Shown piece after piece: positions 1 through 39,854 of a stretch of 39,854 bases of DNA. The notes under the pieces were generated by a model, which was not told where the DNA came from, did no database searches, and saw only the letters and a list, made by a program, of their open reading frames with translations. Where the stretch lies: sequence record OZ035803.1. The stretch is one strand, 5' to 3'. Positions within the stretch are counted from its first letter, which is position 1; every line of letters starts with the position of its first letter. The DNA comes from Kayfunavirus LI10P1. A program made the position numbers and the translations under genes.

Positions 1-33
1 TACAAAACGATTAAAGGAGGTGGTAAAACATGA
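1..33 (+). CDS. 17.5: 3' end of holin gene (T7 gene 17.5-like); continues in frame from the ORF open at the window end (39693..39854)
   Basis: Reading frame of 39693..39854 ends exactly on a codon boundary at 39854 and continues at position 1 as YKTIKGGGKT-stop (TGA at 31-33), overlapping the ATG of gene 18. Joined product is about 64 aa, like T7 gp17.5. Confidence 0.6.
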   Translation, partial: YKTIKGGGKT

Positions 34-293
34 CGCAGATGGACTTAGAGAAGTTCCTCTTGATGCTTGATACTGAACGTGCTCGACTCATGCTGCAAGA
101 CTTGCGGGATGACACTAAGCGTTCACCTCAGCTCTACAACTCCATTGAGAAGCTGCTTGCTCGTCACAACTTTGTGTTAAGCAAGGTGTCTGTGGACGAG
201 AAGACGCTGGCTGATATGGAGGCCCTGAACGCAGAGTACGATAGGGTTCTTTCAGCGACTGAGGATAATGACACAGGGTATGGTGTTCAATAA
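30..293 (+). CDS. 18: DNA maturation protein A / small terminase subunit (T7 gp18-like)
   Basis: 87-aa ORF with RBS AAAGGAGG upstream; sequence (..FLLMLDTERARLMLQDL..RSPQLYNSIEKLLARH..) resembles T7 gp18 as recalled; sits immediately before the 18.5/19 block. Confidence 0.85.
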   Translation: MTQMDLEKFLLMLDTERARLMLQDLRDDTKRSPQLYNSIEKLLARHNFVLSKVSVDEKTLADMEALNAEYDRVLSATEDNDTGYGVQ

Positions 294-295
294 GT

Positions 296-345
296 GTTAG
301 ACTCAAGGTCATTACTATATGTAGTGGCCTTTATGGTTAACACTA
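296..345 (+). promoter_or_regulatory. Conserved RNA hairpin (RNase III-like processing site, R18.5-like)
   Basis: Stem AAGGTCA (305-311) pairs with TGGCCTT (325-331) including one G-U pair, with a 13-nt loop; same stem with different loops recurs at 9558-9584 and 16663-16687; resembles the T7 R1.1 motif GAGUGGCCUUUAUGAUU. Confidence 0.4.
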
Positions 346-394
346 ACTAGTGGAGGCAACTCTACGTGAAATCTGATAAACCGGGAGGGCAACT

Positions 395-844
395 ATGCTC
401 GAATTTTTAAAGAGAGCGGCTCCGTGGTTACTTGCAGCAGTGATGTTTGCTGGTGGCTACCACACCGCTAACAATAAGTGGGAGGCTAAGGTCAATGCAG
501 AATACACCTCGAATCTTAAGGCATCGGAAGATACAAGGCTTGCTGTCCAAGCTGAAGTCAACAAAGTGTCCAAACGGTTTCAGGACGAAATGTCCTCGTT
601 GGAAGGCAGCACTGATAGGATTATTGCTGACCTTCAGTCTGACAATAAGCGGCTGCGCATCCGAGTCAAACCAACGAGTGGAACCACGCAAAGTGACGGT
701 CGATGCGTCATTGATGGTTACGCCGAACTTGACGAACGAGATGCTAAACGTCTTATCGCCATCGGAGTGAAAGGAGACAAGTGGATTAAGGCCCTTCAGG
801 ACACTGTGAGAGCCTTGCAGCAAGATAAGGAGGTGACGCATTGA
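395..844 (+). CDS. 18.5: i-spanin (Rz-like, T7 gp18.5-like)
   Basis: 149-aa ORF with hydrophobic N-terminal segment ([15 protein letters not shown]) followed by a charged, helical-looking periplasmic region; an embedded +1-frame ORF carries a lipobox; position between gene 18 and gene 19 as in T7. Confidence 0.8.
495..770 (+). CDS. 18.7: o-spanin (Rz1-like, T7 gp18.7-like) embedded in 18.5 in the +1 frame; start codon uncertain
   Basis: Embedded ORF contains [23 protein letters not shown] with lipobox LTISG-C (Cys codon 654-656) and a short mature part; the nearest in-frame ATG is at 495, which would give an unusually long pre-sequence, so the true start is unresolved. Confidence 0.45.
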   Translation: MQNTPRILRHRKIQGLLSKLKSTKCPNGFRTKCPRWKAALIGLLLTFSLTISGCASESNQRVEPRKVTVDASLMVTPNLTNEMLNVLSPSE

Positions 845-2604
845 GTAAAGATTTAGTGGCGCGTCAGGCGCTAATGACTGCCCGTATGAAGGCAGACTTC
901 GTGTTCTTCCTGTTCGTCCTGTGGAAAGCTCTGTCACTACCAGTCCCGACTCGCTGTCAGATTGACATGGCGAAGAAACTATCGGCTGAGGACAACAGGC
1001 GTTTCATCCTACAGGCGTTCCGTGGTATCGGGAAGTCATTCATTACGTGCGCATTCGTGGTATGGAAACTGTGGAACAACCCAGACTTGAAGTTCATGAT
1101 TGTGTCGGCCTCAAAGGAACGAGCCGATGCGAACTCCATCTTCATCAAGCGAATCATCGACCTCATGCCTCAGCTTCAGGAACTTAAACCTAAGCAGGGG
1201 CAGCGAGATGCGGTTATCAGCTTCGACGTTGGACCAGCCAAGCCAGATCACTCACCTTCGGTTAAGTCCGTTGGTATCACTGGTCAGTTGACTGGTAGTC
1301 GTGCTGACATCCTGATTGCCGATGACGTGGAGGTTCCGAACAACTCAGCGACTCAGGCTGCACGAGACCGTCTGTCAGAGCTTGTGAAAGAGTTCGACGC
1401 TATCCTGAAGCCGGGAGGTACAATCATCTATCTGGGTACTCCTCAGAACGAGATGACCTTGTATCGTGAGCTGGAAGGCCGAGGATACACCACTACTATC
1501 TGGCCTGCTCGTTATCCACGCGATAAGAAGGACTGGCAGTCTTACGGCGACCGTCTGGCTCCTATGCTTCAGGCAGAGCTGGAAGAGGACCCTGAGTCCT
1601 TCTACTGGCGTCCGACCGATGAAGTACGATTCGATGATACGGACCTGAAGGAACGTGAGCTGTCCTATGGTAAAGCTGGATTCGCTCTACAGTTCATGCT
1701 TAACCCAAACCTGAGTGATGCTGAGAAGTACCCTCTGAAGCTCCGTGACCTTATCGTAGCCGACTTGGACCCAGCGTCTAGCCCAATGGTATACCAATGG
1801 CTTCCTAACCCTCAGAACAAGCGTGAGGACGTTCCTAACGTTGGACTCATGGGTGACTCATACCACACGTATCAGACTGTAGGTTCTGCCTTCAGCTCAT
1901 ACACCCAGAAGATTCTGGTCATTGACCCTAGTGGTCGTGGTAAGGATGAAACTGGTTATGCGGTACTGTACCAGCTCAACGGCTACATCTTCGCTATGGA
2001 AGTTGGTGGTATGCGTGGTGGCTATGAAGACTCTACGCTGGAAGCATTGGCTAAGATTGGTCGTAAGTGGAAGGTCAACGAATACGTCATTGAGGGTAAC
2101 TTCGGTGATGGTATGTACCTTGAGCTATTCAAGCCTGTAGCGGCCCGTATACATCCTGCTGCTGTAACTGAAGTGAAGAGTAAGGGTCAGAAAGAACTCC
2201 GCATCTGTGACGTTCTGGAGCCTATCATGGGGTCTCACCGACTTATCGTCAACGCTGCTGCTATCGTACAAGATTACCAGTTGGCCTCTGATAAGGATGG
2301 TGTTCGTAACCCTATCTACTCTCTCTTCTACCAGATGACACGTATCTCTCGTGAACGTGGAGCATTGGCACACGATGACCGACTTGATGCGCTGGCTATC
2401 GGTGTACAGTTCTTCGTTGAGTCTATGGCGAAGGATGCCAACAAAGGCGAACGTGAAGTCACTGAGGAGTGGCTGGAAGAACAGATGGAGAACCCACGGA
2501 AAGGCTTCGAGTCAATCCACACTGAGTTCTGGGACAATGGGGTCAGGGTAACTCACGATACTGACGACGAGATGGGACTAGGGTCCTACGTTACGTTCCA
2601 CTAG
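841..2604 (+). CDS. 19: Terminase large subunit / DNA maturation protein B (T7 gp19-like); probable TTG start
   Basis: 587-aa ORF collinear with T7 gp19 ([102 protein letters not shown]). AAGGAGGTGA lies 6 nt upstream of TTG 841; the next ATG (874) has no RBS and would truncate the conserved N-terminus. Confidence 0.95.
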
Positions 2605-2698
2605 CTGAATGAATAACTATAGGCGAAAACTGAATTAATAAGCAGTTAGTAACCTATAGTTACTACCAGCCTAACCTACTGTTTTATAAGGAGTTTGG

Positions 2699-2721
2699 AC
2701 TTAACTATCACTATAGGGAAG
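2699..2721 (+). promoter_or_regulatory. Phage RNAP promoter (phiOR-like, downstream of gene 19)
   Basis: acTTAACTATCACTATA-GGGAAG; matches the 11-member family (TAAACTATCACTATAGGGA) with one mismatch at -14; predicted +1 G at 2716. Confidence 0.75.
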
Positions 2722-2900
2722 ACCCCCGGTTACTTATAGTATTACTGTAGTGAATATACATATGCAGACTTTATGCAAGACCTTAGGAGGCAGACTCCGA
2801 GTTCTTACCTAAGGCTTGCACCGATGGAAGGAGGGTGATATTAATCATAATCCCTCCTATACAGATAGTAAAGACCATAGATACAGGAGGTATGTAGCAT

Positions 2901-3059
2901 ATGGCAAAGACCAAAGCTGTCCTTAAAGCTCTGGCGACCAATCGAGCTACATACAGGTTTCTTGCTGCTGTTCTACTTGCTGCTGGCGTTACTGCTGGAA
3001 GTCAGTGGGTCGGGTGGGTCGAGACTCTCGTATGTTCTCTGGTCTCTCAGTGTAATTAA
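2901..3059 (+). CDS. 19.5: Small membrane protein (T7 gp19.5-like)
   Basis: 52-aa ORF not in the supplied track (below its length cut-off), RBS AGGAGG 2886-2891; MAKTKAVLKALATNRATYRFLAAVLLAAGV.. resembles T7 gp19.5 (..RVTYRFLVVL..) as recalled; last gene before the genome right end as in T7. Confidence 0.6.
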   Translation: MAKTKAVLKALATNRATYRFLAAVLLAAGVTAGSQWVGWVETLVCSLVSQCN

Positions 3060-3128
3060 CGCAATCATAGTAACGATTCATGAGCGGAAGACCTAAGGTC
3101 AGTACGTGGATAAAGACTCACTCTACTG

Positions 3129-3270
3129 ACCTTAGCTACTGTAGGTCAAGGACTTTAGGTAACACCTTAATAGAAGCTCACTTAGGGTCATCCTACTTAT
3201 TGGTCTATCCTAGTGTCGCCTGACCTACGGTCCTTGACCTACAGTAGCTGCCACCTACGGTCACTCGATG
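3129..3270. repeat. Short repeats (CCTAC[A/G]GT[C/A]) left of the predicted terminal repeat, i.e. right genome end
   Basis: Direct copies at 3224-3232 (cctacggtc), 3238-3246 (cctacagta), 3254-3262 (cctacggtc), plus an inverted copy in gctactgtaggtcaagg near 3140-3156. Confidence 0.5.
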
Positions 3271-3298
3271 AGTTTTGGACCAAAAGTTTGAGACCACA

Positions 3299-3478
3299 TC
3301 TCACAGTTCAAGAACCTCAAGTCTCCCCATAGGCCCTCTTTCAGTCCAGACAAAGGCCCTACCCCCAGTCTATCATAAGGCTGGACCGATGGTCAAGACG
3401 TTAGGTCAACGATAGGTCTAGGCTATGGCTGGAGGTCAGGACGATAGGTAGGGACTATGGGTCTGCCTCTGAGTCCCT
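3299..3478. repeat. Predicted direct terminal repeat (single copy in this circular assembly); physical left end at about 3299
   Basis: TCTCACAGTTCAAGAACCTCAAGTCTCCCCATAGGCCC at 3299 parallels the T7 left-end sequence TCTCACAGTGTACGGACCTAAAGTTCCCCCATAGGGGG; ..CTCTGAGTCCCT ending at 3478 parallels the end of the T7 repeat (..CTCTGTGTCCCT). Boundaries are by analogy only. Confidence 0.45.
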
Positions 3479-3515
3479 ATCTGTATAGTGATATAGTATA
3501 ACATTACGTCCTACA

Positions 3516-3611
3516 CCTACAGTCTAACTAACCTACAGTCATTGACTCCTGCTGTACCTACAGTCACCGACCATCGGTAAAGCCATTACCTACAGTCAAA
3601 GACCTACAGTC
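3516..3611. repeat. Array of five direct 9-mer repeats CCTACAGTC just inside the left end
   Basis: Exact copies at 3516, 3532, 3557, 3589 and 3603 with irregular 14-32 nt spacing; analogous in position to the ACCTAAAG-type repeats next to the T7 terminal repeat. Confidence 0.6.
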
Positions 3612-3723
3612 TAACGACACAAAGCTATAGACTTAAGGTCTAATACATGTTAGTCAAAGACTATATCCTCTTAGTCACTATGGGGCCGACGATAGCTTAA
3701 TCAATATTATTTAAGATTACCTA

Positions 3724-3752
3724 TTGACTACAGGTCCAGACTATGGCTTAAT
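3724..3752 (+). promoter_or_regulatory. Host sigma70-type early promoter (T7 A1-like)
   Basis: -35 TTGACT (3724-3729), 17-nt spacer, -10 CTTAAT (weak); flanking sequence ..ccggataagtagacagcctgataagtc.. closely parallels the T7 A1-A2 region. Confidence 0.45.
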
Positions 3753-3864
3753 AGCTTCCGTCAACACGACACGGCAACAACCGGATAGTGAAGACGCCGG
3801 GTCATCCCGGTTAAGTAGACAGCCTGATAAGTCATACGAACAACAGGCAGATGACAGAAAGTAG

Positions 3865-3894
3865 TTGACAAGATGTACCGACTTAAAGTAGTAT
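3865..3894 (+). promoter_or_regulatory. Host sigma70-type early promoter (T7 A2/A3-like)
   Basis: -35 TTGACA (3865-3870), 18-nt spacer, -10 TAGTAT (3889-3894), followed by gtaccacat..gctctttaacaatctgg, which parallels the sequence downstream of T7 A3. Confidence 0.55.
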
Positions 3895-4011
3895 GTACCA
3901 CATCAACACGAAACAACGGTGACGACCAACACTGAAACGGTCTACCTGAAGTCCTCTGACTGAAGGGAATGCTCTTTAACAATCTGGATAAACTCTTAAT
4001 GTGCGCCGATA

Positions 4012-4070
4012 GCGACTAACTACAGGGCCTTTGAGTCTACATCTGAAGGCCCTGACTGATAGTCACTAAC
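4012..4070 (+). promoter_or_regulatory. Early-region conserved hairpin element, copy 1 (probable RNA processing site)
   Basis: gcgactaactaCAGGGCCTTtgagtctacatctgAAGGCCCTGactgatagtcactaac: 9-bp stem with 14-nt loop, immediately upstream of the RBS of the first early ORF. Confidence 0.45.
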
Positions 4071-4086
4071 TTAAAGGATGGACACT

Positions 4087-4332
4087 ATGAAACACTTAAG
4101 CACAATCACTAACAGCAATGAAGTATTCGTGAACACTAAAGGCTATGCGTGGATTCAGCTTAAAGAGATGACAGGAGCGCGTCACCGTGTGGTAGTGCGC
4201 AAGGTATCAAGCAAGCCGTTCAGCAACTACAGCGTAGATACTGTGCGCATAGACAACGAGACATACCTGATAGATTCGCAGATAACCGTGAGTCCTACAG
4301 CGGGCGTCTCAGCTCCTTATTTCGCTAACTGA
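4087..4332 (+). CDS. Hypothetical early protein (first early gene, upstream of ocr)
   Basis: 81-aa ORF (track ORF 4078..4332; ATG 4087 preferred because AGGA is 9 nt upstream); lies between a host promoter plus hairpin and ocr; no recognisable motif. Confidence 0.6.
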   Translation: MKHLSTITNSNEVFVNTKGYAWIQLKEMTGARHRVVVRKVSSKPFSNYSVDTVRIDNETYLIDSQITVSPTAGVSAPYFAN

Positions 4333-4336
4333 GAGT

Positions 4337-4390
4337 GATTAACTACAGGTCGTTAGACTCATAGCGGCCTGACTGATAGGCACTAACACA
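4337..4390 (+). promoter_or_regulatory. Early-region conserved hairpin element, copy 2 (covarying stem)
   Basis: gattaactaCAGGTCGTTagactcatAGCGGCCTGactgataggcactaac: arms pair over 9 positions using two G-U wobbles; flanks (gattaactacagg / gactgatag-cactaac) are conserved with copies 1 and 3. Confidence 0.45.
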
Positions 4391-4415
4391 TACTTAACTT
4401 TGAGAGGATATAACT

Positions 4416-4922
4416 ATGGAACGTAACGCTAACGCATACTATGAGCTGCTGGCTGCAACCGTTGAGGCATTTATCGAGCGTATTCAGTACGACCACCTGA
4501 CTCAAGATGACGACTACAGCGATGCGCTGCATGAGGTCGTAGGCGGTCAGGTCCCGCACTATTACCACGAGATTTTCACGGTGATGGCTGCTGATGGTAT
4601 AGACCACGAGTTCGAAGACTCTGGGCTGATGCCTGAAACCAAGGACGTAACGCGTATCCTACAAGCTCGCATCTATGAGGCGCTTTATAACGATGTGTCT
4701 AATAGCTTGGATGTAGTCTGGTTTGAGGATGAAGAGGCAGACGAAGAGGATGAATATTGGGTAGTTGACGCTAAAACAGGCGCAATAATTGTGCAAGCTG
4801 TAGCTCTTGAGGTCGCTACTGCATGTGCCAAGGTTAACTATGCGGCAGGTCGCCACCTGAAGGTGGAAGACATCAATGATAACGTAGTGTTCGACCCTGC
4901 GGCTGAGGACTGCGAGCGATGA
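4416..4922 (+). CDS. ocr: Ocr-like DNA-mimic anti-restriction protein (T7 gp0.3 homolog) with a C-terminal extension
   Basis: Residues about 20-115 align with T7 Ocr as recalled ([43 protein letters not shown] versus T7 [43 protein letters not shown]); acidic stretch [10 protein letters not shown]; about 50 extra C-terminal residues; RBS GAGAGGA. Confidence 0.85.
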
Positions 4923-5089
4923 TAACTTACGGTTTATGCCAGCACCACGTCACCAACGCCCGACTTATGGTCAAGACCGGGCGATTAAACCACGAGGAGT
5001 CTATGCGTCTCTTGAAAGTGGTCTACAGGAGACGCAAGCGCATACACGACAGCTTACACTCTGAGGATAACCAACAATGTACCAGATAA
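4919..5089 (+). CDS. Hypothetical small basic protein (56 aa); weakly supported
   Basis: ATG overlaps the ocr stop (ATGA); [28 protein letters not shown]..; no strong RBS; not in the supplied track (below its length cut-off). Confidence 0.3.
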
Positions 5090-5160
5090 CTTATAGCAGT
5101 GAACAGGCATTCTACGATGGGTGCTACGAGCTGATGAAGCGCGATACTTGCTAGCGATAG

Positions 5161-5218
5161 TGATTAACTACAGGGTCTTTGAGTCTACATCTGAAGGCCC
5201 TGACTGATAGTCACTAAC
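5161..5218 (+). promoter_or_regulatory. Early-region conserved hairpin element, copy 3
   Basis: tgattaactaCAGGGTCTTtgagtctacatctgAAGGCCCTGactgatagtcactaac: near-identical to copy 1 with a C-to-T change that keeps pairing as G-U; directly upstream of the ORF at 5235. Confidence 0.45.
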
Positions 5219-5234
5219 AACTGAGAGGACAGAT

Positions 5235-5462
5235 ATGAACACAATCACTGGTGCCATAGCCAAAGGTTTTCGAGCAATTTTCAGTGAATCGCAAGAAGTA
5301 TGCACCAATCATAAATTCGTACTTTCTTGCGTAGTAGGGGACGAGTTTGACGGATTCGATAAACTGGTGGTTTGCGACCATTGTGGACAAGAGGCTATCC
5401 AACGCTCAAACGGTAAATTTGAATTAATAGACGATAGCCTTACAGAAGGAGACGGCGAGTAA
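5235..5462 (+). CDS. Hypothetical early protein (75 aa), Cys-containing
   Basis: RBS GAGAGGA 8 nt upstream; contains C..C and CDHC (possible metal-binding); no recognisable homolog from memory. Confidence 0.55.
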   Translation: MNTITGAIAKGFRAIFSESQEVCTNHKFVLSCVVGDEFDGFDKLVVCDHCGQEAIQRSNGKFELIDDSLTEGDGE

Positions 5463-5594
5463 CCTAGATAAACAGGAGAGAACCAAATCGTAGCTTGACC
5501 ATAACGCTGACAGGTGGATACTGAGTGATAGACGAGAGGTCATCGACTGATAGGTGGCCTCAAAGATTACCACTTACATTAATAGGAGTTAACT

Positions 5595-5684
5595 ATGAAT
5601 ATCGGTTACTGGGTGTGCTTATCTCCGGTCATCTTTCTGATAGGGTATGGGATATACGACTGTATTAAACGGAAATCACTATGA
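5595..5684 (+). CDS. Putative small hydrophobic peptide (29 aa)
   Basis: RBS TAGGAG 5584-5589; MNIGYWVCLSPVIFLIGYGIYDCIKRKSL (single predicted transmembrane segment); stop overlaps the next ATG (ATGA); below the track cut-off. Confidence 0.3.
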   Translation: MNIGYWVCLSPVIFLIGYGIYDCIKRKSL

Positions 5685-5878
5685 GTCTTGCACTATTGAT
5701 AGCCATAGGCTATGGACTTATCGCATACGTGCTGGTGAGAGACATCAACAAGGCACGTAAAGTCTATAAATTCAACTATGTACGTATGGTCCGCTGGACT
5801 GTACGTCAACCTAACGGACGATTCCTGCGCAATTTAGCGAACGTCTGGGATATAGCAACTCTTGGGAGCAAACTGTAA
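5681..5878 (+). CDS. Hypothetical early membrane protein (65 aa)
   Basis: N-terminal hydrophobic segment LALLIAIGYGLIAYVLV followed by a basic region; translationally coupled to its neighbours (overlapping stop/start). Confidence 0.5.
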   Translation: MSLALLIAIGYGLIAYVLVRDINKARKVYKFNYVRMVRWTVRQPNGRFLRNLANVWDIATLGSKL

Positions 5879-6204
5879 TGAACAAGTCATACGGGATTAA
5901 TCTGGTACACTCTATGGACGCAGAAATGAACATGTTAAGCCTACTGGCTACCGGGTATCGTCACGGAACGTCAAGTCACACCGCACGTCAACAGCAGGAG
6001 CGGGACCGTGTACTACAGGCGCGACTCCGGGCAGAGGGCCATAAGTCCGAACTGATGTGTCTGGCGTATGGTGGACGACCAATCACCGACGATGGTAAAC
6101 TTCTGGTATCAGGCTGGAAGGCGATAGACCAACGGTCAACCATCAAGCACACGACCAAAGGTGACTTCAGTCATCTTCACGCTAACCCACTGATATGCAA
6201 GTAA
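5878..6204 (+). CDS. Hypothetical early protein (108 aa), last gene before the RNAP gene
   Basis: ATG overlaps the previous stop (TAATG); no similarity to the T7 0.7 kinase as recalled; position corresponds to T7 genes 0.6-0.7. Confidence 0.55.
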   Translation: MNKSYGINLVHSMDAEMNMLSLLATGYRHGTSSHTARQQQERDRVLQARLRAEGHKSELMCLAYGGRPITDDGKLLVSGWKAIDQRSTIKHTTKGDFSHLHANPLICK

Positions 6205-6209
6205 TTATG

Positions 6210-6232
6210 ACTTAACTATCACTATAGGACTC
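6210..6232 (+). promoter_or_regulatory. Phage RNAP promoter immediately upstream of the RNAP gene
   Basis: acTTAACTATCACTATA-GGACTC, one mismatch to the family consensus (same variant as the promoters at 2699 and 29425); +1 G at 6227, 75 nt before ATG 6302. Confidence 0.65.
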
Positions 6233-6301
6233 AAGGTCTAAGACTCCAAGTGAAAGACCAAAGAGACTCTAAGTGAAAGACTAATAACAAGGACTTTAAG
6301 T

Positions 6302-8983
6302 ATGAGCGTCATCTCTATTGACAAACACGACTTCTCTGATGTGTCGAACGCCATTGAGCCGTTTAACCTGCTGGCTGACCACTACGGGCAAGACCTTGCA
6401 GTCAAACAGCTTCAGCTTGAGCATGAGGCATATACAGAAGGCGAGCGACGTTTCATCAAGAACCTTGAGCGGCAGACTGAGCGCGGGGAACTGGCAGACA
6501 ATCAGGTCGCCAAGCCTTTGATGCAGACTCTGGTCCCTAAGATTGCGCAAGCCGTCAGGGAGTGGCACGAAGGCCTAGACGGGAAGCTGTCAACCTCGCG
6601 TCCTAGCGTAGCGTTCACCATGTTGAGCACTGAAGAGAAGGCCGTAAAGGACCGCTCTATGCGCATCTCCTGTGAGTCCGCTGCGGTTATCATACTGAAG
6701 GTCATACTCTCCAAGCTGGTCAAGCCTGAAGGGATACCGATTACACCGATGGCCTCCGCGATAGGTCGCACACTTGAGGACGAAATCCGCTTCGGTCGCA
6801 TCCGTGACAAAGAGAAGGAGCACTTCAAGAAGGCGATAGCTGAGAACCTGAACAAGCGAGCTGGGGCATCCTACAAGAAAGCCTACATGCAAGCGGTCGA
6901 GGCGTCCATGCTGGAGCAAGGCCAACTGGAAGATGCATGGGGGACTTGGAGTCCTACAGAGGCTGTCCACGTTGGCATCAAGATGCTCGAGATTGTCATC
7001 CAGTCAACACAACTGGTCGAGCTTAAGCGGTACGGTGCTGGTAATGCAGCGGCTGACGTAGAGATGGTCCACCTGTCAGACTTCTGGGTCAAGAAGATGG
7101 CACAACGAGGATTCAGCCTTGCGGGTATCGCTCCAGTCTACCAGCCTTGCGTCGTTCCACCTAAGCCGTGGACTGGTGTCGTAGGTGGTGGGTACTGGGC
7201 CAAAGGTCGCAGACCGTTACCATTGATTCGCTTAGGGTCTAAGTCTGCGGTAGCACGTTATGAAGACGTATACATGCCTGAAGTCTATGACGCTGTGAAC
7301 ATCATTCAGAATACACCTTGGAAAGTTAACAAGAAGGTATTGGACGTGGTGAACATGGTCGAGAAGCTGAACAACACGCCTATTAATGACATCCCTCAGA
7401 TGGAACCGCTGAAGCCTGAGGACTATGCTGGTGAAACCGAGGAGGAACTCAAGGCATGGAAGAAGGCTGCTGCTGGTATCTATCGCCGCGAGAAGGCCAG
7501 ACAGTCACGCAGATTGTCCATGAGTTTCATCGTATCACAGGCCAACAAGTTCTCACAGTTTAAGGCCATCTGGTTCCCGTACAACATGGATTGGCGAGGT
7601 CGTGTCTACGCTGTCCCGATGTTCAACCCTCAGGGTAACGACATGCAGAAGGGTCTACTGACTCTGGCGGTCGGAAAGCCTATCGGGGCGGATGGTTTCA
7701 AATGGCTTAAAGTCCACACCGCCAACTGCGCGGGTGTCGATAAGGTAACCTTTGAGGAGCGTATCAAATGGGTGGAAGACAATCACGAGAACATTCTGGC
7801 AGCAGCCAAATCACCGATGGACAGCATCGAGTGGTGGGGGAGTATGGACAGCCCCTTCTGCTTCCTAGCGGCTTGCTTCGAGTATTCTGGGGTGATGAAC
7901 CATGGCTTGACCTACAATTGCTCACTTCCGATTGCCTTCGACGGCTCGTGTTCGGGGATTCAGCACTTCAGCGCGATGCTGAGGGACCACGTAGGCGGAC
8001 ATGCAGTGAACTTAACGCCGTCTGGTCAGGTGCAGGACATCTACCGTATAGTCTCAGACCGTGTGTCAGACCAGTTGAAAGAGCTATTACTGAGCGGTAC
8101 GGACGACGAGCTGGTGACCGTAGAGGACAAGAAGACTGGGGAAATCAGCGAACGCCTGAAGCTTGGGACCAAGAGTCTTGCGCGTCAGTGGCTGACATAC
8201 GGTATGTCACGCAAGGTCACTAAGCGTTCAGTCATGACTCTGGCATACGGGTCGAAAGAGTACGGATTCGCAGACCAAGTTTACGAGGACATCGTGATGC
8301 CAGCGATTGACTCAGGGTCTGGCGCTATGTTCACTGAACCAAGCCAAGCGTCTCGCTTCATGGCAAAGATGATTTGGGAAGCTGTGAGTGTGACAGTAGT
8401 TGCTGCGGTTGACGCGATGAAGTGGCTTCAAGGTGCTGCCAAGCTGCTGGCTGCTGAGGTGAAGGACAAGAAGACTGGAGAAATACTGAAGCCTTGCCTT
8501 CCGGTACACTGGGTCACACCTGATGGGTTCCCGGTCTGGCAGGAATACCGCAAGAAGGATACCACTCGTCTGAACCTGATGTTCTTAGGGTCCTTCAACC
8601 TTCAACCTACGGTCAACAAAGGTACGAAGAAAGAGCTGGACAAGCACAAGCAGGAGTCAGGCATTAGCCCTAACTTCGTCCACTCACAAGATGGTAGCCA
8701 CCTGCGGAAGACTGTAGTCCACACTCACCGCAAGTATGGCGTGATGTCATTCGCAGTGATTCACGATAGCTTCGGGACCATCCCTGCTGACGCTGAGTAT
8801 CTGTTCCGTGGTGTCCGTGAGACGATGGTCGAGACATACCGCGATAACGATGTGCTGCTTGACTTCTACGAGCAGTTTGAATACCAGCTTCATGAAAGCC
8901 AGCGCGACAAGTTGCCTGAGCTTCCGAAGAAAGGTAAACTGAATATCGAAGACATCTTGTCTTCAGACTTTGCATTCGCTTAA
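6302..8983 (+). CDS. 1: T7-type single-subunit DNA-dependent RNA polymerase
   Basis: 893-aa ORF collinear with T7 RNAP over its whole length (FNLLADHYG, RFGRIRDKEKEHFKK, PVYQPCVVPPKPWTG, WFPYNMDWRGRVYAV, LPIAFDGSCSGIQHFSAMLRD, TLAYGSKEYGF, HSQDGSHLRK, IHDSFGT, C-terminal FAFA). Confidence 0.97.
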   Translation: MSVISIDKHDFSDVSNAIEPFNLLADHYGQDLAVKQLQLEHEAYTEGERRFIKNLERQTERGELADNQVAKPLMQTLVPKIAQAVREWHEGLDGKLSTSRPSVAFTMLSTEEKAVKDRSMRISCESAAVIILKVILSKLVKPEGIPITPMASAIGRTLEDEIRFGRIRDKEKEHFKKAIAENLNKRAGASYKKAYMQAVEASMLEQGQLEDAWGTWSPTEAVHVGIKMLEIVIQSTQLVELKRYGAGNAAADVEMVHLSDFWVKKMAQRGFSLAGIAPVYQPCVVPPKPWTGVVGGGYWAKGRRPLPLIRLGSKSAVARYEDVYMPEVYDAVNIIQNTPWKVNKKVLDVVNMVEKLNNTPINDIPQMEPLKPEDYAGETEEELKAWKKAAAGIYRREKARQSRRLSMSFIVSQANKFSQFKAIWFPYNMDWRGRVYAVPMFNPQGNDMQKGLLTLAVGKPIGADGFKWLKVHTANCAGVDKVTFEERIKWVEDNHENILAAAKSPMDSIEWWGSMDSPFCFLAACFEYSGVMNHGLTYNCSLPIAFDGSCSGIQHFSAMLRDHVGGHAVNLTPSGQVQDIYRIVSDRVSDQLKELLLSGTDDELVTVEDKKTGEISERLKLGTKSLARQWLTYGMSRKVTKRSVMTLAYGSKEYGFADQVYEDIVMPAIDSGSGAMFTEPSQASRFMAKMIWEAVSVTVVAAVDAMKWLQGAAKLLAAEVKDKKTGEILKPCLPVHWVTPDGFPVWQEYRKKDTTRLNLMFLGSFNLQPTVNKGTKKELDKHKQESGISPNFVHSQDGSHLRKTVVHTHRKYGVMSFAVIHDSFGTIPADAEYLFRGVRETMVETYRDNDVLLDFYEQFEYQLHESQRDKLPELPKKGKLNIEDILSSDFAFA

Positions 8984-8998
8984 CAGGAGGAGAAGTAT

Positions 8999-9229
8999 AT
9001 GTCAATGAAACTTGTAGCACACAACAGGACATACAACGATGGGTCGGGACGTTGCCATGTAGAGCTGACTTATAGGGATTTAGTCATTCTCCGAGACAGA
9101 TTACAAGCGGGTGTGACTGGGTGGATTCAACCTAACGAGTACAACCTTATAGCTTCGATTGATGAAGTGCTTAACGCGTGGATGGAAGACGAGCGCACTC
9201 AGTATCCGTCATTCCCTATAATTAGATAA
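8999..9229 (+). CDS. Hypothetical protein (76 aa) between RNAP and gene 1.1
   Basis: RBS AGGAGGAG upstream of ATG 8999; no homolog recognised; T7 has no gene here (T3-like phages carry a 1.05 gene at this position). Confidence 0.5.
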   Translation: MSMKLVAHNRTYNDGSGRCHVELTYRDLVILRDRLQAGVTGWIQPNEYNLIASIDEVLNAWMEDERTQYPSFPIIR

Positions 9230-9239
9230 GGAGAGAGTT

Positions 9240-9455
9240 ATGAAATTTGCACACAAGCATGCTGGAGTTAAGGGCGGGACTCAAATCGTGACCGTAACAG
9301 AACACAACGGCAATGGTCTGGTGAAGACCACGGTCATTCCTACCGAAATGTCAAAGCAGCTTAACGTCCCATTCAAGACCCTCGTCTATCTTGTGGAATC
9401 CAGCCACGAGAAATACCTGAAAGACGCAGTGACCAAGCTGGAGCAGACCAAATGA
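9240..9455 (+). CDS. Hypothetical protein (71 aa)
   Basis: RBS AAGGAGAG upstream of ATG 9240; no recognisable motif. Confidence 0.5.
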   Translation: MKFAHKHAGVKGGTQIVTVTEHNGNGLVKTTVIPTEMSKQLNVPFKTLVYLVESSHEKYLKDAVTKLEQTK

Positions 9456-9529
9456 CAGACCTACAGTTACTGGCCTTGTGGCTGGGAGCACTCGCAGTAT
9501 TCACTTTAATCCAAAGCAGAAGAGGTTAA

Positions 9530-9552
9530 CCTAAACTATCACTATAGGATTA
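9530..9552 (+). promoter_or_regulatory. Phage RNAP promoter (phi1.1-like)
   Basis: cCTAAACTATCACTATA-GGATTA; consensus match; +1 G at 9547. Confidence 0.75.
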
Positions 9553-9597
9553 GACTCAAGGTCATGACTCAAAGTCGTGGCCTTCATGATTAACCCT
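9551..9597 (+). promoter_or_regulatory. Conserved RNA hairpin (RNase III-like, R1.1-like)
   Basis: AAGGTCA (9558-9564) pairs with TGGCCTT (9578-9584) with a 13-nt loop; downstream CATGATTAA resembles the T7 R1.1 motif. Confidence 0.4.
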
Positions 9598-9622
9598 AAC
9601 TCATTCAATCAGGAGCTACACC

Positions 9623-9802
9623 ATGTATCAGAACACTATCAACTTCGAGCGAATCCGTGAACGTCAGCAGACTGAAGATTATATTCCGAAGGGACGCAAG
9701 CTGAACAAGACCAAGCGTGGTGGAGGTGTCAAGGGTGCTTTCCGTAACGCTGAAGGCAAAGACTCTATGGTCAACCAAGAGAAATACTTCGTAGGAGCAT
9801 AA
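9623..9802 (+). CDS. 1.1: gp1.1-like small basic protein
   Basis: 59-aa ORF, RBS AGGAG 7 nt upstream; KGRKLNKTKRGGG matches the T7 gp1.1 motif ..KGRKLNKTKR.. as recalled. Confidence 0.6.
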   Translation: MYQNTINFERIRERQQTEDYIPKGRKLNKTKRGGGVKGAFRNAEGKDSMVNQEKYFVGA

Positions 9803-9805
9803 GTC

Positions 9806-10066
9806 ATGAACCATTACGAGCTTAAAGATTTCGCAAAGAGTCTTGGACTTGTGGTTGAGCACGACTGGTATGAGGACCTCCAGCGTAGACTTAAGGTAGA
9901 GCGAGTGTCCTTCAGGACAGACTACAGGTACTCACCAAAGAACGGCTACGAGCGAGGGGACCTGATAGCGAGACTTGAGTTTAATGACTCAATGGGTCCA
10001 ACAGAATACGCCGATGCCATCGGTCCGGCTTACAACGCACTTAAACAATTTGAACTGTGGAGATAA
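9806..10066 (+). CDS. 1.2: gp1.2-like protein (in T7 an inhibitor of host dGTPase)
   Basis: 86-aa ORF; position and size match T7 gp1.2 (85 aa); shares a DWY-containing N-terminal region; function by analogy only. Confidence 0.55.
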   Translation: MNHYELKDFAKSLGLVVEHDWYEDLQRRLKVERVSFRTDYRYSPKNGYERGDLIARLEFNDSMGPTEYADAIGPAYNALKQFELWR

Positions 10067-10070
10067 CACA

Positions 10071-11132
10071 ATGACAACTATCAAAACCAACCCGCATCGC
10101 GCTGTAGATTACTCTGAGTCAGGCGTTAAGAAAGCGCTTGAAGCTGCTGGGTCGCTGGAAGCCGAAGTGAAGTATGACGGTGTGCGGTTGAATATTCCGG
10201 TCTTCCCTGATGGGCGAACTGAATGGTTAAGCCGTGAGTCAAAGACGCTTCCGGCCTTAGACCATTTGTCAACAGTTGGTCAGGACATCGGAGCATGCCG
10301 TGCGTCCGACTGGCGATGGTTCCTGAAGCAAGCAGGACATGAAGTCTCTGGTCTGATGATTGACGGAGAGGTGATGGTCAAGGGTGTAGACTTCAACACA
10401 TCCTCAGGTCTTATCCGCACCATGTGGTCTGACCGCAAGAACTACAAGTGGAACATTAACCCTAAGGCCGATATGGAGACCAAGAAGTCTAACAAGGTCC
10501 CATTCCAGATTAGCCCTGAGTTCCTACAAGTGGTCGTCTACGGGGTCATCGACCTTAACATCATCAACGACCCGAAAGCCGAAGGTCCTATCCATAGCGT
10601 CACACGCCTGAAGGCCGAAGCTATCGTCCCTCTCCTCCAGAAATACTTCCCGGAAATAGACTGGGTTCTGTCTGAGTCACACACGGTCTATGACCTTGAG
10701 TCGCTCAACTCCCTGTACGAACAGAAGCGTCTGGAAGGACACGAGGGTCTGGTAGTCAAGGACCCACTGGGAAAATACAAGCGTGGCAAGAAGTCAGGCA
10801 TGTGGAAGATGAAGCCTGAGGAGACAATTGACGGGACCGTGTGTGGCCTCGTGTGGGGGACTCCGGGAAAGGCTAACGAAGGTAAGGTCATCGGCTTCGA
10901 GGTTCTACTTGAGGATGGCATGGTGGTTAATGCTTGTGGTCTGACTGAAGAGCAGAAGGATGAGTTTACGGAAGCCTGTAACACTGATACATATATTCTC
11001 GGTGGAATCAATCCATACGAAGGATGGCAGTGTGAAGTACTCTTCATGGAGCGGTTCCAAGATGGTTCCCTTCGTCACCCTAGCTTCAAGTGCTGGCGCG
11101 GAACGGAAGACAACCCAACTGTTAAGAGCTAA
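10071..11132 (+). CDS. 1.3: ATP-dependent DNA ligase (T7 gp1.3-like)
   Basis: 353 aa from ATG 10071 (the track ORF starts upstream at 9975 inside gene 1.2); MTTIKTNP.., adenylation motif KYDGVR, EGHEGLVVKDP, LRHPSF.. collinear with T7 ligase. Confidence 0.93.
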   Translation: MTTIKTNPHRAVDYSESGVKKALEAAGSLEAEVKYDGVRLNIPVFPDGRTEWLSRESKTLPALDHLSTVGQDIGACRASDWRWFLKQAGHEVSGLMIDGEVMVKGVDFNTSSGLIRTMWSDRKNYKWNINPKADMETKKSNKVPFQISPEFLQVVVYGVIDLNIINDPKAEGPIHSVTRLKAEAIVPLLQKYFPEIDWVLSESHTVYDLESLNSLYEQKRLEGHEGLVVKDPLGKYKRGKKSGMWKMKPEETIDGTVCGLVWGTPGKANEGKVIGFEVLLEDGMVVNACGLTEEQKDEFTEACNTDTYILGGINPYEGWQCEVLFMERFQDGSLRHPSFKCWRGTEDNPTVKS

Positions 11133-11143
11133 CTAAATGTCAA

Positions 11144-11180
11144 CCCAGCAGTCCGAAGACCGCTGGGTTTCTTTGCTTTG
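11144..11180 (+). terminator. Intrinsic terminator after the ligase gene (T7 TE-like early terminator)
   Basis: cccagcaGTCcgaaGACcgctggg forms a GC-rich stem with a CGAA tetraloop, followed by tttctttgctttg (U-rich). Confidence 0.5.
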
Positions 11181-11215
11181 TGCTAGCAAGCTATCGTCTG
11201 GGCCACCAGCCTGAC

Positions 11216-11238
11216 CCTAAGCTATCACTATAGGACAA
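11216..11238 (+). promoter_or_regulatory. Phage RNAP promoter (variant, -12 G)
   Basis: cCTAAGCTATCACTATA-GGACAA; one mismatch; +1 G at 11233. Confidence 0.65.
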
Positions 11239-11266
11239 CCATAACTTCGACCTAAGGAGGACGACC

Positions 11267-11521
11267 ATGTTTAAGAACTTAATGTTCAATCGTTATACAA
11301 GTACATTCCACCTGTCTCACAACCCGTTCGCTTGCATTAAGCGCAACGAGAAGCTTGGATACTTCGGGAAGGCCGTTAAGTTATCACCTACAGTCTTCGC
11401 TCTCGTTACTCCGGGTAAAGCTGAAGAGGCTCGCCAGAAGAAAGAGACCAACGTACCTGTGGTCTACACTAAATGGCCTCGCGTTCGTCTGTTCGTTGAG
11501 TTCGTGAAGGAGGTGTTCTGA
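11267..11521 (+). CDS. Hypothetical protein (84 aa), at the position of T7 genes 1.4-1.6
   Basis: RBS AAGGAGG upstream; stop overlaps the ATG of gene 1.7 (TGATG). Confidence 0.55.
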   Translation: MFKNLMFNRYTSTFHLSHNPFACIKRNEKLGYFGKAVKLSPTVFALVTPGKAEEARQKKETNVPVVYTKWPRVRLFVEFVKEVF

Positions 11522-12063
11522 TGGGATGTATAGCTTGCTTAGAGAAGGATGACCGTTATCCACACACCTGTAATAAAGGAGCTAACAACATGACTGAACG
11601 CGAGCAAGAAATGATCGTGAAGCTGGTAGACAACAACGAAGGTCGCCCAGATTATTTGGATGGCTGCGGGATCCTTTGCTCTAATGTCCCTTGCCACCTC
11701 TGCCCCGCAAACAACAATCCCAAAATAACCTTAGGTGAAATCCGAGCGATGGACCATCGTAAGTCTAATCTGGATAAACAAGAGGTAACTCCTACAGATT
11801 ACCAACCTTCCACTGAGTCAATCGACGCTGTCCGCAAGCCGTCCCACTATCAGGTCTTTGATGGTGTGGAATCCATTGAGATTATCGCCCGGTCCATGAC
11901 TGTCAGCGAGTTCCGTGGTTTCTGCATGGGTAACGTCCTGAAGTATCGACTCCGAGCTGGTAAGAAGTCCGAGCTGGCTACTATGGAGAAGGACCTAAAC
12001 AAAGCGGCCTTCTATCAGGAGCTGTTCGACCTGCATAAAGGTAAGTGCTATGCTGCCGAGTGA
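11521..12063 (+). CDS. 1.7: gp1.7-like nucleotide kinase
   Basis: 180 aa; GCIACLEKDDRYPHTCNKGAN, MTEREQEMI, GCGILCSNVPCHLCPANN, KITLGEIRAMD, ARSMTV, LKYRLRAGKKSELA nearly collinear with T7 gp1.7 as recalled. Confidence 0.85.
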   Translation: MGCIACLEKDDRYPHTCNKGANNMTEREQEMIVKLVDNNEGRPDYLDGCGILCSNVPCHLCPANNNPKITLGEIRAMDHRKSNLDKQEVTPTDYQPSTESIDAVRKPSHYQVFDGVESIEIIARSMTVSEFRGFCMGNVLKYRLRAGKKSELATMEKDLNKAAFYQELFDLHKGKCYAAE

Positions 12064-12145
12064 GTGGTGCCGGGAGATGTATGAGAAGACTCTCAACCCG
12101 GACTACATTACGCTATACAACCAATGGAAGGAGCGAGGTTTATGA
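12050..12145 (+). CDS. Small ORF (31 aa) at the position of T7 gene 1.8; weak
   Basis: [31 protein letters not shown]; overlaps the end of 1.7 and its stop overlaps the ATG of gene 2 (ATGA); below the track cut-off. Confidence 0.35.
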
Positions 12146-12300
12146 CTGAGGTTGAGAAGAAATACATCGTGGAGCTTGAGGGTCGCGTCCAGTCCTTCGA
12201 GGTTCCTGTGTACGCAAAGTCTCTTGAAGAGGCTACCATGAAGTCCCAAGAGTATGAGGACGCTGGGTTTGTGGTCGGACGGATTCGTCCTGAGACCTAA
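12142..12300 (+). CDS. 2: gp2-like inhibitor of host RNA polymerase
   Basis: 52-aa ORF, RBS GGAGCGAGG; ..[24 protein letters not shown] parallels T7 gp2 (..SFEVPIYAETLDEA..AGFEVTRVRP); below the track cut-off. Confidence 0.7.
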
Positions 12301-12318
12301 ACTATCACTGTAGGACAG
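12296..12318 (+). promoter_or_regulatory. Phage RNAP promoter (phi2.5-like; variant -3 G)
   Basis: cCTAAACTATCACTGTA-GGACAG; +1 G at 12313. Confidence 0.6.
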
Positions 12319-12358
12319 ACGTCAAGTTCGTAACTTTTAAATTAGGAGATTTACACCA

Positions 12359-13057
12359 ATGGCTAAAGAGCAACTGAAGACTTTCACCACTCCGGTAGCT
12401 GGTATCGTTGAGCCTTACGCATGGCTGAACAGAGCAGACACCAAGTTTAACGAGCGTGGTGAGCATAAGGTTAACCTGACATTCAACCTGAGCGACCCGA
12501 AGGTCCGTAAGATGATTGATGTCTTACAGAAGATTCACGACGATGCGTATGCGAAAGCACTTGCAGACCACGAGAAGAACCCACCTCAGGTTCAGCGTGG
12601 CAAGAAGCCTATTGAACCACGAGAAGGCGACATGCCGTGGATTGAGAATGGTGACGGTACTGTTACCCTGAAGTTAAAATGCTTTGCGTCTTACCTTAAA
12701 GATGGCAAGTCAGAGCCTATCGTATTACGGTTCTACGACACCGATGCTAAACGCATCCGTGACGTCCCGAATATTGGCGCTGGGTCTAAGCTGAAGGTCA
12801 AGTTTAAAGTCCTGCCGTTCAAGTGGAACGCTGCGACGGGTGCAAGCGTTAAGCTCCAGCTTGAGTCCTGCCTTCTGGTAGAACTGAAGGAGTGGAAAGG
12901 TGATGGTAATGGTGGCGATGGTGGCTGGGGCGATGATGAAGACCTCGGTACTGGCTACAAAGCGTCAACCGATGGTGACTTCGGGTCTGATGACTTCGGT
13001 GACGATGGTTCCGAAGGTGGGGATGACTCCAACTCTGGTGGCGATTACGACTTCTAA
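12359..13057 (+). CDS. 2.5: Single-stranded DNA-binding protein (T7 gp2.5-like)
   Basis: 232 aa; EPYAW, GKKPIEPREGDMPW, GSKLKVKFKVLPFKWNAATGASVKLQLES, and an acidic C-terminal tail ending ..DYDF as in T7 gp2.5. Confidence 0.92.
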   Translation: MAKEQLKTFTTPVAGIVEPYAWLNRADTKFNERGEHKVNLTFNLSDPKVRKMIDVLQKIHDDAYAKALADHEKNPPQVQRGKKPIEPREGDMPWIENGDGTVTLKLKCFASYLKDGKSEPIVLRFYDTDAKRIRDVPNIGAGSKLKVKFKVLPFKWNAATGASVKLQLESCLLVELKEWKGDGNGGDGGWGDDEDLGTGYKASTDGDFGSDDFGDDGSEGGDDSNSGGDYDF

Positions 13058-13509
13058 TGGCCCAATGGTCTGCAAAACGGGGGCACTCTGTGGGTGCCTA
13101 CCGCTCTGGACTTGAAGCCAAGAACCAGCAGTGGCTGGAACAGAACGGCGTCAAAGCGGAGTACGAAAGCCATTATATCAACTATGTGATTCCGGCTTCC
13201 GACCACAAGTACACACCAGACTTTATCCTTCCCAACGGTATCATCGTTGAGACCAAAGGTATCTTCGATAGTGATGACCGTAAGAAGCACCTTCTGGTAC
13301 GAGAACAGCACCCAGAGTTAGACATTCGGTTCGTGTTCTCAAGTTCCCGCTCCAAGTTATACAAAGGGTCTCCGACCACGTATGGCGCATGGTGCGAAAA
13401 GAACGGCTATAAGTATGCCGATAAGTTCATCCCGGTTGAGTGGCTCAGAGAGGCGACTGTACGTCTGCCTTCCGGTATCCTCATCCCCAAGAAGAAAGGA
13501 GTTAAGTGA
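13057..13509 (+). CDS. 3: Endonuclease I (Holliday-junction resolvase, T7 gp3-like)
   Basis: 150 aa; GAYRSGLE, YVIPASDHKYTPDFILPNGIIVETKG, SDDRKKHLLVREQHPELDIRFVFSSSRSKLYKGSPTTYG collinear with T7 endonuclease I. Confidence 0.93.
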   Translation: MAQWSAKRGHSVGAYRSGLEAKNQQWLEQNGVKAEYESHYINYVIPASDHKYTPDFILPNGIIVETKGIFDSDDRKKHLLVREQHPELDIRFVFSSSRSKLYKGSPTTYGAWCEKNGYKYADKFIPVEWLREATVRLPSGILIPKKKGVK

Positions 13510-13979
13510 TGACTCAGAAATATAGACTTAAGGTTAGTTGCTGCGGGTGGCCTAAAGGTACTATCGTTACGAAATGTGCGAAAGACCCGTGTACAGCATC
13601 TGGAATTGTTCTGGTGGAATCCACTGAGCGTGGCCACTTCAAGCACGGAGCAGCAGGTTATAACACTCAGCCTGACGGTATGTGGGGGGCGTGGGTTGCA
13701 AAAGCACATCTTGAGGAAATCGTAGAGGATAAACCTCAAGTCATGCCAGCTTCGAGCGTACCGCCTGTGACTGTGAAGCGTGAAGTCCTGACCATCAACA
13801 AGATTGGTGTAGGGCAGACGTTCATCGTCCACGGTAAGCCTGACGAAGTGTACGTGAAGATTAGCAACTCTCACGTCTTCAACCATAAGTTGCTCCAGAT
13901 GCACACGACTGACGCACATCGCTTCCAGTCACATCTGAATCTAGTGGTCGTAGAATTGGTGGTGTACAATGGTAAGTAA
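13509..13979 (+). CDS. Hypothetical protein (156 aa) inserted between endonuclease I and the amidase
   Basis: ATG overlaps the gene 3 stop (TGATG) with GGAG 8 nt upstream; 3' end overlaps the start of gene 3.5 by 11 nt; N-terminal Cys-rich segment (SCCGWPKG..KC..PC); no homolog recognised; T7 has no gene here. Confidence 0.6.
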   Translation: MTQKYRLKVSCCGWPKGTIVTKCAKDPCTASGIVLVESTERGHFKHGAAGYNTQPDGMWGAWVAKAHLEEIVEDKPQVMPASSVPPVTVKREVLTINKIGVGQTFIVHGKPDEVYVKISNSHVFNHKLLQMHTTDAHRFQSHLNLVVVELVVYNGK

Positions 13980-14427
13980 GGTACAGTTCAACCCACGGTC
14001 CCGGACTGACGCTATCTTCGTTCACTGTTCGGCTACCAAGCCAGATATGGACATCGGGGTAGAGACCATCCGTATGTGGCACAAGCAGCAAGGATGGCTG
14101 GACGTAGGCTACCACTTTATCATCAAACGTGATGGCACTGTGGAAGAGGGTCGCCCGGTCAATGTCGTAGGGTCACACGTTAAGGACTGGAACTCCAAGT
14201 CAGTAGGCGTCTGCCTTGTAGGTGGAATTGACGCTAAGGGCAAGTTTGAAGCTAACTTCACTCCGGCCCAGATGAACTCACTGCGCAACAAGCTGGCTGA
14301 CCTGAAGGCCCTGTATCCTCAGGCAGAAATAAAAGCACACCATGATGTAGCACCTAAGGCGTGTCCAAGTTTCGACTTGCAGCGCTGGCTATCTACCAAT
14401 GAACTGGTAACTTCAGACCGTGGTTAA
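13969..14427 (+). CDS. 3.5: N-acetylmuramoyl-L-alanine amidase / T7 lysozyme (gp3.5-like; in T7 also an RNAP inhibitor)
   Basis: 152 aa; DAIFVHCSATKP, WLDVGYHFIIKRDGTVEEGR, VGVCLVGGID, KGKFEANFTPAQM, HHDVAPKACPSFDL, ELVTSDRG collinear with T7 gp3.5. Confidence 0.94.
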   Translation: MVSKVQFNPRSRTDAIFVHCSATKPDMDIGVETIRMWHKQQGWLDVGYHFIIKRDGTVEEGRPVNVVGSHVKDWNSKSVGVCLVGGIDAKGKFEANFTPAQMNSLRNKLADLKALYPQAEIKAHHDVAPKACPSFDLQRWLSTNELVTSDRG

Positions 14428-14451
14428 TAAACTCTAAAGGAGAACAACTCA

Positions 14452-14667
14452 ATGATTAAACTTATCGAATTTCTTGGTCGTCTGGTGGTGCGTGGTTATC
14501 GTCGTGCTGCGGTTATGGAACGAAAGGTAGAAAAGAAGACTGCTGACAGTGCGGCTGATGCAGCTGCTCTGGCTGACAAGCTGACCATCGCGTCACTGGA
14601 AGCTGGCATGAAGGCACGTCAAGCTGACACCAAAGCTGACCAGTTGGCTCAGTTCTTCAAAGCCTAA
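14452..14667 (+). CDS. Hypothetical small protein (71 aa)
   Basis: RBS AAGGAGAA upstream; Ala/Lys-rich, probably helical; occupies the position of T7 gene 3.8 but lacks HNH motifs. Confidence 0.55.
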   Translation: MIKLIEFLGRLVVRGYRRAAVMERKVEKKTADSAADAAALADKLTIASLEAGMKARQADTKADQLAQFFKA

Positions 14668-14685
14668 ACTATCACCTTAGGGATG
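14663..14685 (+). promoter_or_regulatory. Weak or variant phage RNAP promoter upstream of gene 4
   Basis: CCTAAACTATCACCTTA-GGGATG: upstream half is consensus, but two mismatches in the -4/-3 melting region. Confidence 0.4.
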
Positions 14686-14732
14686 GGACAATAAGTCCTG
14701 TCCCTTTGTTCGCATTCGTGATTAAGGAGTGA

Positions 14733-16436
<1,704 letters not shown>

Positions 16437-16451
16437 ATGTCAATGCCCTGA

Positions 16452-16652
16452 GTGCGACTGGAAGTCACCATACGGAGGACACCATTAGTGTTTAAGAAAC
16501 TTAAAGCTCGCTACCATCGGTTCATGTACAAATGGTGGAGTGATGAAGCAACCTGCCTGTCCAGCATTCTGGGAGACCAAAGGTTCGACTCTAAGGCATG
16601 GAAGAGAGCTAACCGGAAGTTTATGTATCACTTCTTGCGTACAGACTTCTAG
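16452..16652 (+). CDS. Hypothetical small basic protein between genes 4 and 5 (start uncertain; GTG 16487 after GGAGGA is an alternative)
   Basis: Track ORF of 66 aa; basic and Trp-rich (ARYHRFMYKWW); occupies the position of T7 genes 4.3-4.7 without recognised similarity. Confidence 0.4.
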   Translation: MRLEVTIRRTPLVFKKLKARYHRFMYKWWSDEATCLSSILGDQRFDSKAWKRANRKFMYHFLRTDF

Positions 16653-16654
16653 GT

Positions 16655-16700
16655 CTAGACTCAAGGTCATTCACATCGAGTGGCCTTTATGATTAGACTA
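16655..16700 (+). promoter_or_regulatory. Conserved RNA hairpin (RNase III-like) upstream of the DNA polymerase gene
   Basis: AAGGTCA (16663-16669) pairs with TGGCCTT (16681-16687) with an 11-nt loop, followed by TATGATTAGA; third copy of the family. Confidence 0.4.
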
Positions 16701-16715
16701 AACGGAGGATTAACC

Positions 16716-18887
16716 ATGTTTGACCTTAAGAGTATCTGGGGTTCTGACATAGAGACCAACGGTCTCCTTGATACAGTCTCCCAGTTTCACTGTGGGGTTC
16801 TGATTAACGCCGAGTCGAATGAGACCCTTAAGTATGGGGTAGCTCCGATGGTAGGTATCGTCGGTGGCTTCAAAGAGTATGTACAGAAGGTGGAAGAGAT
16901 TGCCGCATCACCTGATGGTATGCTGGTATTCCACAACGGTATCAACTATGACGTCCCGGCTATTGACAAGCTAAAGCGTCTGTACTTTGGGAAACGCTTT
17001 AACTTCCCGAAACACAAGATGATTGATACCTTGGTGCTGGGACGCTTGATGTATCCAAACATTAAGTTCTCAGACATGGGCGCAGTGAAAGCTGGTCGTC
17101 TGCCACCTAAGATGATGGGACGCCAGTCTCTTGAGGCTTGGGGCTATCGTCTCGGTGAGATGAAAGGTGAGTACAAACACGATTACGTTGCCAAGTGCAA
17201 GGCTGAAGGTATCGAATATAAGGCTGGGGACGAATGGTTGTTCCCATCTCAGGAGATGCTAGACTATAACGTTCAAGACGTTGTGGTCACACTGGCGTTG
17301 TTCAAGAAGTTCCTGACTGACAAGTATTACTTCCAGTCTGAACAGTTCGCTTTCGACCAGATTTATGCGTTGCGTCTGGAACATGATGCTGCGTGGACCT
17401 GTGCGAAGATGGAACGTAACGGCTATCCGATGAACACCGAGATGGTCGAAGGCTTATATCGTGAACTCACCGTCAAACGTGCAGAGTTGTTGGACAAGCT
17501 GCGTTCGACTTTCGGTAGCTGGTATGCACCAAAGGGAGGCAAGGAGTTCTTCAAGCACCCACGGACAGGCAAGGACCTTCCGAAGTATCCGCGAGTCGTG
17601 TATCCTAAGGTCGGGTCAGTATTCAAGAAGCCGAAGAACAAAGCTCAACGATTAGGTCTGGAGCCTTGCGAGTTCGACTCACGAGACACGATGGAAGGAG
17701 CACCGTTCACACCTATCACTTACGTTGAGTTTAATCCGGGAAGCGGAGACCACTTAGCGAAAGTCCTGATGGAGCGTGGCTGGGAGCCTGTAGACTTCAC
17801 TGACACCGGGAAACCTGTAGTCGATGACGAGACGTTAGAACACGTTAAGTTACCAGACGCAGAGGCTCAGGCTTGCGTAGAGCTGGTCCGTGAGTATCTG
17901 GTAGTCCAGAAGCGCATCGGTCAGGCGGCTGAAGGTAAGAACGCATGGTTGAAACTTGTAGGTCCAGACGGACGTATGCACGGTGCAATCAACCCATGTG
18001 GTGCAGTAACCGGACGTGCGACCCATAGTACACCAAACATGGCTCAGGTCCCGGCTAACGGTGCACCATACGGTGAGACTTGCCGTGGTGCTTTCGGTGC
18101 AGCTTGGAACAAGAAGGACGGTGAACCAGACCCTTGGATTCAAGTGGGCGTGGATGCCTCAGGTCTTGAGCTTCGTTGTCTGGGGAACCGAGCGGCCCCG
18201 TTTGATGGTGGAGCCTATGCGAAGACTGTGGTAGAAGGGGACATCCACTGGGCCAACGCAGTAAACGCTGGGTTAGCACCTAACGTCCCACGCGATAAGT
18301 CGAACCACGACCATGAGGCTTTCCGTAACAACGCTAAGACGTTCATCTATGCGTTCCTGTATGGTGCAGGGGCCGCTAAGATTGGACTGATAGTCGGTGG
18401 CGGTAAGAAGGAAGGTTCAGCTCTCATGAAGAAATTCATTGAGGGTACACCAGCTATCAAGGATCTGCGAGAGGCTGTGAGTAATACGTTAATCTCAGAC
18501 TCTAAGTGGGTGGATGGAGAGAACATCGTCAAGTGGAAACGCCGTTGGTTGCGTGGACTTGATGGTCGCCGTATCCACATCCGGTCGCCGCACTCAGCAC
18601 TTAACGCCTTACTTCAGGGTGATGGTGCGGTGGTCTGTAAAACGTGGTTCACTTGGCTTGAGAGGAACCTAGAAGCTAAAGGCTACGTGCATGGCTGGGA
18701 TGGTGACTTTGCGATTATGGCTTTTGTCCATGATGAAGTTCAAGTTGCCGCAAGGACTATGGAAATAGCTGAGGACATCGTTAAGGTGGCGCAATCCACA
18801 ATGCGAGAGGTTGGAGAGTTCTACAAGTTCAAGTGTGTACTTGACACCGAGGGAAAGATAGGGGATACGTGGCGAGAATGTCACTAA
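16716..18887 (+). CDS. 5: DNA polymerase (family A, T7 gp5-like)
   Basis: ATG 16716 with GGAGGA 7 nt upstream (the track ORF begins at GTG 16680); exonuclease motif DIETNGL, LEAWGYRLGEMKGEY, DYNVQDVVVT, SWYAPKGG, PKYPRVVYPKVG, RATHSTPNMAQVP, DASGLELRC, NAKTFIYAFLYGAG, HDEVQV collinear with T7 DNA polymerase. Confidence 0.97.
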   Translation: MFDLKSIWGSDIETNGLLDTVSQFHCGVLINAESNETLKYGVAPMVGIVGGFKEYVQKVEEIAASPDGMLVFHNGINYDVPAIDKLKRLYFGKRFNFPKHKMIDTLVLGRLMYPNIKFSDMGAVKAGRLPPKMMGRQSLEAWGYRLGEMKGEYKHDYVAKCKAEGIEYKAGDEWLFPSQEMLDYNVQDVVVTLALFKKFLTDKYYFQSEQFAFDQIYALRLEHDAAWTCAKMERNGYPMNTEMVEGLYRELTVKRAELLDKLRSTFGSWYAPKGGKEFFKHPRTGKDLPKYPRVVYPKVGSVFKKPKNKAQRLGLEPCEFDSRDTMEGAPFTPITYVEFNPGSGDHLAKVLMERGWEPVDFTDTGKPVVDDETLEHVKLPDAEAQACVELVREYLVVQKRIGQAAEGKNAWLKLVGPDGRMHGAINPCGAVTGRATHSTPNMAQVPANGAPYGETCRGAFGAAWNKKDGEPDPWIQVGVDASGLELRCLGNRAAPFDGGAYAKTVVEGDIHWANAVNAGLAPNVPRDKSNHDHEAFRNNAKTFIYAFLYGAGAAKIGLIVGGGKKEGSALMKKFIEGTPAIKDLREAVSNTLISDSKWVDGENIVKWKRRWLRGLDGRRIHIRSPHSALNALLQGDGAVVCKTWFTWLERNLEAKGYVHGWDGDFAIMAFVHDEVQVAARTMEIAEDIVKVAQSTMREVGEFYKFKCVLDTEGKIGDTWRECH

Positions 18888-18896
18888 GGAGATAAG

Positions 18897-19211
18897 ATGG
18901 GAGGTGTGGCAACCTTGCGCTTCCATAAGATGCCTACTGGATGTATCGTCTGTGTATCACATCGTCGTAATCATGACGGATACTTTCGGTACACTGTAGG
19001 CTCTGCCCGTAAGCAGGGACGCAAAGCGTTTATGTTCCACCGATGGGTGTGGGAGCAGAAGCGCGGACCTATACCAAATGGCTACGAAATAGACCATTTG
19101 TGCCTGAACCGTGGGTGCTGCAACATAGAGCATCTACAGTGTATTCCAAAACGCGAACACGTCATTAAGACGAACCGTGAGCGCAAACTTGTTAAGAAGG
19201 AGTGTCACTAA
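18897..19211 (+). CDS. HNH endonuclease (homing-endonuclease-like; position of T7 gene 5.3)
   Basis: 104 aa; HNH-type motif GYEIDHLCLNRGCCNIEHLQ with additional Cys/His (CIVCVSH); RBS AAGGAG. Confidence 0.75.
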   Translation: MGGVATLRFHKMPTGCIVCVSHRRNHDGYFRYTVGSARKQGRKAFMFHRWVWEQKRGPIPNGYEIDHLCLNRGCCNIEHLQCIPKREHVIKTNRERKLVKKECH

Positions 19212-19510
19212 TGGCTATGACCAAACGCGCTATCGTAAGTTTCAACCTTAAGGCTGTACTTCCTACAGACCAAGAGGAAATCATCATTAAGGGTCTCCGA
19301 GAGCTGGCTAAAGGCGTTCACTCAGGTGAAATAAATCCTGATGGTAAGCAGCGCCATATGCTGACCATGTGGCTGACGGTAGGTATGGACGCAGTTATTG
19401 AGTTTATTCTGCGTGACAACTTACGGTCAATGATTAAAGAGTCTATACAGGAGTATTCAGACTCAGAGTTCTTCAGTGTCTCACCAGCTACTGTGAGGTT
19501 CAAGCAATGA
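19211..19510 (+). CDS. 5.5: gp5.5-like protein (in T7 binds host H-NS)
   Basis: ATG 19211 (MAMTKR..; the track ORF starts at GTG 19202); VSF, NPDGKQRHM, VSPATVRF parallel T7 gp5.5 as recalled. Confidence 0.8.
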   Translation: MAMTKRAIVSFNLKAVLPTDQEEIIIKGLRELAKGVHSGEINPDGKQRHMLTMWLTVGMDAVIEFILRDNLRSMIKESIQEYSDSEFFSVSPATVRFKQ

Positions 19511-19716
19511 GTGAATACTTACGGGTCCTAGCGGCCCTTAAGTCCTGCCCGAAGACCTTCCAGTCCAACTATGTGCGCAACAACGCTGCACTTGTGGCTG
19601 AGGCTGCGAGTCGTGGACATCTAAGCTGCCTGTCTATGGACGGGCGTAACAACGGTGCGTGGGAGATTACCGCTGCTGGCACCAAGTTCCTGAATCAACA
19701 CGGAGGCTGTCTATGA
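19507..19716 (+). CDS. 5.7: gp5.7-like protein
   Basis: 69 aa; LAALKSCPKTFQSNYVRNNAALVAEAASRGHLSC..GAWEITAAGTKFL nearly collinear with T7 gp5.7 as recalled. Confidence 0.85.
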   Translation: MSEYLRVLAALKSCPKTFQSNYVRNNAALVAEAASRGHLSCLSMDGRNNGAWEITAAGTKFLNQHGGCL

Positions 19717-19931
19717 GTCAAGACGTATCAGGACGAGAACTTAAGGTAGGGCAAAAGGTTGCTTTCTGCCTAGCTGGTAAGTCATACGCTATGCGTATAG
19801 GAGAAGTCGTCCGGGTAATGCCAAAGACGGTAGTCATCAAGCACGAGACGTATAGCCGCTGGAATAGATTGACCGAGGAAGTCGAAACGGTACGTGCCTT
19901 CTCTTCAGTTTGCATCATTGAGGAGGCATAA
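19713..19931 (+). CDS. Hypothetical protein (72 aa) at the position of T7 gene 5.9
   Basis: ATG 19713 overlaps the 5.7 stop (ATGA); the product is not acidic and shows no similarity to the RecBCD inhibitor gp5.9 as recalled. Confidence 0.5.
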   Translation: MSQDVSGRELKVGQKVAFCLAGKSYAMRIGEVVRVMPKTVVIKHETYSRWNRLTEEVETVRAFSSVCIIEEA

Positions 19932-20797
19932 TGTCAGAGAAAAAAATAGCTCTGGTTCTGGATGGTGACTATCTTGTCTTCTCTTCTATGGCTGCGGCTG
20001 AGGATGAGACAGACTGGGGTGATGACATCTGGACACTTATCTGCGACCACGCCAAGGCTCGTCGTATCCTTGAGAACACCATCGCTGAAATCGTTAAGAA
20101 GCGCAAGGCGTGGAAAGACGCTAAGATTGTGATGTGCTTCACCGATGATGATAACTGGCGCAAGTCCATCCTGCCTACCTATAAGGCAAACCGTAAAGGT
20201 TCTCGCAAGCCTGTAGGCTACAAGAAGTTCGTAGCCGAAGTGATGGCTGACCCACGGTTCAACAGCTTCCTGCGTCCTACGCTTGAGGGTGATGACTGTA
20301 TGGGTATCATCGGGACCAGACCTCAGATTGTCGGATGTGACCATGCTGTTCTGGTGTCCTGTGATAAGGACTTCAAGACCATCCCGAACTGTGAGTTCTT
20401 CTGGTTAACCACTGGTGAAATCCTGAGTCATACGACTGCCGAGGCAGACTACTGGCACATGGAGCAGACCATCAAGGGTGACACTACCGATGGATACGGT
20501 GGCATTCCGGGGATGGGTGAGGACACCACTCGTGCGTTCCTTGACGAGCCGTACTACTTCGTGCAGGAGAGCCGTGAGCTTAAGACTGGTAAGAACAAAG
20601 GACAGATTAAGACTGAGTGGAAGAAGTATCCAAAGCGTGAAGACATGACGCTGTGGGACTGCATGGTTACACTGGCTGCTAAGGCTGGTATGACCGAGGA
20701 GGAACTTCTGGTCCAAGCTCAGGTCGCTCGTATTTGTCGAGCCTCCGACTATGACCCTAAGTCCAAGGAGGTCATCCTGTGGACACCATCCATGTAA
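19931..20797 (+). CDS. 6: 5'-3' exonuclease (T7 gp6-like)
   Basis: 288 aa; LVLDGDYLVF, CDHAKARRILE, NWRKSILPTYKANRK, KPVGY, LEGDDCMGIIG, SCDKDFKTIPNCEFFW, TIKGDTTDGYGGIPG, KTGKNKGQ, TLWDC, AKAGMTEEEL collinear with T7 gene 6 exonuclease. Confidence 0.94.
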   Translation: MSEKKIALVLDGDYLVFSSMAAAEDETDWGDDIWTLICDHAKARRILENTIAEIVKKRKAWKDAKIVMCFTDDDNWRKSILPTYKANRKGSRKPVGYKKFVAEVMADPRFNSFLRPTLEGDDCMGIIGTRPQIVGCDHAVLVSCDKDFKTIPNCEFFWLTTGEILSHTTAEADYWHMEQTIKGDTTDGYGGIPGMGEDTTRAFLDEPYYFVQESRELKTGKNKGQIKTEWKKYPKREDMTLWDCMVTLAAKAGMTEEELLVQAQVARICRASDYDPKSKEVILWTPSM

Positions 20798-20923
20798 TTT
20801 ACTGGGTCGGACTTCTGGCCCTTTACTGCATGTACAAGTGGTTCGGGTCGAACAACCGCCCTAAACACTGAGTCTAACCGATAGTCATATCCTATCAATC
20901 CAACAGTCATCCATAGGTGAAAC

Positions 20924-20946
20924 ACTAAACTATCACTATAGGGACT
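20924..20946 (+). promoter_or_regulatory. Phage RNAP promoter (phi6.5-like)
   Basis: aCTAAACTATCACTATA-GGGACT; +1 G at 20941; 65 nt upstream of the ATG at 21008. Confidence 0.75.
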
Positions 20947-21007
20947 TTAGGACCTAAGATATGACTATAAGATAGACTTTAGTCTTAACTTAAAGAGGAG
21001 ATTCAAG

Positions 21008-21280
21008 ATGGCTATTAATGCTATTGAAAACGTTGTTAAGCAGTTACAGGAAGAAAGACTCGATGTCCCGAACATCTCCCAGTCTGCTATCCAGTTCCTG
21101 CACGTATTGTTCAACGCAAGCTACGCTGAGAAGATGGGAGCTATTAGTCTCCTCAAGCAGCAGGGCTACAGCGATGCGTTCATTGCCGGATTCATCAAGG
21201 GTCTCCAGTATTGCTCTGACACTCTCGACTCTGCGATTGCTATGCGTCGTGAGCTGAAAGATACCGTTCAGTTCGATTAA
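21008..21280 (+). CDS. Hypothetical protein (90 aa; position of T7 gene 6.5)
   Basis: RBS AAAGAGGAG; the in-frame alternative ORF 21018..21257 is rejected in its favour. Confidence 0.55.
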   Translation: MAINAIENVVKQLQEERLDVPNISQSAIQFLHVLFNASYAEKMGAISLLKQQGYSDAFIAGFIKGLQYCSDTLDSAIAMRRELKDTVQFD

Positions 21281-21294
21281 CTGTAGGAGGGACT

Positions 21295-21519
21295 ATGTGT
21301 TTCAGTCCAAAGATTAGCACTCCGAAGCCTTCGGTCCAAGCACCTGAACCAGCACCCCTGAGTGAGGAAGTTGCGTCAGTTGACATCGGGGCTGAATCGG
21401 ATGTGGACACCAACGAGACCAAAGGTATCAAAGACCTGAAGGTCAAGAAGGAGTCTGCAACTAAAGATAAATCGTCAGTAAGTCGCGCTATGCGAGCCTC
21501 TGGCGTCAACATGGGGTAA
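21295..21519 (+). CDS. 6.7: gp6.7-like small virion protein
   Basis: 74 aa; N-terminus MCFSPKI and EPAPL identical to T7 gp6.7 as recalled; RBS TAGGAGGG. Confidence 0.75.
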   Translation: MCFSPKISTPKPSVQAPEPAPLSEEVASVDIGAESDVDTNETKGIKDLKVKKESATKDKSSVSRAMRASGVNMG

Positions 21520-21523
21520 GACA

Positions 21524-21946
21524 ATGCTACCATATCTCAACTCACGCGAAGGTCGCCACATGTGCGCTTGTCGCCTCTGGGAAGACGGGCAGTCTAACTT
21601 CAAGTCATTCGAGGACTTCAAGGCTCATACTTACCGTATTGCTGACGAGTTCGACGGTGAAGAGTACACAATCTACGATGTCTCAGGTCAACCAGTAGCG
21701 TATCTCTACATGCTGGCTACCACATCTTGGCACCGACCGACTCCCGGTCTTGACCTTTCAATCGTCGCTATTCGTCGTGACTCGCAGTCCTCCCGCAAGG
21801 TTCTTGAGACTGTCAGGTACATCATAGACGAAGAGTGCAAGCGTTGGGGTCTTGGCTGGTATTCTCGTGTCAAGCATGTTTCCGGGTCGGTAGACATCGT
21901 AACAACCAAGTGCGTTAGCACGAACAAGGAGATTAACCGTGGGTAA
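21524..21946 (+). CDS. Hypothetical protein (140 aa; position of T7 gene 7)
   Basis: ORF with weak RBS; no motif recognised; start could instead be the internal Met at 21560. Confidence 0.5.
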   Translation: MLPYLNSREGRHMCACRLWEDGQSNFKSFEDFKAHTYRIADEFDGEEYTIYDVSGQPVAYLYMLATTSWHRPTPGLDLSIVAIRRDSQSSRKVLETVRYIIDEECKRWGLGWYSRVKHVSGSVDIVTTKCVSTNKEINRG

Positions 21947-22187
21947 ATCAATCAGTAAGGCCTTCAGTAAAGTAGTAAAAGGTGCTTTAGGGACCGTTGG
22001 TCTTGGTTCTAACGATGCACCTAAGGTTGTTGAGGCTCAGACCCCAGCAGCGCCAGTGGAAGTACCGAACGACAAAGTGGAAGATGTGGATACCGAAGCG
22101 ACTGCATCTGACGAGAAGAAAGTGAAGCGTTCCGGTAAGCGGAGCCTTCAGGTCTCTCGCACCTCTGGTGGCGGTATTTCTATATAA
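21939..22187 (+). CDS. 7.3: gp7.3-like tail or host-range virion protein; GTG start
   Basis: 82 aa; MGKSISKAFSKVVKGALG.. and C-terminal ..SGKRSLQVSRTSGGGISI parallel T7 gp7.3 (MGKKVKKA.. ..SLSVARSSGGGINI); AAGGAG 7 nt upstream of GTG. Confidence 0.75.
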   Translation: MGKSISKAFSKVVKGALGTVGLGSNDAPKVVEAQTPAAPVEVPNDKVEDVDTEATASDEKKVKRSGKRSLQVSRTSGGGISI

Positions 22188-22198
22188 GGAGGTGACGA

Positions 22199-23767
22199 AT
22201 GGCTGAACGTGAAGGGTTCGCTGCTGAAGGCGCTAAGTCAGTTTATGATAGATTGAAGAACGGACGACAGCCTTACGAGACCCGCGCACAGAACTGTGCT
22301 GCTGTCACTATCCCGTCACTGTTTCCTAAGGAATCAGACAACTCGTCTACTGAATATACCACTCCGTGGCAAGCTGTAGGTGCTCGCTGCTTGAACAACT
22401 TGGCTGCAAAGCTGATGTTGGCGTTATTCCCTCAGTCACCGTGGATGCGACTGACAGTCTCCGAATATGAGGCAAAGACCTTGAGTCAGGACTCAGAGGC
22501 CGCTGCTCGTGTTGACGAAGGGCTGGCTATGGTCGAGCGGGTGTTGATGGCCTACATGGAGACTAACAGTTTCCGTGTCCCATTGTTCGAAGCTCTGAAG
22601 CAGCTTATAGTCTCCGGTAACTGTCTGCTCTACATTCCAGAGCCTGAACAGGGAACCTACAGTCCTATGCGAATGTACCGCTTAGTGTCATACGTTGTTC
22701 AACGTGATGCGTTCGGTAACATCTTGCAGATTGTGACTCTCGACAAGGTAGCGTTTAGTGCTCTACCGGAGGACGTGAAGTCTCAACTCAACGCAGATGA
22801 CTATGAGCCTGACACCGAGCTGGAAGTGTATACGCACATCTACCGTCAGGACGACGAGTATCTACGCTACGAGGAAGTGGAAGGCATTGAGGTAGCAGGG
22901 ACCGATGGTTCTTACCCACTGACTGCCTGTCCATACATCCCGGTACGAATGGTTCGACTGGATGGTGAAGACTACGGTCGTTCTTACTGCGAGGAGTATC
23001 TGGGAGACCTCAACTCGCTGGAGACGATTACAGAAGCTATCACCAAAATGGCTAAGGTAGCCTCCAAGGTGGTGGGCCTCGTTAACCCGAACGGTATCAC
23101 ACAACCTCGTCGTCTGAACAAGGCGGCTACAGGTGAGTTCGTGGCTGGTCGCGTTGAGGACATCAACTTCCTGCAACTGACGAAAGGTCAGGACTTTACG
23201 ATTGCTAAATCGGTAGCTGACGCTATCGAGCAACGTTTAGGCTGGGCCTTCCTTCTTAATAGTGCCGTTCAGCGTAATGCCGAGCGAGTCACTGCTGAAG
23301 AGATTCGTTATGTTGCTGGCGAACTGGAGGCGACCTTAGGTGGCGTGTACTCAGTACAGTCACAAGAGCTTCAGTTACCTATCGTCCGTGTGCTGATGAA
23401 CCAGCTTCAGTCTGCTGGCATGATTCCTGACCTTCCGAAAGAAGCAGTAGAGCCTACTGTCTCCACAGGTCTTGAAGCGTTAGGTCGTGGTCAGGACTTG
23501 GAGAAGCTGACTCAGGCGGTTAACATGATGACTGGTCTTCAGCCACTATCTCAGGACCCGGACATCAACTTGCCGACCCTTAAGCTACGACTCCTGAACG
23601 CTCTGGGTATCGACACCGCTGGCCTACTCCTGACGCAAGACGAGAAGATTCAGCGCATGGCTGAGCAGTCGTCTCAACAGGCAGTTGTCCAAGGTGCTGG
23701 CGCTGCTGGTGCTAACATGGGCGCTGCTGTAGGTCAGGGAGCTGGTGAGGACATGGCTCAAGCCTAA
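22199..23767 (+). CDS. 8: Head-to-tail connector / portal protein (T7 gp8-like)
   Basis: 522 aa; GAKSVYDRLKNGRQPYETRAQNCA, TIPSLFPKESDNSSTEYTTPWQAVGARCLNNLAAKLMLALFP, YRLVSYVVQRDAFGNILQ, RMVRLDGEDYGRSYCEEYLGDL, VTAEEIRYVAGELE collinear with the T7 portal. Confidence 0.96.
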   Translation: MAEREGFAAEGAKSVYDRLKNGRQPYETRAQNCAAVTIPSLFPKESDNSSTEYTTPWQAVGARCLNNLAAKLMLALFPQSPWMRLTVSEYEAKTLSQDSEAAARVDEGLAMVERVLMAYMETNSFRVPLFEALKQLIVSGNCLLYIPEPEQGTYSPMRMYRLVSYVVQRDAFGNILQIVTLDKVAFSALPEDVKSQLNADDYEPDTELEVYTHIYRQDDEYLRYEEVEGIEVAGTDGSYPLTACPYIPVRMVRLDGEDYGRSYCEEYLGDLNSLETITEAITKMAKVASKVVGLVNPNGITQPRRLNKAATGEFVAGRVEDINFLQLTKGQDFTIAKSVADAIEQRLGWAFLLNSAVQRNAERVTAEEIRYVAGELEATLGGVYSVQSQELQLPIVRVLMNQLQSAGMIPDLPKEAVEPTVSTGLEALGRGQDLEKLTQAVNMMTGLQPLSQDPDINLPTLKLRLLNALGIDTAGLLLTQDEKIQRMAEQSSQQAVVQGAGAAGANMGAAVGQGAGEDMAQA

Positions 23768-23785
23768 ACTATCACTATAGGAACA
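23763..23785 (+). promoter_or_regulatory. Phage RNAP promoter (phi9-like)
   Basis: cCTAAACTATCACTATA-GGAACA; +1 G at 23780. Confidence 0.75.
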
Positions 23786-23864
23786 ACACCGTAAGTCCAA
23801 CTCTAGGGGAGTAAACTAGACGAGGCAGGTGTTGCCTATTAACGACTTAAAGGAGAATGACTCA

Positions 23865-24749
23865 ATGTCTCAATCAGTTTATGCCGAGTTCGGCGTTAGC
23901 TCTAATGCAATCACTGGTTCCGTTGAGGACCTGAACGAACACCAGAAGTCTATGCTTGAACAGGACGTATCGGTTCGTGATGGAGACGATGCTATTACCT
24001 TCAAGCAACTGGAAGCTGAAACCGAAGAGGCTACCGAAGAAGACGATAACGTCGACGAGACTGAAGGTGAAGAAGACCACGAGTCCGATGACGAAGAGTC
24101 TGAGACCGATGGTGAGCAGCCTGAGTTCATCGAACTGGGTGATGCACCAAAAGAGCTGACCGAAAGTGTCACCGCTCTGGATGAAAACGAAGCTGCATTC
24201 GACGACATGGTGTCTTCTGCTGTAGAAGCTGGCAAGGTCACTGCTGATGAAATTACCGCTATCAAGGCTGAATACGCCAAGGACGGTAAGCTGTCTGACG
24301 CATCCTACGCTAAGTTGCAGGAAGCAGGTTACACCAAGCGTTTCGTAGATTCGTTTGTCCGTGGTCAGGAAGCTCTTGCTGAACAGTATGCTGCTGGTGT
24401 GGTTCGCTACGCTGGTGGTGCTGAACAGTTTAATCGCATCCTGTCACACCTTGAGTCCAACGACCCGTCAACTCGTGAAGCACTTGAAGCTGCTATCGTT
24501 CGTAAGGACATTGCGACTACCAAAGCTCTGCTGAATCTGGCTGGCAAGACTCTGGGTAAAGCTGTAGGTGTTAAACCTCAGCGAACCATCACCACTCAGG
24601 CTAAACCTGTGGTCGCACCTAAGGCTCCTCAGACCGAAGCATTCAGCTCCAAGGCTGACATGATTAAGGCTATGAGTGACCCGCGATACCTGCGTGACGC
24701 TAAGTACACGATGGAAGTTCGCGCTAAGGTAGCTGCCTCAAGCCTGTAG
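23865..24749 (+). CDS. 9: Capsid assembly / scaffolding protein (T7 gp9-like)
   Basis: ATG 23865 with AGGAG 9 nt upstream (the track ORF starts at 23829); acidic Glu/Asp-rich centre; C-terminal GYTKRFVDSFVRGQEALAEQY and KAMSDPRY match T7 gp9. Confidence 0.9.
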   Translation: MSQSVYAEFGVSSNAITGSVEDLNEHQKSMLEQDVSVRDGDDAITFKQLEAETEEATEEDDNVDETEGEEDHESDDEESETDGEQPEFIELGDAPKELTESVTALDENEAAFDDMVSSAVEAGKVTADEITAIKAEYAKDGKLSDASYAKLQEAGYTKRFVDSFVRGQEALAEQYAAGVVRYAGGAEQFNRILSHLESNDPSTREALEAAIVRKDIATTKALLNLAGKTLGKAVGVKPQRTITTQAKPVVAPKAPQTEAFSSKADMIKAMSDPRYLRDAKYTMEVRAKVAASSL

Positions 24750-24772
24750 GACTAAACTATCACTATAGGGAG
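24750..24772 (+). promoter_or_regulatory. Phage RNAP promoter (phi10-like; best consensus match, upstream of the capsid gene)
   Basis: aCTAAACTATCACTATA-GGGAGA; +1 G at 24767; the GGGAGA initiation region is identical to the T7 class III consensus. Confidence 0.85.
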
Positions 24773-24875
24773 ACCAAGAGACAGACTCAAGGTTTCCCTA
24801 TTACTTCAGTCCATACGGATTGGGCATACAGTAAGTAATAAACTTTATCTTTCAATTGAATAGGAGAATTATCAT

Positions 24876-25925
24876 ATGGCAAACGTTCCGGGTCAGAAAG
24901 TTGGTACAGACCAAGGTAAAGGCAAATCTGGTTCCGACGCTCTGGCGTTGTTCCTGAAGGTCTTTGCTGGCGAAGTCCTGACAGCATTCACTCGCCGCTC
25001 TGTAACTGCTGACAAGCATATTGTCCGTACCATTCAGAACGGTAAGTCTGCTCAGTTCCCGGTCATGGGTCGCACCTCTGGTGTGTATCTGGCTCCTGGT
25101 GAGCGACTGTCCGATAAGCGTAAAGGTATCAAACATACCGAGAAAGTGATTACCATTGATGGTCTGCTGACTGCCGATGTGATGATTTTCGACATTGAAG
25201 ACGCGATGAACCACTATGACGTGGCTGGCGAGTACTCCAACCAGTTGGGCGAAGCTCTGGCTATCGCTGCCGATGGTGCGGTACTGGCTGAGATGGCTAT
25301 TCTGTGTAACCTACCGGCTGCATCTGATGAAAACATCGCTGGTCTTGGCAAAGCGTCTGTGCTGGAAGTTGGTACTAAAGCAGGCCTGAACACTCCGGCT
25401 AAGCTGGGTGAAGCAATCATCGGTCAACTGACCATTGCTCGTGCGAAGCTGACATCAAACTACGTTCCTGCTGGCGACCGTTACTTCTACACCACGCCGG
25501 ACAACTACTCTGCAATCCTCGCGGCTCTGATGCCGAACGCTGCTAACTATGCTGCGCTGATTGACCCAGAGACTGGTAACATCCGTAACGTAATGGGCTT
25601 CGTGGTTGTTGAAGTTCCACACTTGACTCAGGGTGGTGCTGGGGAAACTCGTGGTGCCGATGGTATCACTATTGCGACTGGTCAGAAGCACGCCTTCCCA
25701 GCTACTGCTACTGGTGATGTTAAAGTTGCTCTGGACAACGTTGTGGGCCTGTTCTCTCACCGTTCTGCTGTAGGTACTGTTAAGCTGCGTGACTTGGCGC
25801 TGGAACGTGACCGTGACGTCGATGCTCAGGGCGACCTGATTGTTGGTAAGTACGCTATGGGTCACGGTGGTCTGCGTCCAGAAGCAGCAGGCGCACTGGT
25901 TTTCACAGCGGCGTCAGCGGGTTAA
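24876..25925 (+). CDS. 10A: Major capsid protein (T7 gp10A-like)
   Basis: 349 aa; LALFLKVFAGEVLTAF, GKSAQFPVMGRT, KHTEKVITIDGLLTADVMIFDIEDAMNHYDV, ALMPNAANYAALIDPETGNIRNVMGFVVVEVPHLT, HRSAVGTVKLRDLALER, KYAMGHGGLRPEAAGA collinear with T7 gp10A; strong RBS. Confidence 0.97.
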   Translation: MANVPGQKVGTDQGKGKSGSDALALFLKVFAGEVLTAFTRRSVTADKHIVRTIQNGKSAQFPVMGRTSGVYLAPGERLSDKRKGIKHTEKVITIDGLLTADVMIFDIEDAMNHYDVAGEYSNQLGEALAIAADGAVLAEMAILCNLPAASDENIAGLGKASVLEVGTKAGLNTPAKLGEAIIGQLTIARAKLTSNYVPAGDRYFYTTPDNYSAILAALMPNAANYAALIDPETGNIRNVMGFVVVEVPHLTQGGAGETRGADGITIATGQKHAFPATATGDVKVALDNVVGLFSHRSAVGTVKLRDLALERDRDVDAQGDLIVGKYAMGHGGLRPEAAGALVFTAASAG

Positions 25926-26188
25926 CGACCTTCAAGGCCCTCTCTACAGAGGGTCCTACCTTAGAGACGTATAGTTCTACGGTGGGAACCAGCCTGAAGG
26001 TTGACTTCCCTGAGCTTTCAGATGTGACCGATTGGTCGCTGCTTGAGGTGACTACGCCTGATGGTGTTAGCTACTCCCGTAGAACCAACAGTCTCTACTT
26101 CAAGGCCACCTCTGGCGTGGAAGGTCTGGTGATTGTTGGGTATGACGGTACGCCTGTGCGTTCCTTCAACGTATCTTTCACAAACTAA
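25850..26188 (+). CDS. 10B: -1 frame extension giving a minor capsid protein (gp10B-like) via programmed -1 ribosomal frameshift near 25898-25904
   Basis: The -1 frame relative to 10A is open from 25850 to stop 26186-26188 (my own codon-by-codon reading); the heptamer G-GTT-TTC (25898-25904) lies 7 codons before the 10A stop; a Tphi-like terminator follows at 26195. Confidence 0.5.
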   Translation, partial: VRYGSRWSASRSSRRTGFHSGVSGLTTFKALSTEGPTLETYSSTVGTSLKVDFPELSDVTDWSLLEVTTPDGVSYSRRTNSLYFKATSGVEGLVIVGYDGTPVRSFNVSFTN

Positions 26189-26194
26189 TTGAAA

Positions 26195-26232
26195 CCCCTT
26201 GGGTGCCTTCGGGTGCTTGAGGGGTTTTTTTT
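26195..26232 (+). terminator. Intrinsic terminator (T7 Tphi-like) after the capsid gene
   Basis: ccccttgggtgcc-TTCG-ggtgcttgagggg: 13-pair stem (with G-U pairs) capped by a UUCG tetraloop, followed by T8; parallels T7 Tphi (AACCCCTTGGGGCCTCTAAACGGGTCTTGAGGGGTTTTTTG). Confidence 0.8.
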
Positions 26233-26247
26233 GCTTAAGGAGGGACT

Positions 26248-26337
26248 ATGGTCCTTATTTACACAGGGTTAGCACTATTCGTCTTATTCTGGGCGTACCT
26301 GCTGTCCAGCTCACCGTCTAGCGCCTATGACCGTTAA
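26248..26337 (+). CDS. Putative small hydrophobic peptide (29 aa) between Tphi and gene 11
   Basis: AAGGAGGG 4-6 nt upstream of ATG 26248; MVLIYTGLALFVLFWAYLLSSSPSSAYDR (one predicted transmembrane helix); its stop overlaps the RBS of gene 11; below the track cut-off. Confidence 0.3.
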   Translation: MVLIYTGLALFVLFWAYLLSSSPSSAYDR

Positions 26338-26348
26338 GGAGTAAACCT

Positions 26349-26915
26349 ATGGCTCAATACATTCCACTGAATGCTAACGATGACTTAGATGCCATCAACG
26401 ATATGTTAGCAGCTATCGGTGAACCAGCAGTCCTACAGCTTGACGAAAGTAACGCTGACGTCTCGAACGCTCAACGTATCCTGCATCGTGTCAATCGTCA
26501 GGTCCAAGCTAAAGGCTGGAACTTTAACATCAACGAAGCTGCTGTCCTGACACCTGATGTCCAAGACAATAGGATTCGATTCCTGCCGTCTTACCTTCGG
26601 GTCATGACTGCTGGTGCTACCAGTTACTACAGCAACATGGGGGGCTATCTCTATGACCTGTCCACTCAGTCTACGACCTTCACTGGACCAATTACAGTCG
26701 AACTGGTGGAGATGAAACCGTTCGCTGAGATGCCTGTAGTATTCCGTGACTACATCGTTACCAAGGCTAGCCGTGAGTTCAACGCTAAGTTCTTCGGTAG
26801 CCCAGAGTCTGAACTGTACCTTCGTGAGCAGGAAGCAGAACTCTACCAGCAGGTGATGGAGTACGAGATGGACACTGGTCGCTACAACATGATGTCCGAC
26901 ATCGGGAGGGACTAA
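26349..26915 (+). CDS. 11: Tail tubular protein A (T7 gp11-like)
   Basis: 188 aa; DMLAAIGEPAV, NAQRILHRVNRQVQAKGWNFNI, FRDYIVTKASREFNAKFFGSPE, MEYEMDTGRYNM collinear with T7 gp11. Confidence 0.93.
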   Translation: MAQYIPLNANDDLDAINDMLAAIGEPAVLQLDESNADVSNAQRILHRVNRQVQAKGWNFNINEAAVLTPDVQDNRIRFLPSYLRVMTAGATSYYSNMGGYLYDLSTQSTTFTGPITVELVEMKPFAEMPVVFRDYIVTKASREFNAKFFGSPESELYLREQEAELYQQVMEYEMDTGRYNMMSDIGRD

Positions 26916-27068
26916 TGGCTAGTCACAACCACGAAACTGGTGAGGTTAGAGGTCTTCTCTGTAGGCACTGCAATAAGTCTCTAGGAGGTTTCAAGGACTC
27001 CCGTGAGATTCTACTAAACGCTGCTAAGTATCTGGAGGACACATGCCGCTTATCACACAAAGCATAAA
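26916..27068 (+). CDS. Mini endonuclease VII-like (zinc-ribbon HNH-type) ORF, 50 aa
   Basis: MASHNHETGEVRGLLCRHCNKSLGGFKDS.. matches the core signature of the T4 endonuclease VII family (HxHxTGxxRGLLCxxCNxxLG); ATG follows the gene 11 stop (TAATG); 3' end overlaps the start of gene 12 by 26 nt; below the track cut-off. Confidence 0.5.
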
Positions 27069-29400
27069 AAATCTTAAAGGTGGCATTAGCCAGCAGCCTG
27101 ACATACTGAGGTTCTCAGACCAAGTCGAGGCGCAGGTTAACTGCTGGTCATCAGAGAGTGATGGCCTCCAGAAGCGTCCACCTACAGTCTTCAAGCGACG
27201 TCTTAACATCGACGTTGGGAGCAACCCTAAGTTCCACCTGATTAATCGTGACGAGCAGGAGCAGTACTATATAGTGTTCAATGGGTCCAACATTCAGGTA
27301 GTTGACTTGAGCGGTAATCAATACTCAGTGTCCGGTGCGGTAGACTACGTTAAGTCCTCCAACCCACGAGATGACATCCGTGTCGTTACCGTGGCAGACT
27401 ATACGTTCGTCGTTAACCGTAAGGTTGTCGTCAAAGGTGGAAGCGAGAAGTCACACTCTGGTTATAACCGCAAAGCACGAGCTTTAATTAACCTGCGTGG
27501 TGGGCAGTATGGTCGAACCCTTAAAGTGGGAATCAACGGTGGCGTTAAGGTCTCGCATAAGCTACCAGCAGGTAATGATGCCGAGAATGACCCACCTAAG
27601 GTGGACGCTCAAGCCATTGGGGCAGCTCTGAGAGACCTTCTTGTTGCTGCTTACCCTACCTTCACGTTCGACCTTGGGTCTGGCTTCCTGTTAATCACTG
27701 CCCCTTCAGGGACTGACATTAACTCAGTGGAGACGGAGGATGGTTACGCTAACCAGCTAATCAGCCCAGTACTCGACACAGTGCAGACAATCTCTAAGTT
27801 ACCTCTTGCAGCTCCAAATGGGTACATCATTAAGATTCAAGGTGAGACCAACAGTAGCGCCGATGAATACTACGTGATGTATGACTCCAACACTAAGACG
27901 TGGAAGGAGACAGTGGAGCCGGGAGTTGTCACTGGGTTCGATAACACCACAATGCCACACGCTCTGGTACGACAATATGATGGCTCCTTTGAGTTCAAGA
28001 CTCTGGATTGGTCCAAGCGTGGTGCTGGTAACGATGACACAAACCCTATGCCTAGCTTCGTGGATGCTGCGATTAATGATGTGTTCTTCTACAGGAACAG
28101 GCTAGGGTTCTTGTCGGGTGAGAACGTAATCATGAGCCGTTCAGCCAGCTACTTTGCGTTCTTCCCTAAGAGTGTGGCGACATTGAGTGATGCTGATCCT
28201 ATTGATGTAGCTGTAAGTCACCCTCGAATCTCAATCCTTAAGTATGCCGTTCCGTTTAGCGAGCAGCTACTACTTTGGTCGGATGAGGTTCAGTTCGTGA
28301 TGACAAGCTCTGGGGTCCTTACCTCGAAGTCTATCCAGCTTGATGTAGGCTCAGAGTTTGCCCTAGGTGACAATGCCAGACCGTTCACTGTAGGACGCTC
28401 AGTCTTCTTCTCAGCTCCTCGTGGGTCATTCACCAGTATTAAGCGATACTTCGCTGTAGCTGATGTATCTGATGTGAAGGATGCAGATGATACAACTGGT
28501 CACGTACTGTCCTACATCCCTAACGGGGTGTTTGATATTCAAGGTACAGGTACTGAGAACTACATCTGCGTCAACTCTACAGGTGCATACAACCGAATCT
28601 ACATCTACAAGTTCTTGTTTAAGGACGGAGTACAGCTTCAAGCCTCTTGGTCACACTGGGAGTTCCCTAAAGATGATAAGATTCTGGCGTCTGCTTCTAT
28701 TGGCTCTACCATGTTCATCGTTCGTCAGCACCAAGGAGGGGTAGACATTGAGCACCTTAAGTTCATCAAGGAGGCAACTGACTTCCCCTCAGAGCCATAT
28801 AGACTACACATTGACTCCAAGGTGTCTATGGTAATTCCAATTGGCTCATATAATGCTGACACCTATAAGACTACGGTTGACATTGGTGCTGCTTATGGTG
28901 GCAACGCTCCGTCTCCCGGTCGGTACTATCTGATTGACAGTCAGGGTGCTTATGTGGACCTTGGGGACTTGTCCAGTATCTCTACTGTGATTACCCTCAA
29001 CGGCGATTGGTCAGGACGTACAGTGTTCATCGGACGGCCCTATCTGATGTCCTACAAGTTCTCACGGTTCCTGATTAAGATTGAAGATGATAGTGGCACT
29101 CAGTCTGAAGACACTGGTCGTCTACAGCTTCGTCGGGCTTGGGTCAACTACAAGGACACTGGCGCTCTGAGACTAATTGTCAGAAACGGTGAGCGGGAGT
29201 TCGTGAATACCTTCAACGGGTACACACTTGGTCAGCAAACCATAGGGACTACAAACATTGGTGACGGGCAGTATCGCTTCGCTATGAATGGTAACGCATT
29301 GACCACGAGTCTAACCTTAGAGTCCGACTATCCTACCCCAGTGTCAATCGTTGGTTGTGGCTGGGAGGCGTCATACGCTAAGAAAGCTCGTTCCGTTTAA
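27043..29400 (+). CDS. 12: Tail tubular protein B (T7 gp12-like)
   Basis: 785 aa; ITQSIKNLKGGISQQPDILRF, HLINRDEQEQYY, MVTVADYTFVVNR, NDVFFYRNRLGFLSGENVIMSR, ILKYAVPFSEQLLLWSDE, RLQLRRAWVNY, IVGCGWE collinear with T7 gp12. Confidence 0.96.
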   Translation: MPLITQSIKNLKGGISQQPDILRFSDQVEAQVNCWSSESDGLQKRPPTVFKRRLNIDVGSNPKFHLINRDEQEQYYIVFNGSNIQVVDLSGNQYSVSGAVDYVKSSNPRDDIRVVTVADYTFVVNRKVVVKGGSEKSHSGYNRKARALINLRGGQYGRTLKVGINGGVKVSHKLPAGNDAENDPPKVDAQAIGAALRDLLVAAYPTFTFDLGSGFLLITAPSGTDINSVETEDGYANQLISPVLDTVQTISKLPLAAPNGYIIKIQGETNSSADEYYVMYDSNTKTWKETVEPGVVTGFDNTTMPHALVRQYDGSFEFKTLDWSKRGAGNDDTNPMPSFVDAAINDVFFYRNRLGFLSGENVIMSRSASYFAFFPKSVATLSDADPIDVAVSHPRISILKYAVPFSEQLLLWSDEVQFVMTSSGVLTSKSIQLDVGSEFALGDNARPFTVGRSVFFSAPRGSFTSIKRYFAVADVSDVKDADDTTGHVLSYIPNGVFDIQGTGTENYICVNSTGAYNRIYIYKFLFKDGVQLQASWSHWEFPKDDKILASASIGSTMFIVRQHQGGVDIEHLKFIKEATDFPSEPYRLHIDSKVSMVIPIGSYNADTYKTTVDIGAAYGGNAPSPGRYYLIDSQGAYVDLGDLSSISTVITLNGDWSGRTVFIGRPYLMSYKFSRFLIKIEDDSGTQSEDTGRLQLRRAWVNYKDTGALRLIVRNGEREFVNTFNGYTLGQQTIGTTNIGDGQYRFAMNGNALTTSLTLESDYPTPVSIVGCGWEASYAKKARSV

Positions 29401-29424
29401 CTTATTGAATGGCCTATAGATTTA

Positions 29425-29447
29425 CCTTAACTATCACTATAGGGACT
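29425..29447 (+). promoter_or_regulatory. Phage RNAP promoter (phi13-like) embedded in a 12-bp inverted repeat
   Basis: cCTTAACTATCACTATA-GGGACT; +1 G at 29442; flanked by aatggcctatag (29407-29418) and ctataggccatt (29446-29457), which are exact reverse complements. Confidence 0.75.
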
Positions 29448-29476
29448 ATAGGCCATTAAGGTTATAAGGAGACTTT

Positions 29477-29947
29477 ATGTATATTCGTAAAGCTACGGAA
29501 CCGGATGTCCACTACTTTCTGTGGCATCTTTCAGCAGATGATGTTAATGAGTGCAAAGCAAACTACGGGTCAACCGTTGGTCTCTCTGAAAGACTGCTTA
29601 AGCACCTATCTCCGTCATCTGTGGTTTTAACGAACGGTGTAGGCGAAGTGTTTGCCTATGGTGGAAACCAAGGGGATAACGTATGGTTCTTGACTTCAGG
29701 TCTGGTCAACAAGCTGAGACCTAAAGAGAAGCGAGAGTTCATAAAGCGTATCTCTGAGTACAGGGACTTAATGTTAGACCAATACGGGACCATCTGGAAC
29801 TACGTGTGGTCAGGCAATAAGTCTCACATTAAATTCTTGAAGTTGCTTGGGGCTAAGTTCCATGATGATTGGACTATCAGCCCGGTAACTGGTGAGCGTT
29901 TTCAATTATTCACTATCTCTAAGGAGGACGTATGTGTGAACCCGTAA
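29477..29947 (+). CDS. 13: Internal virion protein (T7 gp13-like, by position)
   Basis: 156-aa ORF with RBS TAAGGAG, directly downstream of the phi13-like promoter and overlapping the start of gene 14; called mainly by synteny. Confidence 0.65.
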   Translation: MYIRKATEPDVHYFLWHLSADDVNECKANYGSTVGLSERLLKHLSPSSVVLTNGVGEVFAYGGNQGDNVWFLTSGLVNKLRPKEKREFIKRISEYRDLMLDQYGTIWNYVWSGNKSHIKFLKLLGAKFHDDWTISPVTGERFQLFTISKEDVCVNP

Positions 29948-30519
29948 GTATCGGCATGGGTATCATGGCTGTAGCCGGGGCCACTATGTCCGCATCCCAG
30001 CAGGCCAAGGCCGAAGGCGCAGCAATTGACTCTCAGAACCGACAGGCTCAGGAAATGGTTAAGCAGATGAACTACTCTGACGCCAACCTGAGGATGCAGG
30101 AGCGAGACCTGAAGGAACAGCAGATGGCTGAACTGACAGAGACCACGCTAAACGGTATCCGTAATCAGGGTATGGTCCGAGCTGCGGTGGCTGAGTCCGG
30201 TCTGGAAGGTAACTCTATGGACAGGATTGAACGTCAGGTCGAAGGAGATACAGTCAAGGAGCGAGCAGGGATTACCGAAAGTTACAACCGCGACTATGCG
30301 GCTATCTTCGGGAACCGTATCGCCAACATTGAGAACACCAAGTCTGCTATCCGTGGTCAAGGTAAGATCATCAAGACCAGTCCGCTGGCCCATGCACTTA
30401 ATGTTGCAAGCGCCGGGATGCAGGGGTACGCTGCTGGTAAGTCAATCTCTGGGGCATCAAGCTCTGGTGGTGCTGCACCGATTAGTGCTGCTAAAGGCAC
30501 ACCTACAGGTCATAGCTAA
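29932..30519 (+). CDS. 14: Internal virion protein B (T7 gp14-like)
   Basis: 195 aa; N-terminal MC.., GLEGNSMDRIERQVEG, ESYNRDYAAIF, C-terminal ISAAKGT parallel T7 gp14. Confidence 0.85.
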   Translation: MCEPVSIGMGIMAVAGATMSASQQAKAEGAAIDSQNRQAQEMVKQMNYSDANLRMQERDLKEQQMAELTETTLNGIRNQGMVRAAVAESGLEGNSMDRIERQVEGDTVKERAGITESYNRDYAAIFGNRIANIENTKSAIRGQGKIIKTSPLAHALNVASAGMQGYAAGKSISGASSSGGAAPISAAKGTPTGHS

Positions 30520-30530
30520 GAGGAGGACTA

Positions 30531-32813
30531 ATGGCTAGTAATATTGAATCAGCTCTGGCTAATCGGACTATTGGTCGTGGCAGAGCGCCTGGTAAAACTA
30601 TCGCCGTCAACTATCAAGCAGCCAGCGTTCAGGCTCCAACTGGTGACTCCGGTCTGGCTCGTGCGTTAACTAACTTCGTTGAGTCTGGGACAGGATTGTA
30701 CAAGCAGTTCAAGGACGAGGAGAAGACCAGAGCTGACGAGCGGTCTAACGAGATTATCCGTAAGCTGACTCCTCAGCAAAGACGTGAGGCTATCCAGAAC
30801 GGCACATTGCTGTATCAGGATGACCCTTACGCTATGGAAGCACTTCGAGTCAAGACTGGTCGTAATGCTGCCTTTGCTGTAGACGACGAGATTAACGTTA
30901 AGATTCAGAACGGTGAGTTCCGTACACGTCAGGACATGGAAGAGTATCGCCACCAGCGACTTCAGGACGCCGCTAAGTCCTATGCTGAAGAGGCAGGTAT
31001 TAACCCTACAGACGAGTTCTTCCAGCGTGGGTTCAACGATAACATCACAGACCGCAACATCGCTATCTACGGGTCATTCAATAAGTATTTCAGCAAGCAG
31101 TCTGAAGAGACAGCAATGTTGAACACTCGTATTGAGATGAACTCGTTCCTTAACGATGGGGACCTGATGCGTTCGCCTGAGTCTGGAAAGACCTTCATGG
31201 CCTACCTTCGGGATGGACTAACGACTGCCGCTATCCCTTCGGACCAGCGAGCACGAGAGGTAATTACCCAGACGGTACGTGACGCAATCCAGAAGTCTGG
31301 AGGCTCAAACTTCCTACAGCAAGTGCGAGGAGAGCGAATCACCCTTAATGGTGTGGACGCTACAGTCGAAGAGATTGTAGGACCTGATGTCTTCAACGCT
31401 GCTATTGTTGAGGCACAAGGAACTGAGTACAAGCTGGTGGCTAAGTATCAGGAAGACTTAGCGTTAGGCGTTCAGTCTGCGATTCTTCAGGATGACCCAA
31501 CCATTGGTCTTTCCCAGATTCAGAAACTCAAGGAGCAGAACAACCTGCTTCAGCCGGGTGAAGAACTAACGCCTCAGCGTCAGATGCTTATTAATGCCGA
31601 AGCCAGCTTACTGGAAGCGGTCAAGCGTAAGTCTGCTGAACAGGCAAAGGAGAACACTAAGTTAATCCAGACCCAGAACAAGCAACTGGTCATCGACCAA
31701 GTTTATCAGCGACGTCTGGCTGGGGACAACGTGTCCACCAACTATGAGGACCTTCCGGTCTCTGAAGCTACAGGAGAGTTCAAGCGTTCAGACATGAACA
31801 ACTATGCGTCTGCCAAGCTACATCAGATTGACCAGATGGACATCCCTGAGGCTGCTAAAGACGCACAGAAGGTGGCATTGTTAAGGGCTGACACTAACAA
31901 TGGTCCGTTCCGTAATGCCTTCCAGACGCTGACTCAGGACGCTGCTGGTGAGTGGCAAGCTGCGGTCATCCGTGGGCAGTACGACCCAGACAAGATGCAA
32001 CGCTTCGAATCTCTTCGTCGTGCCTACACTCAGGACCCTTCAAGTTTTGCTGCTCTGTATCCTGACCAAGCTCAGTTGTTCTCTACGTTCGACCAGATGG
32101 ACAAGATGGGTCTGGACCCTCAGACGATGATTGAAGCTGATAAGCAAGCTGCAAGTCAAAGCCGTGAGATGCGCATGGAGTCAGACAAGGCGTGGCAGGA
32201 GTTGAAGAATGACTCTCGGAATAAGGACCTTTCGCGTCTTCCTACGTCTCTGGACGCAAGTGCTCGTAAGGTCTGGGACTCATGGTACTATCGTACAGGT
32301 AACGCTGACGCTGCAACGCAGCAGACTCAACGCTGGCTGAATGAGAACACCGTAACGTTCCAGTCTGAAGGTTCTGACGGTAAGTCCCTCGGCATGGTGT
32401 CCAAGCACCAGCTTATGGTCGGGGATAACCCAGAGTCGTGGCAGGTTGGTCGAGACATTATCGACACCGCTCGTAAGCAGCTCATTAAGGCCAACCCTTG
32501 GGTAGTGAACTCTCAGTTGTCCGTTGTTGAACAGAACGGCTCTATCTTCCTCCAAGACGCTACAGGGACTATTCGTATTCGGTACGATAAAGAACTTGTA
32601 GGTAAACTCTACCGCGAACAACAGCAGAAGGCACAAGATGCCGCATACGCTCAGGCAGAACGTGACGCTAACAAGCGAGCGCGTATAGTCGGTACTAAAG
32701 CTGCTGGTGACAAACGTCGAGCTGACCGAGAGGCCAACATCGAGAAGCGCGGTGGGATGTATAATGACGTCTCACTGGAGGGTATCGCAAACGTACTAAT
32801 TGGTAAGGAGTAA
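30531..32813 (+). CDS. 15: Internal core protein C (T7 gp15-like)
   Basis: 760 aa; IESAL, DERSNEIIRKLTPQQRREAIQNGTLLYQDDPYAMEALRVKTGRNAA, EEYRHQRLQ, NTGEFKRSDM, GLDPQ, IRIRYDKEL collinear with T7 gp15. Confidence 0.94.
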   Translation: MASNIESALANRTIGRGRAPGKTIAVNYQAASVQAPTGDSGLARALTNFVESGTGLYKQFKDEEKTRADERSNEIIRKLTPQQRREAIQNGTLLYQDDPYAMEALRVKTGRNAAFAVDDEINVKIQNGEFRTRQDMEEYRHQRLQDAAKSYAEEAGINPTDEFFQRGFNDNITDRNIAIYGSFNKYFSKQSEETAMLNTRIEMNSFLNDGDLMRSPESGKTFMAYLRDGLTTAAIPSDQRAREVITQTVRDAIQKSGGSNFLQQVRGERITLNGVDATVEEIVGPDVFNAAIVEAQGTEYKLVAKYQEDLALGVQSAILQDDPTIGLSQIQKLKEQNNLLQPGEELTPQRQMLINAEASLLEAVKRKSAEQAKENTKLIQTQNKQLVIDQVYQRRLAGDNVSTNYEDLPVSEATGEFKRSDMNNYASAKLHQIDQMDIPEAAKDAQKVALLRADTNNGPFRNAFQTLTQDAAGEWQAAVIRGQYDPDKMQRFESLRRAYTQDPSSFAALYPDQAQLFSTFDQMDKMGLDPQTMIEADKQAASQSREMRMESDKAWQELKNDSRNKDLSRLPTSLDASARKVWDSWYYRTGNADAATQQTQRWLNENTVTFQSEGSDGKSLGMVSKHQLMVGDNPESWQVGRDIIDTARKQLIKANPWVVNSQLSVVEQNGSIFLQDATGTIRIRYDKELVGKLYREQQQKAQDAAYAQAERDANKRARIVGTKAAGDKRRADREANIEKRGGMYNDVSLEGIANVLIGKE

Positions 32814-32817
32814 CATA

Positions 32818-35800
32818 ATGGCGACTCGTGGTATTCGCAATAACAATCCGGGTAACATCCGGGTAAGTAAGGACCAATGGGAAGGAATGACTGGAGATGA
32901 TGGCGCATTCGTCACCTTCGATAGTCCAGAGTCTGGCGTCCGAGCTTTAGGTAAAAACCTGCTGTCCTACGGTCGCCAAGGCTATGACTCCATCGAGAAG
33001 ATTATCAACCGATGGGCACCTCCTAACGAGAACGACACTAAGGCTTATATCGACTCAGTGGTGGCTGCAACTGGTATTCCAGCTACCCAGAGTCTCGACC
33101 TATCGAACCCGGACACCCTGTCTGCTCTGGCGCAAGCTATCAGCTTCCATGAGACAGGCTCCCGGTACAATCCTGAAGTCTATCAGAAGGGAGTCGAAAG
33201 AGCACTCAATGGCATTAGCCCAAAGACTCCACCAGTAAGCGCTAACGTATTTGACGCACTCACGGAAGGACTCAAGGCTAAACCTAAAGTAGCTCTGGGC
33301 GAGAACCTTCCGACCGCTGCTGGTCTAAACATTGAGGGTCAAGCACCTGAAGCTCCCAACGAATCGTTCGGTGAGATGTTCTATAAGTCTACTGGCGATA
33401 CCATGCAGGAGCGAGAGGACCGATCTACGTGGTTCGGTTTTGGTACTGCTACAGAAGCTGAAGTGAAGAACTCTATGGTCGGCGTGGCTATCCGCGCTGG
33501 TAAGACCGAGGACTCACTTGATGTCATTGGCGATGTGTTCAACCCGACACGCTGGAACAACCATAAGTGGTCTCGTGAGGAGCTGGACCAGATTCGTAAC
33601 GCTGGAGTTCTTCCTCAGTATTACGGGGTCATTACTGGTGGCTCCACTCAGAACCTGACCGAGCTTATTAACTTGGCGCTTGAGAACCAGAAGTTGGACC
33701 AAGAGAAGGCCAAGGCAGGGATTGGTGCTCAGTTAGCTGCTGGTGTGATTGGTGCTGGTGTAGACCCGCTGACCTACGTTCCTATAGCTGGACAGGTTGG
33801 TAAAGGTGGTAAGCTGGTCAACAAGATGTTCACCGTGGCTGCTCAATCTGGAGCACTGTCTGGTGTGTCCGAGATGGCCCGTACCTCAGTGGCTGGTGGT
33901 GACGCTCATGTGGCTGAAGCTATCCTTGGTGGTGCTCTCTTCGGTGGAGGGATGACTGCTATCGCTGATGGTTTAGGCAGAGCCTTAGGTCGCAACACTA
34001 ATGAGTTTGCTGGCCCAGCTACACGTCTGGAAGCTCGTGAGACCGCTCGTAACGTTGATGGTCAGGACCTGTCTCGTCTCCCTATTCAGGAAGGTGAGCA
34101 GACCTTTAGTCATCAAGGCGTTAAGTTCGCTGACGTTCCGAATGAGCCGGGTAGTGTACGACTTGAAGATGGATCAATCCTGATTGGTGAGAACCCTCTT
34201 AACCCTAAGACACGTCAAGTCTTTGACGAAGTGATTGAGCCTGAACGTGCCGCTGCTGGTGTGAACCTTGGTGGGCTAACTGAGATTGGCCTGAAGCTGC
34301 TTCGGTCCGAGAACCCTGAGATTCGTGGAGTCGCTGCCGACTTAGTGCGTTCACCGACTGGTATGCAGTCAGGGGCCTCAGGTAAAATCGGGACCACTGC
34401 GTCAGACGTATTCGAGAGACTTCGTGCTGTGGACCATCGGTTCTACAACGACATCGACGACGCGGTTACTGAGGCGCTCAAGGACCCATACTTCCAGACA
34501 GCATTCTGGCGAGACTCTGGCGCATTCCGTCAGGACATCTACCAGCGTGTGTCTATGGCTATTGAAGACGGAAGTGGGAACCTGAAGGCTGAACTGACTC
34601 CGGGAGAACTGAAAGTATATGACCTGCTGAAGAACCAGTTTGACGCCAAGCGTGAGATGATGGAGAACCCGGCGATGTTTGGTCGTCCAGACGCTCAGTC
34701 TATCTTTCCGGGTAGCCGCTTCAAGGGAACCTACGTCCCGCATGTGTATAGCAACCAGATGAAGGAGCTGTACATCAAGGAGCTTGGGAGTCCAGAGGCA
34801 CTACAGGAGGCCATCAAGAAGTCATGGTTGACCAGCTATGCGTCTCGACCTGAAGTAAAGAAACGCGTGGACGAGGCACTCTTAGAGGCTGACCCTACGT
34901 TGACTCCAGAGGGACTTGCGGCTGCGGTCGATAAGTACGCCAACGATAAGGCTTACGGCATCTCCCACACCGAGCAGTTCGAACGTTCATCCGTAATGGA
35001 AGAGAACATCAACGGTCTGGTTGGTCTGGAGAACAACAGCTTCCTTGAGGCTCGTAACCTGTTCGATAGCGATATGTCAATCGTCCTACCTAATGGTCAG
35101 ACCTTCAGTGTCAACAACCTGCGTGAGTGGGACATGGACAAGATTGTCCCGGCCTACAACCGTCGAGTTAATGGCGATATTGCTATCATGGCTGGTACAG
35201 GCAAAACCACGAAGGACATGAAGGACTTGGTTGAGACCATGATGAACAAGGCTGGTGATGACGGAAAGTTGAAAGGTGAAGTATCTACCTTACGTGACAC
35301 TTTGAAGATTCTAACTGGTCGTGCTCGACGTGATGGTGCTGATGATGCGGCCTTCGCTACCGTGATGCGCACAATGACAGACCTATCGTTCTTCGCTAAG
35401 AATGCCTACATGGGTGTTCAGAACTTAACGGAGATTGGTGGTATGTTAGCTCGTGGTAACGTGCGTGCATTGCTACATGGAGTACCTATGTTCCGTGACC
35501 TAGCCTTCCGTAACAAGAAGGTAGGGGCCTTAGAGATTAAGGACCTTCACAATGTTCTCTTCGGTAAGGAACTTGATGACTCAATCCGCCCGTCTAAACA
35601 GGATGTCATTGACCGTCTGCGCTCCTATAGCGACTTAGGCCGCGGGGCAGCTACAGCTCTGGGGACTGCCAAGTATTACACTGGTGAACTTGCAGTACGC
35701 TCTCCGTTCACTAAAGTCCTCAACGGTACGACAAACTACCTGTTAGATGCTGGACGTCAAGGATTCCTGTCCGACATCGTGGAACATAGTCTGACTGGCA

Positions 35801-36705
35801 GTAAGCGTCGGTTCGATGACCGCTGGCTTAAGACCGCTGGTATCTCCGACGAGCAGTGGAAGGGCATTAAGTCCCTAATCAGTGAGTCAGTGACTCGAGG
35901 TCCAGACGGGAAGTATACCATCAAGGATAAGAAGGCGTTCAGTCAGGACCCAAGGGCTATGGACCTGTGGCGTATGGGTGACACCATCGCTGATGAGACC
36001 CTGCTCCGCCCCCACAAGCTGAGCAACATGGACGCCAAGGCTTATGGTCCGATAGCGAAGACTGTCTTGCAGTTTAAGAACTTCGTTATCAAGTCTATCA
36101 ACGGTCGAACCATGCGTACCTTCTACAATGCCACCAAGAACAACCGAGCTATGGACGCTGCGCTGTCAACGGTTATGTCTATGGGTCTGGCTGGAATGTA
36201 CTACATGGCTCAGGCGCACATAAAGGCTTACGCTATGCAGGACGGTCGTGACCGAGAGTATCTGAAGCAAGCCCTTAACCCAACAATGATTGGCTATGCG
36301 GCGCTGTCCCGTAGCTCCCACTTAGGTGGTCCTCTTGGGGTCGCCAACATTCTGGGTGGAATCGCTGGGTATGAGGACACTAAGATGCTCCGCTCGTCAA
36401 TCCTTCCGCGCTCACCTACCGAGAAGACGGAGAAGCCAATCGCCTTTGGTGCTGCTTCCAGTGGTCCGGTAATGAATGTGGTCGGCAACTTCCTTGAGCA
36501 GGTCCCGGCTTTCGGCTATGCTGCTAACGTTGGTGCTACGGCTTACAACTTGGCGGGATACCTCAAGGCTGATACCCGTGTCAACGAGCGAGACTACATG
36601 ACCGGGATGTATAACACGTTCCGTGAACTTGTACCGAATGACCCGATTACCCAGAAGTTGCTGCTTGGAACGTTTGAGGAGCAGGGCATCCACATCAAGG
36701 ACTAA
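32818..36705 (+). CDS. 16: Internal core protein D (T7 gp16-like) with a divergent N-terminal domain
   Basis: ATG 32818 with AAGGAG 7 nt upstream (the track ORF starts at TTG 32800); from about residue 200 collinear with T7 gp16 (TRWNNHKW, AGVIGAGVDPLTYVP, VAGGDA, RLEARETARN, VRSPTGMQSGASGK, GTYVPHVY, KAYGISH, NNSFLEARNLFDSDMSI, RRVNGDIAIM, ILTGRARR, TNYLLDA, AMDLWR, ALSRSS, ANVGAT, LVPNDPITQ); the first 130 aa (IRNNNPGNIR..) differ from the T7 transglycosylase region. Confidence 0.93.
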   Translation: MATRGIRNNNPGNIRVSKDQWEGMTGDDGAFVTFDSPESGVRALGKNLLSYGRQGYDSIEKIINRWAPPNENDTKAYIDSVVAATGIPATQSLDLSNPDTLSALAQAISFHETGSRYNPEVYQKGVERALNGISPKTPPVSANVFDALTEGLKAKPKVALGENLPTAAGLNIEGQAPEAPNESFGEMFYKSTGDTMQEREDRSTWFGFGTATEAEVKNSMVGVAIRAGKTEDSLDVIGDVFNPTRWNNHKWSREELDQIRNAGVLPQYYGVITGGSTQNLTELINLALENQKLDQEKAKAGIGAQLAAGVIGAGVDPLTYVPIAGQVGKGGKLVNKMFTVAAQSGALSGVSEMARTSVAGGDAHVAEAILGGALFGGGMTAIADGLGRALGRNTNEFAGPATRLEARETARNVDGQDLSRLPIQEGEQTFSHQGVKFADVPNEPGSVRLEDGSILIGENPLNPKTRQVFDEVIEPERAAAGVNLGGLTEIGLKLLRSENPEIRGVAADLVRSPTGMQSGASGKIGTTASDVFERLRAVDHRFYNDIDDAVTEALKDPYFQTAFWRDSGAFRQDIYQRVSMAIEDGSGNLKAELTPGELKVYDLLKNQFDAKREMMENPAMFGRPDAQSIFPGSRFKGTYVPHVYSNQMKELYIKELGSPEALQEAIKKSWLTSYASRPEVKKRVDEALLEADPTLTPEGLAAAVDKYANDKAYGISHTEQFERSSVMEENINGLVGLENNSFLEARNLFDSDMSIVLPNGQTFSVNNLREWDMDKIVPAYNRRVNGDIAIMAGTGKTTKDMKDLVETMMNKAGDDGKLKGEVSTLRDTLKILTGRARRDGADDAAFATVMRTMTDLSFFAKNAYMGVQNLTEIGGMLARGNVRALLHGVPMFRDLAFRNKKVGALEIKDLHNVLFGKELDDSIRPSKQDVIDRLRSYSDLGRGAATALGTAKYYTGELAVRSPFTKVLNGTTNYLLDAGRQGFLSDIVEHSLTGSKRRFDDRWLKTAGISDEQWKGIKSLISESVTRGPDGKYTIKDKKAFSQDPRAMDLWRMGDTIADETLLRPHKLSNMDAKAYGPIAKTVLQFKNFVIKSINGRTMRTFYNATKNNRAMDAALSTVMSMGLAGMYYMAQAHIKAYAMQDGRDREYLKQALNPTMIGYAALSRSSHLGGPLGVANILGGIAGYEDTKMLRSSILPRSPTEKTEKPIAFGAASSGPVMNVVGNFLEQVPAFGYAANVGATAYNLAGYLKADTRVNERDYMTGMYNTFRELVPNDPITQKLLLGTFEEQGIHIKD

Positions 36706-36723
36706 ACTATCACTATAGGAAAC
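36701..36723 (+). promoter_or_regulatory. Phage RNAP promoter (phi17-like)
   Basis: aCTAAACTATCACTATA-GGAAAC; +1 G at 36718; 52 nt upstream of the tail-fibre ATG. Confidence 0.75.
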
Positions 36724-36769
36724 TGGAGGCGCTACCATAGGTCTCCGTTTAAATCACAAAGGAGGCATA

Positions 36770-39625
36770 ATGTCCACGATTACACAATTCCCTTCAGGAA
36801 ACACTCAGTACAGGATAGAGTTCGACTACCTAGCCAGAACGTTTGTTGTTGTTACGCTGGTGAATAGCTCTAACCCTACCCTGAACCGTGTACTGGAAGT
36901 TGGTCGAGATTACCGATTCCTTAATCCAACGATGATTGAGATGTTGGCTGACCAATCAGGTTTCGACATCGTTCGTATTCACCGTCAGACTGGAACTGAC
37001 TTAGTGGTAGACTTCAGGAATGGCTCAGTGTTGACAGCTAGTGACCTGACCAATTCAGAGCTTCAGGCTATCCATATTGCAGAAGAAGGTCGAGACCAAA
37101 CGGTTGACTTAGCGAAGGAATATGCCGATGCTGCTGGTAGCTCTGCTGGCAACGCTAAGGATAGCGAGGACGAAGCACGACGAATCGCTGATAGTATCAA
37201 GGCATCTGGTCTAATTGGCTATATTACCCGTCGCTCCTTCGAGAAAGGCTTCAACGTTACAACATGGAACGAGGTCCTGCTATGGGAAGAGGATGGTGGG
37301 TATTACCGCTGGGATGGTGGACTGCCAAAAACAGTACCTGTTGGTTCAACTCCTGAAACGTCTGGCGGCGTTGGTTTGGGTGCGTGGGTTAGTGTTGGTG
37401 ATGCGTCATTGCGTGCCGATATTGCAAAACCAACCGGAACAAATTTAATCGGCGCAAAAAACGGGGAAACACTGTCTACAGTCCTGGGTAGCCGTTGGGC
37501 TAATTCGGGCGCAGATAAAAAAGAAATTCGTTTTGACCTGCCATTACTATTCCCAGATTACGATGCTATTCTGGCGGCACACTCTGACTGGACGTTTATT
37601 TATCCAGGGTCATTCTGTATCGGGGATGATGGCAATATCTACATTGCATATGGCCCAAGTAACAACGCAGCGACGGAACGTTTCGTTGTAGTTTACTCAG
37701 GTGAAGGTGAATACTTAGGGTATCTCCAGACTAATAATGGAGGCACCGGGGTAAATGGTTCTGCGGTATCCGAGGGGATTATCGTAACCAATTACTATGG
37801 TTCACTTAAGTTATTCCTGGGATCCTACGATGGTAACTTAGCTGAGTTTGATATCTCAGCAGTGACCTACGGCACCACGATTAGCTATACAGCGTTACAC
37901 CAAGTAGGTCTGTATAACCAGTTCTCCTTCCACAATGGAATGTGGGCAGTTGAACAGGCCATCCCATCATTGGGTATTAACCGACAACGTAATGTTATTG
38001 CATACTTCAACTCCGCATTTGCATTAACTGGTTTCACGGAATTTTCTCCGTATGATGCTGGATACATCACGTCAACTACTACTGATTACGGGTCACTTCA
38101 AACTAAGCGACAAGCAATCTGTTTAGCTCCCGGTGTTTTGATCATGGCATTTGGTGGTGTTTACATTACAGGAACAACTGTAGAAGCGCCTACTAATTAT
38201 CAGGGGGTAAAAGCATTTAGCACTGATGGGCACAAAATGGTAGAGGCAGTAATACCCCCTACTGATTTTATTAGTGTTTTGGATGCTAAAGGGTTAATGA
38301 CCTCTCGTATAGAGAATGAGGGTGTTTGCTATTCAAATGGTGAAGTATTTACTTTATGGATTTATAACAATAGAACTGCCTCAAATGCGTATACTAACGG
38401 TATCCTGATTACTAAAGAATATTCGAACTCCCCGGATTTGGATTTTTCTGGGGCGGTTACGGTATCCCCCGGTTACGATACTGTTCGAATGGCTTCTGGG
38501 GTTTACCCTCGTATTCTCGCGGGTGACAAACTCTATAATCCGTTGACTGGTGCTGCCATGACTTCAATGTCAGAAGTATTGGACTTTATGCGCCTGTCTG
38601 GGCAGAAGGAAGTTACTATCTATACGTCAAGCACCGGTCTTACAGATCTGGATGGAGTTGCCTACCCAATTGGGATAGAGCTTCATATCAGCAACCTGAA
38701 TAACCTGAGCTTCTCTATAGATCAGACTGGGCCAATTACCCGTAAGACTGTGCGCGTTACTTATGACACTTCCGGTTATACCGTAATTACTGGGGCTATC
38801 GGTTTAGAGACTTATCGCTTAACCCTGAATAATACTGACTCTGGTGCATTAACCCAAGGTCGAATTGCAGCTAGGGCTTTCGGTAATAAAACTTTAACCG
38901 AATCAGAACAGATTCTTGTCCTCGATCAACAAAGTTCCGCATCTGCACATTCTCTTATCTTAGGTGGTGGATCGTCGGTATTTAAGAGTGCTACGACTAT
39001 TAGTTTTGCTACTAATCCGTCGCCCGCAGCCGTAGGCGGCACTATTCGATGGCGTTTAGATGATACATCTTTACGTCCATACACAGATAACGCTTACAAT
39101 TTAGGCGACCCAGCATTACGTGTGGCTCAAGTCTTCGCAGCGATTGGTACTATTAATACGTCCGACTCCCGTGAAAAAACTTACCCGTTTGAAATATCGG
39201 ATGATATCCTTGATGCCTGGGGCGACGTGCAGATAATCACGTACAAGTGGTTATCTTCTATTGCGGCTAAAGGTGAAGATTCTGCTCGTTGGCATTTCGG
39301 GGTAATTGCCCAGCAAGTTCGTGATGCCTTCGTAAAGCATGGTTTGGATGGTACTACCTTCGGTCTGCTTTGCTATGACGAGTGGGAAGATGAGTATGAA
39401 CCTGAGTTCGTTGATGAGGTTATCACTGTTAATATTGATGGTGTAGATACCGAAGTTACCCGTCAAGTGGAAACCGGTAATACCATACTTACTAGAGCTG
39501 CCGGTAATCGCTGGGGCATTCGTCCAGATCAGTGTTTCTGGTTGGAGGCCGCTTATCAGCGACGTCGCTGCGACAGGATTGAAACACGACTGGATAAACT
39601 TGAAGGTTGTGGAGGTAGAGGCTAA
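36770..39625 (+). CDS. 17: Tail fibre / tailspike (T7 gp17-like N-terminal adaptor fused to a foreign receptor-binding module with a C-terminal chaperone-like domain)
   Basis: 951 aa; residues 1-150 align with the T7 gp17 tail-attachment domain (EFDYLARTFVVVTL, DYRF, DLVVDFRNGSVLTASDL, QAIHIAEEGRD); residues about 150-951 are unrelated to the T7 fibre shaft, AT-richer with different codon usage, and end with an SDSREK..WHFGVIAQQV..C-terminal region resembling S74-type autoproteolytic chaperone domains. Confidence 0.9.
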   Translation: MSTITQFPSGNTQYRIEFDYLARTFVVVTLVNSSNPTLNRVLEVGRDYRFLNPTMIEMLADQSGFDIVRIHRQTGTDLVVDFRNGSVLTASDLTNSELQAIHIAEEGRDQTVDLAKEYADAAGSSAGNAKDSEDEARRIADSIKASGLIGYITRRSFEKGFNVTTWNEVLLWEEDGGYYRWDGGLPKTVPVGSTPETSGGVGLGAWVSVGDASLRADIAKPTGTNLIGAKNGETLSTVLGSRWANSGADKKEIRFDLPLLFPDYDAILAAHSDWTFIYPGSFCIGDDGNIYIAYGPSNNAATERFVVVYSGEGEYLGYLQTNNGGTGVNGSAVSEGIIVTNYYGSLKLFLGSYDGNLAEFDISAVTYGTTISYTALHQVGLYNQFSFHNGMWAVEQAIPSLGINRQRNVIAYFNSAFALTGFTEFSPYDAGYITSTTTDYGSLQTKRQAICLAPGVLIMAFGGVYITGTTVEAPTNYQGVKAFSTDGHKMVEAVIPPTDFISVLDAKGLMTSRIENEGVCYSNGEVFTLWIYNNRTASNAYTNGILITKEYSNSPDLDFSGAVTVSPGYDTVRMASGVYPRILAGDKLYNPLTGAAMTSMSEVLDFMRLSGQKEVTIYTSSTGLTDLDGVAYPIGIELHISNLNNLSFSIDQTGPITRKTVRVTYDTSGYTVITGAIGLETYRLTLNNTDSGALTQGRIAARAFGNKTLTESEQILVLDQQSSASAHSLILGGGSSVFKSATTISFATNPSPAAVGGTIRWRLDDTSLRPYTDNAYNLGDPALRVAQVFAAIGTINTSDSREKTYPFEISDDILDAWGDVQIITYKWLSSIAAKGEDSARWHFGVIAQQVRDAFVKHGLDGTTFGLLCYDEWEDEYEPEFVDEVITVNIDGVDTEVTRQVETGNTILTRAAGNRWGIRPDQCFWLEAAYQRRRCDRIETRLDKLEGCGGRG

Positions 39626-39692
39626 CTACACGCTGACCAACGTATGGTAACAACTTTGGGTCACGGACGACCCGCTTTAAACTGGAGGTTTT

Positions 39693-39854
39693 ATGATTGA
39701 GTTAGACTTCAAGAATGAGGTCCTTAAAGCCTCTCCTATCGTCGGGACCGCTGCGGCTGATGGTGCCAGTCGGTTCTTCTTCGGACTTACACTGAACGAA
39801 TGGTTCTACGTTGCAGCTATCGCGTACACCGTTGTCCAGATTGGTGTGCTAGTC
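39693..39854 (+). CDS. 17.5: Holin (T7 gp17.5-like), 5' portion; ORF runs off the window end and resumes at 1..33
   Basis: RBS GGAGG 6 nt upstream; MIELDFKNEVLKASPIVGTAAADGASRFFFGLTLNEWFYVAAIAYTVVQIG.. is near-identical to T7 gp17.5 (MLSLDFNNELIKAAPIVGTGVADVSARLFFGLSLNEWFYVAAIAYTVVQIG) as recalled. Confidence 0.85.
   Translation, partial: MIELDFKNEVLKASPIVGTAAADGASRFFFGLTLNEWFYVAAIAYTVVQIGVLV

Follow-up and report, generated by a model that had tools for sequence, protein, structure and literature searches.

Processing of the early RNA by host RNase III is a textbook feature of phage T7, in which five sites lie within the early unit and the enzyme is stimulated by the T7 gp0.7 kinase. Internal loops or mismatches in such sites mean that only one strand engages the catalytic site, and the 3' hairpins that result from single-strand cleavage are stability determinants (PMC3867540). 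Site R0.3 is recognised in T3 as well (PMC3276506). As DNA, the palindromes of T7 RNase III sites are reported to trigger the Lamassu/DdmABC defence, and a plasmid-borne T7 RNase III site, like comparable hairpins from one T7-related vibriophage, leads to DdmABC-dependent death (PMC11707656).

The stretch analysed here (39,854 nucleotides, referred to as the window) is the circularly permuted ~39.9 kb genome of a T7 relative of the K1F type, a Kayfunavirus of E. coli (Autographiviridae, Studiervirinae). Over its early region (3700-6300) it shares 96-98% identity with Escherichia Kayfunavirus genomes, and the close relatives have E. coli as their host. Landmarks include the ORFs for the large terminase (841-2604) and for the 893-aa RNA polymerase (gene 1, 6302-8983), and an Rz-like spanin gene assigned with PHROGs (395-844). 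A phage promoter family (CTAAACTATCACTATAGG), detected by a repeat finder, is dispersed over the + strand. Like T7 R1, R0.3 and R0.5, the early hairpin elements described below occupy intercistronic positions in an early unit predicted to be transcribed by the host polymerase.

Three repeats in the early region and their fold

A first-pass annotation, made from the letters of the sequence, described three copies of a hairpin element upstream of early genes. All three are present at the places given, spanning 4007-4073, 4330-4390 and 5155-5221, and the stems quoted for them are exact: CAGGGCCTT/AAGGCCCTG in copy 1, CAGGTCGTT/AGCGGCCTG in copy 2 and CAGGGTCTT/AAGGCCCTG in copy 3. The conserved flanks TAACTACAGG and CCTGACTGATAG each have three mismatch-free occurrences in the window, at these loci only and on the + strand only. 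The repeat finder placed copies 1 and 3 in one group (D7; 64 nt, 95% identity) and all three copies in another (D9). This repetition is far beyond chance.

The folding check proposed with that description gave + strand energies of −25.6, −18.6 and −24.5 kcal/mol for copies 1, 2 and 3, with z-scores of −4.9, −3.1 and −3.8 against dinucleotide shuffles. The minimum-free-energy folds contain the stem of the ~55-nt hairpin first proposed, but the structure is larger, since the segments 'gattaacta' and 'gatagtcactaac', then taken as flanks, pair with each other. The result is a two-tier hairpin with a lower stem of 8-9 bp (for example, UAGUGAUUA pairs with UAGUCACUA), an asymmetric internal loop whose 5' side has 4 nt (ACUA in copies 1-3) and whose 3' side has 5 nt (ACUGA in copies 1-3), and an upper stem of 10-12 bp. 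T7 R0.3, R0.5 and R1 share this two-tier form with its asymmetric internal loop.

Site 1 (copy 1, 4007..4073) lies in the leader of the ORF at 4087-4332. Its lower stem is 4011-4018/4060-4067, its internal loop comprises 4019-4022 and 4055-4059, and its upper stem, 4023-4032/4045-4054, carries an apical extension. Site 2 (copy 2, 4330..4390) begins at the stop codon of that ORF and lies between it and ocr, with a lower stem at 4334-4341/4377-4384 and an upper stem at 4346-4355/4362-4371 that includes two U-G pairs. In site 3 (copy 3, 5155..5221), which precedes the ORF at 5235-5462, the lower stem is 5159-5166/5208-5215 and the upper stem, with one U-G pair, is 5171-5180/5193-5202.

Pairing is maintained between the copies, as first noted, but not by G-U wobbles alone: relative to copy 1, copy 2 has two-sided changes (G-C to U-G, C-G to G-C) alongside one-sided ones. 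For copies 2 and 3, folding of the minus strand gave no gain over shuffles (z −0.3 and −0.7), since their U-G pairs turn into A-C mismatches there. Thus, the folding is strand-specific and the structure is one of the + strand RNA.

T7-type sites in the window and its relatives

A covariance model was trained on seven T7 sites only (R0.3, R0.5, R1, R1.1, R1.3, R4.7 and R18.5). The T7 cleavage coordinates used, which we take to be those of Dunn and Studier (1983), place the cut 3 nt past the upper stem in 7/7 training sites; RNase III features are absent from the feature tables of the T7 records NC_001604 and V01146. R6.5 and R13, presumed to be cut at 18852 and 27281, were left out of the training set as no clean hairpin was seen there, and R3.8 because it misaligned. 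Searching T7 with the model returned the seven training sites and 18499-18579, a hairpin outside the training set that spans the T7 phi6.5 promoter and is probably R6.5, with nothing else above 16 bits.

Applied to the window with filters off, the T7-only model found seven places at 28.9-53 bits, the next best match scoring 15.2 bits. Copies 2, 1 and 3 scored 39.5 bits (E 1.7e-7), 29.6 bits (E 7e-5) and 28.9 bits (E 1.1e-4), copies 1 and 3 being the lowest-scoring pair, with E values of ~1e-4 from a rough calibration. A second, broader model, built from relatives, found the same seven places and gave site 1 38.1 bits. Rfam 15 had no match at gathering score anywhere in the window. All seven sites are intergenic and on the + strand.

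The family of three early copies first described is therefore incomplete, with a fourth early element and three more elsewhere in the window. Site 4 (5520..5580; GAGUGAUAGAC...GGUGGCCUCAAAGAUUACCACU) is of the T7 R0.5 type and scored 34.4 bits with the T7-only model (E 3.9e-6; fold z −2.95). Site 5 (9542..9603), the R1.1 equivalent, scored 42.6 bits with the T7-only model and 65.7 bits with the broader one (fold z −4.2), and overlaps the transcript start from the phage promoter at 9531-9553. In the middle-gene region, a site resembling T7 R4.7 (16647..16706; 47.1 bits, E 1.6e-9; fold z −3.5) lies directly upstream of the DNA polymerase start (ATG 16717). The R18.5 equivalent (289..350; 53 bits, E 4e-11; fold z −4.2) lies upstream of the Rz-like spanin gene. 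These last three sites, which start at 9542, 16647 and 289, have nearly the same consensus as T7 R1.1, R4.7 and R18.5 and their T3-like equivalents (GACUCAAGGUC...GUGGCCUUUAUGAUUA). Their positions are also nearly the same: the first follows the gene 1 region, the second precedes the DNA polymerase gene and the third precedes the spanin gene. They represent a canonical subtype, whereas copies 1-3 form a CAGG/CCUG subtype; a C-G pair closes the upper stem of T7 R1, as it does in copies 1-3.

Several other candidates were rejected. A hairpin that follows the promoter at 6211-6230, before gene 1, was considered as an R1 equivalent; it gave z −1.0 against shuffles and was matched by neither model, and because of both failures no R1 equivalent is claimed. 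A weak CAGG...CCUG hairpin found by regular expression at 9908-9980, in or adjoining the ligase start, had no support from either covariance model, and a match of the same pattern at the T7 phi17 promoter, also without covariance model support, was a false positive. Weak model matches at 5662-5698 (− strand, E 0.03-0.5) and 24761-24807 (E 4.9) were treated as chance.

The window copies align with T7 R1, R0.3 and R0.5 column for column, including the 3' internal-loop segment that bears the cut. R1 reads CUUACAGGUC...GGCCUGAAU^AGG (5' side cttaCAGGTCATC, 3' side GGTGGCCTGaat^agg) and R0.3 reads AUAACUCAAGGG...GCCCUUUAU^GAUAUUCACUAA (5' side ataactcAAGGGTATC, 3' side GGTGCCCTTtat^gatattcactaa). 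The window counterpart, with the predicted cut marked, is UUAACUACAGGG...GCCCUGACU^GAUAGUCACUAA, and for copy 3 the two sides are ttaactaCAGGGTCTT and AAGGCCCTGact^gatagtcactaa, again with a predicted cut. With the cut placed by this alignment, copies 1-3 would have ACU^GAU as the scissile segment and site 4 would have AAA^GAU, against UAU^GAU or AAU^AGG in T7. GAU after the predicted cut is thus common to T7 and window sites, whilst the residues before it differ, the 3' loop being ACUGA in the window copies and UAUGA or AAUAG in T7. In copies 1 and 3 the apical extension is also bulged, and it is longer than in any of the T7 sites.

A search across related phages with a covariance model, suggested in the first-pass annotation, was made with the T7-only model on 80 viral contigs, in the locus surrounding the RNA polymerase gene of each (protein identity 57-96%). 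It gave 215 matches in the 80 loci, all of them (215/215) on the transcribed strand. Among the 150 best matches, in an alignment that is model-fitted and so leans towards structure, 93.8% of pair cells held standard pairs, compared with 26-47% when the partners were slid by 1-3 columns; two-sided changes numbered 267 cells, against 80 in shuffles, and compensatory change was seen in 12 of 17 pairs. Because this alignment was fitted to the model, the count was repeated on a plain MAFFT alignment of the four early window sites with T7 R1, R0.3 and R0.5. Here 94.4% of cells were paired (slid controls, 30-46%), with two-sided compensatory changes in 9 of 18 pairs. Conservation of the copies inside the genus is 95-98%, and the CAGG subtype has only four or five stem variants there; the covariation therefore derives mainly from comparison between paralogues and with distant genera.

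Matches to the 67-nt element were found in 194 phage records, with identity of at least 95% in 158, and come from phages of Escherichia, Salmonella, Enterobacter, Citrobacter and Klebsiella. Among the matches listed, almost no record has an annotated feature beneath the element. In K1F itself, sites lie at record positions 705, 1028, 1764 and 5564, and the K1F reference record holds CDS features only over the early region examined.

Predicted processing of the early transcript

Two candidate host sigma-70 promoters precede site 1 on the + strand. The top match of a promoter scan (10/12) is at 3865..3902, with TTGACA, 18 nt and TAGTAT, followed by gtaccacA; compared with T7 A1-A3, it closely resembles A3, and its start is predicted at ~3902. 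The second, at 3724..3752 (TTGACT, 17 nt, CTTAAT/TTAATA), was proposed from reading the sequence and scores under the threshold of the scan. Downstream, a terminator-like hairpin with a U-tract lies 3' of the ligase gene at 11141..11180 (+ strand; CCCAGC...GCUGGGUUUCUUUGCUUU). Reading of the sequence suggests that the early unit likely ends here, the hairpin being the counterpart of T7 TE; a simple terminator scan did not call the 11141-11180 hairpin. Because the upstream promoters and the TE-like terminator bound it, the early unit would span ~7.3 kb and contain five model matches (starting at 4007, 4330, 5155, 5520 and 9542), the same number as in T7.

The genes that follow the sites are not those of T7. 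Downstream of site 1 is an 81-aa protein of unknown function (ORF81, phrog_10124; 4087-4332), and downstream of site 2 is the anti-restriction protein Ocr (phrog_2568; 4416-4922) together with two small ORFs. Site 3 is followed by a 75-aa protein (ORF75, phrog_32657; 5235-5462), and site 4 by small ORFs (5595-5684, 5681-5878 and 5878-6204) and then gene 1. Unlike in T7, neither gene 1 nor the ligase gene has a site immediately in front of it, and there is an extra site before a gene upstream of ocr. A further difference from T7 is that PHROGs comparison of the early-region ORFs detected no homologue of a gp0.7-like protein kinase.

GC-rich hairpins in intergenic positions could in principle act as transcription terminators or attenuators within the early unit. 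However, no copy is followed by a U-tract, the stem running instead into ACUGAUAGUCACUAAC, and the terminator scan made no call at the copies. The host polymerase must moreover transcribe through the sites to reach the downstream genes, that for the RNA polymerase included. With the U-tract lacking from every copy, termination can be excluded for practical purposes, its probability being close to nil.

The reading that fits these observations is RNase III processing, as at T7 R0.3, R0.5 and R1, which the first-pass annotation had put forward as the most likely function. The T7-only model, the alignment and the promoter and terminator context support it, the support being one of homology. We consider it highly probable that copies 1-3, together with the elements at 5520-5580 and 9542-9603, are T7-type RNase III processing signals of the Kayfunavirus early unit. 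It is homology with T7 that points to the enzyme and to where exactly it would cut.

The events envisaged are as follows. Host RNA polymerase would start at ~3724 and ~3865 and run rightward to the TE-like terminator at ~11175. In the nascent RNA, each element would form an imperfect double helix of about two helical turns, as the folding and covariation indicate. Host RNase III would then bind and make a single cut in the 3' strand of the internal loop, since such a loop allows no more than one strand into a catalytic site. Column-for-column alignment with the T7 sites predicts cuts at ACU^GAU in copies 1-3, at 4057^4058, 4374^4375 and 5205^5206, respectively (+ strand). By homology, site 4 would be cut at AAA^GAU (5564^5565) and site 5 at CAU^GAU (9587^9588). 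Because the 3' loop is ACUGA rather than the UAUGA or AAUAG of T7, the predicted positions could be off by a nucleotide or two.

After cleavage, the upstream message would keep a protective 3' hairpin, and the downstream message would begin with a short unstructured leader (GAUAGUCACUAAC...) of 20-40 nt before the Shine-Dalgarno sequence. The ~7.3-kb precursor would in this way be converted into a leader of 156 nt and five mRNAs, which would carry ORF81, ocr with the two small ORFs, ORF75, the RNA polymerase block and the ligase block, respectively.

The same hairpins might instead serve mainly as cis-acting stability or translation elements without any RNase III cleavage, either as 3' barriers that shield read-through transcripts from exonucleases or as modulators of ribosome access; the first-pass annotation, too, had allowed for translational control. 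They are stable, ribosome-binding sites follow immediately downstream with the Shine-Dalgarno sequence 5-17 nt away, and processing in T7 affects the translation of several mRNAs (PMC4858673). Yet those effects on stability and translation in T7 follow from cleavage and are not alternatives to it, and the Shine-Dalgarno sequences lie outside the predicted helices. The copies match a model made from cleaved T7 sites only, and their conserved single-stranded 3' loop would have no role in a pure barrier hairpin. We therefore regard a function without cleavage as improbable, and RNase III processing as the preferred explanation.

Early-gene cassettes and the place of the sites in the genus

The early region of the window was compared pairwise with 23 related early regions. 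In six relatives (L028, L023, L036, L031, L018 and L025), one site stands in place of the whole of site 1, ORF81 and site 2. Site 3 and ORF75 form an inserted cassette (5154-5490) that is missing from K1F and many relatives; among 98 sequences compared, ORF75 was present only in the window and in MZ234022. Homology breakpoints fell in or ≤20 nt from the sites in 36% of cases, compared with 18% expected, in loci that are related, such that the counts are not independent; other breakpoint hotspots were at 4740-4905, 5069 and 5880. In two distant phages (L059 and L075), a homologue of ORF81 is directly followed by a site.

Repeated intergenic early stem-loops that adjoin variable accessory ORFs are also known from T4. 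There, the PeSL (promoter-early stem-loop) repeats contain an early promoter, form cassette boundaries and have a proposed role in recombination. The window hairpins differ from PeSL in that no promoter accompanies them and the conserved feature is the RNA signal. In the sigma-70 scan no match overlapped the copies, and the sole weak match nearby, at 4079-4106 (9/12), was within chance expectation.

Such patterns raise the question of whether the repeats are primarily DNA-level recombination joints for accessory-gene cassettes, in which RNA structure is incidental. This would account for indels between relatives that are bounded by sites, for the breakpoint excess in or near the sites and for the site that directly follows the ORF81 homologue in the distant phages. 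On the other hand, every match among the relatives was on the transcribed strand; the U-G pairs make the structure strand-specific, and the compensatory changes keep pairing rather than sequence. The site 3 cassette has a right-hand boundary (5490) that falls outside any site, and the weight of the breakpoint excess is reduced by the dependence between counts and by the other hotspots. A primarily DNA-level role is thus very improbable, more so than the stability or translation role without cleavage considered above, and recombination between the repeats would more plausibly be a side effect of having repeated RNA signals.

With RNase III processing as the primary role, a secondary one can be entertained tentatively: the hairpins, repeated and almost identical, may also be portable cassette boundaries, homologous recombination between copies driving the turnover of early anti-defence and host-takeover genes. 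We rate this as rather unlikely. Such recombination may occur within and between co-infecting Kayfunavirus-like phages. The palindromes, which are of the same kind as those that trigger Lamassu/DdmABC, a liability at the DNA level known from Vibrio cholerae, may perhaps also be exposed to Lamassu. The cassette-edge and Lamassu observations are leads, not findings.

On their sequence and predicted structure, the elements belong to the T7 family of RNase III signals, a family known for a long time, and had gone unannotated. The chief value of recognising them is in annotation, since the element occurs in 194 deposited phage genomes. Marked sites would define the mature early mRNAs, that of Ocr included, and would offer phage engineering well-defined boundaries. 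A modest lead is the coincidence between the sites and the ends of variable early-gene cassettes. For the K1F-like genus, the elements indicate that the T7 strategy of having the host RNase III process early RNA has probably been conserved.

RNase III-type hairpins

A fourth early hairpin of the RNase III type was found at 5520-5580, additional to the three copies described in the first-pass annotation (sites 1-3), and is very close to T7 R0.5 (GAGTGATAGAC...GGTGGCCTCAAAGATTACCACTT). Three canonical T7-type RNase III hairpins (consensus GACTCAAGGTC...GTGGCCTTTATGATTA) are also present: at 289-350 before the spanin gene, at 9542-9603 downstream of gene 1 (the RNA polymerase gene) and of a phage promoter that follows this gene, and at 16647-16706 before the DNA polymerase gene. 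These are the equivalents of T7 R18.5, R1.1 and R4.7, respectively.

In T7, RNase III site R1 lies upstream of gene 1, whereas here a phage promoter (6211-6230) is found directly upstream of this gene instead. No RNase III-type hairpin was detected at 6205-6300, ahead of gene 1, by folding or by either covariance model (one built from the seven T7 sites only, the other from relatives); the local fold was not better than shuffled sequences (z = -1.0), and neither model gave a match. The CAGG...CCTG hairpin at 9908-9980, just ahead of the ligase start, occupies the position corresponding to T7 R1.3. It is a weak hairpin with a 24-nt loop, is matched by neither of the two models and was rejected as an RNase III site.

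Promoters, likely terminator and probable genome end

The family of phage RNA polymerase promoters has about eleven members with the core CTAAACTATCACTATAGG, all on the + strand, at 2700, 6211, 9531, 11217, 12297, 14664, 20925, 23764, 24752, 29426 and 36702. After the ligase ORF, a hairpin (CCCAGC...GCTGGG) followed by TTTCTTTGCTTT at 11141-11180 was not called by a simple terminator scan; judged by its sequence, it is likely to be the early terminator, equivalent to T7 TE. Short direct repeats (ACCTACAGT / GACCTACAGT) occur in the non-coding stretch 3223-3610, with the terminase end on one side and the early promoters on the other, and this stretch probably marks where the genome end or terminal repeat has come to lie in a permuted assembly.

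Early ORFs and cassettes

No ORF in 3900-6300 was found to resemble the protein kinase gp0.7, by which RNase III is stimulated in T7. The largest early ORFs encode Ocr, with 168 aa, and a 108-aa product whose function is unknown.

Early-gene cassettes appear to have been gained or lost at the hairpins (4074-4330 and 5154-5490 in the window; related loci L018-L036 and L097). In several relatives, ORF81 (the 81-aa ORF between sites 1 and 2) and its flanking sites are replaced by a single site. Site 3 together with ORF75 (5154-5490) is an insertion shared only with MZ234022. The enrichment of breakpoints at the sites is approximately two-fold, from counts that are non-independent.

ORF75 (5235-5462; 75 aa) belongs to phrog_32657, of unknown function, and among the 98 sequences compared it occurs in just one other, MZ234022. 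Its C..C...CDHC pattern suggests that the product is a small zinc-binding protein.

Follow-up and report, generated by a model that had tools for sequence, protein, structure and literature searches.

T7-like podophages house their known anti-restriction genes, ocr and the S-adenosylmethionine (SAM) lyase gene, at the left end of the genome, where genes are expressed in the order in which they enter the cell. In the T7 entry model, the left end leads the way into the cell and the remainder is drawn in by host RNA polymerase. The T7 gp0.3 protein, Ocr, is a helical DNA mimic that inhibits type I restriction and BREX, and the T3-type gp0.3, a SAM lyase, is an alternative early anti-restriction gene. 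Other small early T7 proteins, including gp0.4, gp0.6, gp0.7 and gp2, act on host machinery. Proteins of the lambda N type are intrinsically disordered, carry an arginine-rich RNA-binding motif and are needed for the use of nut-like leaders. Closest to the locus described here is gene 0.2 of phage K1F, which is annotated in one K1F record (AM084414; CAJ29341.1, 785-1030) and omitted from the other (DQ111067). Work aimed at phage therapy of K1 and UPEC strains makes use of K1F-like phages. We found no paper that mentions gp0.2 and, in the literature on K1F-like phages, no report of its expression. A transcriptome paper on the 'K1' phage vB_Eco_K1B4 contains nothing on gene 0.2 and does not use the word Kayfunavirus, and the gene 0.2 sequence is absent from the supplements of two papers reporting accessory-gene screens.

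Gene 0.2 in the LI10P1 genome

We analysed a stretch of 39,854 nucleotides from Kayfunavirus LI10P1 (OZ035803.1), hereafter the window, which contains the genome of a K1F-like podophage of the T7 group in circularly permuted form. Its landmarks include a large terminase gene (841-2604) and an RNA polymerase gene (6302-8983). Nucleotide 1 of K1F aligns with window position 3299, putting the physical left terminus of the mature genome at about 3299, and gene 0.2 starts ~789 nt from this end. The 10-mer ACCTACAGTC matches the window 24 times with at most one mismatch (3.5 expected), and ten of these matches fall within two clusters, at 3137-3262 and 3515-3611, that flank the inferred end and resemble the short repeat arrays beside the terminal repeats of T7. 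The locus itself carries the following features.

4074-4081, plus strand: Shine-Dalgarno sequence AAGGATGG, read directly from the sequence
4087-4332, plus strand: gene 0.2 homologue, encoding an 81-residue basic protein of PHROG 10124, predicted to be all-beta
4416-4922, plus strand: Ocr-like DNA-mimic anti-restriction gene, the second cistron (PF08684, E = 3e-30; PHROG 2568, E = 3e-53)

The first-pass annotation of this DNA had described an 81-residue reading frame at 4087-4332 with its own ribosome-binding site and an upstream hairpin, lying ahead of ocr. Sequence and translation bear out the exact position and length (ATG at 4087, TGA at 4330-4332; product MKHLST...YFAN). The Shine-Dalgarno core AAGGA (4074-4078) stands 8 nt 5' of the start codon, the hairpin is present at 4010-4068, and the next gene downstream does encode an Ocr homologue (168 residues, pI 4.1, 60% identity to T7 Ocr over 78 residues). 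Some annotators have started the gene at another in-frame ATG, at 4078, which would give 84 residues. We consider 4087 the better start because the upstream ATG overlaps the Shine-Dalgarno sequence itself and homologues from other phage groups begin MKHLS or MKKLS. The AAGGA-N8-ATG arrangement also recurs upstream of distant gene 0.2 homologues.

The reading frame is not new: it is already annotated as gene 0.2 of K1F. The two proteins are 97.5% identical over all 81 residues, and K1F positions 785-1030 correspond to window positions 4087-4332, in both phages between the leader hairpin and gene 0.3. They share family and locus with no substantive difference. Over the surrounding 1.5 kb, nucleotide identity is 97-99% to several Kayfunavirus records and 91% to K1F. 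The LI10P1 product matches PHROG 10124 along its whole length (hmmscan E = 1.7e-40; residues 1-81 against profile positions 1-77 of 77), as do all 48 aligned family members, and the family is annotated as 'unknown function'. JSS1_004 is a gp0.7-type kinase and not a relative. Both the gene and its family are thus already catalogued, and the gene 0.2 product is an uncharacterised addition to a familiar class, the small early accessory proteins of T7-like phages. What we add here is its coding constraint, its cassette boundaries and accessory status within the genus, its recurrent position as first cistron, a confident fold without known relatives and a conserved tail motif.

Promoters, boxA and hairpins of the early leader

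Upstream of gene 0.2 lies a leader resembling that of T7, and a second hairpin separates the gene from ocr.

3724-3752, plus strand: A1-like sigma-70 promoter (TTGACT, 17-nt spacer, CTTAAT), from alignment to the T7 A1 region
3865-3894, plus strand: A2-like sigma-70 promoter (TTGACA, 18-nt spacer, TAGTAT), 10 of 12 consensus positions matched
3970-3982, plus strand: rrn-type boxA TGCTCTTTAACAA, a Nus-factor antitermination signal by homology to T7 and consensus
4010-4068, plus strand: RNase III-type hairpin, copy 1, 5' of gene 0.2, from folding and alignment to T7
4334-4384, plus strand: hairpin copy 2, diverged, at the 3' end of the cassette, a putative processing site before ocr, from folding, compensatory changes and an indel boundary

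The A2-like site is the best promoter-like match within 2600-6400, and its surroundings align with T7 A2, including a conserved upstream block, GATAAGTAGACAGCCTGATAAGTC. The A1-like site has a weak -10 hexamer and was not called by a consensus scan; its assignment as a promoter is by homology. The boxA is a perfect match present in a single copy in the window, and it fits the gamma-proteobacterial consensus GYTCTTTAANA (PMC5725501). T7 carries the same 12-mer at 813-824, and it also precedes the gene 0.2 homologue in Kayfunavirus, Przondovirus and SP6-like loci. This suggests that Nus factors may modify host RNA polymerase on early phage transcripts. In some SP6-like loci, two to four boxA copies are spread across the early region (contig L023: 4751, 4936, 5495 and 6135).

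The first hairpin (dG -25.6 kcal/mol; z = -3.35 against shuffled sequences, rising to -4.0 with longer flanking sequence) aligns with the region of T7 immediately ahead of gene 0.3, known as the R0.3 RNase III site. Compensatory changes are found at 6 of 10 stem pairs across copies and phages. The window holds three copies (z = -2.0 to -3.4), the third at 5158-5216, and each is followed by an early cistron. The first and third hardly differ in sequence; the second is diverged and shows compensatory changes. Such repeats may serve as recombination substrates for the swapping of early cassettes. A search of 3300-6400 against Rfam returned no family match, and it is from T7 homology that we infer RNase III and boxA roles for these elements.

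Reading from the left end, the order is A1-like promoter, A2-like promoter, boxA, hairpin with Shine-Dalgarno, gene 0.2, second hairpin with Shine-Dalgarno, and ocr. Matches to the phage-polymerase promoter number 11, all on the plus strand and all outside 3299-6213, and the first one after gene 0.2 stands at 6214. These sites (AACTATCACTATAGGGA and variants; 0.1 expected) lie at 2703, 6214, 9534, 11220, 12300, 14667, 20928, 23767, 24755, 29429 and 36705, and the one at 6214-6230 sits just 5' of the RNA polymerase gene. The arrangement is that of T7 class I genes, with sigma-70 promoters near the left end and the first phage promoter downstream. Since no phage-polymerase promoter occurs from the left end to 6214, we assign gene 0.2 and ocr to class I, transcribed by host polymerase.

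An earlier gene has been annotated in K1F and LM33_P1 as gp0.1. Its equivalent in the window would span 3654-3869, where we find only a 46-residue reading frame with a TTG start (3724-3864). The gp0.1 frame overlaps the A1 and A2 promoters and carries a stop codon in CR44b, and the equivalent here is probably not a gene. The plus strand contains no reading frame of at least 30 residues from the A2-like promoter to 4078. With the promoters upstream, no earlier reading frame and gp0.1 discounted, gene 0.2 is the first cistron. Gene order and promoters therefore uphold its proposed place as the first early gene, at the head of the host-polymerase unit and ahead of ocr. By analogy with T7 entry, its product would also be the first phage protein made.

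Coding constraint

The window holds many spurious reading frames of 60-170 residues, and 81 codons alone are within chance. Because chance frames of this length are common, the status of gene 0.2 as a gene depends on comparison with relatives. By tblastn, it is present in 117 phage records and full-length in 116 of them, and copies are intact in four unrelated genome contexts. Among Kayfunavirus copies, dN/dS ranges from 0.08 to 0.39 (Nei-Gojobori), which rules out a chance reading frame. When Kayfunavirus, Phapecoctavirus, Przondovirus and phiKT are compared, synonymous differences are saturated (pS 0.72-1.0) and nonsynonymous differences are not (pN 0.19-0.28), and 70-77% of residues are retained between phage groups despite this saturation. 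Constraint extends to the end of the protein: within the last 13 codons, the sequence A-P-Y-F-x-N is kept across six to seven synonymous codon changes. Judged by these comparisons, gene 0.2 is a real gene under purifying selection at the amino-acid level. The first-pass annotation had named lack of conservation among close relatives as grounds for abandoning its proposal; the gene is conserved, though carried by only about one-third of the genus.

An optional early cassette

CR44b, YZ1 and PRF-SP9 have RNA polymerases 90-92% identical to that of the window and lack gene 0.2. In these phages, a near-identical boxA and hairpin are joined directly to the Shine-Dalgarno sequence of the next gene. 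The extra segment in the window, ~4069-4384, consists of a Shine-Dalgarno sequence, the reading frame and the diverged second hairpin. As it ends in one hairpin and is preceded by another, hairpin copies flank the insertion. There is strong support for regarding this unit of Shine-Dalgarno sequence, reading frame and hairpin copy as a movable cassette, gained or lost at the junction of a constant leader with the next gene.

Some 69 records carry a copy with at least 90% identity, compared with ~218 that share most of the RNA polymerase gene, a carriage of roughly one-third of Kayfunavirus records that is only approximate as the polymerase set may extend past the genus. Phages with and without gene 0.2 are intermixed when ordered by RNA polymerase similarity, a pattern suggestive of repeated events of gain, loss or recombination. 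The neighbours of the cassette also vary. In LS3, a PHROG 9817 reading frame stands between gene 0.2 and a short ocr. Cronobacter phage B1 and Enterobacter phage 02 pair gene 0.2 with PHROG 11084 and have no ocr, and in YZ1, PHROG 11084 comes first. Gene 0.2 thus occurs either with Ocr or with PHROG 11084 in its place, which argues that it does not depend on Ocr.

Predicted fold and C-terminal tail

The gene 0.2 product is a 9.1-kDa basic protein (pI 9.45, GRAVY -0.26). Structure prediction, which the first-pass annotation had proposed as a check, gave a confident all-beta model (AlphaFold2 with a 48-sequence alignment: pLDDT 86.8, pTM 0.73), in which residues 1-70 form a seven-strand beta meander (pLDDT ~90) followed by a low-confidence tail. 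An earlier model from a shallower alignment had reached a pLDDT of only 70.

The same annotation's statement that no similarity could be recognised holds for anything of known function. The window protein had no match in Pfam (E up to 1, including the Tad, Acr and Ard families), NCBIfam or PADLOC, and nothing rose above noise in a sequence search of the PDB, these annotation searches being run with both the single sequence and a profile. A fold search of the PDB likewise returned no structural analogue. The only structural neighbours were models in BFVD (Foldseek probability 1.0, TM 0.57-0.72), namely small proteins of Lelliottia phage phD2B, Acinetobacter phages vB_AbaP_B09_Aci08 and APK87, and Proteus phage PmP19. 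All are uncharacterised, with 15-26% identity to the gene 0.2 product, and the phD2B protein is also a sequence relative, encoded ~1 kb from its genome end.

Conservation across the family is highest at L4, S5, R38, S42, F45-S46-N47, Y60 and D63, within the motif RK-x-x-S-K-x-FSN-x-S-x-DTVR...YLIDS. The C-terminal tail A-P-Y-F-x-N is strongly supported as conserved in sequence and, from the model, as flexible. An APYF tail is found in Kayfunavirus, Przondovirus, Phapecoctavirus, phiKT and some N4-like branches and is absent from the SP6-like branch. It looks like a docking peptide.

Distribution of the family

An exhaustive profile HMM search of 1.84 billion representative proteins returned 17 matches, mostly small proteins. 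Two large proteins with multi-stretch matches (1,147 and 6,670 residues) were set aside, on pattern alone, as probable repeat noise. One match, P0049 (189 residues), combines a gp0.2-like domain at residues 8-70 with a C-terminal extension of ~120 residues, for which a sub-threshold match to DUF7447 was the only hit. A word-indexed search with a broader profile identified 77 proteins, all small and all on phage-sized contigs of ~38-46 kb or ~140-150 kb. A scan not seeded with the broader alignment turned up no relative among the genomes of 185,579 bacterial and archaeal species. On these searches, the gene 0.2 family is phage-only.

Other podophage lineages also carry relatives in first place. 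In Przondovirus, the homologue is the first reading frame after the leader. Six SP6-like metagenomic phages encode homologues at ~35% identity; the homologue is the first called gene in five and the second in the sixth. Where it is first, it lies upstream of the RNA polymerase gene and follows a silent gap of ~1-1.4 kb that itself comes after the tailspike genes. A boxA lies ~55 nt 5' of the homologue in four of the six phages. In GenBank, the SP6-like branch is essentially Lelliottia phage phD2B alone. In N4-like Gamaleyavirus, the early-region homologue has RNAP1 subunit genes on either side, and the Phapecoctavirus homologue lies within a run of small hypothetical genes. The phiKT homologue is annotated as similar to K1F gp0.2. 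As far as they were searched, T7, T3, SP6 and K1-5 yielded no homologue; the window contains no paralogue, and the left-end reading frames of T7 gave no match. Four records (PV615262, MT350292, PQ520054 and OR584014) contain near-identical Kayfunavirus or Phapecoctavirus sequences and state Acinetobacter baumannii, Enterococcus faecalis or Pseudomonas coronafaciens as hosts; these are probably host mis-assignments or contaminants.

Candidate functions of gene 0.2

Our preferred reading, held tentatively, is that gene 0.2 is a functional but optional immediate-early gene of K1F-like phages whose product binds a host macromolecule, our best guess being a host protein bound in the service of anti-defence or host takeover. 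A small, non-enzymatic protein that is made earliest, is optional and is exchanged among unrelated virulent phages of Enterobacteriaceae is most plausibly a binder of this kind. The gene lies ~0.8 kb from the end that, by homology to K1F and T7, enters the cell first, and it is the first cistron for host RNA polymerase, ahead of ocr. The product would then act stoichiometrically during the opening minute of infection on a macromolecule conserved among enterobacteria, to which it would bind, probably docking in part through its tail. We would most expect it to counter, without help from Ocr, either an anti-phage defence or another barrier that the host raises early. Taken by itself, an anti-defence or early-barrier role, the former already raised in the first-pass annotation, is something we would put slightly on the doubtful side of evenly balanced. 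No link to any defence system emerged from PADLOC or from the accessory-gene screen supplements, and no structural analogue turned up that would point to a binding partner. Further counterpoints bear on this role. The promoter-proximal slot could be a harmless insertion point for cassettes; about two-thirds of the genus, together with T7, T3, SP6 and K1-5 as searched, manage without the gene; and a small basic protein could equally bind nucleic acid.

Comparison with known early anti-restriction proteins shows both the appeal of an anti-defence role and how far the gene 0.2 product departs from them. Gene 0.2 holds the slot of T7 ocr, as the first cistron after the A promoters, boxA and the RNase III site, and by analogy its product, like Ocr, would be small and made immediately on entry. 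However, the two proteins share no sequence similarity, the gene 0.2 product is predicted to be all-beta rather than helical, and it is basic where the Ocr homologue is acidic. It has no match to PF08684 and, at pI 9.45 against 4.1, lacks the acidic character of an Ocr-type DNA mimic, and a genuine Ocr homologue is encoded by the very next gene. Nor does it resemble the T3-type SAM lyase, as an 81-residue beta protein with no similarity and no catalytic signature. In two SP6-like contigs, a SAM lyase gene (PF23780) lies a few genes 3' of the homologue.

A more ambitious version of the anti-defence reading, which we consider unlikely as a whole, is that PHROG 10124 comprises immediate-early effectors of a new class whose fold is absent from the PDB. 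Selection would hold the gene in first place in no fewer than three lineages of podophages (Kayfunavirus, Przondovirus and SP6-like phages have a homologue in the first slot), and the effector, docking by its conserved C-terminal APYF peptide, would knock out a defence or sensor common among enterobacteria ahead of any action by Ocr or SAM lyase.

The alternative that survives best, although we also think it unlikely, is host takeover, in which the protein would inhibit or redirect RNA polymerase, division, the nucleoid, translation or proteolysis. Location class and size match those of the small early genes of T7. Conservation across phage families that infect Escherichia, Klebsiella, Enterobacter, Cronobacter and Lelliottia would fit a housekeeping target, and the early-region position in N4-like phages fits takeover genes. 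Against this, there is no similarity to any T7 left-end reading frame, and the gene is patchy within its genus, though non-essential takeover genes are patchy too. Whether the target is a defence or host machinery, occupancy of the first slot in several lineages and presence in four unrelated groups of virulent enterobacterial phages, combined with no known fold relative, make this family a well-defined counter-defence or host-takeover candidate.

We give a distinctly lower probability to a role as a nucleic-acid helper for the phage itself, whether as a boxA/Nus cofactor, a chaperone or modulator of the RNase III hairpin, or a protector of DNA ends. The product is basic, the gene directly follows boxA and the hairpin in Kayfunavirus, Przondovirus and SP6-like phages, and on a beta strand R38 is invariant and K39 conserved. 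As the first gene after a boxA leader with an RNA hairpin, encoding a small basic protein, gene 0.2 also recalls lambda N, a resemblance of layout that serves as analogy only. Yet T7 has the boxA and hairpin leader too, and relatives devoid of the gene keep it in identical form; a leader that stays intact in such phages does not need the protein. This weakens the N-like analogy and led us to reject an N-like antiterminator. The product is also predicted to be a folded beta protein with no arginine-rich motif. The Phapecoctavirus and N4-like homologues stand in a different transcription context, and no match to known RNA- or DNA-binding folds was found.

Less probable still is a part in competition between phages, with the protein made first against co-infecting phages as a superinfection-exclusion factor. 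An accessory, immediate-early gene shared horizontally among unrelated virulent coliphages would suit this role. However, many exclusion proteins act at the envelope, and the sequence (GRAVY -0.26) shows neither an evident signal peptide nor a membrane segment. That there is no functional protein at all, the frame being a chance one, a decaying remnant or a translated spacer that sets ocr expression, fits its omission from DQ111067 and the frequency of same-size chance frames but is effectively refuted by purifying selection on the amino-acid sequence alongside saturated synonymous sites, by intact, full-length copies in nearly all records and four unrelated contexts, and by a confident fold drawn from alignment co-variation.

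To return to the preferred anti-defence reading, an optional first gene that altered host range or defence evasion would have practical relevance for therapy. If gene 0.2 were neutral on all hosts, it would be ordinary, one of many hypothetical early reading frames.

Neighbouring early genes

The Ocr homologue of the window is longer than T7 Ocr (168 versus 117 residues), and the Pfam ocr domain spans only residues 8-94. Its C-terminal ~70 residues form an extra segment that includes an acidic stretch. Relatives carry short forms of 111 residues (LS3) and 114 residues (CR44b). PHROG 11084, the 174-residue protein that replaces Ocr in YZ1, Cronobacter phage B1 and Enterobacter phage 02 (loci L029, 778-1302; L016, 1716-2240; L017, 1463-1843), is another candidate early anti-restriction or host-directed gene.

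Follow-up and report, generated by a model that had tools for sequence, protein, structure and literature searches.

Small early genes between ocr and the RNA polymerase gene of Kayfunavirus LI10P1: an acquired cassette, a genus-conserved block and no 0.7-type kinase

Which genes does Kayfunavirus LI10P1 carry between its anti-restriction gene, ocr, and its RNA polymerase gene (gene 1), and do they stand in for the protein kinase that T7 encodes in the corresponding interval? T7-group phages keep host-directed genes in the left end of the genome, which the host's RNA polymerase transcribes, and their early genes have been a repeated source of inhibitors of central host proteins. In T7, gp0.4 inhibits FtsZ, gp0.6 inhibits MreB, and gp0.7 is a kinase and shut-off protein. 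A first-pass annotation of the stretch of DNA analysed here (39,854 nucleotides, sequence record OZ035803.1; hereafter the window) had proposed that the early region lacks a 0.7-type kinase and instead encodes small undescribed proteins, two of them membrane-associated, as candidates for host takeover or anti-defence.

LI10P1 is an ocr-type Kayfunavirus, K1F-like and related to T7, and the segment 5235-6204 makes up the right half of its early (class I) accessory region. Over 2.4 kb, this region shares 96.5% identity with Kayfunavirus vB_EcoP-101120B1-2, and 282 phage records match it. The four ORFs of 75, 29, 65 and 108 aa reported in the first-pass annotation were all recovered (Table 1), albeit its inventory of the interval missed two further ORFs, of 56 and 25 aa, between ocr and position 5235. 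In the closest relatives, including the vB_EcoP-101120B1-2 record, all four small ORFs are annotated as hypothetical proteins and are in that sense undescribed; nevertheless, the 65-aa protein has a named homologue, the T3 gene 0.6 protein.

Table 1. Features of the early region of LI10P1 discussed in the text (window coordinates).
Feature	Coordinates	Strand	Nature or basis
56-aa gp0.4-like ORF	4919-5089	+	PHROG, BLASTP, hhalign
25-aa truncated ORF	5077-5154	+	tblastn
Insertion with 75-aa gene	5154-5490	+	337 bp; break in the alignment of relatives
RNase III-site-like hairpin before 75-aa gene	5158-5218	+	RNA fold
75-aa ORF	5235-5462	+	acidic Cys/His protein
Sigma-70-like promoter candidate	5495-5522	+	TTGACC, 16 nt, GATACT; consensus scan 9/12
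RNase III-site-like hairpin before 29-65-108 block	5520-5590	+	RNA fold
29-aa ORF	5595-5684	+	predicted transmembrane micropeptide
65-aa ORF	5681-5878	+	T3 gene 0.6 orthologue
108-aa ORF	5878-6204	+	basic helical protein
Phage-RNA-polymerase promoter consensus ACTTAACTATCACTATAGG	6210-6228	+	right-hand boundary of the region

The four small ORFs are real genes under purifying selection. We take them as more than chance ORFs because (i) their differences from relatives fall mostly at third codon positions, (ii) their dN/dS values are low, about 0.04-0.5 (by gene, 0.05-0.18 for the 75-aa, 0.14-0.52 for the 65-aa and 0.04-0.66 for the 108-aa gene), and (iii) every one starts at a stop/start overlap or behind a Shine-Dalgarno-like sequence. 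Even the shortest of them, the 29-aa ORF, is preceded by AGGAG 7 nt upstream and has 17 homologues at 66-90% identity, from which it differs at 70, 57 and 183 first, second and third codon positions, respectively (dN/dS 0.06-0.26). Deletions are nevertheless common in the region. Relatives carry natural in-frame fusions (ocr::75-aa, 56-aa::65-aa and 29-aa::65-aa) in which the 75-aa gene is largely lost or its neighbours are lost in part, and one related locus, L097, has neither the 29-aa nor the 65-aa gene; this pattern is consistent with dispensable accessory genes. One might read the frequent deletions and fusions, the truncated 25-aa ORF and the extreme shortness of the 29-aa ORF as signs that some of the ORFs are non-functional, being chance ORFs or decaying remnants. 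Such a view is scarcely credible against dN/dS well below 1 and a third-position excess in all four, the ribosome-binding sites and coupled starts, and the retention of the ORFs across more than 200 genomes.

The absence of a 0.7-type kinase, as claimed in the first-pass annotation, was borne out by tblastn, BLASTP, PHROG and hhalign; T7 gp0.7 searched against the whole window by tblastn gave a best E of only 0.71. The same kind of search detects a Kayfunavirus-type kinase in relatives at 29-35% identity. This kinase is 244 aa long, is devoid of the shut-off domain, and is 40.6% identical to the kinase domain of T3 gp0.7 (E = 4.5e-41). For a mosaic comparison, 25 related loci were mapped by tblastn: eight carry the 244-aa kinase, all of them together with a SAM hydrolase and never with ocr. 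Among phage records, approximately 47 have the Kayfunavirus-type kinase versus 222 with the 108-aa gene, and in K1F a kinase is neither annotated nor detectable. The kinase-less condition is the majority state of Kayfunavirus, the kinase being present in about one fifth of the genus. Broad disarming of defences has recently been demonstrated for a T7-group kinase (PMC13645617).

The word 'instead' in the first-pass annotation has to be given up, because the block of the 29-, 65- and 108-aa genes occurs upstream of the RNA polymerase gene both with and without the kinase. The block and the kinase are found together in 8 of the 25 loci, and in 62 of 80 kinase-bearing loci of T7-like phages a homologue of the 65-aa gene adjoins the kinase gene, lying ~30-900 bp upstream of it. 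It is still conceivable that the four ORFs, or at least the 75- and 108-aa ORFs, do the host shut-off and anti-defence job of gp0.7, which would account for how the phage manages without a kinase. The positions are suggestive in this respect: the 108-aa gene lies directly upstream of gene 1, as gp0.7 does in T7 and T3, and the cassette with the 75-aa gene in ocr-type genomes sits in the variable slot, between a 41-aa ORF and the 29-65-108 block, that the kinase occupies in SAM-hydrolase-type Kayfunavirus. Nevertheless, we regard such a substitution as distinctly unlikely in light of the co-occurrence described above. Furthermore, most kinase-less relatives, K1F included, have no 75-aa gene (55 records, versus the 222 with the 108-aa gene), and the 108-aa family aligned to the gp0.7 family with an hhalign probability of 0.8% (24 versus 77 sequences), a result by which we also rejected the 108-aa protein as a remnant of the gp0.7 shut-off domain.

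How, then, do the four ORFs relate to the other T7 genes of this interval? The two sets are alike in lying between the anti-restriction gene and gene 1 and in comprising small, non-essential early proteins prone to deletion, and T7 gp0.5 is a small membrane protein too. They differ in that none of the four ORFs is related to T7 genes 0.4-0.7 by BLAST, PHROG or profile-profile comparison: they share no PHROG family with T7 gp0.4, 0.5, 0.6 or 0.7, and BLASTP and hhalign against these families were negative, the hhalign probabilities of the 29-, 65- and 108-aa proteins against gp0.5 and gp0.6 being 0.1-0.7%. They are not, by these comparisons, ordinary homologues of fragments of T7 genes 0.4-0.7. 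Searches of the four products in Pfam, NCBIfam, PADLOC, PDB and fold databases yielded no informative match.

A relative of the T7 early genes may nevertheless lie just upstream. The start of the 56-aa ORF overlaps the ocr stop, placing it directly downstream of gene 0.3. The ORF matches phrog_5058 (E = 2e-24), which T7 gp0.4 also matches (E = 9e-5); it is 34% identical to gp0.4 over 41 aa by BLASTP (E = 1e-3), and its family aligns to the gp0.4 family over 41 columns by hhalign (probability 79.8%, E = 1.5e-5). Its dN/dS is 0.18-0.64. The 56-aa ORF can be regarded, at moderate confidence, as a remote homologue of the FtsZ inhibitor gp0.4. PF26807 is precomputed for a fusion protein that includes a gp0.4-like part; it gave no match in our Pfam search. 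The neighbouring 25-aa ORF corresponds to residues 1-25 of 'hypothetical protein 18' (41 aa) of Enterobacter phage EP1. As the complete 41-aa version is present in loci L087-L090 and in further Kayfunavirus loci, the 25-aa ORF is probably a remnant, cut off by insertion of the cassette described below.

The region would be transcribed early by the host RNA polymerase, judging from its position and its resemblance to T3. The four ORFs fall in the host-transcribed left end, which agrees with the earlier suggestion that they belong among the host-directed early genes. In relative position, the sigma-70-like candidate corresponds to the 'B' promoter of T3 (the order in T3 being B promoter, R0.5 and gene 0.6), albeit sigma-70-like sites are not enriched in the region (8, versus 5.3 +/- 2.4 in shuffled sequences). 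Two hairpins would punctuate the transcript. The one before the 75-aa gene (-25.5 kcal/mol, z = -2.75) consists of a lower stem, an internal loop and an upper stem, and its stem flanks resemble the annotated T3 sites R0.3, R0.5 and R1. It is a copy of an element (4010-4070) before an 84-aa ORF, and a related element (4330-4392) precedes ocr. The hairpin before the 29-aa gene, which folds within 5520-5585 into a 9-bp upper stem and a lower stem, has an architecture like those of the other three elements and T3 R0.5. These hairpins may represent RNase III sites, and if so, they would cut the transcript into a 75-aa message and a 29-65-108 message. The phage promoter that closes the region follows directly after the 108-aa gene, 74 nt before gene 1. 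Exact CACTATAGG sites occur nine times in the window, versus 0.28 expected by chance, and share a flanking consensus.

The genes downstream of the second hairpin form a translationally coupled trio, with stop/start overlaps ATGA at 5681-5684 and TAATG at 5876-5880. The two hydrophobic N-termini noted in the first-pass annotation belong to the 29- and 65-aa proteins, for which the best 19-residue Kyte-Doolittle means are 1.66 and 2.32, respectively. From its sequence, the 29-aa product appears to be a genus-specific transmembrane micropeptide encoded by the first cistron of the trio. The 65-aa protein has its hydrophobic maximum at residues 1-19; its tail is basic (pI 11.0) and contains R(W/F)TVRxPNGRF, a motif conserved in the family. 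It matches phrog_2385 (E = 2.4e-31) and is 39.7% identical over 63 aa to the T3 gene 0.6 protein (BLASTP, E = 6e-9); sequence comparison thus identifies it as the orthologue of that protein, called 'gene 0.6' in K1F. The two proteins are alike in length (65 aa each), N-terminal transmembrane helix and basic tail, and their genes are alike in setting, namely a B-like promoter and an RNase III-like hairpin followed by the gene. Nevertheless, the C-terminal 10 residues vary between genera. T3 also continues differently, with gene 0.65 and then the 0.7 kinase after gene 0.6, whereas in LI10P1 the 65-aa gene is preceded by the coupled 29-aa peptide and followed by the genus-specific 108-aa gene. 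The name '0.6' used in K1F and Dev2 could suggest identity with T7 gp0.6, a candidate that we rejected since the two are unrelated in profile comparison; the name is misleading for T7 because it follows the T3 numbering. The 65-aa protein is strongly conserved across Studiervirinae genera, as would be expected of a housekeeping-like takeover function more than of a factor in a strain-specific arms race.

The 29- and 65-aa proteins would most likely share a location in the inner membrane, from which the latter would extend its basic tail into the cytoplasm. If so, they, and possibly the 108-aa protein, might be conserved takeover factors of membrane physiology rather than arms-race genes, acting for instance in superinfection exclusion, in the timing of DNA entry or lysis, or in perturbing the envelope or cell shape, as gp0.4 and gp0.6 do through FtsZ and MreB. 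The 65-aa family extends across T3-like, KP32-like and K1F-like genera with an invariant motif predicted to be cytoplasmic; its gene is under purifying selection and coupled to that of a second transmembrane peptide. There is a gp0.4-like gene upstream as well, and T7 gp0.4 acts on the cell-division machinery (PMC9372555). Nevertheless, similarity to T7 gp0.5 or gp0.6 was looked for and not found, locus L097 dispenses with both membrane genes, and K1F swaps the 29-aa protein for an unrelated 55-aa membrane protein. We consider this explanation unlikely.

The last member of the block, the 108-aa protein, is basic, helical and genus-specific. It matches phrog_7066 and is named gp0.38 in phages EcoDS1 and CR8. 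The family, which comprises 151 clusters, all on roughly 40-kb phage contigs, combines a variable N-terminus with a conserved core (aa 25-108) that ends in a nearly invariant C-terminal tail, HTTxGDFSHLHANPLICK. A profile search of 1.84 billion proteins retrieved only 15 representatives; two of these are long repetitive proteins (E ~1e-5 to 1e-3), which we regard as chance matches, and the rest are small phage proteins. The AF2 model is confident for the helices at 36-88 (pLDDT ~90) and poor for the tail (<50). Fold searches of BFVD and PDB with this model found nothing beyond the protein's own family, and the single match to PDB sequence profiles, a coiled coil at E = 0.49, was dismissed as chance. 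Its invariant His/Cys-rich tail would most likely serve to contact a partner or a metal ion.

The arrangement of LI10P1 is by and large that of the genus. The same early gene order is found in K1F, which represents the type species of Kayfunavirus, and in about 220 sequenced relatives: ocr (~168 aa), a gp0.4-like ORF, one or more membrane ORFs, gene 0.6, the 108-aa homologue and the 893-aa RNA polymerase. Gene 0.6 of K1F encodes 65 aa that are 92% identical to the 65-aa protein of LI10P1. The differences are that the K1F replacement of the 29-aa ORF has two predicted membrane helices, that the K1F copy of the 108-aa gene is unannotated and shortened to 65 aa, and that K1F has no 75-aa gene.

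The 75-aa gene stands apart in both sequence and history. Its product is acidic (pI 4.5), particularly in the C-terminal tail. The first-pass annotation had described a CxxxxC..CDHC pattern; the pattern actually present is C23-x2-H26-x5-C32 ... C47-D-H-C50-G. The family alignment shows no variation at C23, H26, C32, C47 or C50, and the two knuckles, C23-T-x-H26 and C47-D-x-C50-G51, are invariant in six of six family clusters. The family (phrog_32657) is small, with only those 6 clusters among 5.8 billion proteins. In Pfam, a weak match (E = 0.034) that does not reach the family cut-off pairs residues 46-58 with the portion of the adenylate kinase lid that holds its zinc knuckle. The AF2 model shows four short strands; it is a weak model (mean pLDDT 59), so that the proposal of a zinc-ribbon fold comes from the sequence motif. 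A PDB fold search with the model gave nothing at E <= 0.001, the zinc-ribbon protein Trm112 appearing only at E = 1.3, and comparison of the family to PDB sequence profiles gave no match. Matches to kinase N-lobe hairpins were also noticed, albeit these cover ~30 residues at E > 0.5 in a low-confidence model and were taken as chance. We regard the protein as a putative zinc-ribbon mini-protein, which would most likely bind zinc via C23, H26, C47 and C50; the ligand set is uncertain, because C32 is invariant as well.

The 75-aa gene came with a 337-bp cassette that was acquired horizontally. In loci L088, L089 and L090, alignment to the window is lost after 5153 and regained at 5491; between these two points they have only ~15 bp, of unshared sequence. 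The insertion begins with a duplicated 64-bp hairpin element (5155-5218, 95% identical to 4007-4070 of the window), followed by ~275 bp common to Kagunavirus siphoviruses; for instance, 5215-5488 of the window and DNA of phage Bas70 (L003, 3980-4254) share 87% identity. Of the 55 phage records with the gene, about half are Kayfunavirus and about half Kagunavirus. In Kagunavirus, the gene comes first after a divergent Cro-like regulator. Two Kayfunavirus phages, 1RS and AN24P4, carry it at a second site, between the 65- and 108-aa genes, and the site in 1RS is marked by a duplicated 3' end of the 65-aa gene. The strain label '22664' appears in the names of two Kayfunavirus phages and one Kagunavirus phage, all of which have the 75-aa gene. 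A bacterial or prophage origin was considered and rejected, as 5,426 complete E. coli genomes contain no match to the gene, and 185,579 species (GTDB), each represented by one genome, yielded no relative in a peptide-pattern scan; the sole 'plasmid' match is a 44-kb record that resembles a Kagunavirus genome. The 75-aa gene is thus a mobile accessory gene, swapped between unrelated coliphages.

Early location, dispensability, patchy distribution and horizontal transfer all characterise the 75-aa gene, whereas the 29-, 65- and 108-aa genes share only the location and, in some genomes, the dispensability. For these three, it is the genomic position that suggests a role in host takeover or anti-defence. 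An anti-defence role of the 75-aa gene draws further circumstantial support from its patchiness, its transfer and its two insertion sites. Like morons and counter-defence genes such as ocr, SAM hydrolase and anti-CRISPR genes, it is small, patchy and exchanged across phage families, and it occupies an early region in which known counter-defence genes, ocr or the SAM hydrolase and the kinase, are also found. Adjacency to an HTH regulator in Kagunavirus recalls anti-CRISPR genes beside such regulators. Nevertheless, the protein has neither sequence nor fold similarity to any characterised counter-defence protein.

What the 75-aa protein would counteract can be narrowed to some extent. An acidic DNA mimic or anti-restriction protein similar to Ocr or ArdA would fit the pI and acidic tail, the proximity to ocr in the early region, and the first position in the Kagunavirus early operon. 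On the other hand, Kagunavirus phages, the carriers Bas70, Bas73 and Bas75 among them, are reported to be highly sensitive to restriction-modification systems (PMC11990801). If the protein is a counter-defence factor, it is therefore not one directed at restriction in general. Ocr is already encoded by the phage; the core is predicted to be a small beta-sheet carrying Cys/His knuckles, unlike an elongated acidic helical mimic; and searches revealed no resemblance to ocr or to a PDB chain. A DNA mimic is thus very unlikely. The 75-aa protein would most likely act as an inhibitor of a strain-specific factor of the host, for instance a defence protein, in the wild, glycan-coated E. coli strains that are hosts to both Kayfunavirus and Kagunavirus. 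It is attractive to speculate, and only tentatively, that it founds a new mobile counter-defence family, which moves between strictly virulent Kayfunavirus podoviruses and Kagunavirus siphoviruses and neutralises a defence or restriction factor typical of capsulated or O-antigen-bearing E. coli.

The explanation that we favour, and hold to be reasonably probable, is that of a two-unit early accessory region in which the kinase is not replaced and the products are, as we infer, host-directed. The first unit (unit A, the insertion in Table 1) is an acquired cassette with a copy of the hairpin element and a single gene, that of the 75-aa protein. The second (unit B, 5595-6204) is the coupled 29-65-108 block, which the genus conserves immediately before the RNA polymerase gene. 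The products of both would act on host components, and not in phage replication or assembly.

To specialists, nothing here will come as a surprise: lack of the kinase is normal for the genus, and the genes have been deposited many times as hypothetical proteins; the value of the present analysis is that of a prioritised candidate list, not of a discovery. Many Kayfunavirus phages are candidates for therapy against capsulated or O-antigen-bearing pathogenic E. coli, and most phages of the genus do without the broad anti-defence kinase. The 29-65-108 block may constitute a conserved takeover module that operates independently of the kinase, and since the 65-aa gene is common to T3-like and KP32-like relatives, a single target may serve many phages. 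The best lead is the 75-aa cassette, the distribution of which resembles that of an arms-race factor.

The 2.4 kb around positions 5235-6204, in which early ORFs of 75, 29, 65 and 108 aa lie between ocr and the RNA polymerase gene (gene 1), matched 282 phage records and bore 96.5% identity to Escherichia phage vB_EcoP-101120B1-2 (Autographiviridae, Studiervirinae, Kayfunavirus). The record of the latter phage carries the same ORFs, each labelled 'hypothetical protein', after 'protein Ocr' and before the RNA polymerase gene. Judging from this match and the corresponding annotation, the window is an entire K1F-like genome, circularly permuted relative to K1F, the type phage of the genus (position 4416 for ocr, as against 1114 in K1F). 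The early region is a normal K1F-like one that has been sequenced and catalogued before, and the cassette carrying the 75-aa gene is its sole element of some novelty.

What the first-pass annotation observed is for the most part right. Its coordinates of the four ORFs were confirmed exactly, but its account of the interval was incomplete, as two further ORFs, of 56 and 25 aa, had been overlooked. All four ORFs are real genes. In homologous DNA of 5-26 related loci, differences were concentrated at third codon positions; at positions 1/2/3 they amounted to 40/30/131 for the 75-aa ORF (pairwise dN/dS 0.05-0.18), 70/57/183 for the 29-aa ORF (0.06-0.26), 243/148/436 for the 65-aa ORF (0.14-0.52) and 297/211/612 for the 108-aa ORF (0.04-0.66). 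The ATGA and TAATG overlaps indicate that the 29-, 65- and 108-aa ORFs form a translationally coupled block. The ocr homolog (4416-4922) encodes 168 aa, in contrast to the 117 aa of T7 Ocr, with the Pfam ocr domain only at residues 8-94. Its unannotated C-terminal extension (~55 aa), which is common to the K1F ocr (169 aa), contains a moderately hydrophobic stretch at residues 122-140; the match of ocr homologs from kinase-bearing loci is limited to approximately the first 103 residues.

Features of the early region (+ strand of the window, unless another locus is named)
Feature	Position	Context	PHROG family
56-aa ORF	4919-5089	start overlaps ocr stop	
25-aa ORF	5077-5154		
75-aa ORF	5235-5462	GAGG/AGGAG-type motif upstream	phrog_32657
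29-aa ORF	5595-5684	GAGG/AGGAG-type motif upstream	none
65-aa ORF	5681-5878	start overlaps 29-aa stop (ATGA)	2385
108-aa ORF	5878-6204	start overlaps 65-aa stop (TAATG)	7066
Insertion bearing 75-aa gene	5154-5490	337 bp, relative to sister genomes L088, L089, L090	
Hairpin 1	about 4007-4070	precedes 84-aa ORF	
Hairpin 2	about 4330-4392	precedes ocr	
Hairpin 3	about 5155-5218	precedes 75-aa gene	
Hairpin 4	5520-5590	precedes 29-65-108 block	
Candidate sigma-70-like site	5495-5522		
Phage-RNA-polymerase promoter	6210-6228	full consensus ACTTAACTATCACTATAGG; right after 108-aa gene, 74 nt before gene 1	
244-aa kinase	1917-2651 of L084	Enterobacter phage EP1	

In line with the claim that a 0.7-type kinase is lacking, none is detectable: tblastn for T7 gp0.7 relatives over the whole window gave a best E value of 0.71. 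Neither are the four ORFs ordinary homologs of T7 0.4-0.7 fragments, an objection foreseen in the first-pass annotation. The PHROG families of T7 gp0.4, 0.5, 0.6 and 0.7 (7202, 16572, 8393 and 2828, respectively) were shared by none of them, and BLASTP against T7 gp0.4-0.7 returned no convincing match. Profile-profile comparisons yielded a probability of 0.8% for the 108-aa family against the gp0.7 family, and 0.1-0.7% when T7 gp0.5, T7 gp0.6 and T3 gp0.65 were compared with the 29-, 65- and 108-aa families. The family of the 56-aa ORF was matched by T7 gp0.4 in the PHROG search (E = 9e-5) and in hhalign (79.8%, E = 1.5e-5, 41 columns), suggesting that this ORF is a remote relative of the T7 gp0.4 FtsZ inhibitor. 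A gene of this gp0.4-like type was also seen in one T7-group phage locus (L012), at the place where a T7-type 0.4 would be.

The proposal that the small genes are encoded instead of the kinase turned out to be wrong. When reference proteins were placed on 25 Kayfunavirus loci, the right-hand part of the early region was conserved as (29 aa)-65 aa-108 aa-RNA polymerase. The left-hand side varied between two types, comprising ocr, the gp0.4-like ORF and a 41-aa ORF in one, and SAM hydrolase, small ORFs and a 244-aa protein kinase in the other. This kinase, which has 40.6% identity with the kinase domain of T3 gp0.7 (E = 4.5e-41), consists of that domain only, without the shut-off domain, and the same gene is included in the gene list of Enterobacter phage B1 (PMC12785254). 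It was found in 8 of the 25 loci (L084, L091, L092, L095, L098, L099, L101 and L107), each of them of the SAM-hydrolase type, whereas it was found in no locus of the ocr type, and the 65-aa and 108-aa genes coexist with it in every one of the eight. At ≥60% identity, the kinase type occurs in about 47 records of the phage collection, versus 222 for the 108-aa gene; most members of the genus therefore lack a kinase. In K1F, the kinase is neither annotated nor detectable.

The 65-aa protein is the counterpart of T3 gp0.6: it shares 39.7% identity over 63 residues with the T3 'gene 0.6 protein' (65 aa; E = 6e-9), and the K1F copy carries the annotation gene 0.6. Among 80 IMG/VR loci sampled around gp0.7 homologs, 62 had a 65-aa homolog (32-47% identity) upstream of the kinase gene, and most of the others were close T7 relatives with T7-type 0.5 and 0.6 genes instead. 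The 65-aa gene is an early gene conserved widely in the subfamily and coexisting with the kinase. Members of its family retain a transmembrane helix at the N-terminus as well as the motif R(W/F)TVRxPNGRF. The strongly hydrophobic N-termini noticed earlier in two products were borne out for the 29-aa and 65-aa proteins (best 19-residue Kyte-Doolittle means 1.66 and 2.32, respectively), which probably constitute an inner-membrane pair. At or beside the position of the 29-aa peptide, K1F (L085, 1840-2007) and several relatives encode an unrelated 55-aa predicted two-helix membrane protein, so variability extends to the small membrane ORF that precedes gene 0.6.

The 108-aa family, named gp0.38 in EcoDS1 and CR8, is genus-specific. 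It comprises 151 clusters, all from roughly 40-kb contigs, and an exhaustive profile search recovered only 15 representatives. Owing to a variable N-terminus, the protein exists in versions of 83-86, 108 and 130-139 aa. Conservation spans residues 25-108 and is almost complete in the tail, HTTxGDFSHLHANPLICK. In the AF2 model, the protein is helical with pLDDT of about 90 at residues 41-88 and a low-confidence tail; a fold search with this model found relatives only within the family. The invariant His/Cys tail is probably a partner- or metal-binding part. The K1F gene is cut to 65 aa and unannotated.

The CxxxxC..CDHC pattern described earlier was a misreading; the 75-aa protein contains C23-x2-H26-x5-C32 and C47-D-H-C50-G, and these five Cys and His residues are invariant throughout the family. 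Its core is a probable zinc-ribbon. The family is very small, with six clusters in 5.8 billion proteins and eight IMG/VR loci. Complete E. coli genomes (5,426) contained no match, and no relatives emerged from a peptide-pattern scan in which each of 185,579 species was represented by one genome. The gene is present in 55 phage records, roughly half Kayfunavirus (39-40 kb) and the rest unrelated Kagunavirus siphoviruses (42-45 kb) including Bas70, Bas73, Bas75, Golestan and K1ind1 (protein identity 74-93%), where it comes first after a Cro/HTH-like regulator transcribed in the opposite direction. Two records bear doubtful labels: an 'Acinetobacter phage' (39,611 bp) and E. coli Kayfunavirus 1RS (39,612 bp) have adjacent accessions (PV615262.1/PV615263.1) and near-equal 75-aa matches, and CP088689.1 (44,086 bp, from blood), an 'E. 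coli plasmid' with a Kagunavirus-type 75-aa gene, is probably a phage genome.

The insertion bearing the gene combines 64 bp that duplicate, at 95% identity, the hairpin element preceding the 84-aa ORF with 275 bp showing 87% identity to Bas70 DNA, and it interrupts the conserved 41-aa ORF, leaving the 25-aa ORF as a remnant. In phages vB_Eco_1RS (L110, 1501-1786) and AN24P4 (L111, 1501-1715), a more divergent copy (75-77% identity) lies between the 65-aa and 108-aa genes, flanked in 1RS by a duplicated 65-aa 3' end that generates a small chimeric ORF. This second site indicates at least two entries into Kayfunavirus early regions, and the 75-aa gene is a mobile cassette. Between the window and Bas70, dS was 0.69 and dN 0.03, indicating strong constraint on the protein. 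Both genera rely on wild E. coli surface glycans (PMC11990801) and so have a common host pool, and the strain label '22664' in their names is shared by two Kayfunavirus and one Kagunavirus phage, all with the gene. The distribution of the gene is that of an arms-race gene, and its product is the best counter-defence candidate of the four. The protein is unlikely to be a general anti-restriction factor, given that restriction-modification systems still act strongly on Kagunavirus phages (PMC11990801).

The four intergenic hairpins fold as stem, internal loop and stem, with flanks resembling the annotated T3 RNase III sites R0.3, R0.5 and R1, and by analogy are putative RNase III-site-like elements. 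The third seems either to have moved together with the 75-aa cassette or to have been recruited by it. The sigma-70-like site, a hairpin and the 29-aa and 65-aa genes follow one another here as B promoter, R0.5 and gene 0.6 do in T3; the sigma-70-like promoter scan overall showed no enrichment over shuffles. The phage promoter has no equivalent at this position in the T7 and T3 annotations; if active, RNA polymerase would transcribe its own gene. Downstream of it (within 6210-6301), AAGTGAAAGAC occurs as two direct repeats.

Natural in-frame fusions, taken from two proteins (P0006 and P0236) and one locus-derived sequence, join ocr to the C-terminal 24 residues of the 75-aa protein, and the gp0.4-like ORF or the 29-aa peptide to the 65-aa protein tail; in L097, both the 29-aa and the 65-aa gene are missing. 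Such fusions and losses are akin to the recurrent deletions known for T7 class I genes and early-region mutants. Sequence and fold searches found no resemblance of the four products to characterised proteins. While evolutionary and anatomical statements here rest on the analyses presented, function is what we infer: the best-supported reading is that the four products are dispensable, host-directed early proteins, and to regard their genes as candidates for host takeover or anti-defence is a reasonable hypothesis.

Follow-up and report, generated by a model that had tools for sequence, protein, structure and literature searches.

The promoters and RNA polymerase specificity loop of Kayfunavirus LI10P1 as a co-varied pair of the K1F class

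Introduction

The DNA analysed here is the 39,854-nucleotide record OZ035803.1 of Kayfunavirus LI10P1 (hereafter the window). In an initial annotation, made from the sequence alone, it was suggested that the phage promoters and the recognition loop of the phage RNA polymerase (RNAP) had diverged together from those of T7 into a distinct, possibly orthogonal pair. This raises the question of what kind of pair it is, which residues and bases distinguish it, and whether it is new. The phage is K1F-like (genus Kayfunavirus, Studiervirinae), and the window holds its genome in circularly permuted form. Over 25 kb, it shares 94-96% identity with Kayfunavirus genomes.

Results and Discussion

The promoter set

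Eleven promoter sites were found in the whole window, all on the + strand and just 5′ of genes (Table 1), with the consensus (A/C)CT(A/T)AACTATCACTATAGG. A search with TAAACTATCACTATAGGGA, permitting up to three mismatches, returned 11 matches, on the + strand only, against a chance expectation of 0.01, and shuffled sequences never yielded more than one match under the same setting. A weight-matrix scan of the window again recovered all 11, with scores of 30-37 bits. It added one degenerate site at 20953, which scored 15 bits, and detected zero promoter sites on the − strand. All the +1 positions were outside ATG-started + strand ORFs of at least 40 aa, and the next gene began 20-110 nt downstream of +1. 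The sites occupied the same places as T7 phi1.6, 2.5, 6.5, 9, 10, 13, 17 and OR.

Fourteen positions were invariant in all eleven promoters: −16 C, −15 T, −13 A, −11 C, −10 T, −9 A and −8 T, and also −7 C, −6 A, −5 C, −2 T, −1 A, +1 G and +2 G. The −12 to −8 segment was ACTAT in ten promoters and GCTAT in one (position −12 was A in 10/11), and −11 to −5 did not vary. ACTAT in this place, followed by the CACTATAGG core, identifies the K1F class. Among the remaining positions, −17 was A in five and C in six promoters, −14 was A in eight and T in three, and +3 was G in five and A in six. The eleven sites and their common motif had been recognised in the initial annotation. However, the GGGA start that it assigned to all of them fits only 5/11, and the rest start with GGA, since +3 is G in five promoters only. 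Its reading of −12 to −8 as ACTAT, against CGACT in T7 and ACCCT in T3, was confirmed, with the T7 and T3 segments checked against the promoter annotation of V01146 and AJ318471.

In one Kayfunavirus paper repeats of this kind were merely inferred to be promoters (PMC13298934), and they could be imagined as another dispersed signal, acting in recombination, packaging or RNA processing. We reject this identity as extremely improbable. The repeats are identical to the T7 promoter core from −8 to +2, they keep strictly to the + strand, 5′ of genes and at the places of T7 promoters, and a 93%-identical enzyme initiates in vitro at the same sequence, with +1 mapped by sequencing (PMC12272871). In a second Kayfunavirus class, described below, they also vary together with the polymerase loop. 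We thus treat all eleven as promoters.

Table 1. Positions in the window of the promoters, the polymerase gene and its recognition elements.
Feature	Positions	Strand	Sequence	+1	K1F counterpart	Basis or remark
Promoter, phiOR equivalent	2699..2720	+	ACTTAACTATCACTATAGGGAA	2716	38852	
Promoter	6210..6231	+	ACTTAACTATCACTATAGGACT	6227	2474	75 nt 5′ of RNAP start codon; counterparts also at Ro45lw 2400 and Ro103C3lw 2470
Gene 1, T7-type single-subunit RNA polymerase, 893 aa	6302..8983	+				ORF, Pfam, phmmer
Equivalent of N-terminal AT-rich recognition loop, aa 93-103	6578..6610	+	DGKLSTSRPSV			Alignment
Specificity loop, aa 749-780 (T7 739-770)	8546..8641	+	YRKKDTTRLNLMFLGSFNLQPTVNKGTKKELD			Alignment
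Span of base-contact codons	8567..8605	+				Computed coordinates
R756 codon (T7 R746)	8567-8569	+				
N758 codon (T7 N748)	8573-8575	+				
N766 codon (T7 R756)	8597-8599	+				
Q768 codon (T7 Q758)	8603-8605	+				
Interval of the initial annotation: second strand and distal part of loop, S764-Q784	8590..8653	+				Translation
Promoter	9530..9551	+	CCTAAACTATCACTATAGGATT	9547	5552	
Promoter, phi1.6 equivalent	11216..11237	+	CCTAAGCTATCACTATAGGACA	11233	7183	Annotated as phi1.6 in Ro45lw
Promoter, phi2.5 equivalent	12296..12317	+	CCTAAACTATCACTGTAGGACA	12313	8499	Annotated as phi2.5 in Ro45lw
Promoter 5′ of primase/helicase	14663..14684	+	CCTAAACTATCACCTTAGGGAT	14680	10866	Weakest match of the eleven
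Promoter, phi6.5 equivalent	20924..20945	+	ACTAAACTATCACTATAGGGAC	20941	17177	
Promoter, phi9 equivalent	23763..23784	+	CCTAAACTATCACTATAGGAAC	23780	19998	
Promoter, phi10 equivalent (capsid)	24751..24772	+	ACTAAACTATCACTATAGGGAG	24768	20997	
Promoter, phi13 equivalent	29425..29446	+	CCTTAACTATCACTATAGGGAC	29442	25321	
Promoter, phi17 equivalent (tail spike)	36701..36722	+	ACTAAACTATCACTATAGGAAA	36718	32597	

The polymerase and its recognition loops

The gene 1 product matched the Pfam families RNA_pol (PF00940; 1.6e-106, 357 bits, cut-off 22) and RPOL_N (PF14700; 57.4 bits, cut-off 30.1). In a phmmer search that retrieved the T7 RNAP structures 1CEZ/1QLN, its residues 1-893 aligned with residues 1-883 of 1CEZ (E=0). 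It was 96% identical to K1F gp1, 93% to the Ro45lw enzyme, 64% to T7, 63% to T3, 59% to K11 and 32% to SP6. The catalytic aspartates are kept (D547 and D822, T7 D537 and D812), in invariant columns of a six-polymerase alignment.

At the place of T7 FRLQPTINTNKDSEIDAHKQ the window RNAP reads FNLQPTVNKGTKKELDKHKQ. Both loop sequences held up on checking: that of the window was correct by translation, and the T7 loop as given in the initial annotation was an exact match to the real T7 sequence. The interval proposed as the base-reading segment requires adjustment. It starts at 8590, one base 5′ of the codon boundary, and the translation of 8591-8653 is SFNLQPTVNKGTKKELDKHKQ (window residues 764-784, T7 754-774). 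The base-contacting residues of T7 RNAP are R746, N748, R756 and Q758 (PMC11880802), and two of these four lie upstream of the interval. The loop does differ from T7 at several positions, as had been claimed, but among the four base-contact positions only R756 is replaced, by Asn. Within Q744-I761, the segment that has been grafted experimentally, the window and K1F enzymes differ from T7 at four positions (Q744T, Q754S, R756N and I761V). Most of the differences listed in the annotation form a cluster at T7 762-771, which the specificity-switching graft did not include.

That distal cluster, and not the first strand and R756N, might be thought to set most of the difference in specificity from T7. 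It is the most divergent stretch (T7 NTNKDSEIDA, window NKGTKKELDK, 8/10 positions differing), and it lies inside the 739-770 loop and inside the “Region3” K740-E768 (PMC11880802). However, the graft that moved K1F specificity into T7 RNAP comprised Q744-I761 only, with its four differences, and published couplings are strongest at 748, 756 and 758. Moreover, the motif NKG.(K/S)KELDK is nearly unchanged in both Kayfunavirus classes, yet their promoters differ. A main role of the distal loop is therefore highly unlikely, and we favour the first strand and R756N as the source of the difference.

The N-terminal AT-rich recognition loop is also remodelled. DGKLSTSRPSV in the window has a 2-aa insertion relative to T7 93-101 KAKRGKRPT and lacks the basic (K/R)RGK motif. 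According to Cheetham et al. in 1999, T7 residues 93-101 reportedly read −17 to −13 in the minor groove. The −16/−15 region is normally an A/T-only minor-groove element.

Comparison with T7, T3 and K11

The window RNAP belongs to the same enzyme family and fold as those of T7 and T3, and the promoters share one layout, with a binding region from −17 to −5 and an initiation region from −4 to +6. From −8 to +2 the sequence is identical to T7. The binding part departs from it at −12 to −9 (ACTA in the window, CGAC in T7) and at −17 to −14. T3 has ACCCT in place of ACTAT at −12 to −8 and is different at −17 to −14 too. On the protein side, R746, N748 and Q758 of T7 are retained and R756N is changed. 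Unlike T7 and T3, the window phage has the remodelled AT-rich loop, and it carries a promoter directly 5′ of gene 1.

The native window promoter differs from the T7 consensus at 8/19 positions. A scan of the window with the T7 −17 to +2 consensus detected no site within four mismatches, and the T3 consensus matched only two sites, each at four mismatches. T7-class or T3-class specificity was rejected, since consensus promoters were lacking and the residue at T7 position 756 is Asn, not Arg. Additional promoters of T7, T3, K11 or SP6 type were not found on scanning the window.

K11 also has Asn at 756, but it has C at −9. Since N748 is kept although −11/−10 changes from GA to CT, and since K11 combines Asn756 with C at −9, the code is not a simple one of one residue to one base. 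A PDB search returned T7 and mitochondrial enzymes only and no K1F-class RNAP-promoter complex. Residue-to-base contacts, including any assignment of an atom to a base, would thus be extrapolations from T7.

The sequences and their co-variation are direct observations of this analysis. For the mechanism, we propose that the gene 1 RNAP would transcribe the middle and late genes from eleven promoters of 21-23 bp with the form (A/C)CT(A/T)AACTATCAC TATA GG(G/A), with the first G as the start point. The melting and initiation part (−7 to +2) would serve as in T7, with which it is shared. The β-hairpin specificity loop would set the specificity for −12 to −8, in an enzyme with the combination N/N/Q at 748/756/758, in which T7 R746, N748 and Q758 are kept and R756 has become Asn. 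A second contribution may come from the AT-rich loop which, with its insertion and the loss of KRGKR, would face a promoter with an invariant −16 C.

Identity with the K1F pair

The promoter-polymerase pair of the window is very probably the published K1F pair. The K1F RNAP (DQ111067) is identical to the window enzyme over residues 626-893, including the whole specificity loop (aa 749-785 unchanged, N/N/Q at T7 positions 748/756/758), and all 36 substitutions between the two enzymes precede residue 626. K1F has eleven promoters, 11/11 of them syntenic with those of the window. Ten match their counterparts exactly across the 19-nt motif, and the eleventh, the phiOR site, has a difference at +3. 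Both phages also have the degenerate twelfth site. Compared with K1F, the genome of the window is circularly permuted, and its tail spike has another central domain. The differences between the two touch no promoter-recognition element, save P92L beside the AT-rich loop. The loop occurs in about 204 phage records, with an identity of at least 95% across the 92-aa loop region. The K1F genome paper is said to be that of Scholl and Merril from 2005, to which the original description of the K1F promoter reportedly goes back, and models of T7-like promoters are said to be found in Chen and Schneider, also from 2005.

The initial annotation correctly re-derived a real specificity pair from raw sequence. 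Its proposal of a distinct, co-varied and possibly orthogonal pair is supported. The pair is that of the K1F class, for which experimental tests exist in the literature, and it is not new, being already published. The K1F pair being known, little is added here to existing knowledge: promoter and loop of K1F belong to the standard toolbox of synthetic biology, serving as an orthogonal alternative to T7, and the rule of co-variation between 748/756/758 and −12 to −8 has been published. In the coupling analysis concerned, these residues were set against these bases and a K1F node was named (PMC11880802).

In the main text of Temme et al. (2012), from which we took the loop and promoter ranges, grafting the K1F loop (equivalent of T7 Q744-I761) into T7 RNAP and swapping promoter positions −12 to −7 gave an active, orthogonal pair, T7(K1F)/PK1F, which was reported there as orthogonal to T7, T3 and N4-type pairs (PMC3458549). 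According to that text, exactly the loop segment of the window, TTRLNLMFLGSFNLQPTV, together with ACTATC at −12 to −7, was sufficient for the switch in specificity (PMC3458549). T7(K1F) is a chimera, with a T7 backbone acting on a T7 promoter backbone, and it consequently lacks the native AT-rich loop and the native −17 to −13 (A/C)CT(A/T)A. The pair was re-used as the K1FR sigma fragment by Segall-Shapiro et al. (2014); its activity was below that of T7, and an M750R rescue was needed in the split version (PMC4299498).

Closer to the window enzyme is that of Ro45lw, a different isolate of the same genus. Its RNAP is 93% identical, with two loop differences only (M760L and T775S), neither of them base-contacting. 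The purified enzyme used the minimal promoter ACTTAACTATCACTATAGGGA, identical to the window promoter at 2699, and started at the +1 G (Takatsuki et al. 2025, PMC12272871). Its yield, behaviour with temperature, salt tolerance and the homogeneity of its transcript ends were described as well (PMC12272871). By analogy with Ro45lw on the same promoter, the window enzyme is predicted to initiate at the G after TATA. Activity and orthogonality, demonstrated in the literature for K1F and Ro45lw, would likewise carry over to the window pair. Discrimination against T7 and T3 promoters is predicted from the T7(K1F) chimera, with the reservations expressed in the literature.

These reservations bear on whether a pair with its own distinct sequence might still fall short of true orthogonality, so that it and the T7/T3 systems would cross-read in both directions to a biologically relevant degree. 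The orthogonality of grafted pairs has been called limited or partial, with relatively high non-cognate activity for grafted T3, K1F and N4 pairs (PMC11880802). T7 RNAP in the PURE system also gave a promoter-dependent background on non-T7 promoters (PMC12272871), and the shared −8 to +2 sequence would favour such cross-reading. However, each grafted RNAP was highly orthogonal according to the main text of Temme et al. (PMC3458549). The native K1F RNAP/PK1F system was orthogonal to the MmP1 and VP4 systems, with a 46,470-fold on-target effect against 6-27-fold off-target effects, a comparison that involves MmP1 and VP4 only (PMC12218169). The eight differences from the T7 consensus, and the lack of any site in the window within four mismatches of it, also argue against cross-reading. 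We consider it unlikely and retain the reading of an orthogonal pair.

A second specificity class in Kayfunavirus

About 13 records, among them Cronobacter phage GW1, Escherichia phage Ro103C3lw and Enterobacter phage EcpYZU01, formed a second class. It was first revealed by 02_vB_Eclo_IJM, a frameshift-ridden record in which the RNAP is split in five CDS, and was confirmed with Ro103C3lw and EcpYZU01. All three carry D748/R756/Q758, the combination of T3. The loop residues of the second class are D748/T754/R756, against N/S/N in the window. Its promoters are syntenic with those of the window (for comparison, ATTAAACCCTCACTATAGG) and most have ACCCT at −12 to −8, with a few single-base variants such as ACACT and TCCCT. 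The site-specific sequence from −7 to +5 is kept, for example CACTGTAGGACA at phi2.5. The RNAPs of Ro103C3lw and the window share 87% identity. Over the last 430 residues, the enzymes of class A (the K1F class) show only five fixed differences from that of Ro103C3lw, which include exactly T7 positions 748 and 756. The two Kayfunavirus classes are thus a clean within-genus test of loop-promoter co-variation.

The classes also differ at the other end of the binding region. The second class has T or A at −16, where the window has C, and its AT-rich loop, TRGKPQ, resembles that of T7 and lacks the 2-aa insertion. In the window class, the remodelled loop co-varies with the promoter, where −16 is an invariant C:G and −15 is T. 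It is possible, though we put this forward only tentatively, that two modules and not one set the K1F class apart from T7, T3 and the second Kayfunavirus class. The co-variation that suggests a role for the AT-rich loop and −16 C is between two classes only. In the coupling analysis, no mention of the AT-rich loop was found in the main text (PMC11880802). If the loop is a true second determinant, native K1F-class pairs would be tighter in orthogonality than current loop grafts, and the two classes would record a concerted switch of some 11 promoters and two protein loops within one genus.

A modest practical value may lie in the design of tighter orthogonal polymerase-promoter pairs. Two features are relevant to such design: the co-varying AT-rich loop and −16, which are absent from loop-graft designs, and the contrast within Kayfunavirus between N/N/Q with ACTAT and D/R/Q with ACCCT on an 87%-identical backbone.

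Promoters and polymerase of the window

The initial annotation had described eleven promoters with a shared sequence and a phage RNA polymerase (RNAP) with a divergent recognition loop. This observation was confirmed with two small corrections, to the start coordinate of the loop and to the variable promoter position +3. The motif TAAACTATCACTATAGGGA, searched with up to three mismatches, gave 11 matches in the window, on the + strand only, against 0.01 (maximum one) in shuffled sequence. A weight matrix built from these sites recovered the same eleven at 30-37 bits and no promoter site on the - strand. Each +1 was located outside ATG-started + strand ORFs of at least 40 aa, with a gene start shortly downstream. 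Invariant in all 11 promoters were C at -16, T at -15, A at -13, CTATCAC from -11 to -5, T at -2, A at -1 and G at +1 and +2. Position -17 was A or C, -14 was A in eight sites and T in three, and -12 was A in 10 of 11. The consensus first proposed was therefore borne out except for its GGGA start, which is not the majority form because G occupied +3 in only 5 of the 11. The values it had been compared with at -12 to -8, CGACT in T7 and ACCCT in T3, agreed with the annotated promoters of both phage records.

The interval noted for the loop (8590-8653) lies inside the RNAP ORF but begins one base too early; 8591-8653 translates as SFNLQPTVNKGTKKELDKHKQ. The window RNAP matched Pfam RNA_pol (PF00940, 1.6e-106) and RPOL_N (PF14700). 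A PDB sequence search found the T7 RNAP of 1CEZ/1QLN collinear with it end to end (E=0) and returned no K1F-class structure. In a six-way alignment it was 96% identical to gp1 of coliphage K1F, 64% to T7, 63% to T3, 59% to K11 and 32% to SP6. The alignment also showed a loop differing from that of T7, whose segment, given in the initial annotation as FRLQPTINTNKDSEIDAHKQ, proved exact when checked against the T7 sequence.

Relation to K1F

K1F gp1 and the window RNAP differed at 36 positions, all before residue 626, and shared every residue of the loop region (aa 749-785). In K1F (DQ111067, the type species) there were eleven syntenic promoters, ten of them identical to those of the window across the 19-nt motif, while the phiOR site differed at +3; a degenerate twelfth site was also common to both. 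The window pair is the published K1F pair, and for that reason nothing in the pair is new. The K1F promoters were reportedly first described together with the K1F genome by Scholl and Merril in 2005.

The interpretation of promoter and polymerase as a co-varied pair is supported. A K1F subfamily was defined by Temme et al. (2012), who mined the loops of phage RNAPs and predicted promoters with PHIRE; their T7(K1F) loop graft with a -12 to -7 promoter swap showed 17-fold induction and, according to the authors, was orthogonal to T7, T3 and N4-type pairs (PMC3458549). The graft was used again as the K1FR sigma fragment by Segall-Shapiro et al. (2014; PMC4299498). Native K1F RNAP/PK1F expression was functional in Halomonas, Pseudomonas and E. 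coli and orthogonal to MmP1 and VP4, with a 46,470-fold on-target effect and off-target effects of 6-27-fold (PMC12218169). Our literature search found no figure for native-enzyme cross-reactivity with T7/T3 promoters. A 2025 coupling study has an explicit K1F node and describes earlier grafts as only partly orthogonal (PMC11880802). For Kayfunavirus Ro45lw, whose RNAP shares 93% identity with that of the window, Takatsuki et al. (2025) purified the enzyme, mapped +1 to G and defined a minimal promoter, ACTTAACTATCACTATAGGGA, identical to window 2699-2719 (PMC12272871). A 2026 genome report on another Kayfunavirus gives the promoter consensus CTWAACTATCACTATAGG (PMC13298934).

The RNAP region was 99% identical to that of Escherichia phage PSK1, with hundreds of Kayfunavirus records at 90-95%, and a 25-kb stretch of the window shared 94-96% identity with Kayfunavirus genomes. 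Class size was estimated by tblastn with the 92-aa loop region as query, which retrieved 124 phage records at 99% or more, 80 at 95-99%, 14 at 90-95% and 3 at 80-90%; the T7, T3 and K11 groups appeared at 60-80%. By this sampling, the K1F-type loop class is large, discrete and well sampled. Among the 36 RNAP differences from K1F, 14 clustered in aa 588-625 (nt 8063-8176) and 10 more in aa 496-539, which suggests mosaic exchange within the gene and not uniform divergence.

Specificity residues and a second class

The T7 promoter is read by hydrogen bonds from R746, N748, R756 and Q758, and among T7-like phages residue 746 is coupled to -7, 748 to -11/-10, 756 to -10/-9 and 757/758 to -8 (PMC11880802). 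T7 numbers are obtained here by subtracting 10 from those of the window. The window RNAP retained R746, N748 and Q758, and R756 was replaced by Asn. The loop is divergent, as annotated, but of the four contact residues two precede the interval chosen, and the cluster that had been emphasised (T7 762-771), though divergent, holds none of the base contacts. Transfer of Q744-I761 into T7 RNAP conferred K1F specificity (PMC3458549); within this segment K1F and T7 differ only by Q744T, Q754S, R756N and I761V. N748 was retained despite the changed -11/-10, and K11 likewise has Asn at 756 with another base at -9.

Among records 90-95% identical in the loop, Enterobacter phage 02_vB_Eclo_IJM had the loop TTRLDLMFLGTFRLQPTV, with D748 and R756, the T3 combination, and promoters with ACCCT at -12 to -8. 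Since this assembly is full of frameshifts, the pattern was checked and confirmed in Escherichia phage Ro103C3lw and Enterobacter phage EcpYZU01. This second class within the genus Kayfunavirus (class B; K1F-type phages being class A) comprised about 13 records, Cronobacter phage GW1 among them, with D748/T754/R756 in the loop as against window 8567-8605. Most class B promoters carried the T3-like ACCCT, and their positions in the genome matched those of class A. They were syntenic, with site-specific downstream sequences preserved in both, and the concerted differences were TA versus CC at -10/-9 and C versus T/A at -16.

The Ro103C3lw and window RNAPs were 87% identical, and at only 58 positions did Ro103C3lw depart from a residue shared by all four class A enzymes. 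Just five of these, S671N, N758D, S764T, N766R and K776S, fell within the C-terminal 430 residues, and so included exactly T7 positions 748 and 756. D/R/Q pairs with ACCCT on T3 and Kayfunavirus backbones alike. The loop and all of the roughly 11 promoters seem to have changed together while the polymerase backbone stayed 87% identical. This contrast is direct sequence evidence for co-variation, and a cleaner one than that with T7.

Features of the window and compared sequences
Feature	Position	Strand	Description
Promoter upstream of RNAP gene	6210-6231 (+1 at 6227)		Full-strength; 75 nt before RNAP ATG at 6302
T7-type RNA polymerase ORF	6302-8983	+	2,682 nt, 893 aa; domain, structure and alignment matches
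Remodelled AT-rich loop region	6572-6658		RNAP aa 91-119; strongly changed in K1F class
Degenerate promoter-like site	20953-20974		CCTAAGATATGACTATAAGATA; 15 bits by weight matrix, against 30-37 for real ones
Window loop	aa 749-785		YRKKDTTRLNLMFLGSFNLQPTVNKGTKKELDKHKQE
T7 loop	aa 739-775		YKKPIQTRLNLMFLGQFRLQPTINTNKDSEIDAHKQE
AT-rich loop equivalent, class A			DGK(L/S)STSRPSV; 2-aa insertion
AT-rich loop equivalent, class B			GS--TRGKPQV
AT-rich loop, T7 and T3			T7 KA--KRGKRPT; T3 AS--KKGRKPS
Promoter upstream of gene 1			Window ACTTA-ACTAT-CACTATAGGACT; Ro103C3lw ATTAA-ACCCT-CACTATAGGACT
phi2.5 promoter			Window CCTAA-ACTAT-CACTGTAGGACA; Ro103C3lw AATAA-ACCCT-CACTGTAGGACA

Many other RNAP differences between the classes surrounded the counterpart of the AT-rich recognition loop in the N-terminal domain. 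In T7 RNAP, residues 93-101 contact the minor groove at -17 to -13. The K1F-class loop region was without the basic RGK motif and had another insertion at about aa 112-119 relative to T7/T3. Promoter position -16 was an invariant C in class A and A/T in class B, T7 and T3. The AT-rich loop thus co-varies with -16, and from two classes only we infer that loop and base may form a second specificity module. In Ro45lw the 3'-terminal CT was the only part of ACTTAACTATCACTATAGGGACT dispensable for RNA synthesis, and the minimal promoter retained the 5' ACT (PMC12272871), in keeping with a role for -17 to -15.

Additional sites and genome organisation

The promoter before the RNAP gene was kept in K1F (2474), Ro45lw (2400, A at -2), Enterobacter phage EP1 and class B Ro103C3lw (2470). 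No phage promoter is annotated directly upstream of gene 1 in the T7, T3 and K11 records. This promoter would mean positive feedback by the RNAP on its own gene. One EP1 promoter, at 39729, had AATAT and not ACTAT at -12 to -8 (TCTAAAATATCACTATAGGATT); AATAT has been described as bridging the nodes of T7 and K1F (PMC11880802). The degenerate site, which has the phi6.5-equivalent promoter 29 nt upstream, occurs as an identical copy in K1F at 17206 and may represent a tandem promoter that has decayed.

Compared with the records of K1F and Ro45lw, the window is a circular permutation, with the RNAP gene at 6302 instead of about 2500 and K1F phiOR (38852) at 2699. On this basis the physical ends of the genome and its terminal repeat are expected near 3400-3700. 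The tail-spike gene of the window (36770-39625) was 90% identical to the K1F gp17 endosialidase over the N-terminal 226 aa and 41% over the C-terminal ~180 aa (chaperone-like part), whereas the central ~540 aa were unrelated, which suggests a receptor specificity other than that of K1F.

Follow-up and report, generated by a model that had tools for sequence, protein, structure and literature searches.

Between the gene for endonuclease I (gene 3) and that for a T7-lysozyme-like amidase (gene 3.5), Kayfunavirus LI10P1 (OZ035803.1) carries a further open reading frame, gene 3.2, which is the subject of this analysis. The whole stretch of 39,854 nucleotides that was analysed is called the window here, and the features mapped in it are collected in Table 1. 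The first-pass annotation had described a well-formed 156-aa ORF at this place, and both its limits and its signals were borne out: the ATG is at 13509-13511 and the TAA at 13977-13979, a Shine-Dalgarno (SD) sequence precedes the start, and both ends overlap a neighbour. Gene 3 ends in a TGA (13507-13509) whose final base is also the A of the gene 3.2 ATG, and the gene 3.5 ATG at 13969 creates an 11-nt overlap with the 3' end of gene 3.2. The SD and ATG of gene 3.2 are kept in 23 of the 23 type-A loci examined (type A being the N-domain of the window) and also in loci with the short form of the gene, and the sequence TGGTGGTGTAC[A/G]ATGG at the gene 3.2/3.5 junction is kept in all type-A loci. 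The two junctions have the layout of translational coupling, and gene 3.2 is a genuine, translated gene. The product, gp3.2, is a soluble and mildly basic protein (computed size 17.3 kDa, pI 9.1) that has neither a catalytic signature nor one for metal binding.

Three other ways of reading the ORF were rejected. The in-frame GTG at 13506, used as the start by the program-made ORF list and by the K1F record, is not conserved, and an internal start at M79 is contradicted by the presence of Leu at position 79 in most alleles. An antisense gene of 170 aa (13407..13919) is likewise not conserved, the longest antisense ORF of the relatives varying from 42 to 140 aa. Apart from this antisense ORF, all the mapped features, including the promoter-like sites and the neighbouring genes, are on the + strand.

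Table 1. Features mapped at the gene 3.2 locus, in window coordinates
Feature	Position	Strand	Description
Phage-RNA-polymerase promoter-like site, upstream of gene 2.5	12298..12316	+	TAAACTATCACTGTAGGAC; differs at 3 positions from the promoter consensus of the window itself, TAAACTATCACTATAGGGA
Gene 3, endonuclease I, 150 aa	13057..13509	+	Product has 100% identity with endonuclease I as annotated in IME177, R1 and CR44b
SD of gene 3.2, AAAGGAG	13495..13501	+	7 nt before the ATG, within the last gene 3 codons; read from the sequence
Gene 3.2 (ORF under study)	13509..13979	+	156 aa plus stop; match to PHROG 16385 and 255 homologues
N-domain type A, codons 1-72	13509..13724	+	Predicted five-strand SH3-like barrel; hypervariable, exchangeable cassette
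Pro-rich linker (EDKPQVMPASSVPP)	13725..13766	+	3' boundary of the exchangeable cassette; low pLDDT, omega 0.22
C-domain, codons 87-156	13767..13976	+	Conserved family core; predicted small SH3-like barrel; invariant motif G..F...Y.x.SNSHxFN....QMHTT...RF
SD-like G-rich GGTGGTG followed by the gene 3.5 ATG	13958..13971	+	Within the last gene 3.2 codons; read from the sequence
Gene 3.5, N-acetylmuramoyl-L-alanine amidase (T7-lysozyme homologue), 152 aa	13969..14427	+	Product 100% identical to the IME177 amidase
Next phage promoter, upstream of gene 4	14665..14683	+	Bounds the transcription unit; agrees without mismatch with the 20-mer core of the promoter annotated in EcoDS1

The identity of the neighbours agrees with the domains of their relatives: endonuclease I homologues in L038/L039 carry Phage_endo_I (PF05367), and homologues of the gene 3.5 amidase carry Amidase_2 (PF01510). 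The 20-mer taken from the annotated EcoDS1 promoter matches the window seven times, against 0.01 matches expected by chance. When the window was scanned with this 20-mer and with the promoter consensus, no promoter-like site was found inside gene 3.2, nor anywhere between 12298 and 14665. Because promoter-like sites were located at these two positions and none within the gene, gene 3.2 is probably co-transcribed with genes 2.5, 3, 3.5 and 3.7, the site at 12298 being the likely start of this unit. The synteny of gene 3.2 with genes 2.5, 3, 3.5 and 4 fits the class II (middle) region of a T7-like phage and, judged by this arrangement, gene 3.2 is probably a middle gene.

Identity and distribution of gene 3.2

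The ORF had been taken for an insertion relative to T7, and in this comparison it is indeed an extra gene, since genes 3 (10257-10706) and 3.5 (10706-11161) of T7 abut and leave no position for it. The idea of a novel, phage-specific insertion, however, had to be abandoned. The ORF is the long-annotated gene 3.2 of the genus Kayfunavirus, the K1F-like phages; its product is recorded as a hypothetical protein, under the name gp3.2 for K1F and EcoDS1 and 3.01 for CR44b. Residues 1-156 align with positions 1-157 of the 157 of PHROG 16385 (E 8.7e-91). Because a hypothetical protein is annotated here in essentially every K1F-like phage, its presence in the window is no discovery.

At the DNA level, 224 phage records match the locus, the best being IME177 (97%), and relatives of gp3.2 were found in 219 of them by tblastn. 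All of the 255 protein homologues lie on contigs of about 40 kb, and identities range from 68 to 92% among the 120 homologues listed. The carriers comprise more than 200 other phages of Kayfunavirus, Caroctavirus and the Providencia T7-like group. A profile search of 1.84 billion representative proteins returned 17 clusters (50% identity), all of the gp3.2 family, with no homologue outside these three lineages and no bacterial, prophage or T7/T3 counterpart. As the first-pass annotation had observed, the product has no recognisable motif: searches against Pfam, NCBIfam, PADLOC and PDB sequences gave no match, with no family of the PADLOC defence-system profiles at E up to 1. Pfam matches were also lacking for nine relatives that have other N-domain types, apart from a few weak ones far below the cut-offs. 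In the literature on K1F, on Kayfunavirus with anti-defence or escape mutants, and on CR44b/CR8, no statement on the function of gp3.2 was found.

Comparison of the gene 3 to gene 3.5 junction among relatives showed the same order of endonuclease I, gene 3.2 and amidase in IME177, R1, P762, K1F, EcoDS1 and others. Gene 3.2 directly follows the endonuclease I gene even in the divergent Providencia-phage clade, where one to three small ORFs separate it from the amidase; in Salmonella phage STP-SP6, an extra gene with a typical HNH motif lies between 3.2 and 3.5.

N-domain, linker and C-domain of gp3.2

As the autonomous core of the family, the conserved C-domain is present in nearly every genome of the group, either standing alone as a 74-aa protein or fused to one of at least nine unrelated N-domains. 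Its motif, which in the window reads SNSHVFN (residues 119-125), QMHTT (130-134) and RF (138-139), is invariant across both clades. Purifying selection is strong (tree-based omega 0.12, binomial p 1e-26; pairwise dN/dS 0.0-0.2 with dS 0.15-0.58), and the domain is about as conserved as gp3 and gp3.5. Because synonymous sites vary, with dS up to 0.58, the constraint is on the protein and not on the DNA; a hidden DNA or RNA element was rejected as its cause on these grounds and for lack of an internal promoter. A single-lobe 2H phosphoesterase, suggested by one HxT motif, was also rejected, as structural support was absent.

The first half of the gene behaves differently. Against phages with other N-domain types, DNA identity is about 30% between roughly 13500 and 13710 and is back above 90% from about 13710-13740. 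Clustering and hhalign comparison separated at least nine unrelated sequence types of N-domain, with hhalign probabilities below 10% except for one related pair; in addition there is one form with no N-domain, and there are tandem forms, those of 226-227 aa containing two N-domains. Chimeras of the A and B types also exist in the family. Domain swaps between phages are visible in the gp3.2 alignments, and the N-domain is an in-frame, exchangeable cassette with the linker as one boundary and the end of gene 3 as the other. The case of Citrobacter phage SH3 is illustrative, as its gp3 and gp3.5 are 100% and 97% identical to those of the window, yet the N-terminal half of gp3.2 is missing. The ORF can thus be partly absent from a close relative with intact flanks, but such N-less relatives invariably retain the C-terminal half, in the form of an undisrupted 74-aa ORF with coupled junctions.

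Variation is also marked within type A, where gp3.2 is only 90% identical to that of IME177 whereas gp3 and gp3.5 are both 100% identical. The omega of the N-domain is 0.58 overall, and pairwise dN/dS against close relatives is 0.4-1.0, reaching about 0.9-1.0 in several close pairs. Nonsynonymous change is nevertheless unevenly distributed. Thirty of the 72 codons show none although synonymous sites have changed about 2.9 times each; the fold is thus being actively maintained. At codons 28, 30 and 43, in contrast, a crude per-codon count with Bonferroni correction puts dN at about three times the mean dS. Among 110 alleles, 18 different residues occur at position 28 and likewise 18 at position 43, and the hypervariable patches comprise residues 9-12, 28-34, 43 and 64-67. 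Type A consists of a rigid core with a few positions that vary almost freely. The N-terminus had been described as Cys-rich and this is true of the window allele, with Cys at positions 11, 12, 23 and 28, but only C23 is invariant among the 110 alleles (C11, 16%; C12, 28%; C28, 4%) and there is no shared motif. A zinc finger or other Cys-rich metal-binding domain was rejected on this basis, there being no Pfam zinc-finger match either.

In AlphaFold2 (AF2) models, gp3.2 is predicted to be composed of two small SH3-like beta-barrels joined by the conserved Pro-rich linker. The N-domain was predicted as a confident, compact domain (pLDDT 89-96), and Foldseek with this model returned PsaE/SH3 matches only, all with E > 0.4. 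For the C-domain, the first alignment gave a pLDDT below 50 because it was almost invariant there, and the model used here comes from a more diverse C-domain alignment. The hypervariable patches fall mostly in loops and in a turn between the predicted strands, although codons 11, 33, 34 and 64 were scored as strand. By topology, they would be the counterparts of the elements that make up the ligand face in SH3 domains, namely the RT loop, the n-Src loop and the 3-10 turn.

Possible roles of gp3.2

A conserved core fused to a swappable, partly hypervariable domain is a pattern of proteins that face a changing partner. The apparently diversifying, cassette-like evolution of the N-domain would be compatible with the host-takeover or anti-defence role raised by the first-pass annotation. 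Our preferred reading, held tentatively, is that gp3.2 could well be a modular binding adaptor or inhibitor in the arms race between phage and host, used for counter-defence or host takeover. Such a protein would act through binding and not catalysis. Its C-domain would dock on an invariant partner, either a conserved host machine or a phage protein of DNA metabolism, its N-domain would provide a fast-evolving surface with specificity for a variable host protein, and the short forms made of the C-domain only would provide a basal function without the add-on. A more specific version is possible but doubtful. In it, gp3.2 would represent a new class of modular counter-defence or host-takeover adaptor, in which the C-domain latches on to a conserved cellular or phage machine and each plug-in N-domain recognises a different fast-evolving host protein, such as the sensor of a defence system; with the linker and the end of gene 3 serving as conserved arms for recombination, exchange of the cassette would then adapt the phage to a new host immune repertoire.

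Some of the same observations can be read in terms of phage biology only. There is a modest chance that gp3.2 is an accessory factor internal to the phage, whose C-domain assists or regulates DNA metabolism and maturation through, for example, endonuclease I, gp2.5 or the lysozyme-RNA polymerase switch, and whose N-domain varies through escape from host immune sensors (abortive-infection triggers) or as an optional add-on. The sufficiency of the C-domain alone in many phages, its conservation on a par with gp3 and gp3.5, and the location of the gene between two promoter-like sites, together with the class II DNA-metabolism genes 2.5, 3 and 3.5, are all consistent with this idea, as is the constant position of gene 3.2 right after gene 3, with overlapping stop and start codons, even where the amidase gene is separated from it (STP-SP6 and the Providencia-type contigs). 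However, adjacency is weak evidence of partnership because gene order in T7-like phages is fixed, and T7, T3 and most other Studiervirinae manage without gp3.2, of which the three lineages hold all the homologues. It is distinctly improbable that gp3.2 is a small nucleic-acid-binding protein that modulates replication or gene expression through one or both of its predicted SH3-like barrels (KOW-, Tudor- or Sso7d-like), the DNA or RNA bound being, for instance, a transcript, branched DNA or an intermediate of replication.

The variability of the N-domain might instead reflect weak constraint. In such a case the domain would be a near-neutral filler, subject to drift and to shuffling through the recombination that is frequent in T7-like phages, with only the C-domain, or just the translation signals for gene 3.5 that it carries, being of importance, and no arms race at all. 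An overall omega below 1, the absence of the domain from many phages, the truncated or frameshifted metagenome alleles P0122, P0123, P0131 and P0132, the mosaicism of the genome at many other places and the location of the gene 3.5 SD and ATG within the last gene 3.2 codons speak for this explanation. We consider it unlikely, since the 30 codons that tolerate no amino-acid change and the confident compact model argue for a maintained fold, three codons exceed the synonymous rate about threefold, and the C-domain, constrained as a protein, is more than a carrier of signals for gene 3.5. The sharp boundaries of the cassette, together with the fact that the gene 3-3.5 interval accepts mobile genes such as the HNH endonuclease gene of STP-SP6, could also point to the remnant or cargo of a selfish mobile element, of the homing-endonuclease type or another insertion, at this junction. 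This origin is disfavoured as highly improbable: none of the 10 family members scanned, which cover the N-domain types, contains a nuclease, integrase or transposase domain or motif, and the gene is in-frame, overlaps the stop and start codons of both neighbours and is vertically conserved across the genus under purifying selection.

The evolution of gene 3.2 as a conserved core with a swappable, partly hypervariable domain may be worth bench work. Kayfunaviruses, including K1F, LM33_P1, CLB_P1 and the Vi-specific Salmonella Typhi phages, have been used or proposed for therapy, and if the alleles of gene 3.2 influence which strains or defence repertoires are overcome, the gene would be a host-range determinant outside the tailspike. 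The arms-race hypothesis is directly testable because a family member, ElsieAttenhofer/Bas105, is part of the BASEL collection and grows on E. coli K-12 with restored O16 O-antigen.

Comparison with known systems

The closest counterparts are gp3.2 of K1F and EcoDS1 and gene 3.01 of CR44b and CR8 (PHROG 16385), the same gene at the same position, with 72-94% amino acid identity over the full length. The window allele differs from them mainly at the hypervariable N-domain positions, including the three non-conserved Cys. The short form corresponds to PHROG 15211, which contains gp3.2 of Cronobacter phage Dev2 and of Citrobacter phages SH1-SH5; it appears only as a table entry in PMC4925675.

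In the predicted structures, both domains would have the five-strand topology of SH3-like barrels, such as PsaE, eukaryotic SH3, FeoA, the KOW-like domain I of EF-P, the barrel of ribosomal protein L2 and Tudor, and the hypervariable residues of the N-domain would lie mostly in loops equivalent to those with which SH3 domains bind their ligands. In two-part adaptors, such as SspB for ClpXP, a flexible linker connects the barrel that binds the target with a conserved docking element. By analogy, and with no homology, gp3.2 would resemble them in that its flexible, Pro-rich linker joins a variable module for recognition to an invariant one, although the docking element is a peptide in the SspB-type adaptors and a folded domain in gp3.2. 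A constant targeting part combined with a swapped variable part is also known from the internal-protein locus of T4 and from tailspikes, where an anchor is joined to the receptor-binding domain, and in gp3.2 the variable part is likewise swapped as a cassette between phages.

The characterised host-takeover or anti-defence proteins of T7 (Ocr/gp0.3, gp0.4, gp1.2, gp2, gp4.5, gp5.5, gp5.7 and gp5.9) are, like gp3.2, small, non-structural and non-essential-looking products of early or middle genes. These T7 proteins act by binding a host protein; those known are mostly helical or DNA mimics and not tandem barrels. For one of them, gp1.2, allelic variation decides the sensitivity of the phage to the defence protein PifA (PMC11990801).

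The gene 3.2 locus and its transcription

The first-pass annotation had placed a well-formed ORF with its own ribosome-binding site between gene 3 (endonuclease I) and gene 3.5 (amidase), overlapping the stop of one and the start of the other, and its coordinates and both overlaps were confirmed. The endonuclease I and the amidase of the window are 100% identical to the annotated products of phage IME177. As had also been claimed, the two genes are adjacent in T7, where gene 3 (10257-10706) abuts gene 3.5 (10706-11161) and no gene is found at the position of gene 3.2, which is therefore an extra gene at this junction relative to T7. Its Shine-Dalgarno (SD) sequence and ATG are kept in 23 of the 23 loci compared that carry type A, the N-domain sequence type of the window's gp3.2, and also in the short forms of the gene; the in-frame GTG at 13506 was rejected as an alternative start, since it is not conserved. 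The antisense ORF overlapping gene 3.2 is not conserved and almost certainly spurious, the longest antisense ORF in 22 relatives having 42-140 aa.

Coordinates of gene 3.2 and of other features in the window and in comparison loci
Feature	Position	Length	Remarks
ORF with Cys-rich N-terminal half	11521-12063	180 aa	MGCIACLEKDDRYPHTC...CGILCSNVPCHLCP
Promoter-like site	12298-12316		just before gene 2.5
Antisense ORF	13407-13919 (-)	170 aa	overlaps gene 3.2
SD of gene 3.2	13495-13501		AAAGGAG, 7 nt before ATG
Gene 3 stop	13507-13509		TGA, last base is the A of the gene 3.2 ATG
Gene 3.2 ORF	13509-13979 (+)	156 aa	ATG 13509, TAA 13977-13979, read from the sequence
Gene 3.5 start	13969		ATG, 11-nt overlap with gene 3.2; GGTGGTG before ATG, within final gene 3.2 codons
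Promoter-like site	14665-14683		before gene 4; TAAACTATCACCTTAGGGA
GC-rich hairpin	14685-14704		GGGACAATAAGTCCTGTCCC
Tailspike gene	36770-39625	951 aa	window end (35400-39854)
STP-SP6 extra gene	L004:1451-1900	149 aa	between gene 3.2 and amidase gene
pO2 extra gene	L034:1835-2143	102 aa	between amidase gene and gene 3.7
Providencia-type extra ORFs	L038:4434-5138; L039:4438-4677	49-116 aa	between gp3.2 homologue and amidase

Promoters were searched with the annotated EcoDS1 promoter as the seed, the phage-RNA-polymerase promoter consensus of the window being TAAACTATCACTATAGGGA. Because the two promoter-like sites flank the region and no further one was found between them, genes 2.5, 3, 3.2, 3.5 and 3.7 are most likely transcribed together as a single middle-gene unit. 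Directly after the gene 4 promoter, the hairpin is followed by a T-rich tail; it would lie at the very 5' end of the gene 4 transcript, or serve to terminate or process the transcript of the upstream unit.

Additional genes were observed in the same block of some relatives. The extra gene of Salmonella phage STP-SP6 (OR498733.1) carries a typical HNH homing-endonuclease motif, HKCDNKLCLNPDHLEVGTQRENIQDA, so the gene 3.2/3.5 junction takes up mobile genes in some Kayfunaviruses. In two Providencia-phage-like T7 relatives, the gp3.2-amidase interval holds one to three small ORFs with no match in Pfam, and in this divergent clade it is a small accessory-gene island. Despite these downstream additions, gene 3.2 still directly follows gene 3 in STP-SP6 and the Providencia-type contigs. 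The hypothetical gene of Escherichia phage pO2 (OR228483.1), absent from the window, is another small indel in the block.

Elsewhere, the map of the window is a circular permutation of the customary T7-type one, with the late region first, the early region next and the tailspike gene last, and its first ~4.1 kb (1-4100) align to the holin-terminase block of IME177. IME177 has nothing similar to about 2.2 kb in the C-terminal part of the tailspike (roughly 37400-39600), consistent with a swap of the receptor-binding module. The IME177 region matching the 180-aa ORF is only 81-90% identical, and its annotation there splits into several shorter ORFs (nucleotide kinase and hypotheticals); the gene models of the window may deserve checking at this point.

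A narrow family with a constant and an exchanged domain

The window belongs to the K1F-like genus Kayfunavirus (Autographiviridae/Studiervirinae), and its 1.5-kb locus was matched in 224 phage records, best by IME177 (97%). In the matching records the ORF is a hypothetical protein, named gp3.2 in K1F and EcoDS1 and 3.01 in CR44b and CR8. Its product matches PHROG 16385 (unknown function; E 9e-91) and carries every family-defining feature tested, while its C-terminal 70 residues also match PHROG 15211, a separate 74-residue family. Relatives were found by tblastn in 219 phage records; Caroctavirus CR8 has the gene too, and T7-like Providencia phages have a divergent form. The gene is not a new insertion but a near-universal gene of the genus, ordinary and already annotated in K1F-like phages. 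Among 5.8 billion protein clusters, 255 homologues were found, all on contigs of ~40 kb. That the family is very narrow is seen from an exhaustive profile search, in which 1.84 billion representative proteins returned only 17 clusters, all inside the family. In agreement with the earlier remark that no motif was recognisable, Pfam, NCBIfam, PADLOC and PDB sequences gave no match; the empty PADLOC search led us to reject a PADLOC defence protein, and a homing endonuclease was rejected as well. In the papers found by a literature search of incomplete coverage, the function of gp3.2 is nowhere stated and its modular, diversifying behaviour is not described.

Alignments divide gp3.2 into two domains and a Pro-rich linker (EDKPQVMPASSVPP) kept within Kayfunavirus. 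AlphaFold models predict a small-barrel fold for both domains, with five strands in the N-domain (residues 1-72; AlphaFold2 pLDDT 89-96), for which PsaE and SH3 domains were the only structural neighbours, at non-significant scores. The motif G..F...Y.x.SNSHxFN....QMHTT...RF is invariant in both clades, and the protein is mildly basic (pI 9.1) and soluble-looking. The Cys-rich N-terminus reported earlier is present in this allele but not conserved: among 110 type-A alleles C23 alone is invariant, and C11 (16%), C12 (28%) and C28 (4%) fall at hypervariable positions. A zinc finger was rejected.

What stays constant in the family is the C-domain (codons 87-156), which is also autonomous. For about three quarters of the phage records with a match, only the C-terminal 45-69% of the query is covered. 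The domain occurs alone as a 74-76-aa ORF whose start overlaps the gene 3 stop just as in the window; SH3 and Dev2 have this form, and so do many phages of Salmonella, Enterobacter and E. coli. In other phages it is fused to a different N-domain. The N-domains fall into at least nine sequence types without detectable mutual similarity by clustering and hhalign (probabilities <10% except for one related pair), although most begin with the same two to four codons (MTQ/MTK); none of the types matches a Pfam family or a PHROG of its own. Compared with phages carrying other N-domain types, DNA identity is 90-100% in gene 3, drops to ~30% (random level) at roughly 13500-13710 and exceeds 90% again from the linker on, a profile which makes the N-domain a true cassette with sharp boundaries. 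In four tandem variants of 226-227 aa from metagenomic contigs (P0085, P0099, P0101, P0109), a type-A domain is followed by a second domain of ~70 aa, akin to the type B N-domain seen in IMM-002/Vec13-like phages, and then by the linker and C-domain, which is direct evidence that N-domains were accreted and exchanged as modules.

Four further metagenomic type-A alleles (P0122, P0123, P0131, P0132) are frameshifted, internally deleted or prematurely ended, the C-domain frame being intact in the first two; either faulty assembly or natural inactivation of the N-domain may account for them.

Selection on the two domains

Pairwise Nei-Gojobori comparison of the window with 15 type-A relatives gave dN/dS of 0.0-0.19 for gene 3 (dS 0.05-0.78), 0.0-0.30 for gene 3.5 (dS 0.02-0.34) and 0.0-0.22 for the C-domain of gene 3.2 (dS 0.15-0.58). 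At such dS, the low C-domain values indicate that the protein, rather than the DNA, is constrained and, judged from the substitution pattern, prove the gene 3.2 frame to be translated. For the N-domain, dN/dS was 0.4-1.0 in pairs with unsaturated dS (0.09-0.44) and 0.11-0.16 in the most divergent pairs (dS >2). Between the window and IME177, gp3 and gp3.5 are identical and gp3.2 only 90% so; the window genome is mosaic relative to IME177 at many places beyond gene 3.2.

A SLAC-like parsimony count made with 22 distinct coding sequences, a small sample from a locus where recombination is evidently active and outside the model, gave omega of 0.12 for the C-domain (purifying, p 1e-26), with 0.22 in the linker and 0.58 in the N-domain. 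The N-domain codons are sharply bimodal: in 30 of the 72 the amino acid never changes, although there are 2.9 synonymous changes per synonymous site, whereas at codons 28, 30 and 43 the nonsynonymous rate is about threefold the synonymous mean (p <0.02 after Bonferroni correction), and at codons 11, 31, 64 and 67 it is nominally raised. Mean pairwise identity across 110 distinct type-A proteins is 66% for the N-domain and 92% for the C-domain, and positions 28 and 43 each show 18 different residues. The hypervariable patches (9-12, 28-34, 43 and 64-67) would lie mostly in loops and the turn between predicted strands, with the exception of codons 11, 33, 34 and 64, scored as strand, and would topologically match the ligand-binding face of SH3 domains.

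Possible functions and known systems

Gene 3.2 is real, conserved and selected, with a constant C-domain and an exchangeable, partly hypervariable N-domain. From its predicted fold, its size and the lack of a catalytic or metal motif, we infer that gp3.2 acts through binding: the C-domain would dock on an invariant partner, and the N-domain would offer a surface for specificity that evolves fast. Together, the maintenance of the fold, the sites under positive selection and the exchange of cassettes are best fitted by a modular adaptor or inhibitor in the phage-host arms race (counter-defence or host takeover), a tentative reading that falls a little short of even probability; that it forms a new class of counter-defence adaptor with plug-in specificity is rather doubtful. 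The initial observation of the ORF and its junctions thus stands, and its interpretation is supported in part.

The fixed place of the gene behind endonuclease I, together with a C-domain that suffices by itself, would also suit a phage-internal accessory factor whose N-domain varies to evade host sensors, a possible but rather unlikely explanation. A near-neutral passenger is unlikely, as the N-domain core is invariant and the C-domain constrained at the protein level. Of the remaining readings, it is improbable that the barrel serves to bind nucleic acid, and highly improbable that the gene is a mobile-element remnant. The evolutionary signature of gp3.2 is a source of hypotheses, not a discovery of function.

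The likeness of gp3.2 to SH3-like domains is at the level of the predicted fold only. By analogy, gp3.2 resembles SspB and other adaptors of the linker type, as well as phage loci whose parts are exchanged, for example those of the T4 internal proteins or tailspike modules.

Follow-up and report, generated by a model that had tools for sequence, protein, structure and literature searches.

The window analysed here is the whole 39,854-nt stretch of record OZ035803.1, which constitutes the complete, circularly permuted genome of Kayfunavirus LI10P1, a T7-like member of the Autographiviridae, and begins in the packaging and lysis genes. Landmarks along it are the genes for the small terminase (30–293), the large terminase (841–2604), ocr (4416–4922), the RNA polymerase (6302–8983) and a tail fibre with a Peptidase_S74 domain (36770–39625). 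Two coding-strand ORFs, at 13506–13979 (157 aa) and 21524–21946 (140 aa), had no Pfam match, and the same was found for a 68-aa ORF after the major capsid gene (25982–26188), which was also called in the related contig loci L017, L018 and L019. A strong terminator-like hairpin, with 17 pairs and a T run, is positioned at 26191–26228 and is presumably the T-phi equivalent.

The interval between genes 11 and 12

The initial annotation had placed a 50-aa ORF between the tail tubular genes 11 and 12. This ORF is real, with an ATG start on the plus strand and the translation MASHNHETGEVRGLLCRHCNKSLGGFKDSREILLNAAKYLEDTCRLSHKA, and extends over 26915–27067, the previously given coordinates 26916–27068 being shifted by +1. 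The identities proposed for the two flanking genes were upheld by Pfam. The features of the interval are as follows:

26349–26915, plus strand: gene 11, tail tubular protein A, 188 aa (Pfam Tube PF17212, E 7.4e-46; same annotation in relatives)
26904–26910, plus strand: Shine-Dalgarno-like GGGAGGG, 4 nt upstream of the ATG of the mini-ORF (read from the sequence)
26913–26915, plus strand: stop codon TAA of gene 11 (read from the sequence)
26915–27067, plus strand: 50-aa chimeric ORF, DUF3850 start plus endonuclease C-terminus (profile match, alignment and breakpoint computation)
26915–26930, plus strand: DUF3850-derived segment ATGGCTAGTCACAACC, encoding MASHN (equal to the first 16 nt of the 75-aa DUF3850 ORF of phages yong1, KM02 and LM33_P1)
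26924–26930, plus strand: deletion junction with the 7-bp microhomology CACAACC (exact breakpoint computation against KM02 and yong1)
26931–27067, plus strand: 3' end of an EndoVII-type putative homing endonuclease gene, residues 102–146 of a 146-aa protein (100% identity to KM02)
27034–27038, plus strand: GGAGG, putative Shine-Dalgarno sequence of gene 12, inside the endonuclease remnant (read from the sequence)
27043–29400, plus strand: gene 12, tail tubular protein B or nozzle, 785 aa (Pfam Phage_nozzle PF25675, 1093 bits, E 0)

In agreement with the initial description, the ORF starts right at the gene 11 stop and overlaps the gene 12 start: its ATG (26915–26917) shares the A with the stop codon of gene 11 (TAATG, 26913–26917), and its last 25 nt coincide with the beginning of gene 12 (ATG at 27043). 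The GGGAGGG at 26904–26910 would act as the ribosome-binding site of the mini-ORF. Identical bases precede the DUF3850 gene in LM33_P1, KM02 and yong1, and in phiHAO2-2, where the site is empty, they precede gene 12 itself. Since this DUF3850 ribosome-binding site is retained and the TAATG arrangement couples the ORF to gene 11, the 50-aa peptide is probably made. At the other end, the stretch with the GGAGG and the ATG of gene 12 is kept in every allele that carries the endonuclease or a remnant of it.

An RNA element in place of a gene was considered and rejected, as the folding z-score was +0.39 and the ORF contained no Rfam match. No promoter-like or terminator-like site was detected within the ORF.

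Endonuclease VII homology and the probable CACAACC deletion

Against the Pfam family Endonuclease_7 (PF02945), the mini-ORF scored 52.3 bits (gathering cut-off, 23.6) with an E-value of 5.4e-14, and three PHROG 'endonuclease VII' families matched with E-values of about 1e-14. Judged by these profile matches, the ORF is homologous to the family by descent, and the resemblance is not a matter of chance. The significant Pfam match is nevertheless confined to profile positions 43–81 of 82, i.e., to the C-terminal half instead of the complete domain, and the PHROG matches likewise always involved the C-terminal part of longer profiles. The mini-ORF thus encodes one half of the domain instead of a compact but complete version. 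Accordingly, the zinc-ribbon signature that the initial annotation had quoted was present to the letter and had been attributed to the right family, but it encompasses only half of the Cys4 site.

The counterpart of this half domain was found in a 146-aa protein of Escherichia phage KM02 (XFA12277.1) and of Hafnia phage vB_HpaA_yong1, also known as 'Ca' (ORF37; QBQ73019.1), which matched positions 3–81 of the 82 of the same Pfam profile with an E-value of 2.2e-20. Its gene occupies the position of the window's mini-ORF, directly upstream of gene 12 and with the same 25-nt overlap. Its last 45 codons are identical to those of the window at the protein level in both phages and at the DNA level in KM02, with two synonymous differences between the remnant and yong1, and the last 144 nt of the mini-ORF agree in every base with the 3' end of the KM02 gene. 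Unlike KM02 and yong1, the window is devoid of endonuclease residues 1–98 and of the DUF3850 gene beyond its first 16 nt.

The origin of the ORF was worked out from a five-way alignment and exact breakpoint computation. Agreement of the window with KM02 and yong1 runs from gene 11 to the end of ATGGCTAGTCACAACC and resumes at CACAACCACGAAACTGG, the DHNH codons of the endonuclease, from where it continues across gene 12; the 527 bp that separate these two stretches in the relatives are missing from the window. The heptamer CACAACC occurs once in the window and twice in the full-length relatives, 527 bp apart and at both breakpoints, with one copy in DUF3850 codons 4–6 and the other in the DHNH codons of the endonuclease. 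Both copies are read in the phase CAC-AAC-C (S-H-N-L in DUF3850 and D-H-N-H in the endonuclease), so that the fusion is in frame. Moreover, the two copies are the widest-spaced direct repeat of at least 7 bp in the 655-bp insert, so that no other such repeat pair would allow a larger deletion. Read from this alignment, the 50-aa ORF is the MAS(HN) of DUF3850 joined to (HN)HETGE...SHKA of the endonuclease, residues 102–146. A tblastn search of the window with the full endonuclease and DUF3850 returned nothing besides the stump, and the missing half was therefore not translocated within it.

We infer that the event was a deletion. The reverse direction, an insertion, was rejected as implausible because a 527-bp insert would have had to complete two unrelated genes at once. 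The ancestor would have been arranged as in KM02 and yong1, with the 146-aa gene between the 75-aa DUF3850 gene and gene 12, and the 3' end of the former would have supplied the ribosome-binding site of gene 12 and overlapped its start codon. The 527-bp deletion between the CACAACC copies would then have removed DUF3850 except for 16 nt, along with the first 101 codons of the endonuclease, probably through replication slippage or single-strand annealing. T7-type phages are known to lose DNA between short direct repeats in these ways, and such losses are well documented in T7. The stump would have persisted since the Shine-Dalgarno sequence and start codon of gene 12 lie in it, and since the deletion would be recent or neutral.

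The residues that the ORF has kept and lost were mapped via the alignment of the 146-aa parent to the structures of T4 endonuclease VII (T4 EndoVII; PDB 1E7D) and the restriction endonuclease Hpy99I (PDB 3FC3). The parent aligns with Hpy99I residues 134–196 with an E-value of 9e-10 and weakly with T4 EndoVII residues 19–70 with an E-value of 0.07. The equivalences are as follows:

Parent C81 and C84: T4 C23 and C26 (zinc ligands); deleted from the stump
Parent D99: T4 D40 (metal-binding); Ser3 in the stump
Parent H100: T4 H41; H4 in the stump
Parent H102: T4 H43; H6 in the stump
Parent R (of EVRG): T4 R54; R11 in the stump
Parent C113 and C116: T4 C58 and C61 (zinc ligands); C16 and C19 in the stump
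Parent N117: T4 N62; N20 in the stump

The stump thus retains the two histidines, the arginine, the C-terminal CX2C and the asparagine (H4, H6, R11, C16, C19 and N20). The segment 26931–27067 provides the second histidine, the conserved arginine, the C-terminal CxxC and the asparagine, together with the C-terminal helix. The N-terminal CX2–4C of the Cys4 zinc site is absent, as the C81-Q-I-C84 of the parent falls inside the 527-bp deletion, and the metal-binding aspartate is lost as well: residue 99, Asp in the KM02 and yong1 proteins, is replaced by a serine from the DUF3850 reading frame, which converts VDHNH of the parent into ASHNH. Also missing are the N-terminal 96 residues of the parent, including a further Cys-rich segment, and these residues probably comprised DNA-recognition parts. 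In T4 EndoVII, the mutants D40N and D40A are inactive, as is the double mutant C26S+C58S, and C23S shows neither activity nor DNA binding; in F-CphI, C84S and D101N are inactive (PMC6083498). With two of the four zinc ligands, the metal-binding aspartate and the N-terminal residues gone, the peptide should have no nuclease activity and would thus be catalytically dead. An AlphaFold2 single-sequence model of the 50-aa peptide had a pLDDT of 66.5 and a pTM of 0.38, which was too poor for a fold search. Its residues 1–7, which include the H-N-H part, scored below 50, and this suggests that the N-terminal part of the predicted structure is not ordered.

Junction forms and deletion alleles among relatives

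A 1.4-kb query around the locus matched 211 phage records, mostly from Escherichia and Salmonella Kayfunavirus, at 90–97% identity. Reading the junction in annotated relatives and metagenomic contigs revealed five forms:

Form A: nothing between the genes, the gene 11 stop overlapping the gene 12 start (phiHAO2-2)
Form B: a 75-aa DUF3850/ASCH gene, annotated as 'RNA-binding protein'; the commonest form, in 165 records (LM33_P1)
Form C: DUF3850 plus the 146-aa 'endonuclease', which overlaps gene 12 by 25 nt (yong1, KM02 and contig loci L012–L016)
Form D: the 50-aa ORF (window)
Form E: the endonuclease alone (L017)

The 75-aa ORF matches Pfam DUF3850 with an E-value of 1.9e-19. At the DNA level, the endonuclease gene was found in only two of 50,697 phage records (KM02 and yong1), against about 211 for the locus and 165 for DUF3850. 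In L017, the 146-aa endonuclease (2989–3441) follows gene 11 immediately and has its own Shine-Dalgarno sequence, DUF3850 being absent, and gene 11 itself diverges at its 3' end, reading GGTCGAGAC in place of GGGAGGGAC. The junction does mark an insertion, as the initial annotation had considered, but as far as the alignments tell, a subsequent deletion, rather than the arrival of the endonuclease itself, gave rise to the present ORF.

The exact 50-aa protein and four variants with at least 90% identity are on record, in about 11 contigs. The carriers include contigs of about 39 kb in E. coli and Salmonella assemblies (WP_171930909.1 and ECQ4522523.1), and the variant at 90% identity, WP_171930909.1, is named 'hypothetical protein' or 'endonuclease domain-containing protein'. 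Outside the window, the stump junction was found only via exact-protein look-up in public assemblies, which yielded at least six further contigs (L006–L011), and the ORF is intact in at least seven contigs. The CACAACC junction is identical in L006, L007 and L009–L011, and one base off in L008 (CACAGCC). The contiguous junction was found in none of the 50,697 phage records and in no IMG/VR or JGI metagenome contig, which indicates that the stump allele is rare.

Different stump haplotypes are matched by different full-length ones, with the window the same as KM02 across 144 nt and L009 the same as L012 and L013. Both flanking genes, 11 and 12, are mosaic in structure, and the stump alleles do not form a single clade. 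Gene 11 of the window is LM33_P1-like, with 10 differences over 564 nt, compared with 47–52 from other alleles and 66 from the divergent L017. This pattern would fit either recurrent deletion at the same repeat or recombinational spread of a single deletion.

Changes private to the stumps comprise three nonsynonymous (N5S, I32N and D42G) and one synonymous, against about four nonsynonymous and 13 synonymous in the same codons of the full-length alleles. This contrast suggests relaxed constraint on the stump, at a Fisher p-value of 0.09 and on very few changes.

A second, independent in-frame deletion of the endonuclease gene was identified, in which 273 bp are lost between CTGTAGAC and CTGTAGGC, leaving a 55-aa ORF with the 3' end kept (MVHDKCGLEFREGAKGSCLNC, with RHCNK... 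after the junction). It is present in L018 (1696–1863) and L019 (1656–1823), in a background without DUF3850. This allele emerged from a homologous-protein search with the 50-aa query, which returned three proteins and missed the 146-aa cluster. As the search for deletion alleles was protein-based and would have missed out-of-frame remnants, the in-frame state of both alleles is not evidence of selection. The full-length endonuclease itself forms a cluster of 30 variants, two of which, P0020 (DRNH for DHNH, with loss of the invariant first histidine) and P0019 (C6R), carry changes that are likely inactivating and would represent point-mutational decay of full-length copies. Seen across these alleles, the 50-aa stump, the 55-aa allele and the P0020 and P0019 variants are together the stages expected of the decay of a homing endonuclease gene (HEG).

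The parent gene and the fate of its remnant

The family and the distribution of the 146-aa parent point to a free-standing HEG of the EndoVII or 'DHHRN' type. The gene is small and free-standing, and it is sporadically present or absent at a fixed site between conserved genes of closely related genomes. It resembles F-CphI and the other 'DHHRN' free-standing homing endonucleases with an EndoVII catalytic motif (PMC6083498), with which it shares the CX2C ... DH(N)H ... R ... CX2C-N arrangement and the sporadic occurrence as a small free-standing gene between conserved phage genes. Of this family pattern, the stump preserves H, H, R, CX2C and N, but neither the N-terminal CX2C nor the Asp. The beta-beta-alpha-Me fold family is common to the parent, T4 EndoVII (gp49; PDB 1EN7, 1E7D and 2QNC) and Hpy99I (PDB 3FC3), and compared with these enzymes half of the catalytic domain is missing from the stump. 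Restriction/homing and resolvase clades of EndoVII-type nucleases have been described (PMC6083498), and by its alignments the parent is closer to the restriction/homing branch of Hpy99I than to the Holliday-junction resolvase branch of T4 EndoVII. The window encodes its own T7-type resolvase, endonuclease I (13057–13509; Pfam Phage_endo_I, E 2.8e-81), which would make an EndoVII resolvase redundant. This enzyme, the absence of an EndoVII gene from most relatives and the likeness to Hpy99I together make a resolvase role for the parent less likely.

Also in line with a HEG, many distant EndoVII-like genes were observed at other intergenic sites of the structural modules of T7-like phages, such as after gene 13 in L008, L017 and phage FE44, the Endonuclease_7 ORFs concerned lying at 6018–6153 of L008 and at 6317–6441 of L017. 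A gp13.5-type ORF has been reported in the position after gene 13 in phage EcoDS1. The window has no ORF at this point (29932–29947), where genes 13 and 14 overlap directly. In addition, the Rz-like lysis gene of the window (395–844) directly abuts the large terminase gene (841–2604), which is the endonuclease-less form of that site. In phage yong1/Ca, that site is occupied by a 143-aa HNH homing endonuclease gene, which was lost from laboratory stocks of the phage through a 397-bp deletion (PMC8861465). The same paper gives the 146-aa gene of yong1 only as 'endonuclease', extra relative to phage ST31 (PMC8861465).

The mini-ORF is, with a probability of about 0.85, the decayed stump of a free-standing EndoVII or 'DHHRN' HEG that was cut down by the 527-bp deletion between CACAACC repeats. 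The suggestion in the initial annotation of a homing endonuclease remnant within the structural module was borne out by comparison with the relatives. HEGs reportedly follow a cycle of invasion, decay and loss, as modelled by Goddard and Burt. The presence/absence polymorphism at one site and the truncated and point-mutated copies are shared with that cycle, of which the 397-bp loss in stocks of Hafnia phage Ca is a further instance and a precedent for HEG loss by deletion. The present case differs in that the deletion also took an unrelated neighbour, DUF3850, and gave rise to a chimeric ORF with a borrowed start.

Some observations run counter to decay. The same junction recurs in at least six further contigs that are mosaic and not monophyletic, so that it is not a one-off accident, and its persistence or recurrence could reflect selection; furthermore, H4, H6, R11, C16, C19 and N20 are retained behind good translation signals. 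The latter would fit the other suggestion of the initial annotation, namely a minimal nuclease or nicking enzyme. Such a functional beta-beta-alpha-Me enzyme would employ the two histidines, the arginine and the asparagine plus the CxxC as active site, perhaps as a dimer with a shared Cys4 site. The 52 bits against Endonuclease_7, the kept equivalents of T4 H41, H43, R54, C58, C61 and N62, the good Shine-Dalgarno sequence with coupling to gene 11, and the ORF being intact in at least seven contigs all speak for such an enzyme. This proposal is not supported, since the breakpoint analysis identified the ORF as an accidental in-frame fusion, produced by the deletion, of five DUF3850 codons and the last 45 endonuclease codons. 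Both N-terminal cysteines and the metal-binding aspartate, positions at which single substitutions cost T4 EndoVII and F-CphI their activity or DNA binding (PMC6083498), are gone, and so are the 96 N-terminal residues with the Cys-rich segment. The model confidence is low, with the H-N-H part below 50, and changes private to the stumps have arisen at motif positions (N5S) and in the helix (I32N). A working nuclease is thus very unlikely. Even less credit is due to a pure non-coding spacer, untranslated and open only for want of time for stop codons to arise. The identity of 144 nt to KM02 does leave no time for decay, and a frame has a one-in-three chance of staying open after an in-frame fusion, but given the DUF3850 Shine-Dalgarno sequence GGGAGGG and a start that overlaps the stop of the highly expressed gene 11 (TAATG), translation is the default expectation.

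Selection of the stump for a non-catalytic role deserves somewhat more weight than either of these and is still improbable. It might deliver ribosomes to gene 12 through coupling or, as a disrupted site or a dominant-negative peptide, counter re-invasion by an intact HEG. The identical junction in several mosaic backgrounds would be accounted for, both deletion alleles that were found preserve the reading frame and run 25 nt into gene 12, and the gene 12 Shine-Dalgarno sequence lies inside the stump. EndoVII-type enzymes such as T4 EndoVII are dimers, which counts in favour of a dominant-negative effect. Against such roles, phages with the empty junction or with DUF3850 alone express gene 12 without a stump, the folding z-score and the lack of an Rfam match speak against a stable RNA structure that would mask the gene 12 start, and the in-frame bias may be an artefact of the protein-based search. 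The stump is also rare, being absent from the phage records, IMG/VR and the JGI metagenomes surveyed, and its few private changes are mostly nonsynonymous. A slightly smaller chance is assigned to outright domestication, in which the peptide, made at late-gene level, would poison the endonuclease of co-infecting relatives as a dominant-negative anti-homing factor, or in which a recurrent, selected 'escape' deletion at CACAACC would confer immunity. If true, either form would explain why one junction occurs in several mosaic backgrounds.

The decayed HEG remnant is a known kind of thing, a degenerate HEG, and introduces no new kind of enzyme or system. A Pfam 'Endonuclease_7' match on a 50-aa phage ORF should consequently not be read as a nuclease. 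The locus provides a base-by-base case of HEG loss from a T7-like structural module via a short-repeat deletion in which a neighbouring gene was lost too. The 3' stump would have been left, and would be kept, because the translation start of an essential downstream gene is embedded in the 3' end of the endonuclease, gene 12 having borrowed its ribosome-binding site and start from the HEG. Overall, the various junction forms between genes 11 and 12 of Kayfunavirus offer a natural setting well suited to studying how HEGs are gained, decay and are lost.
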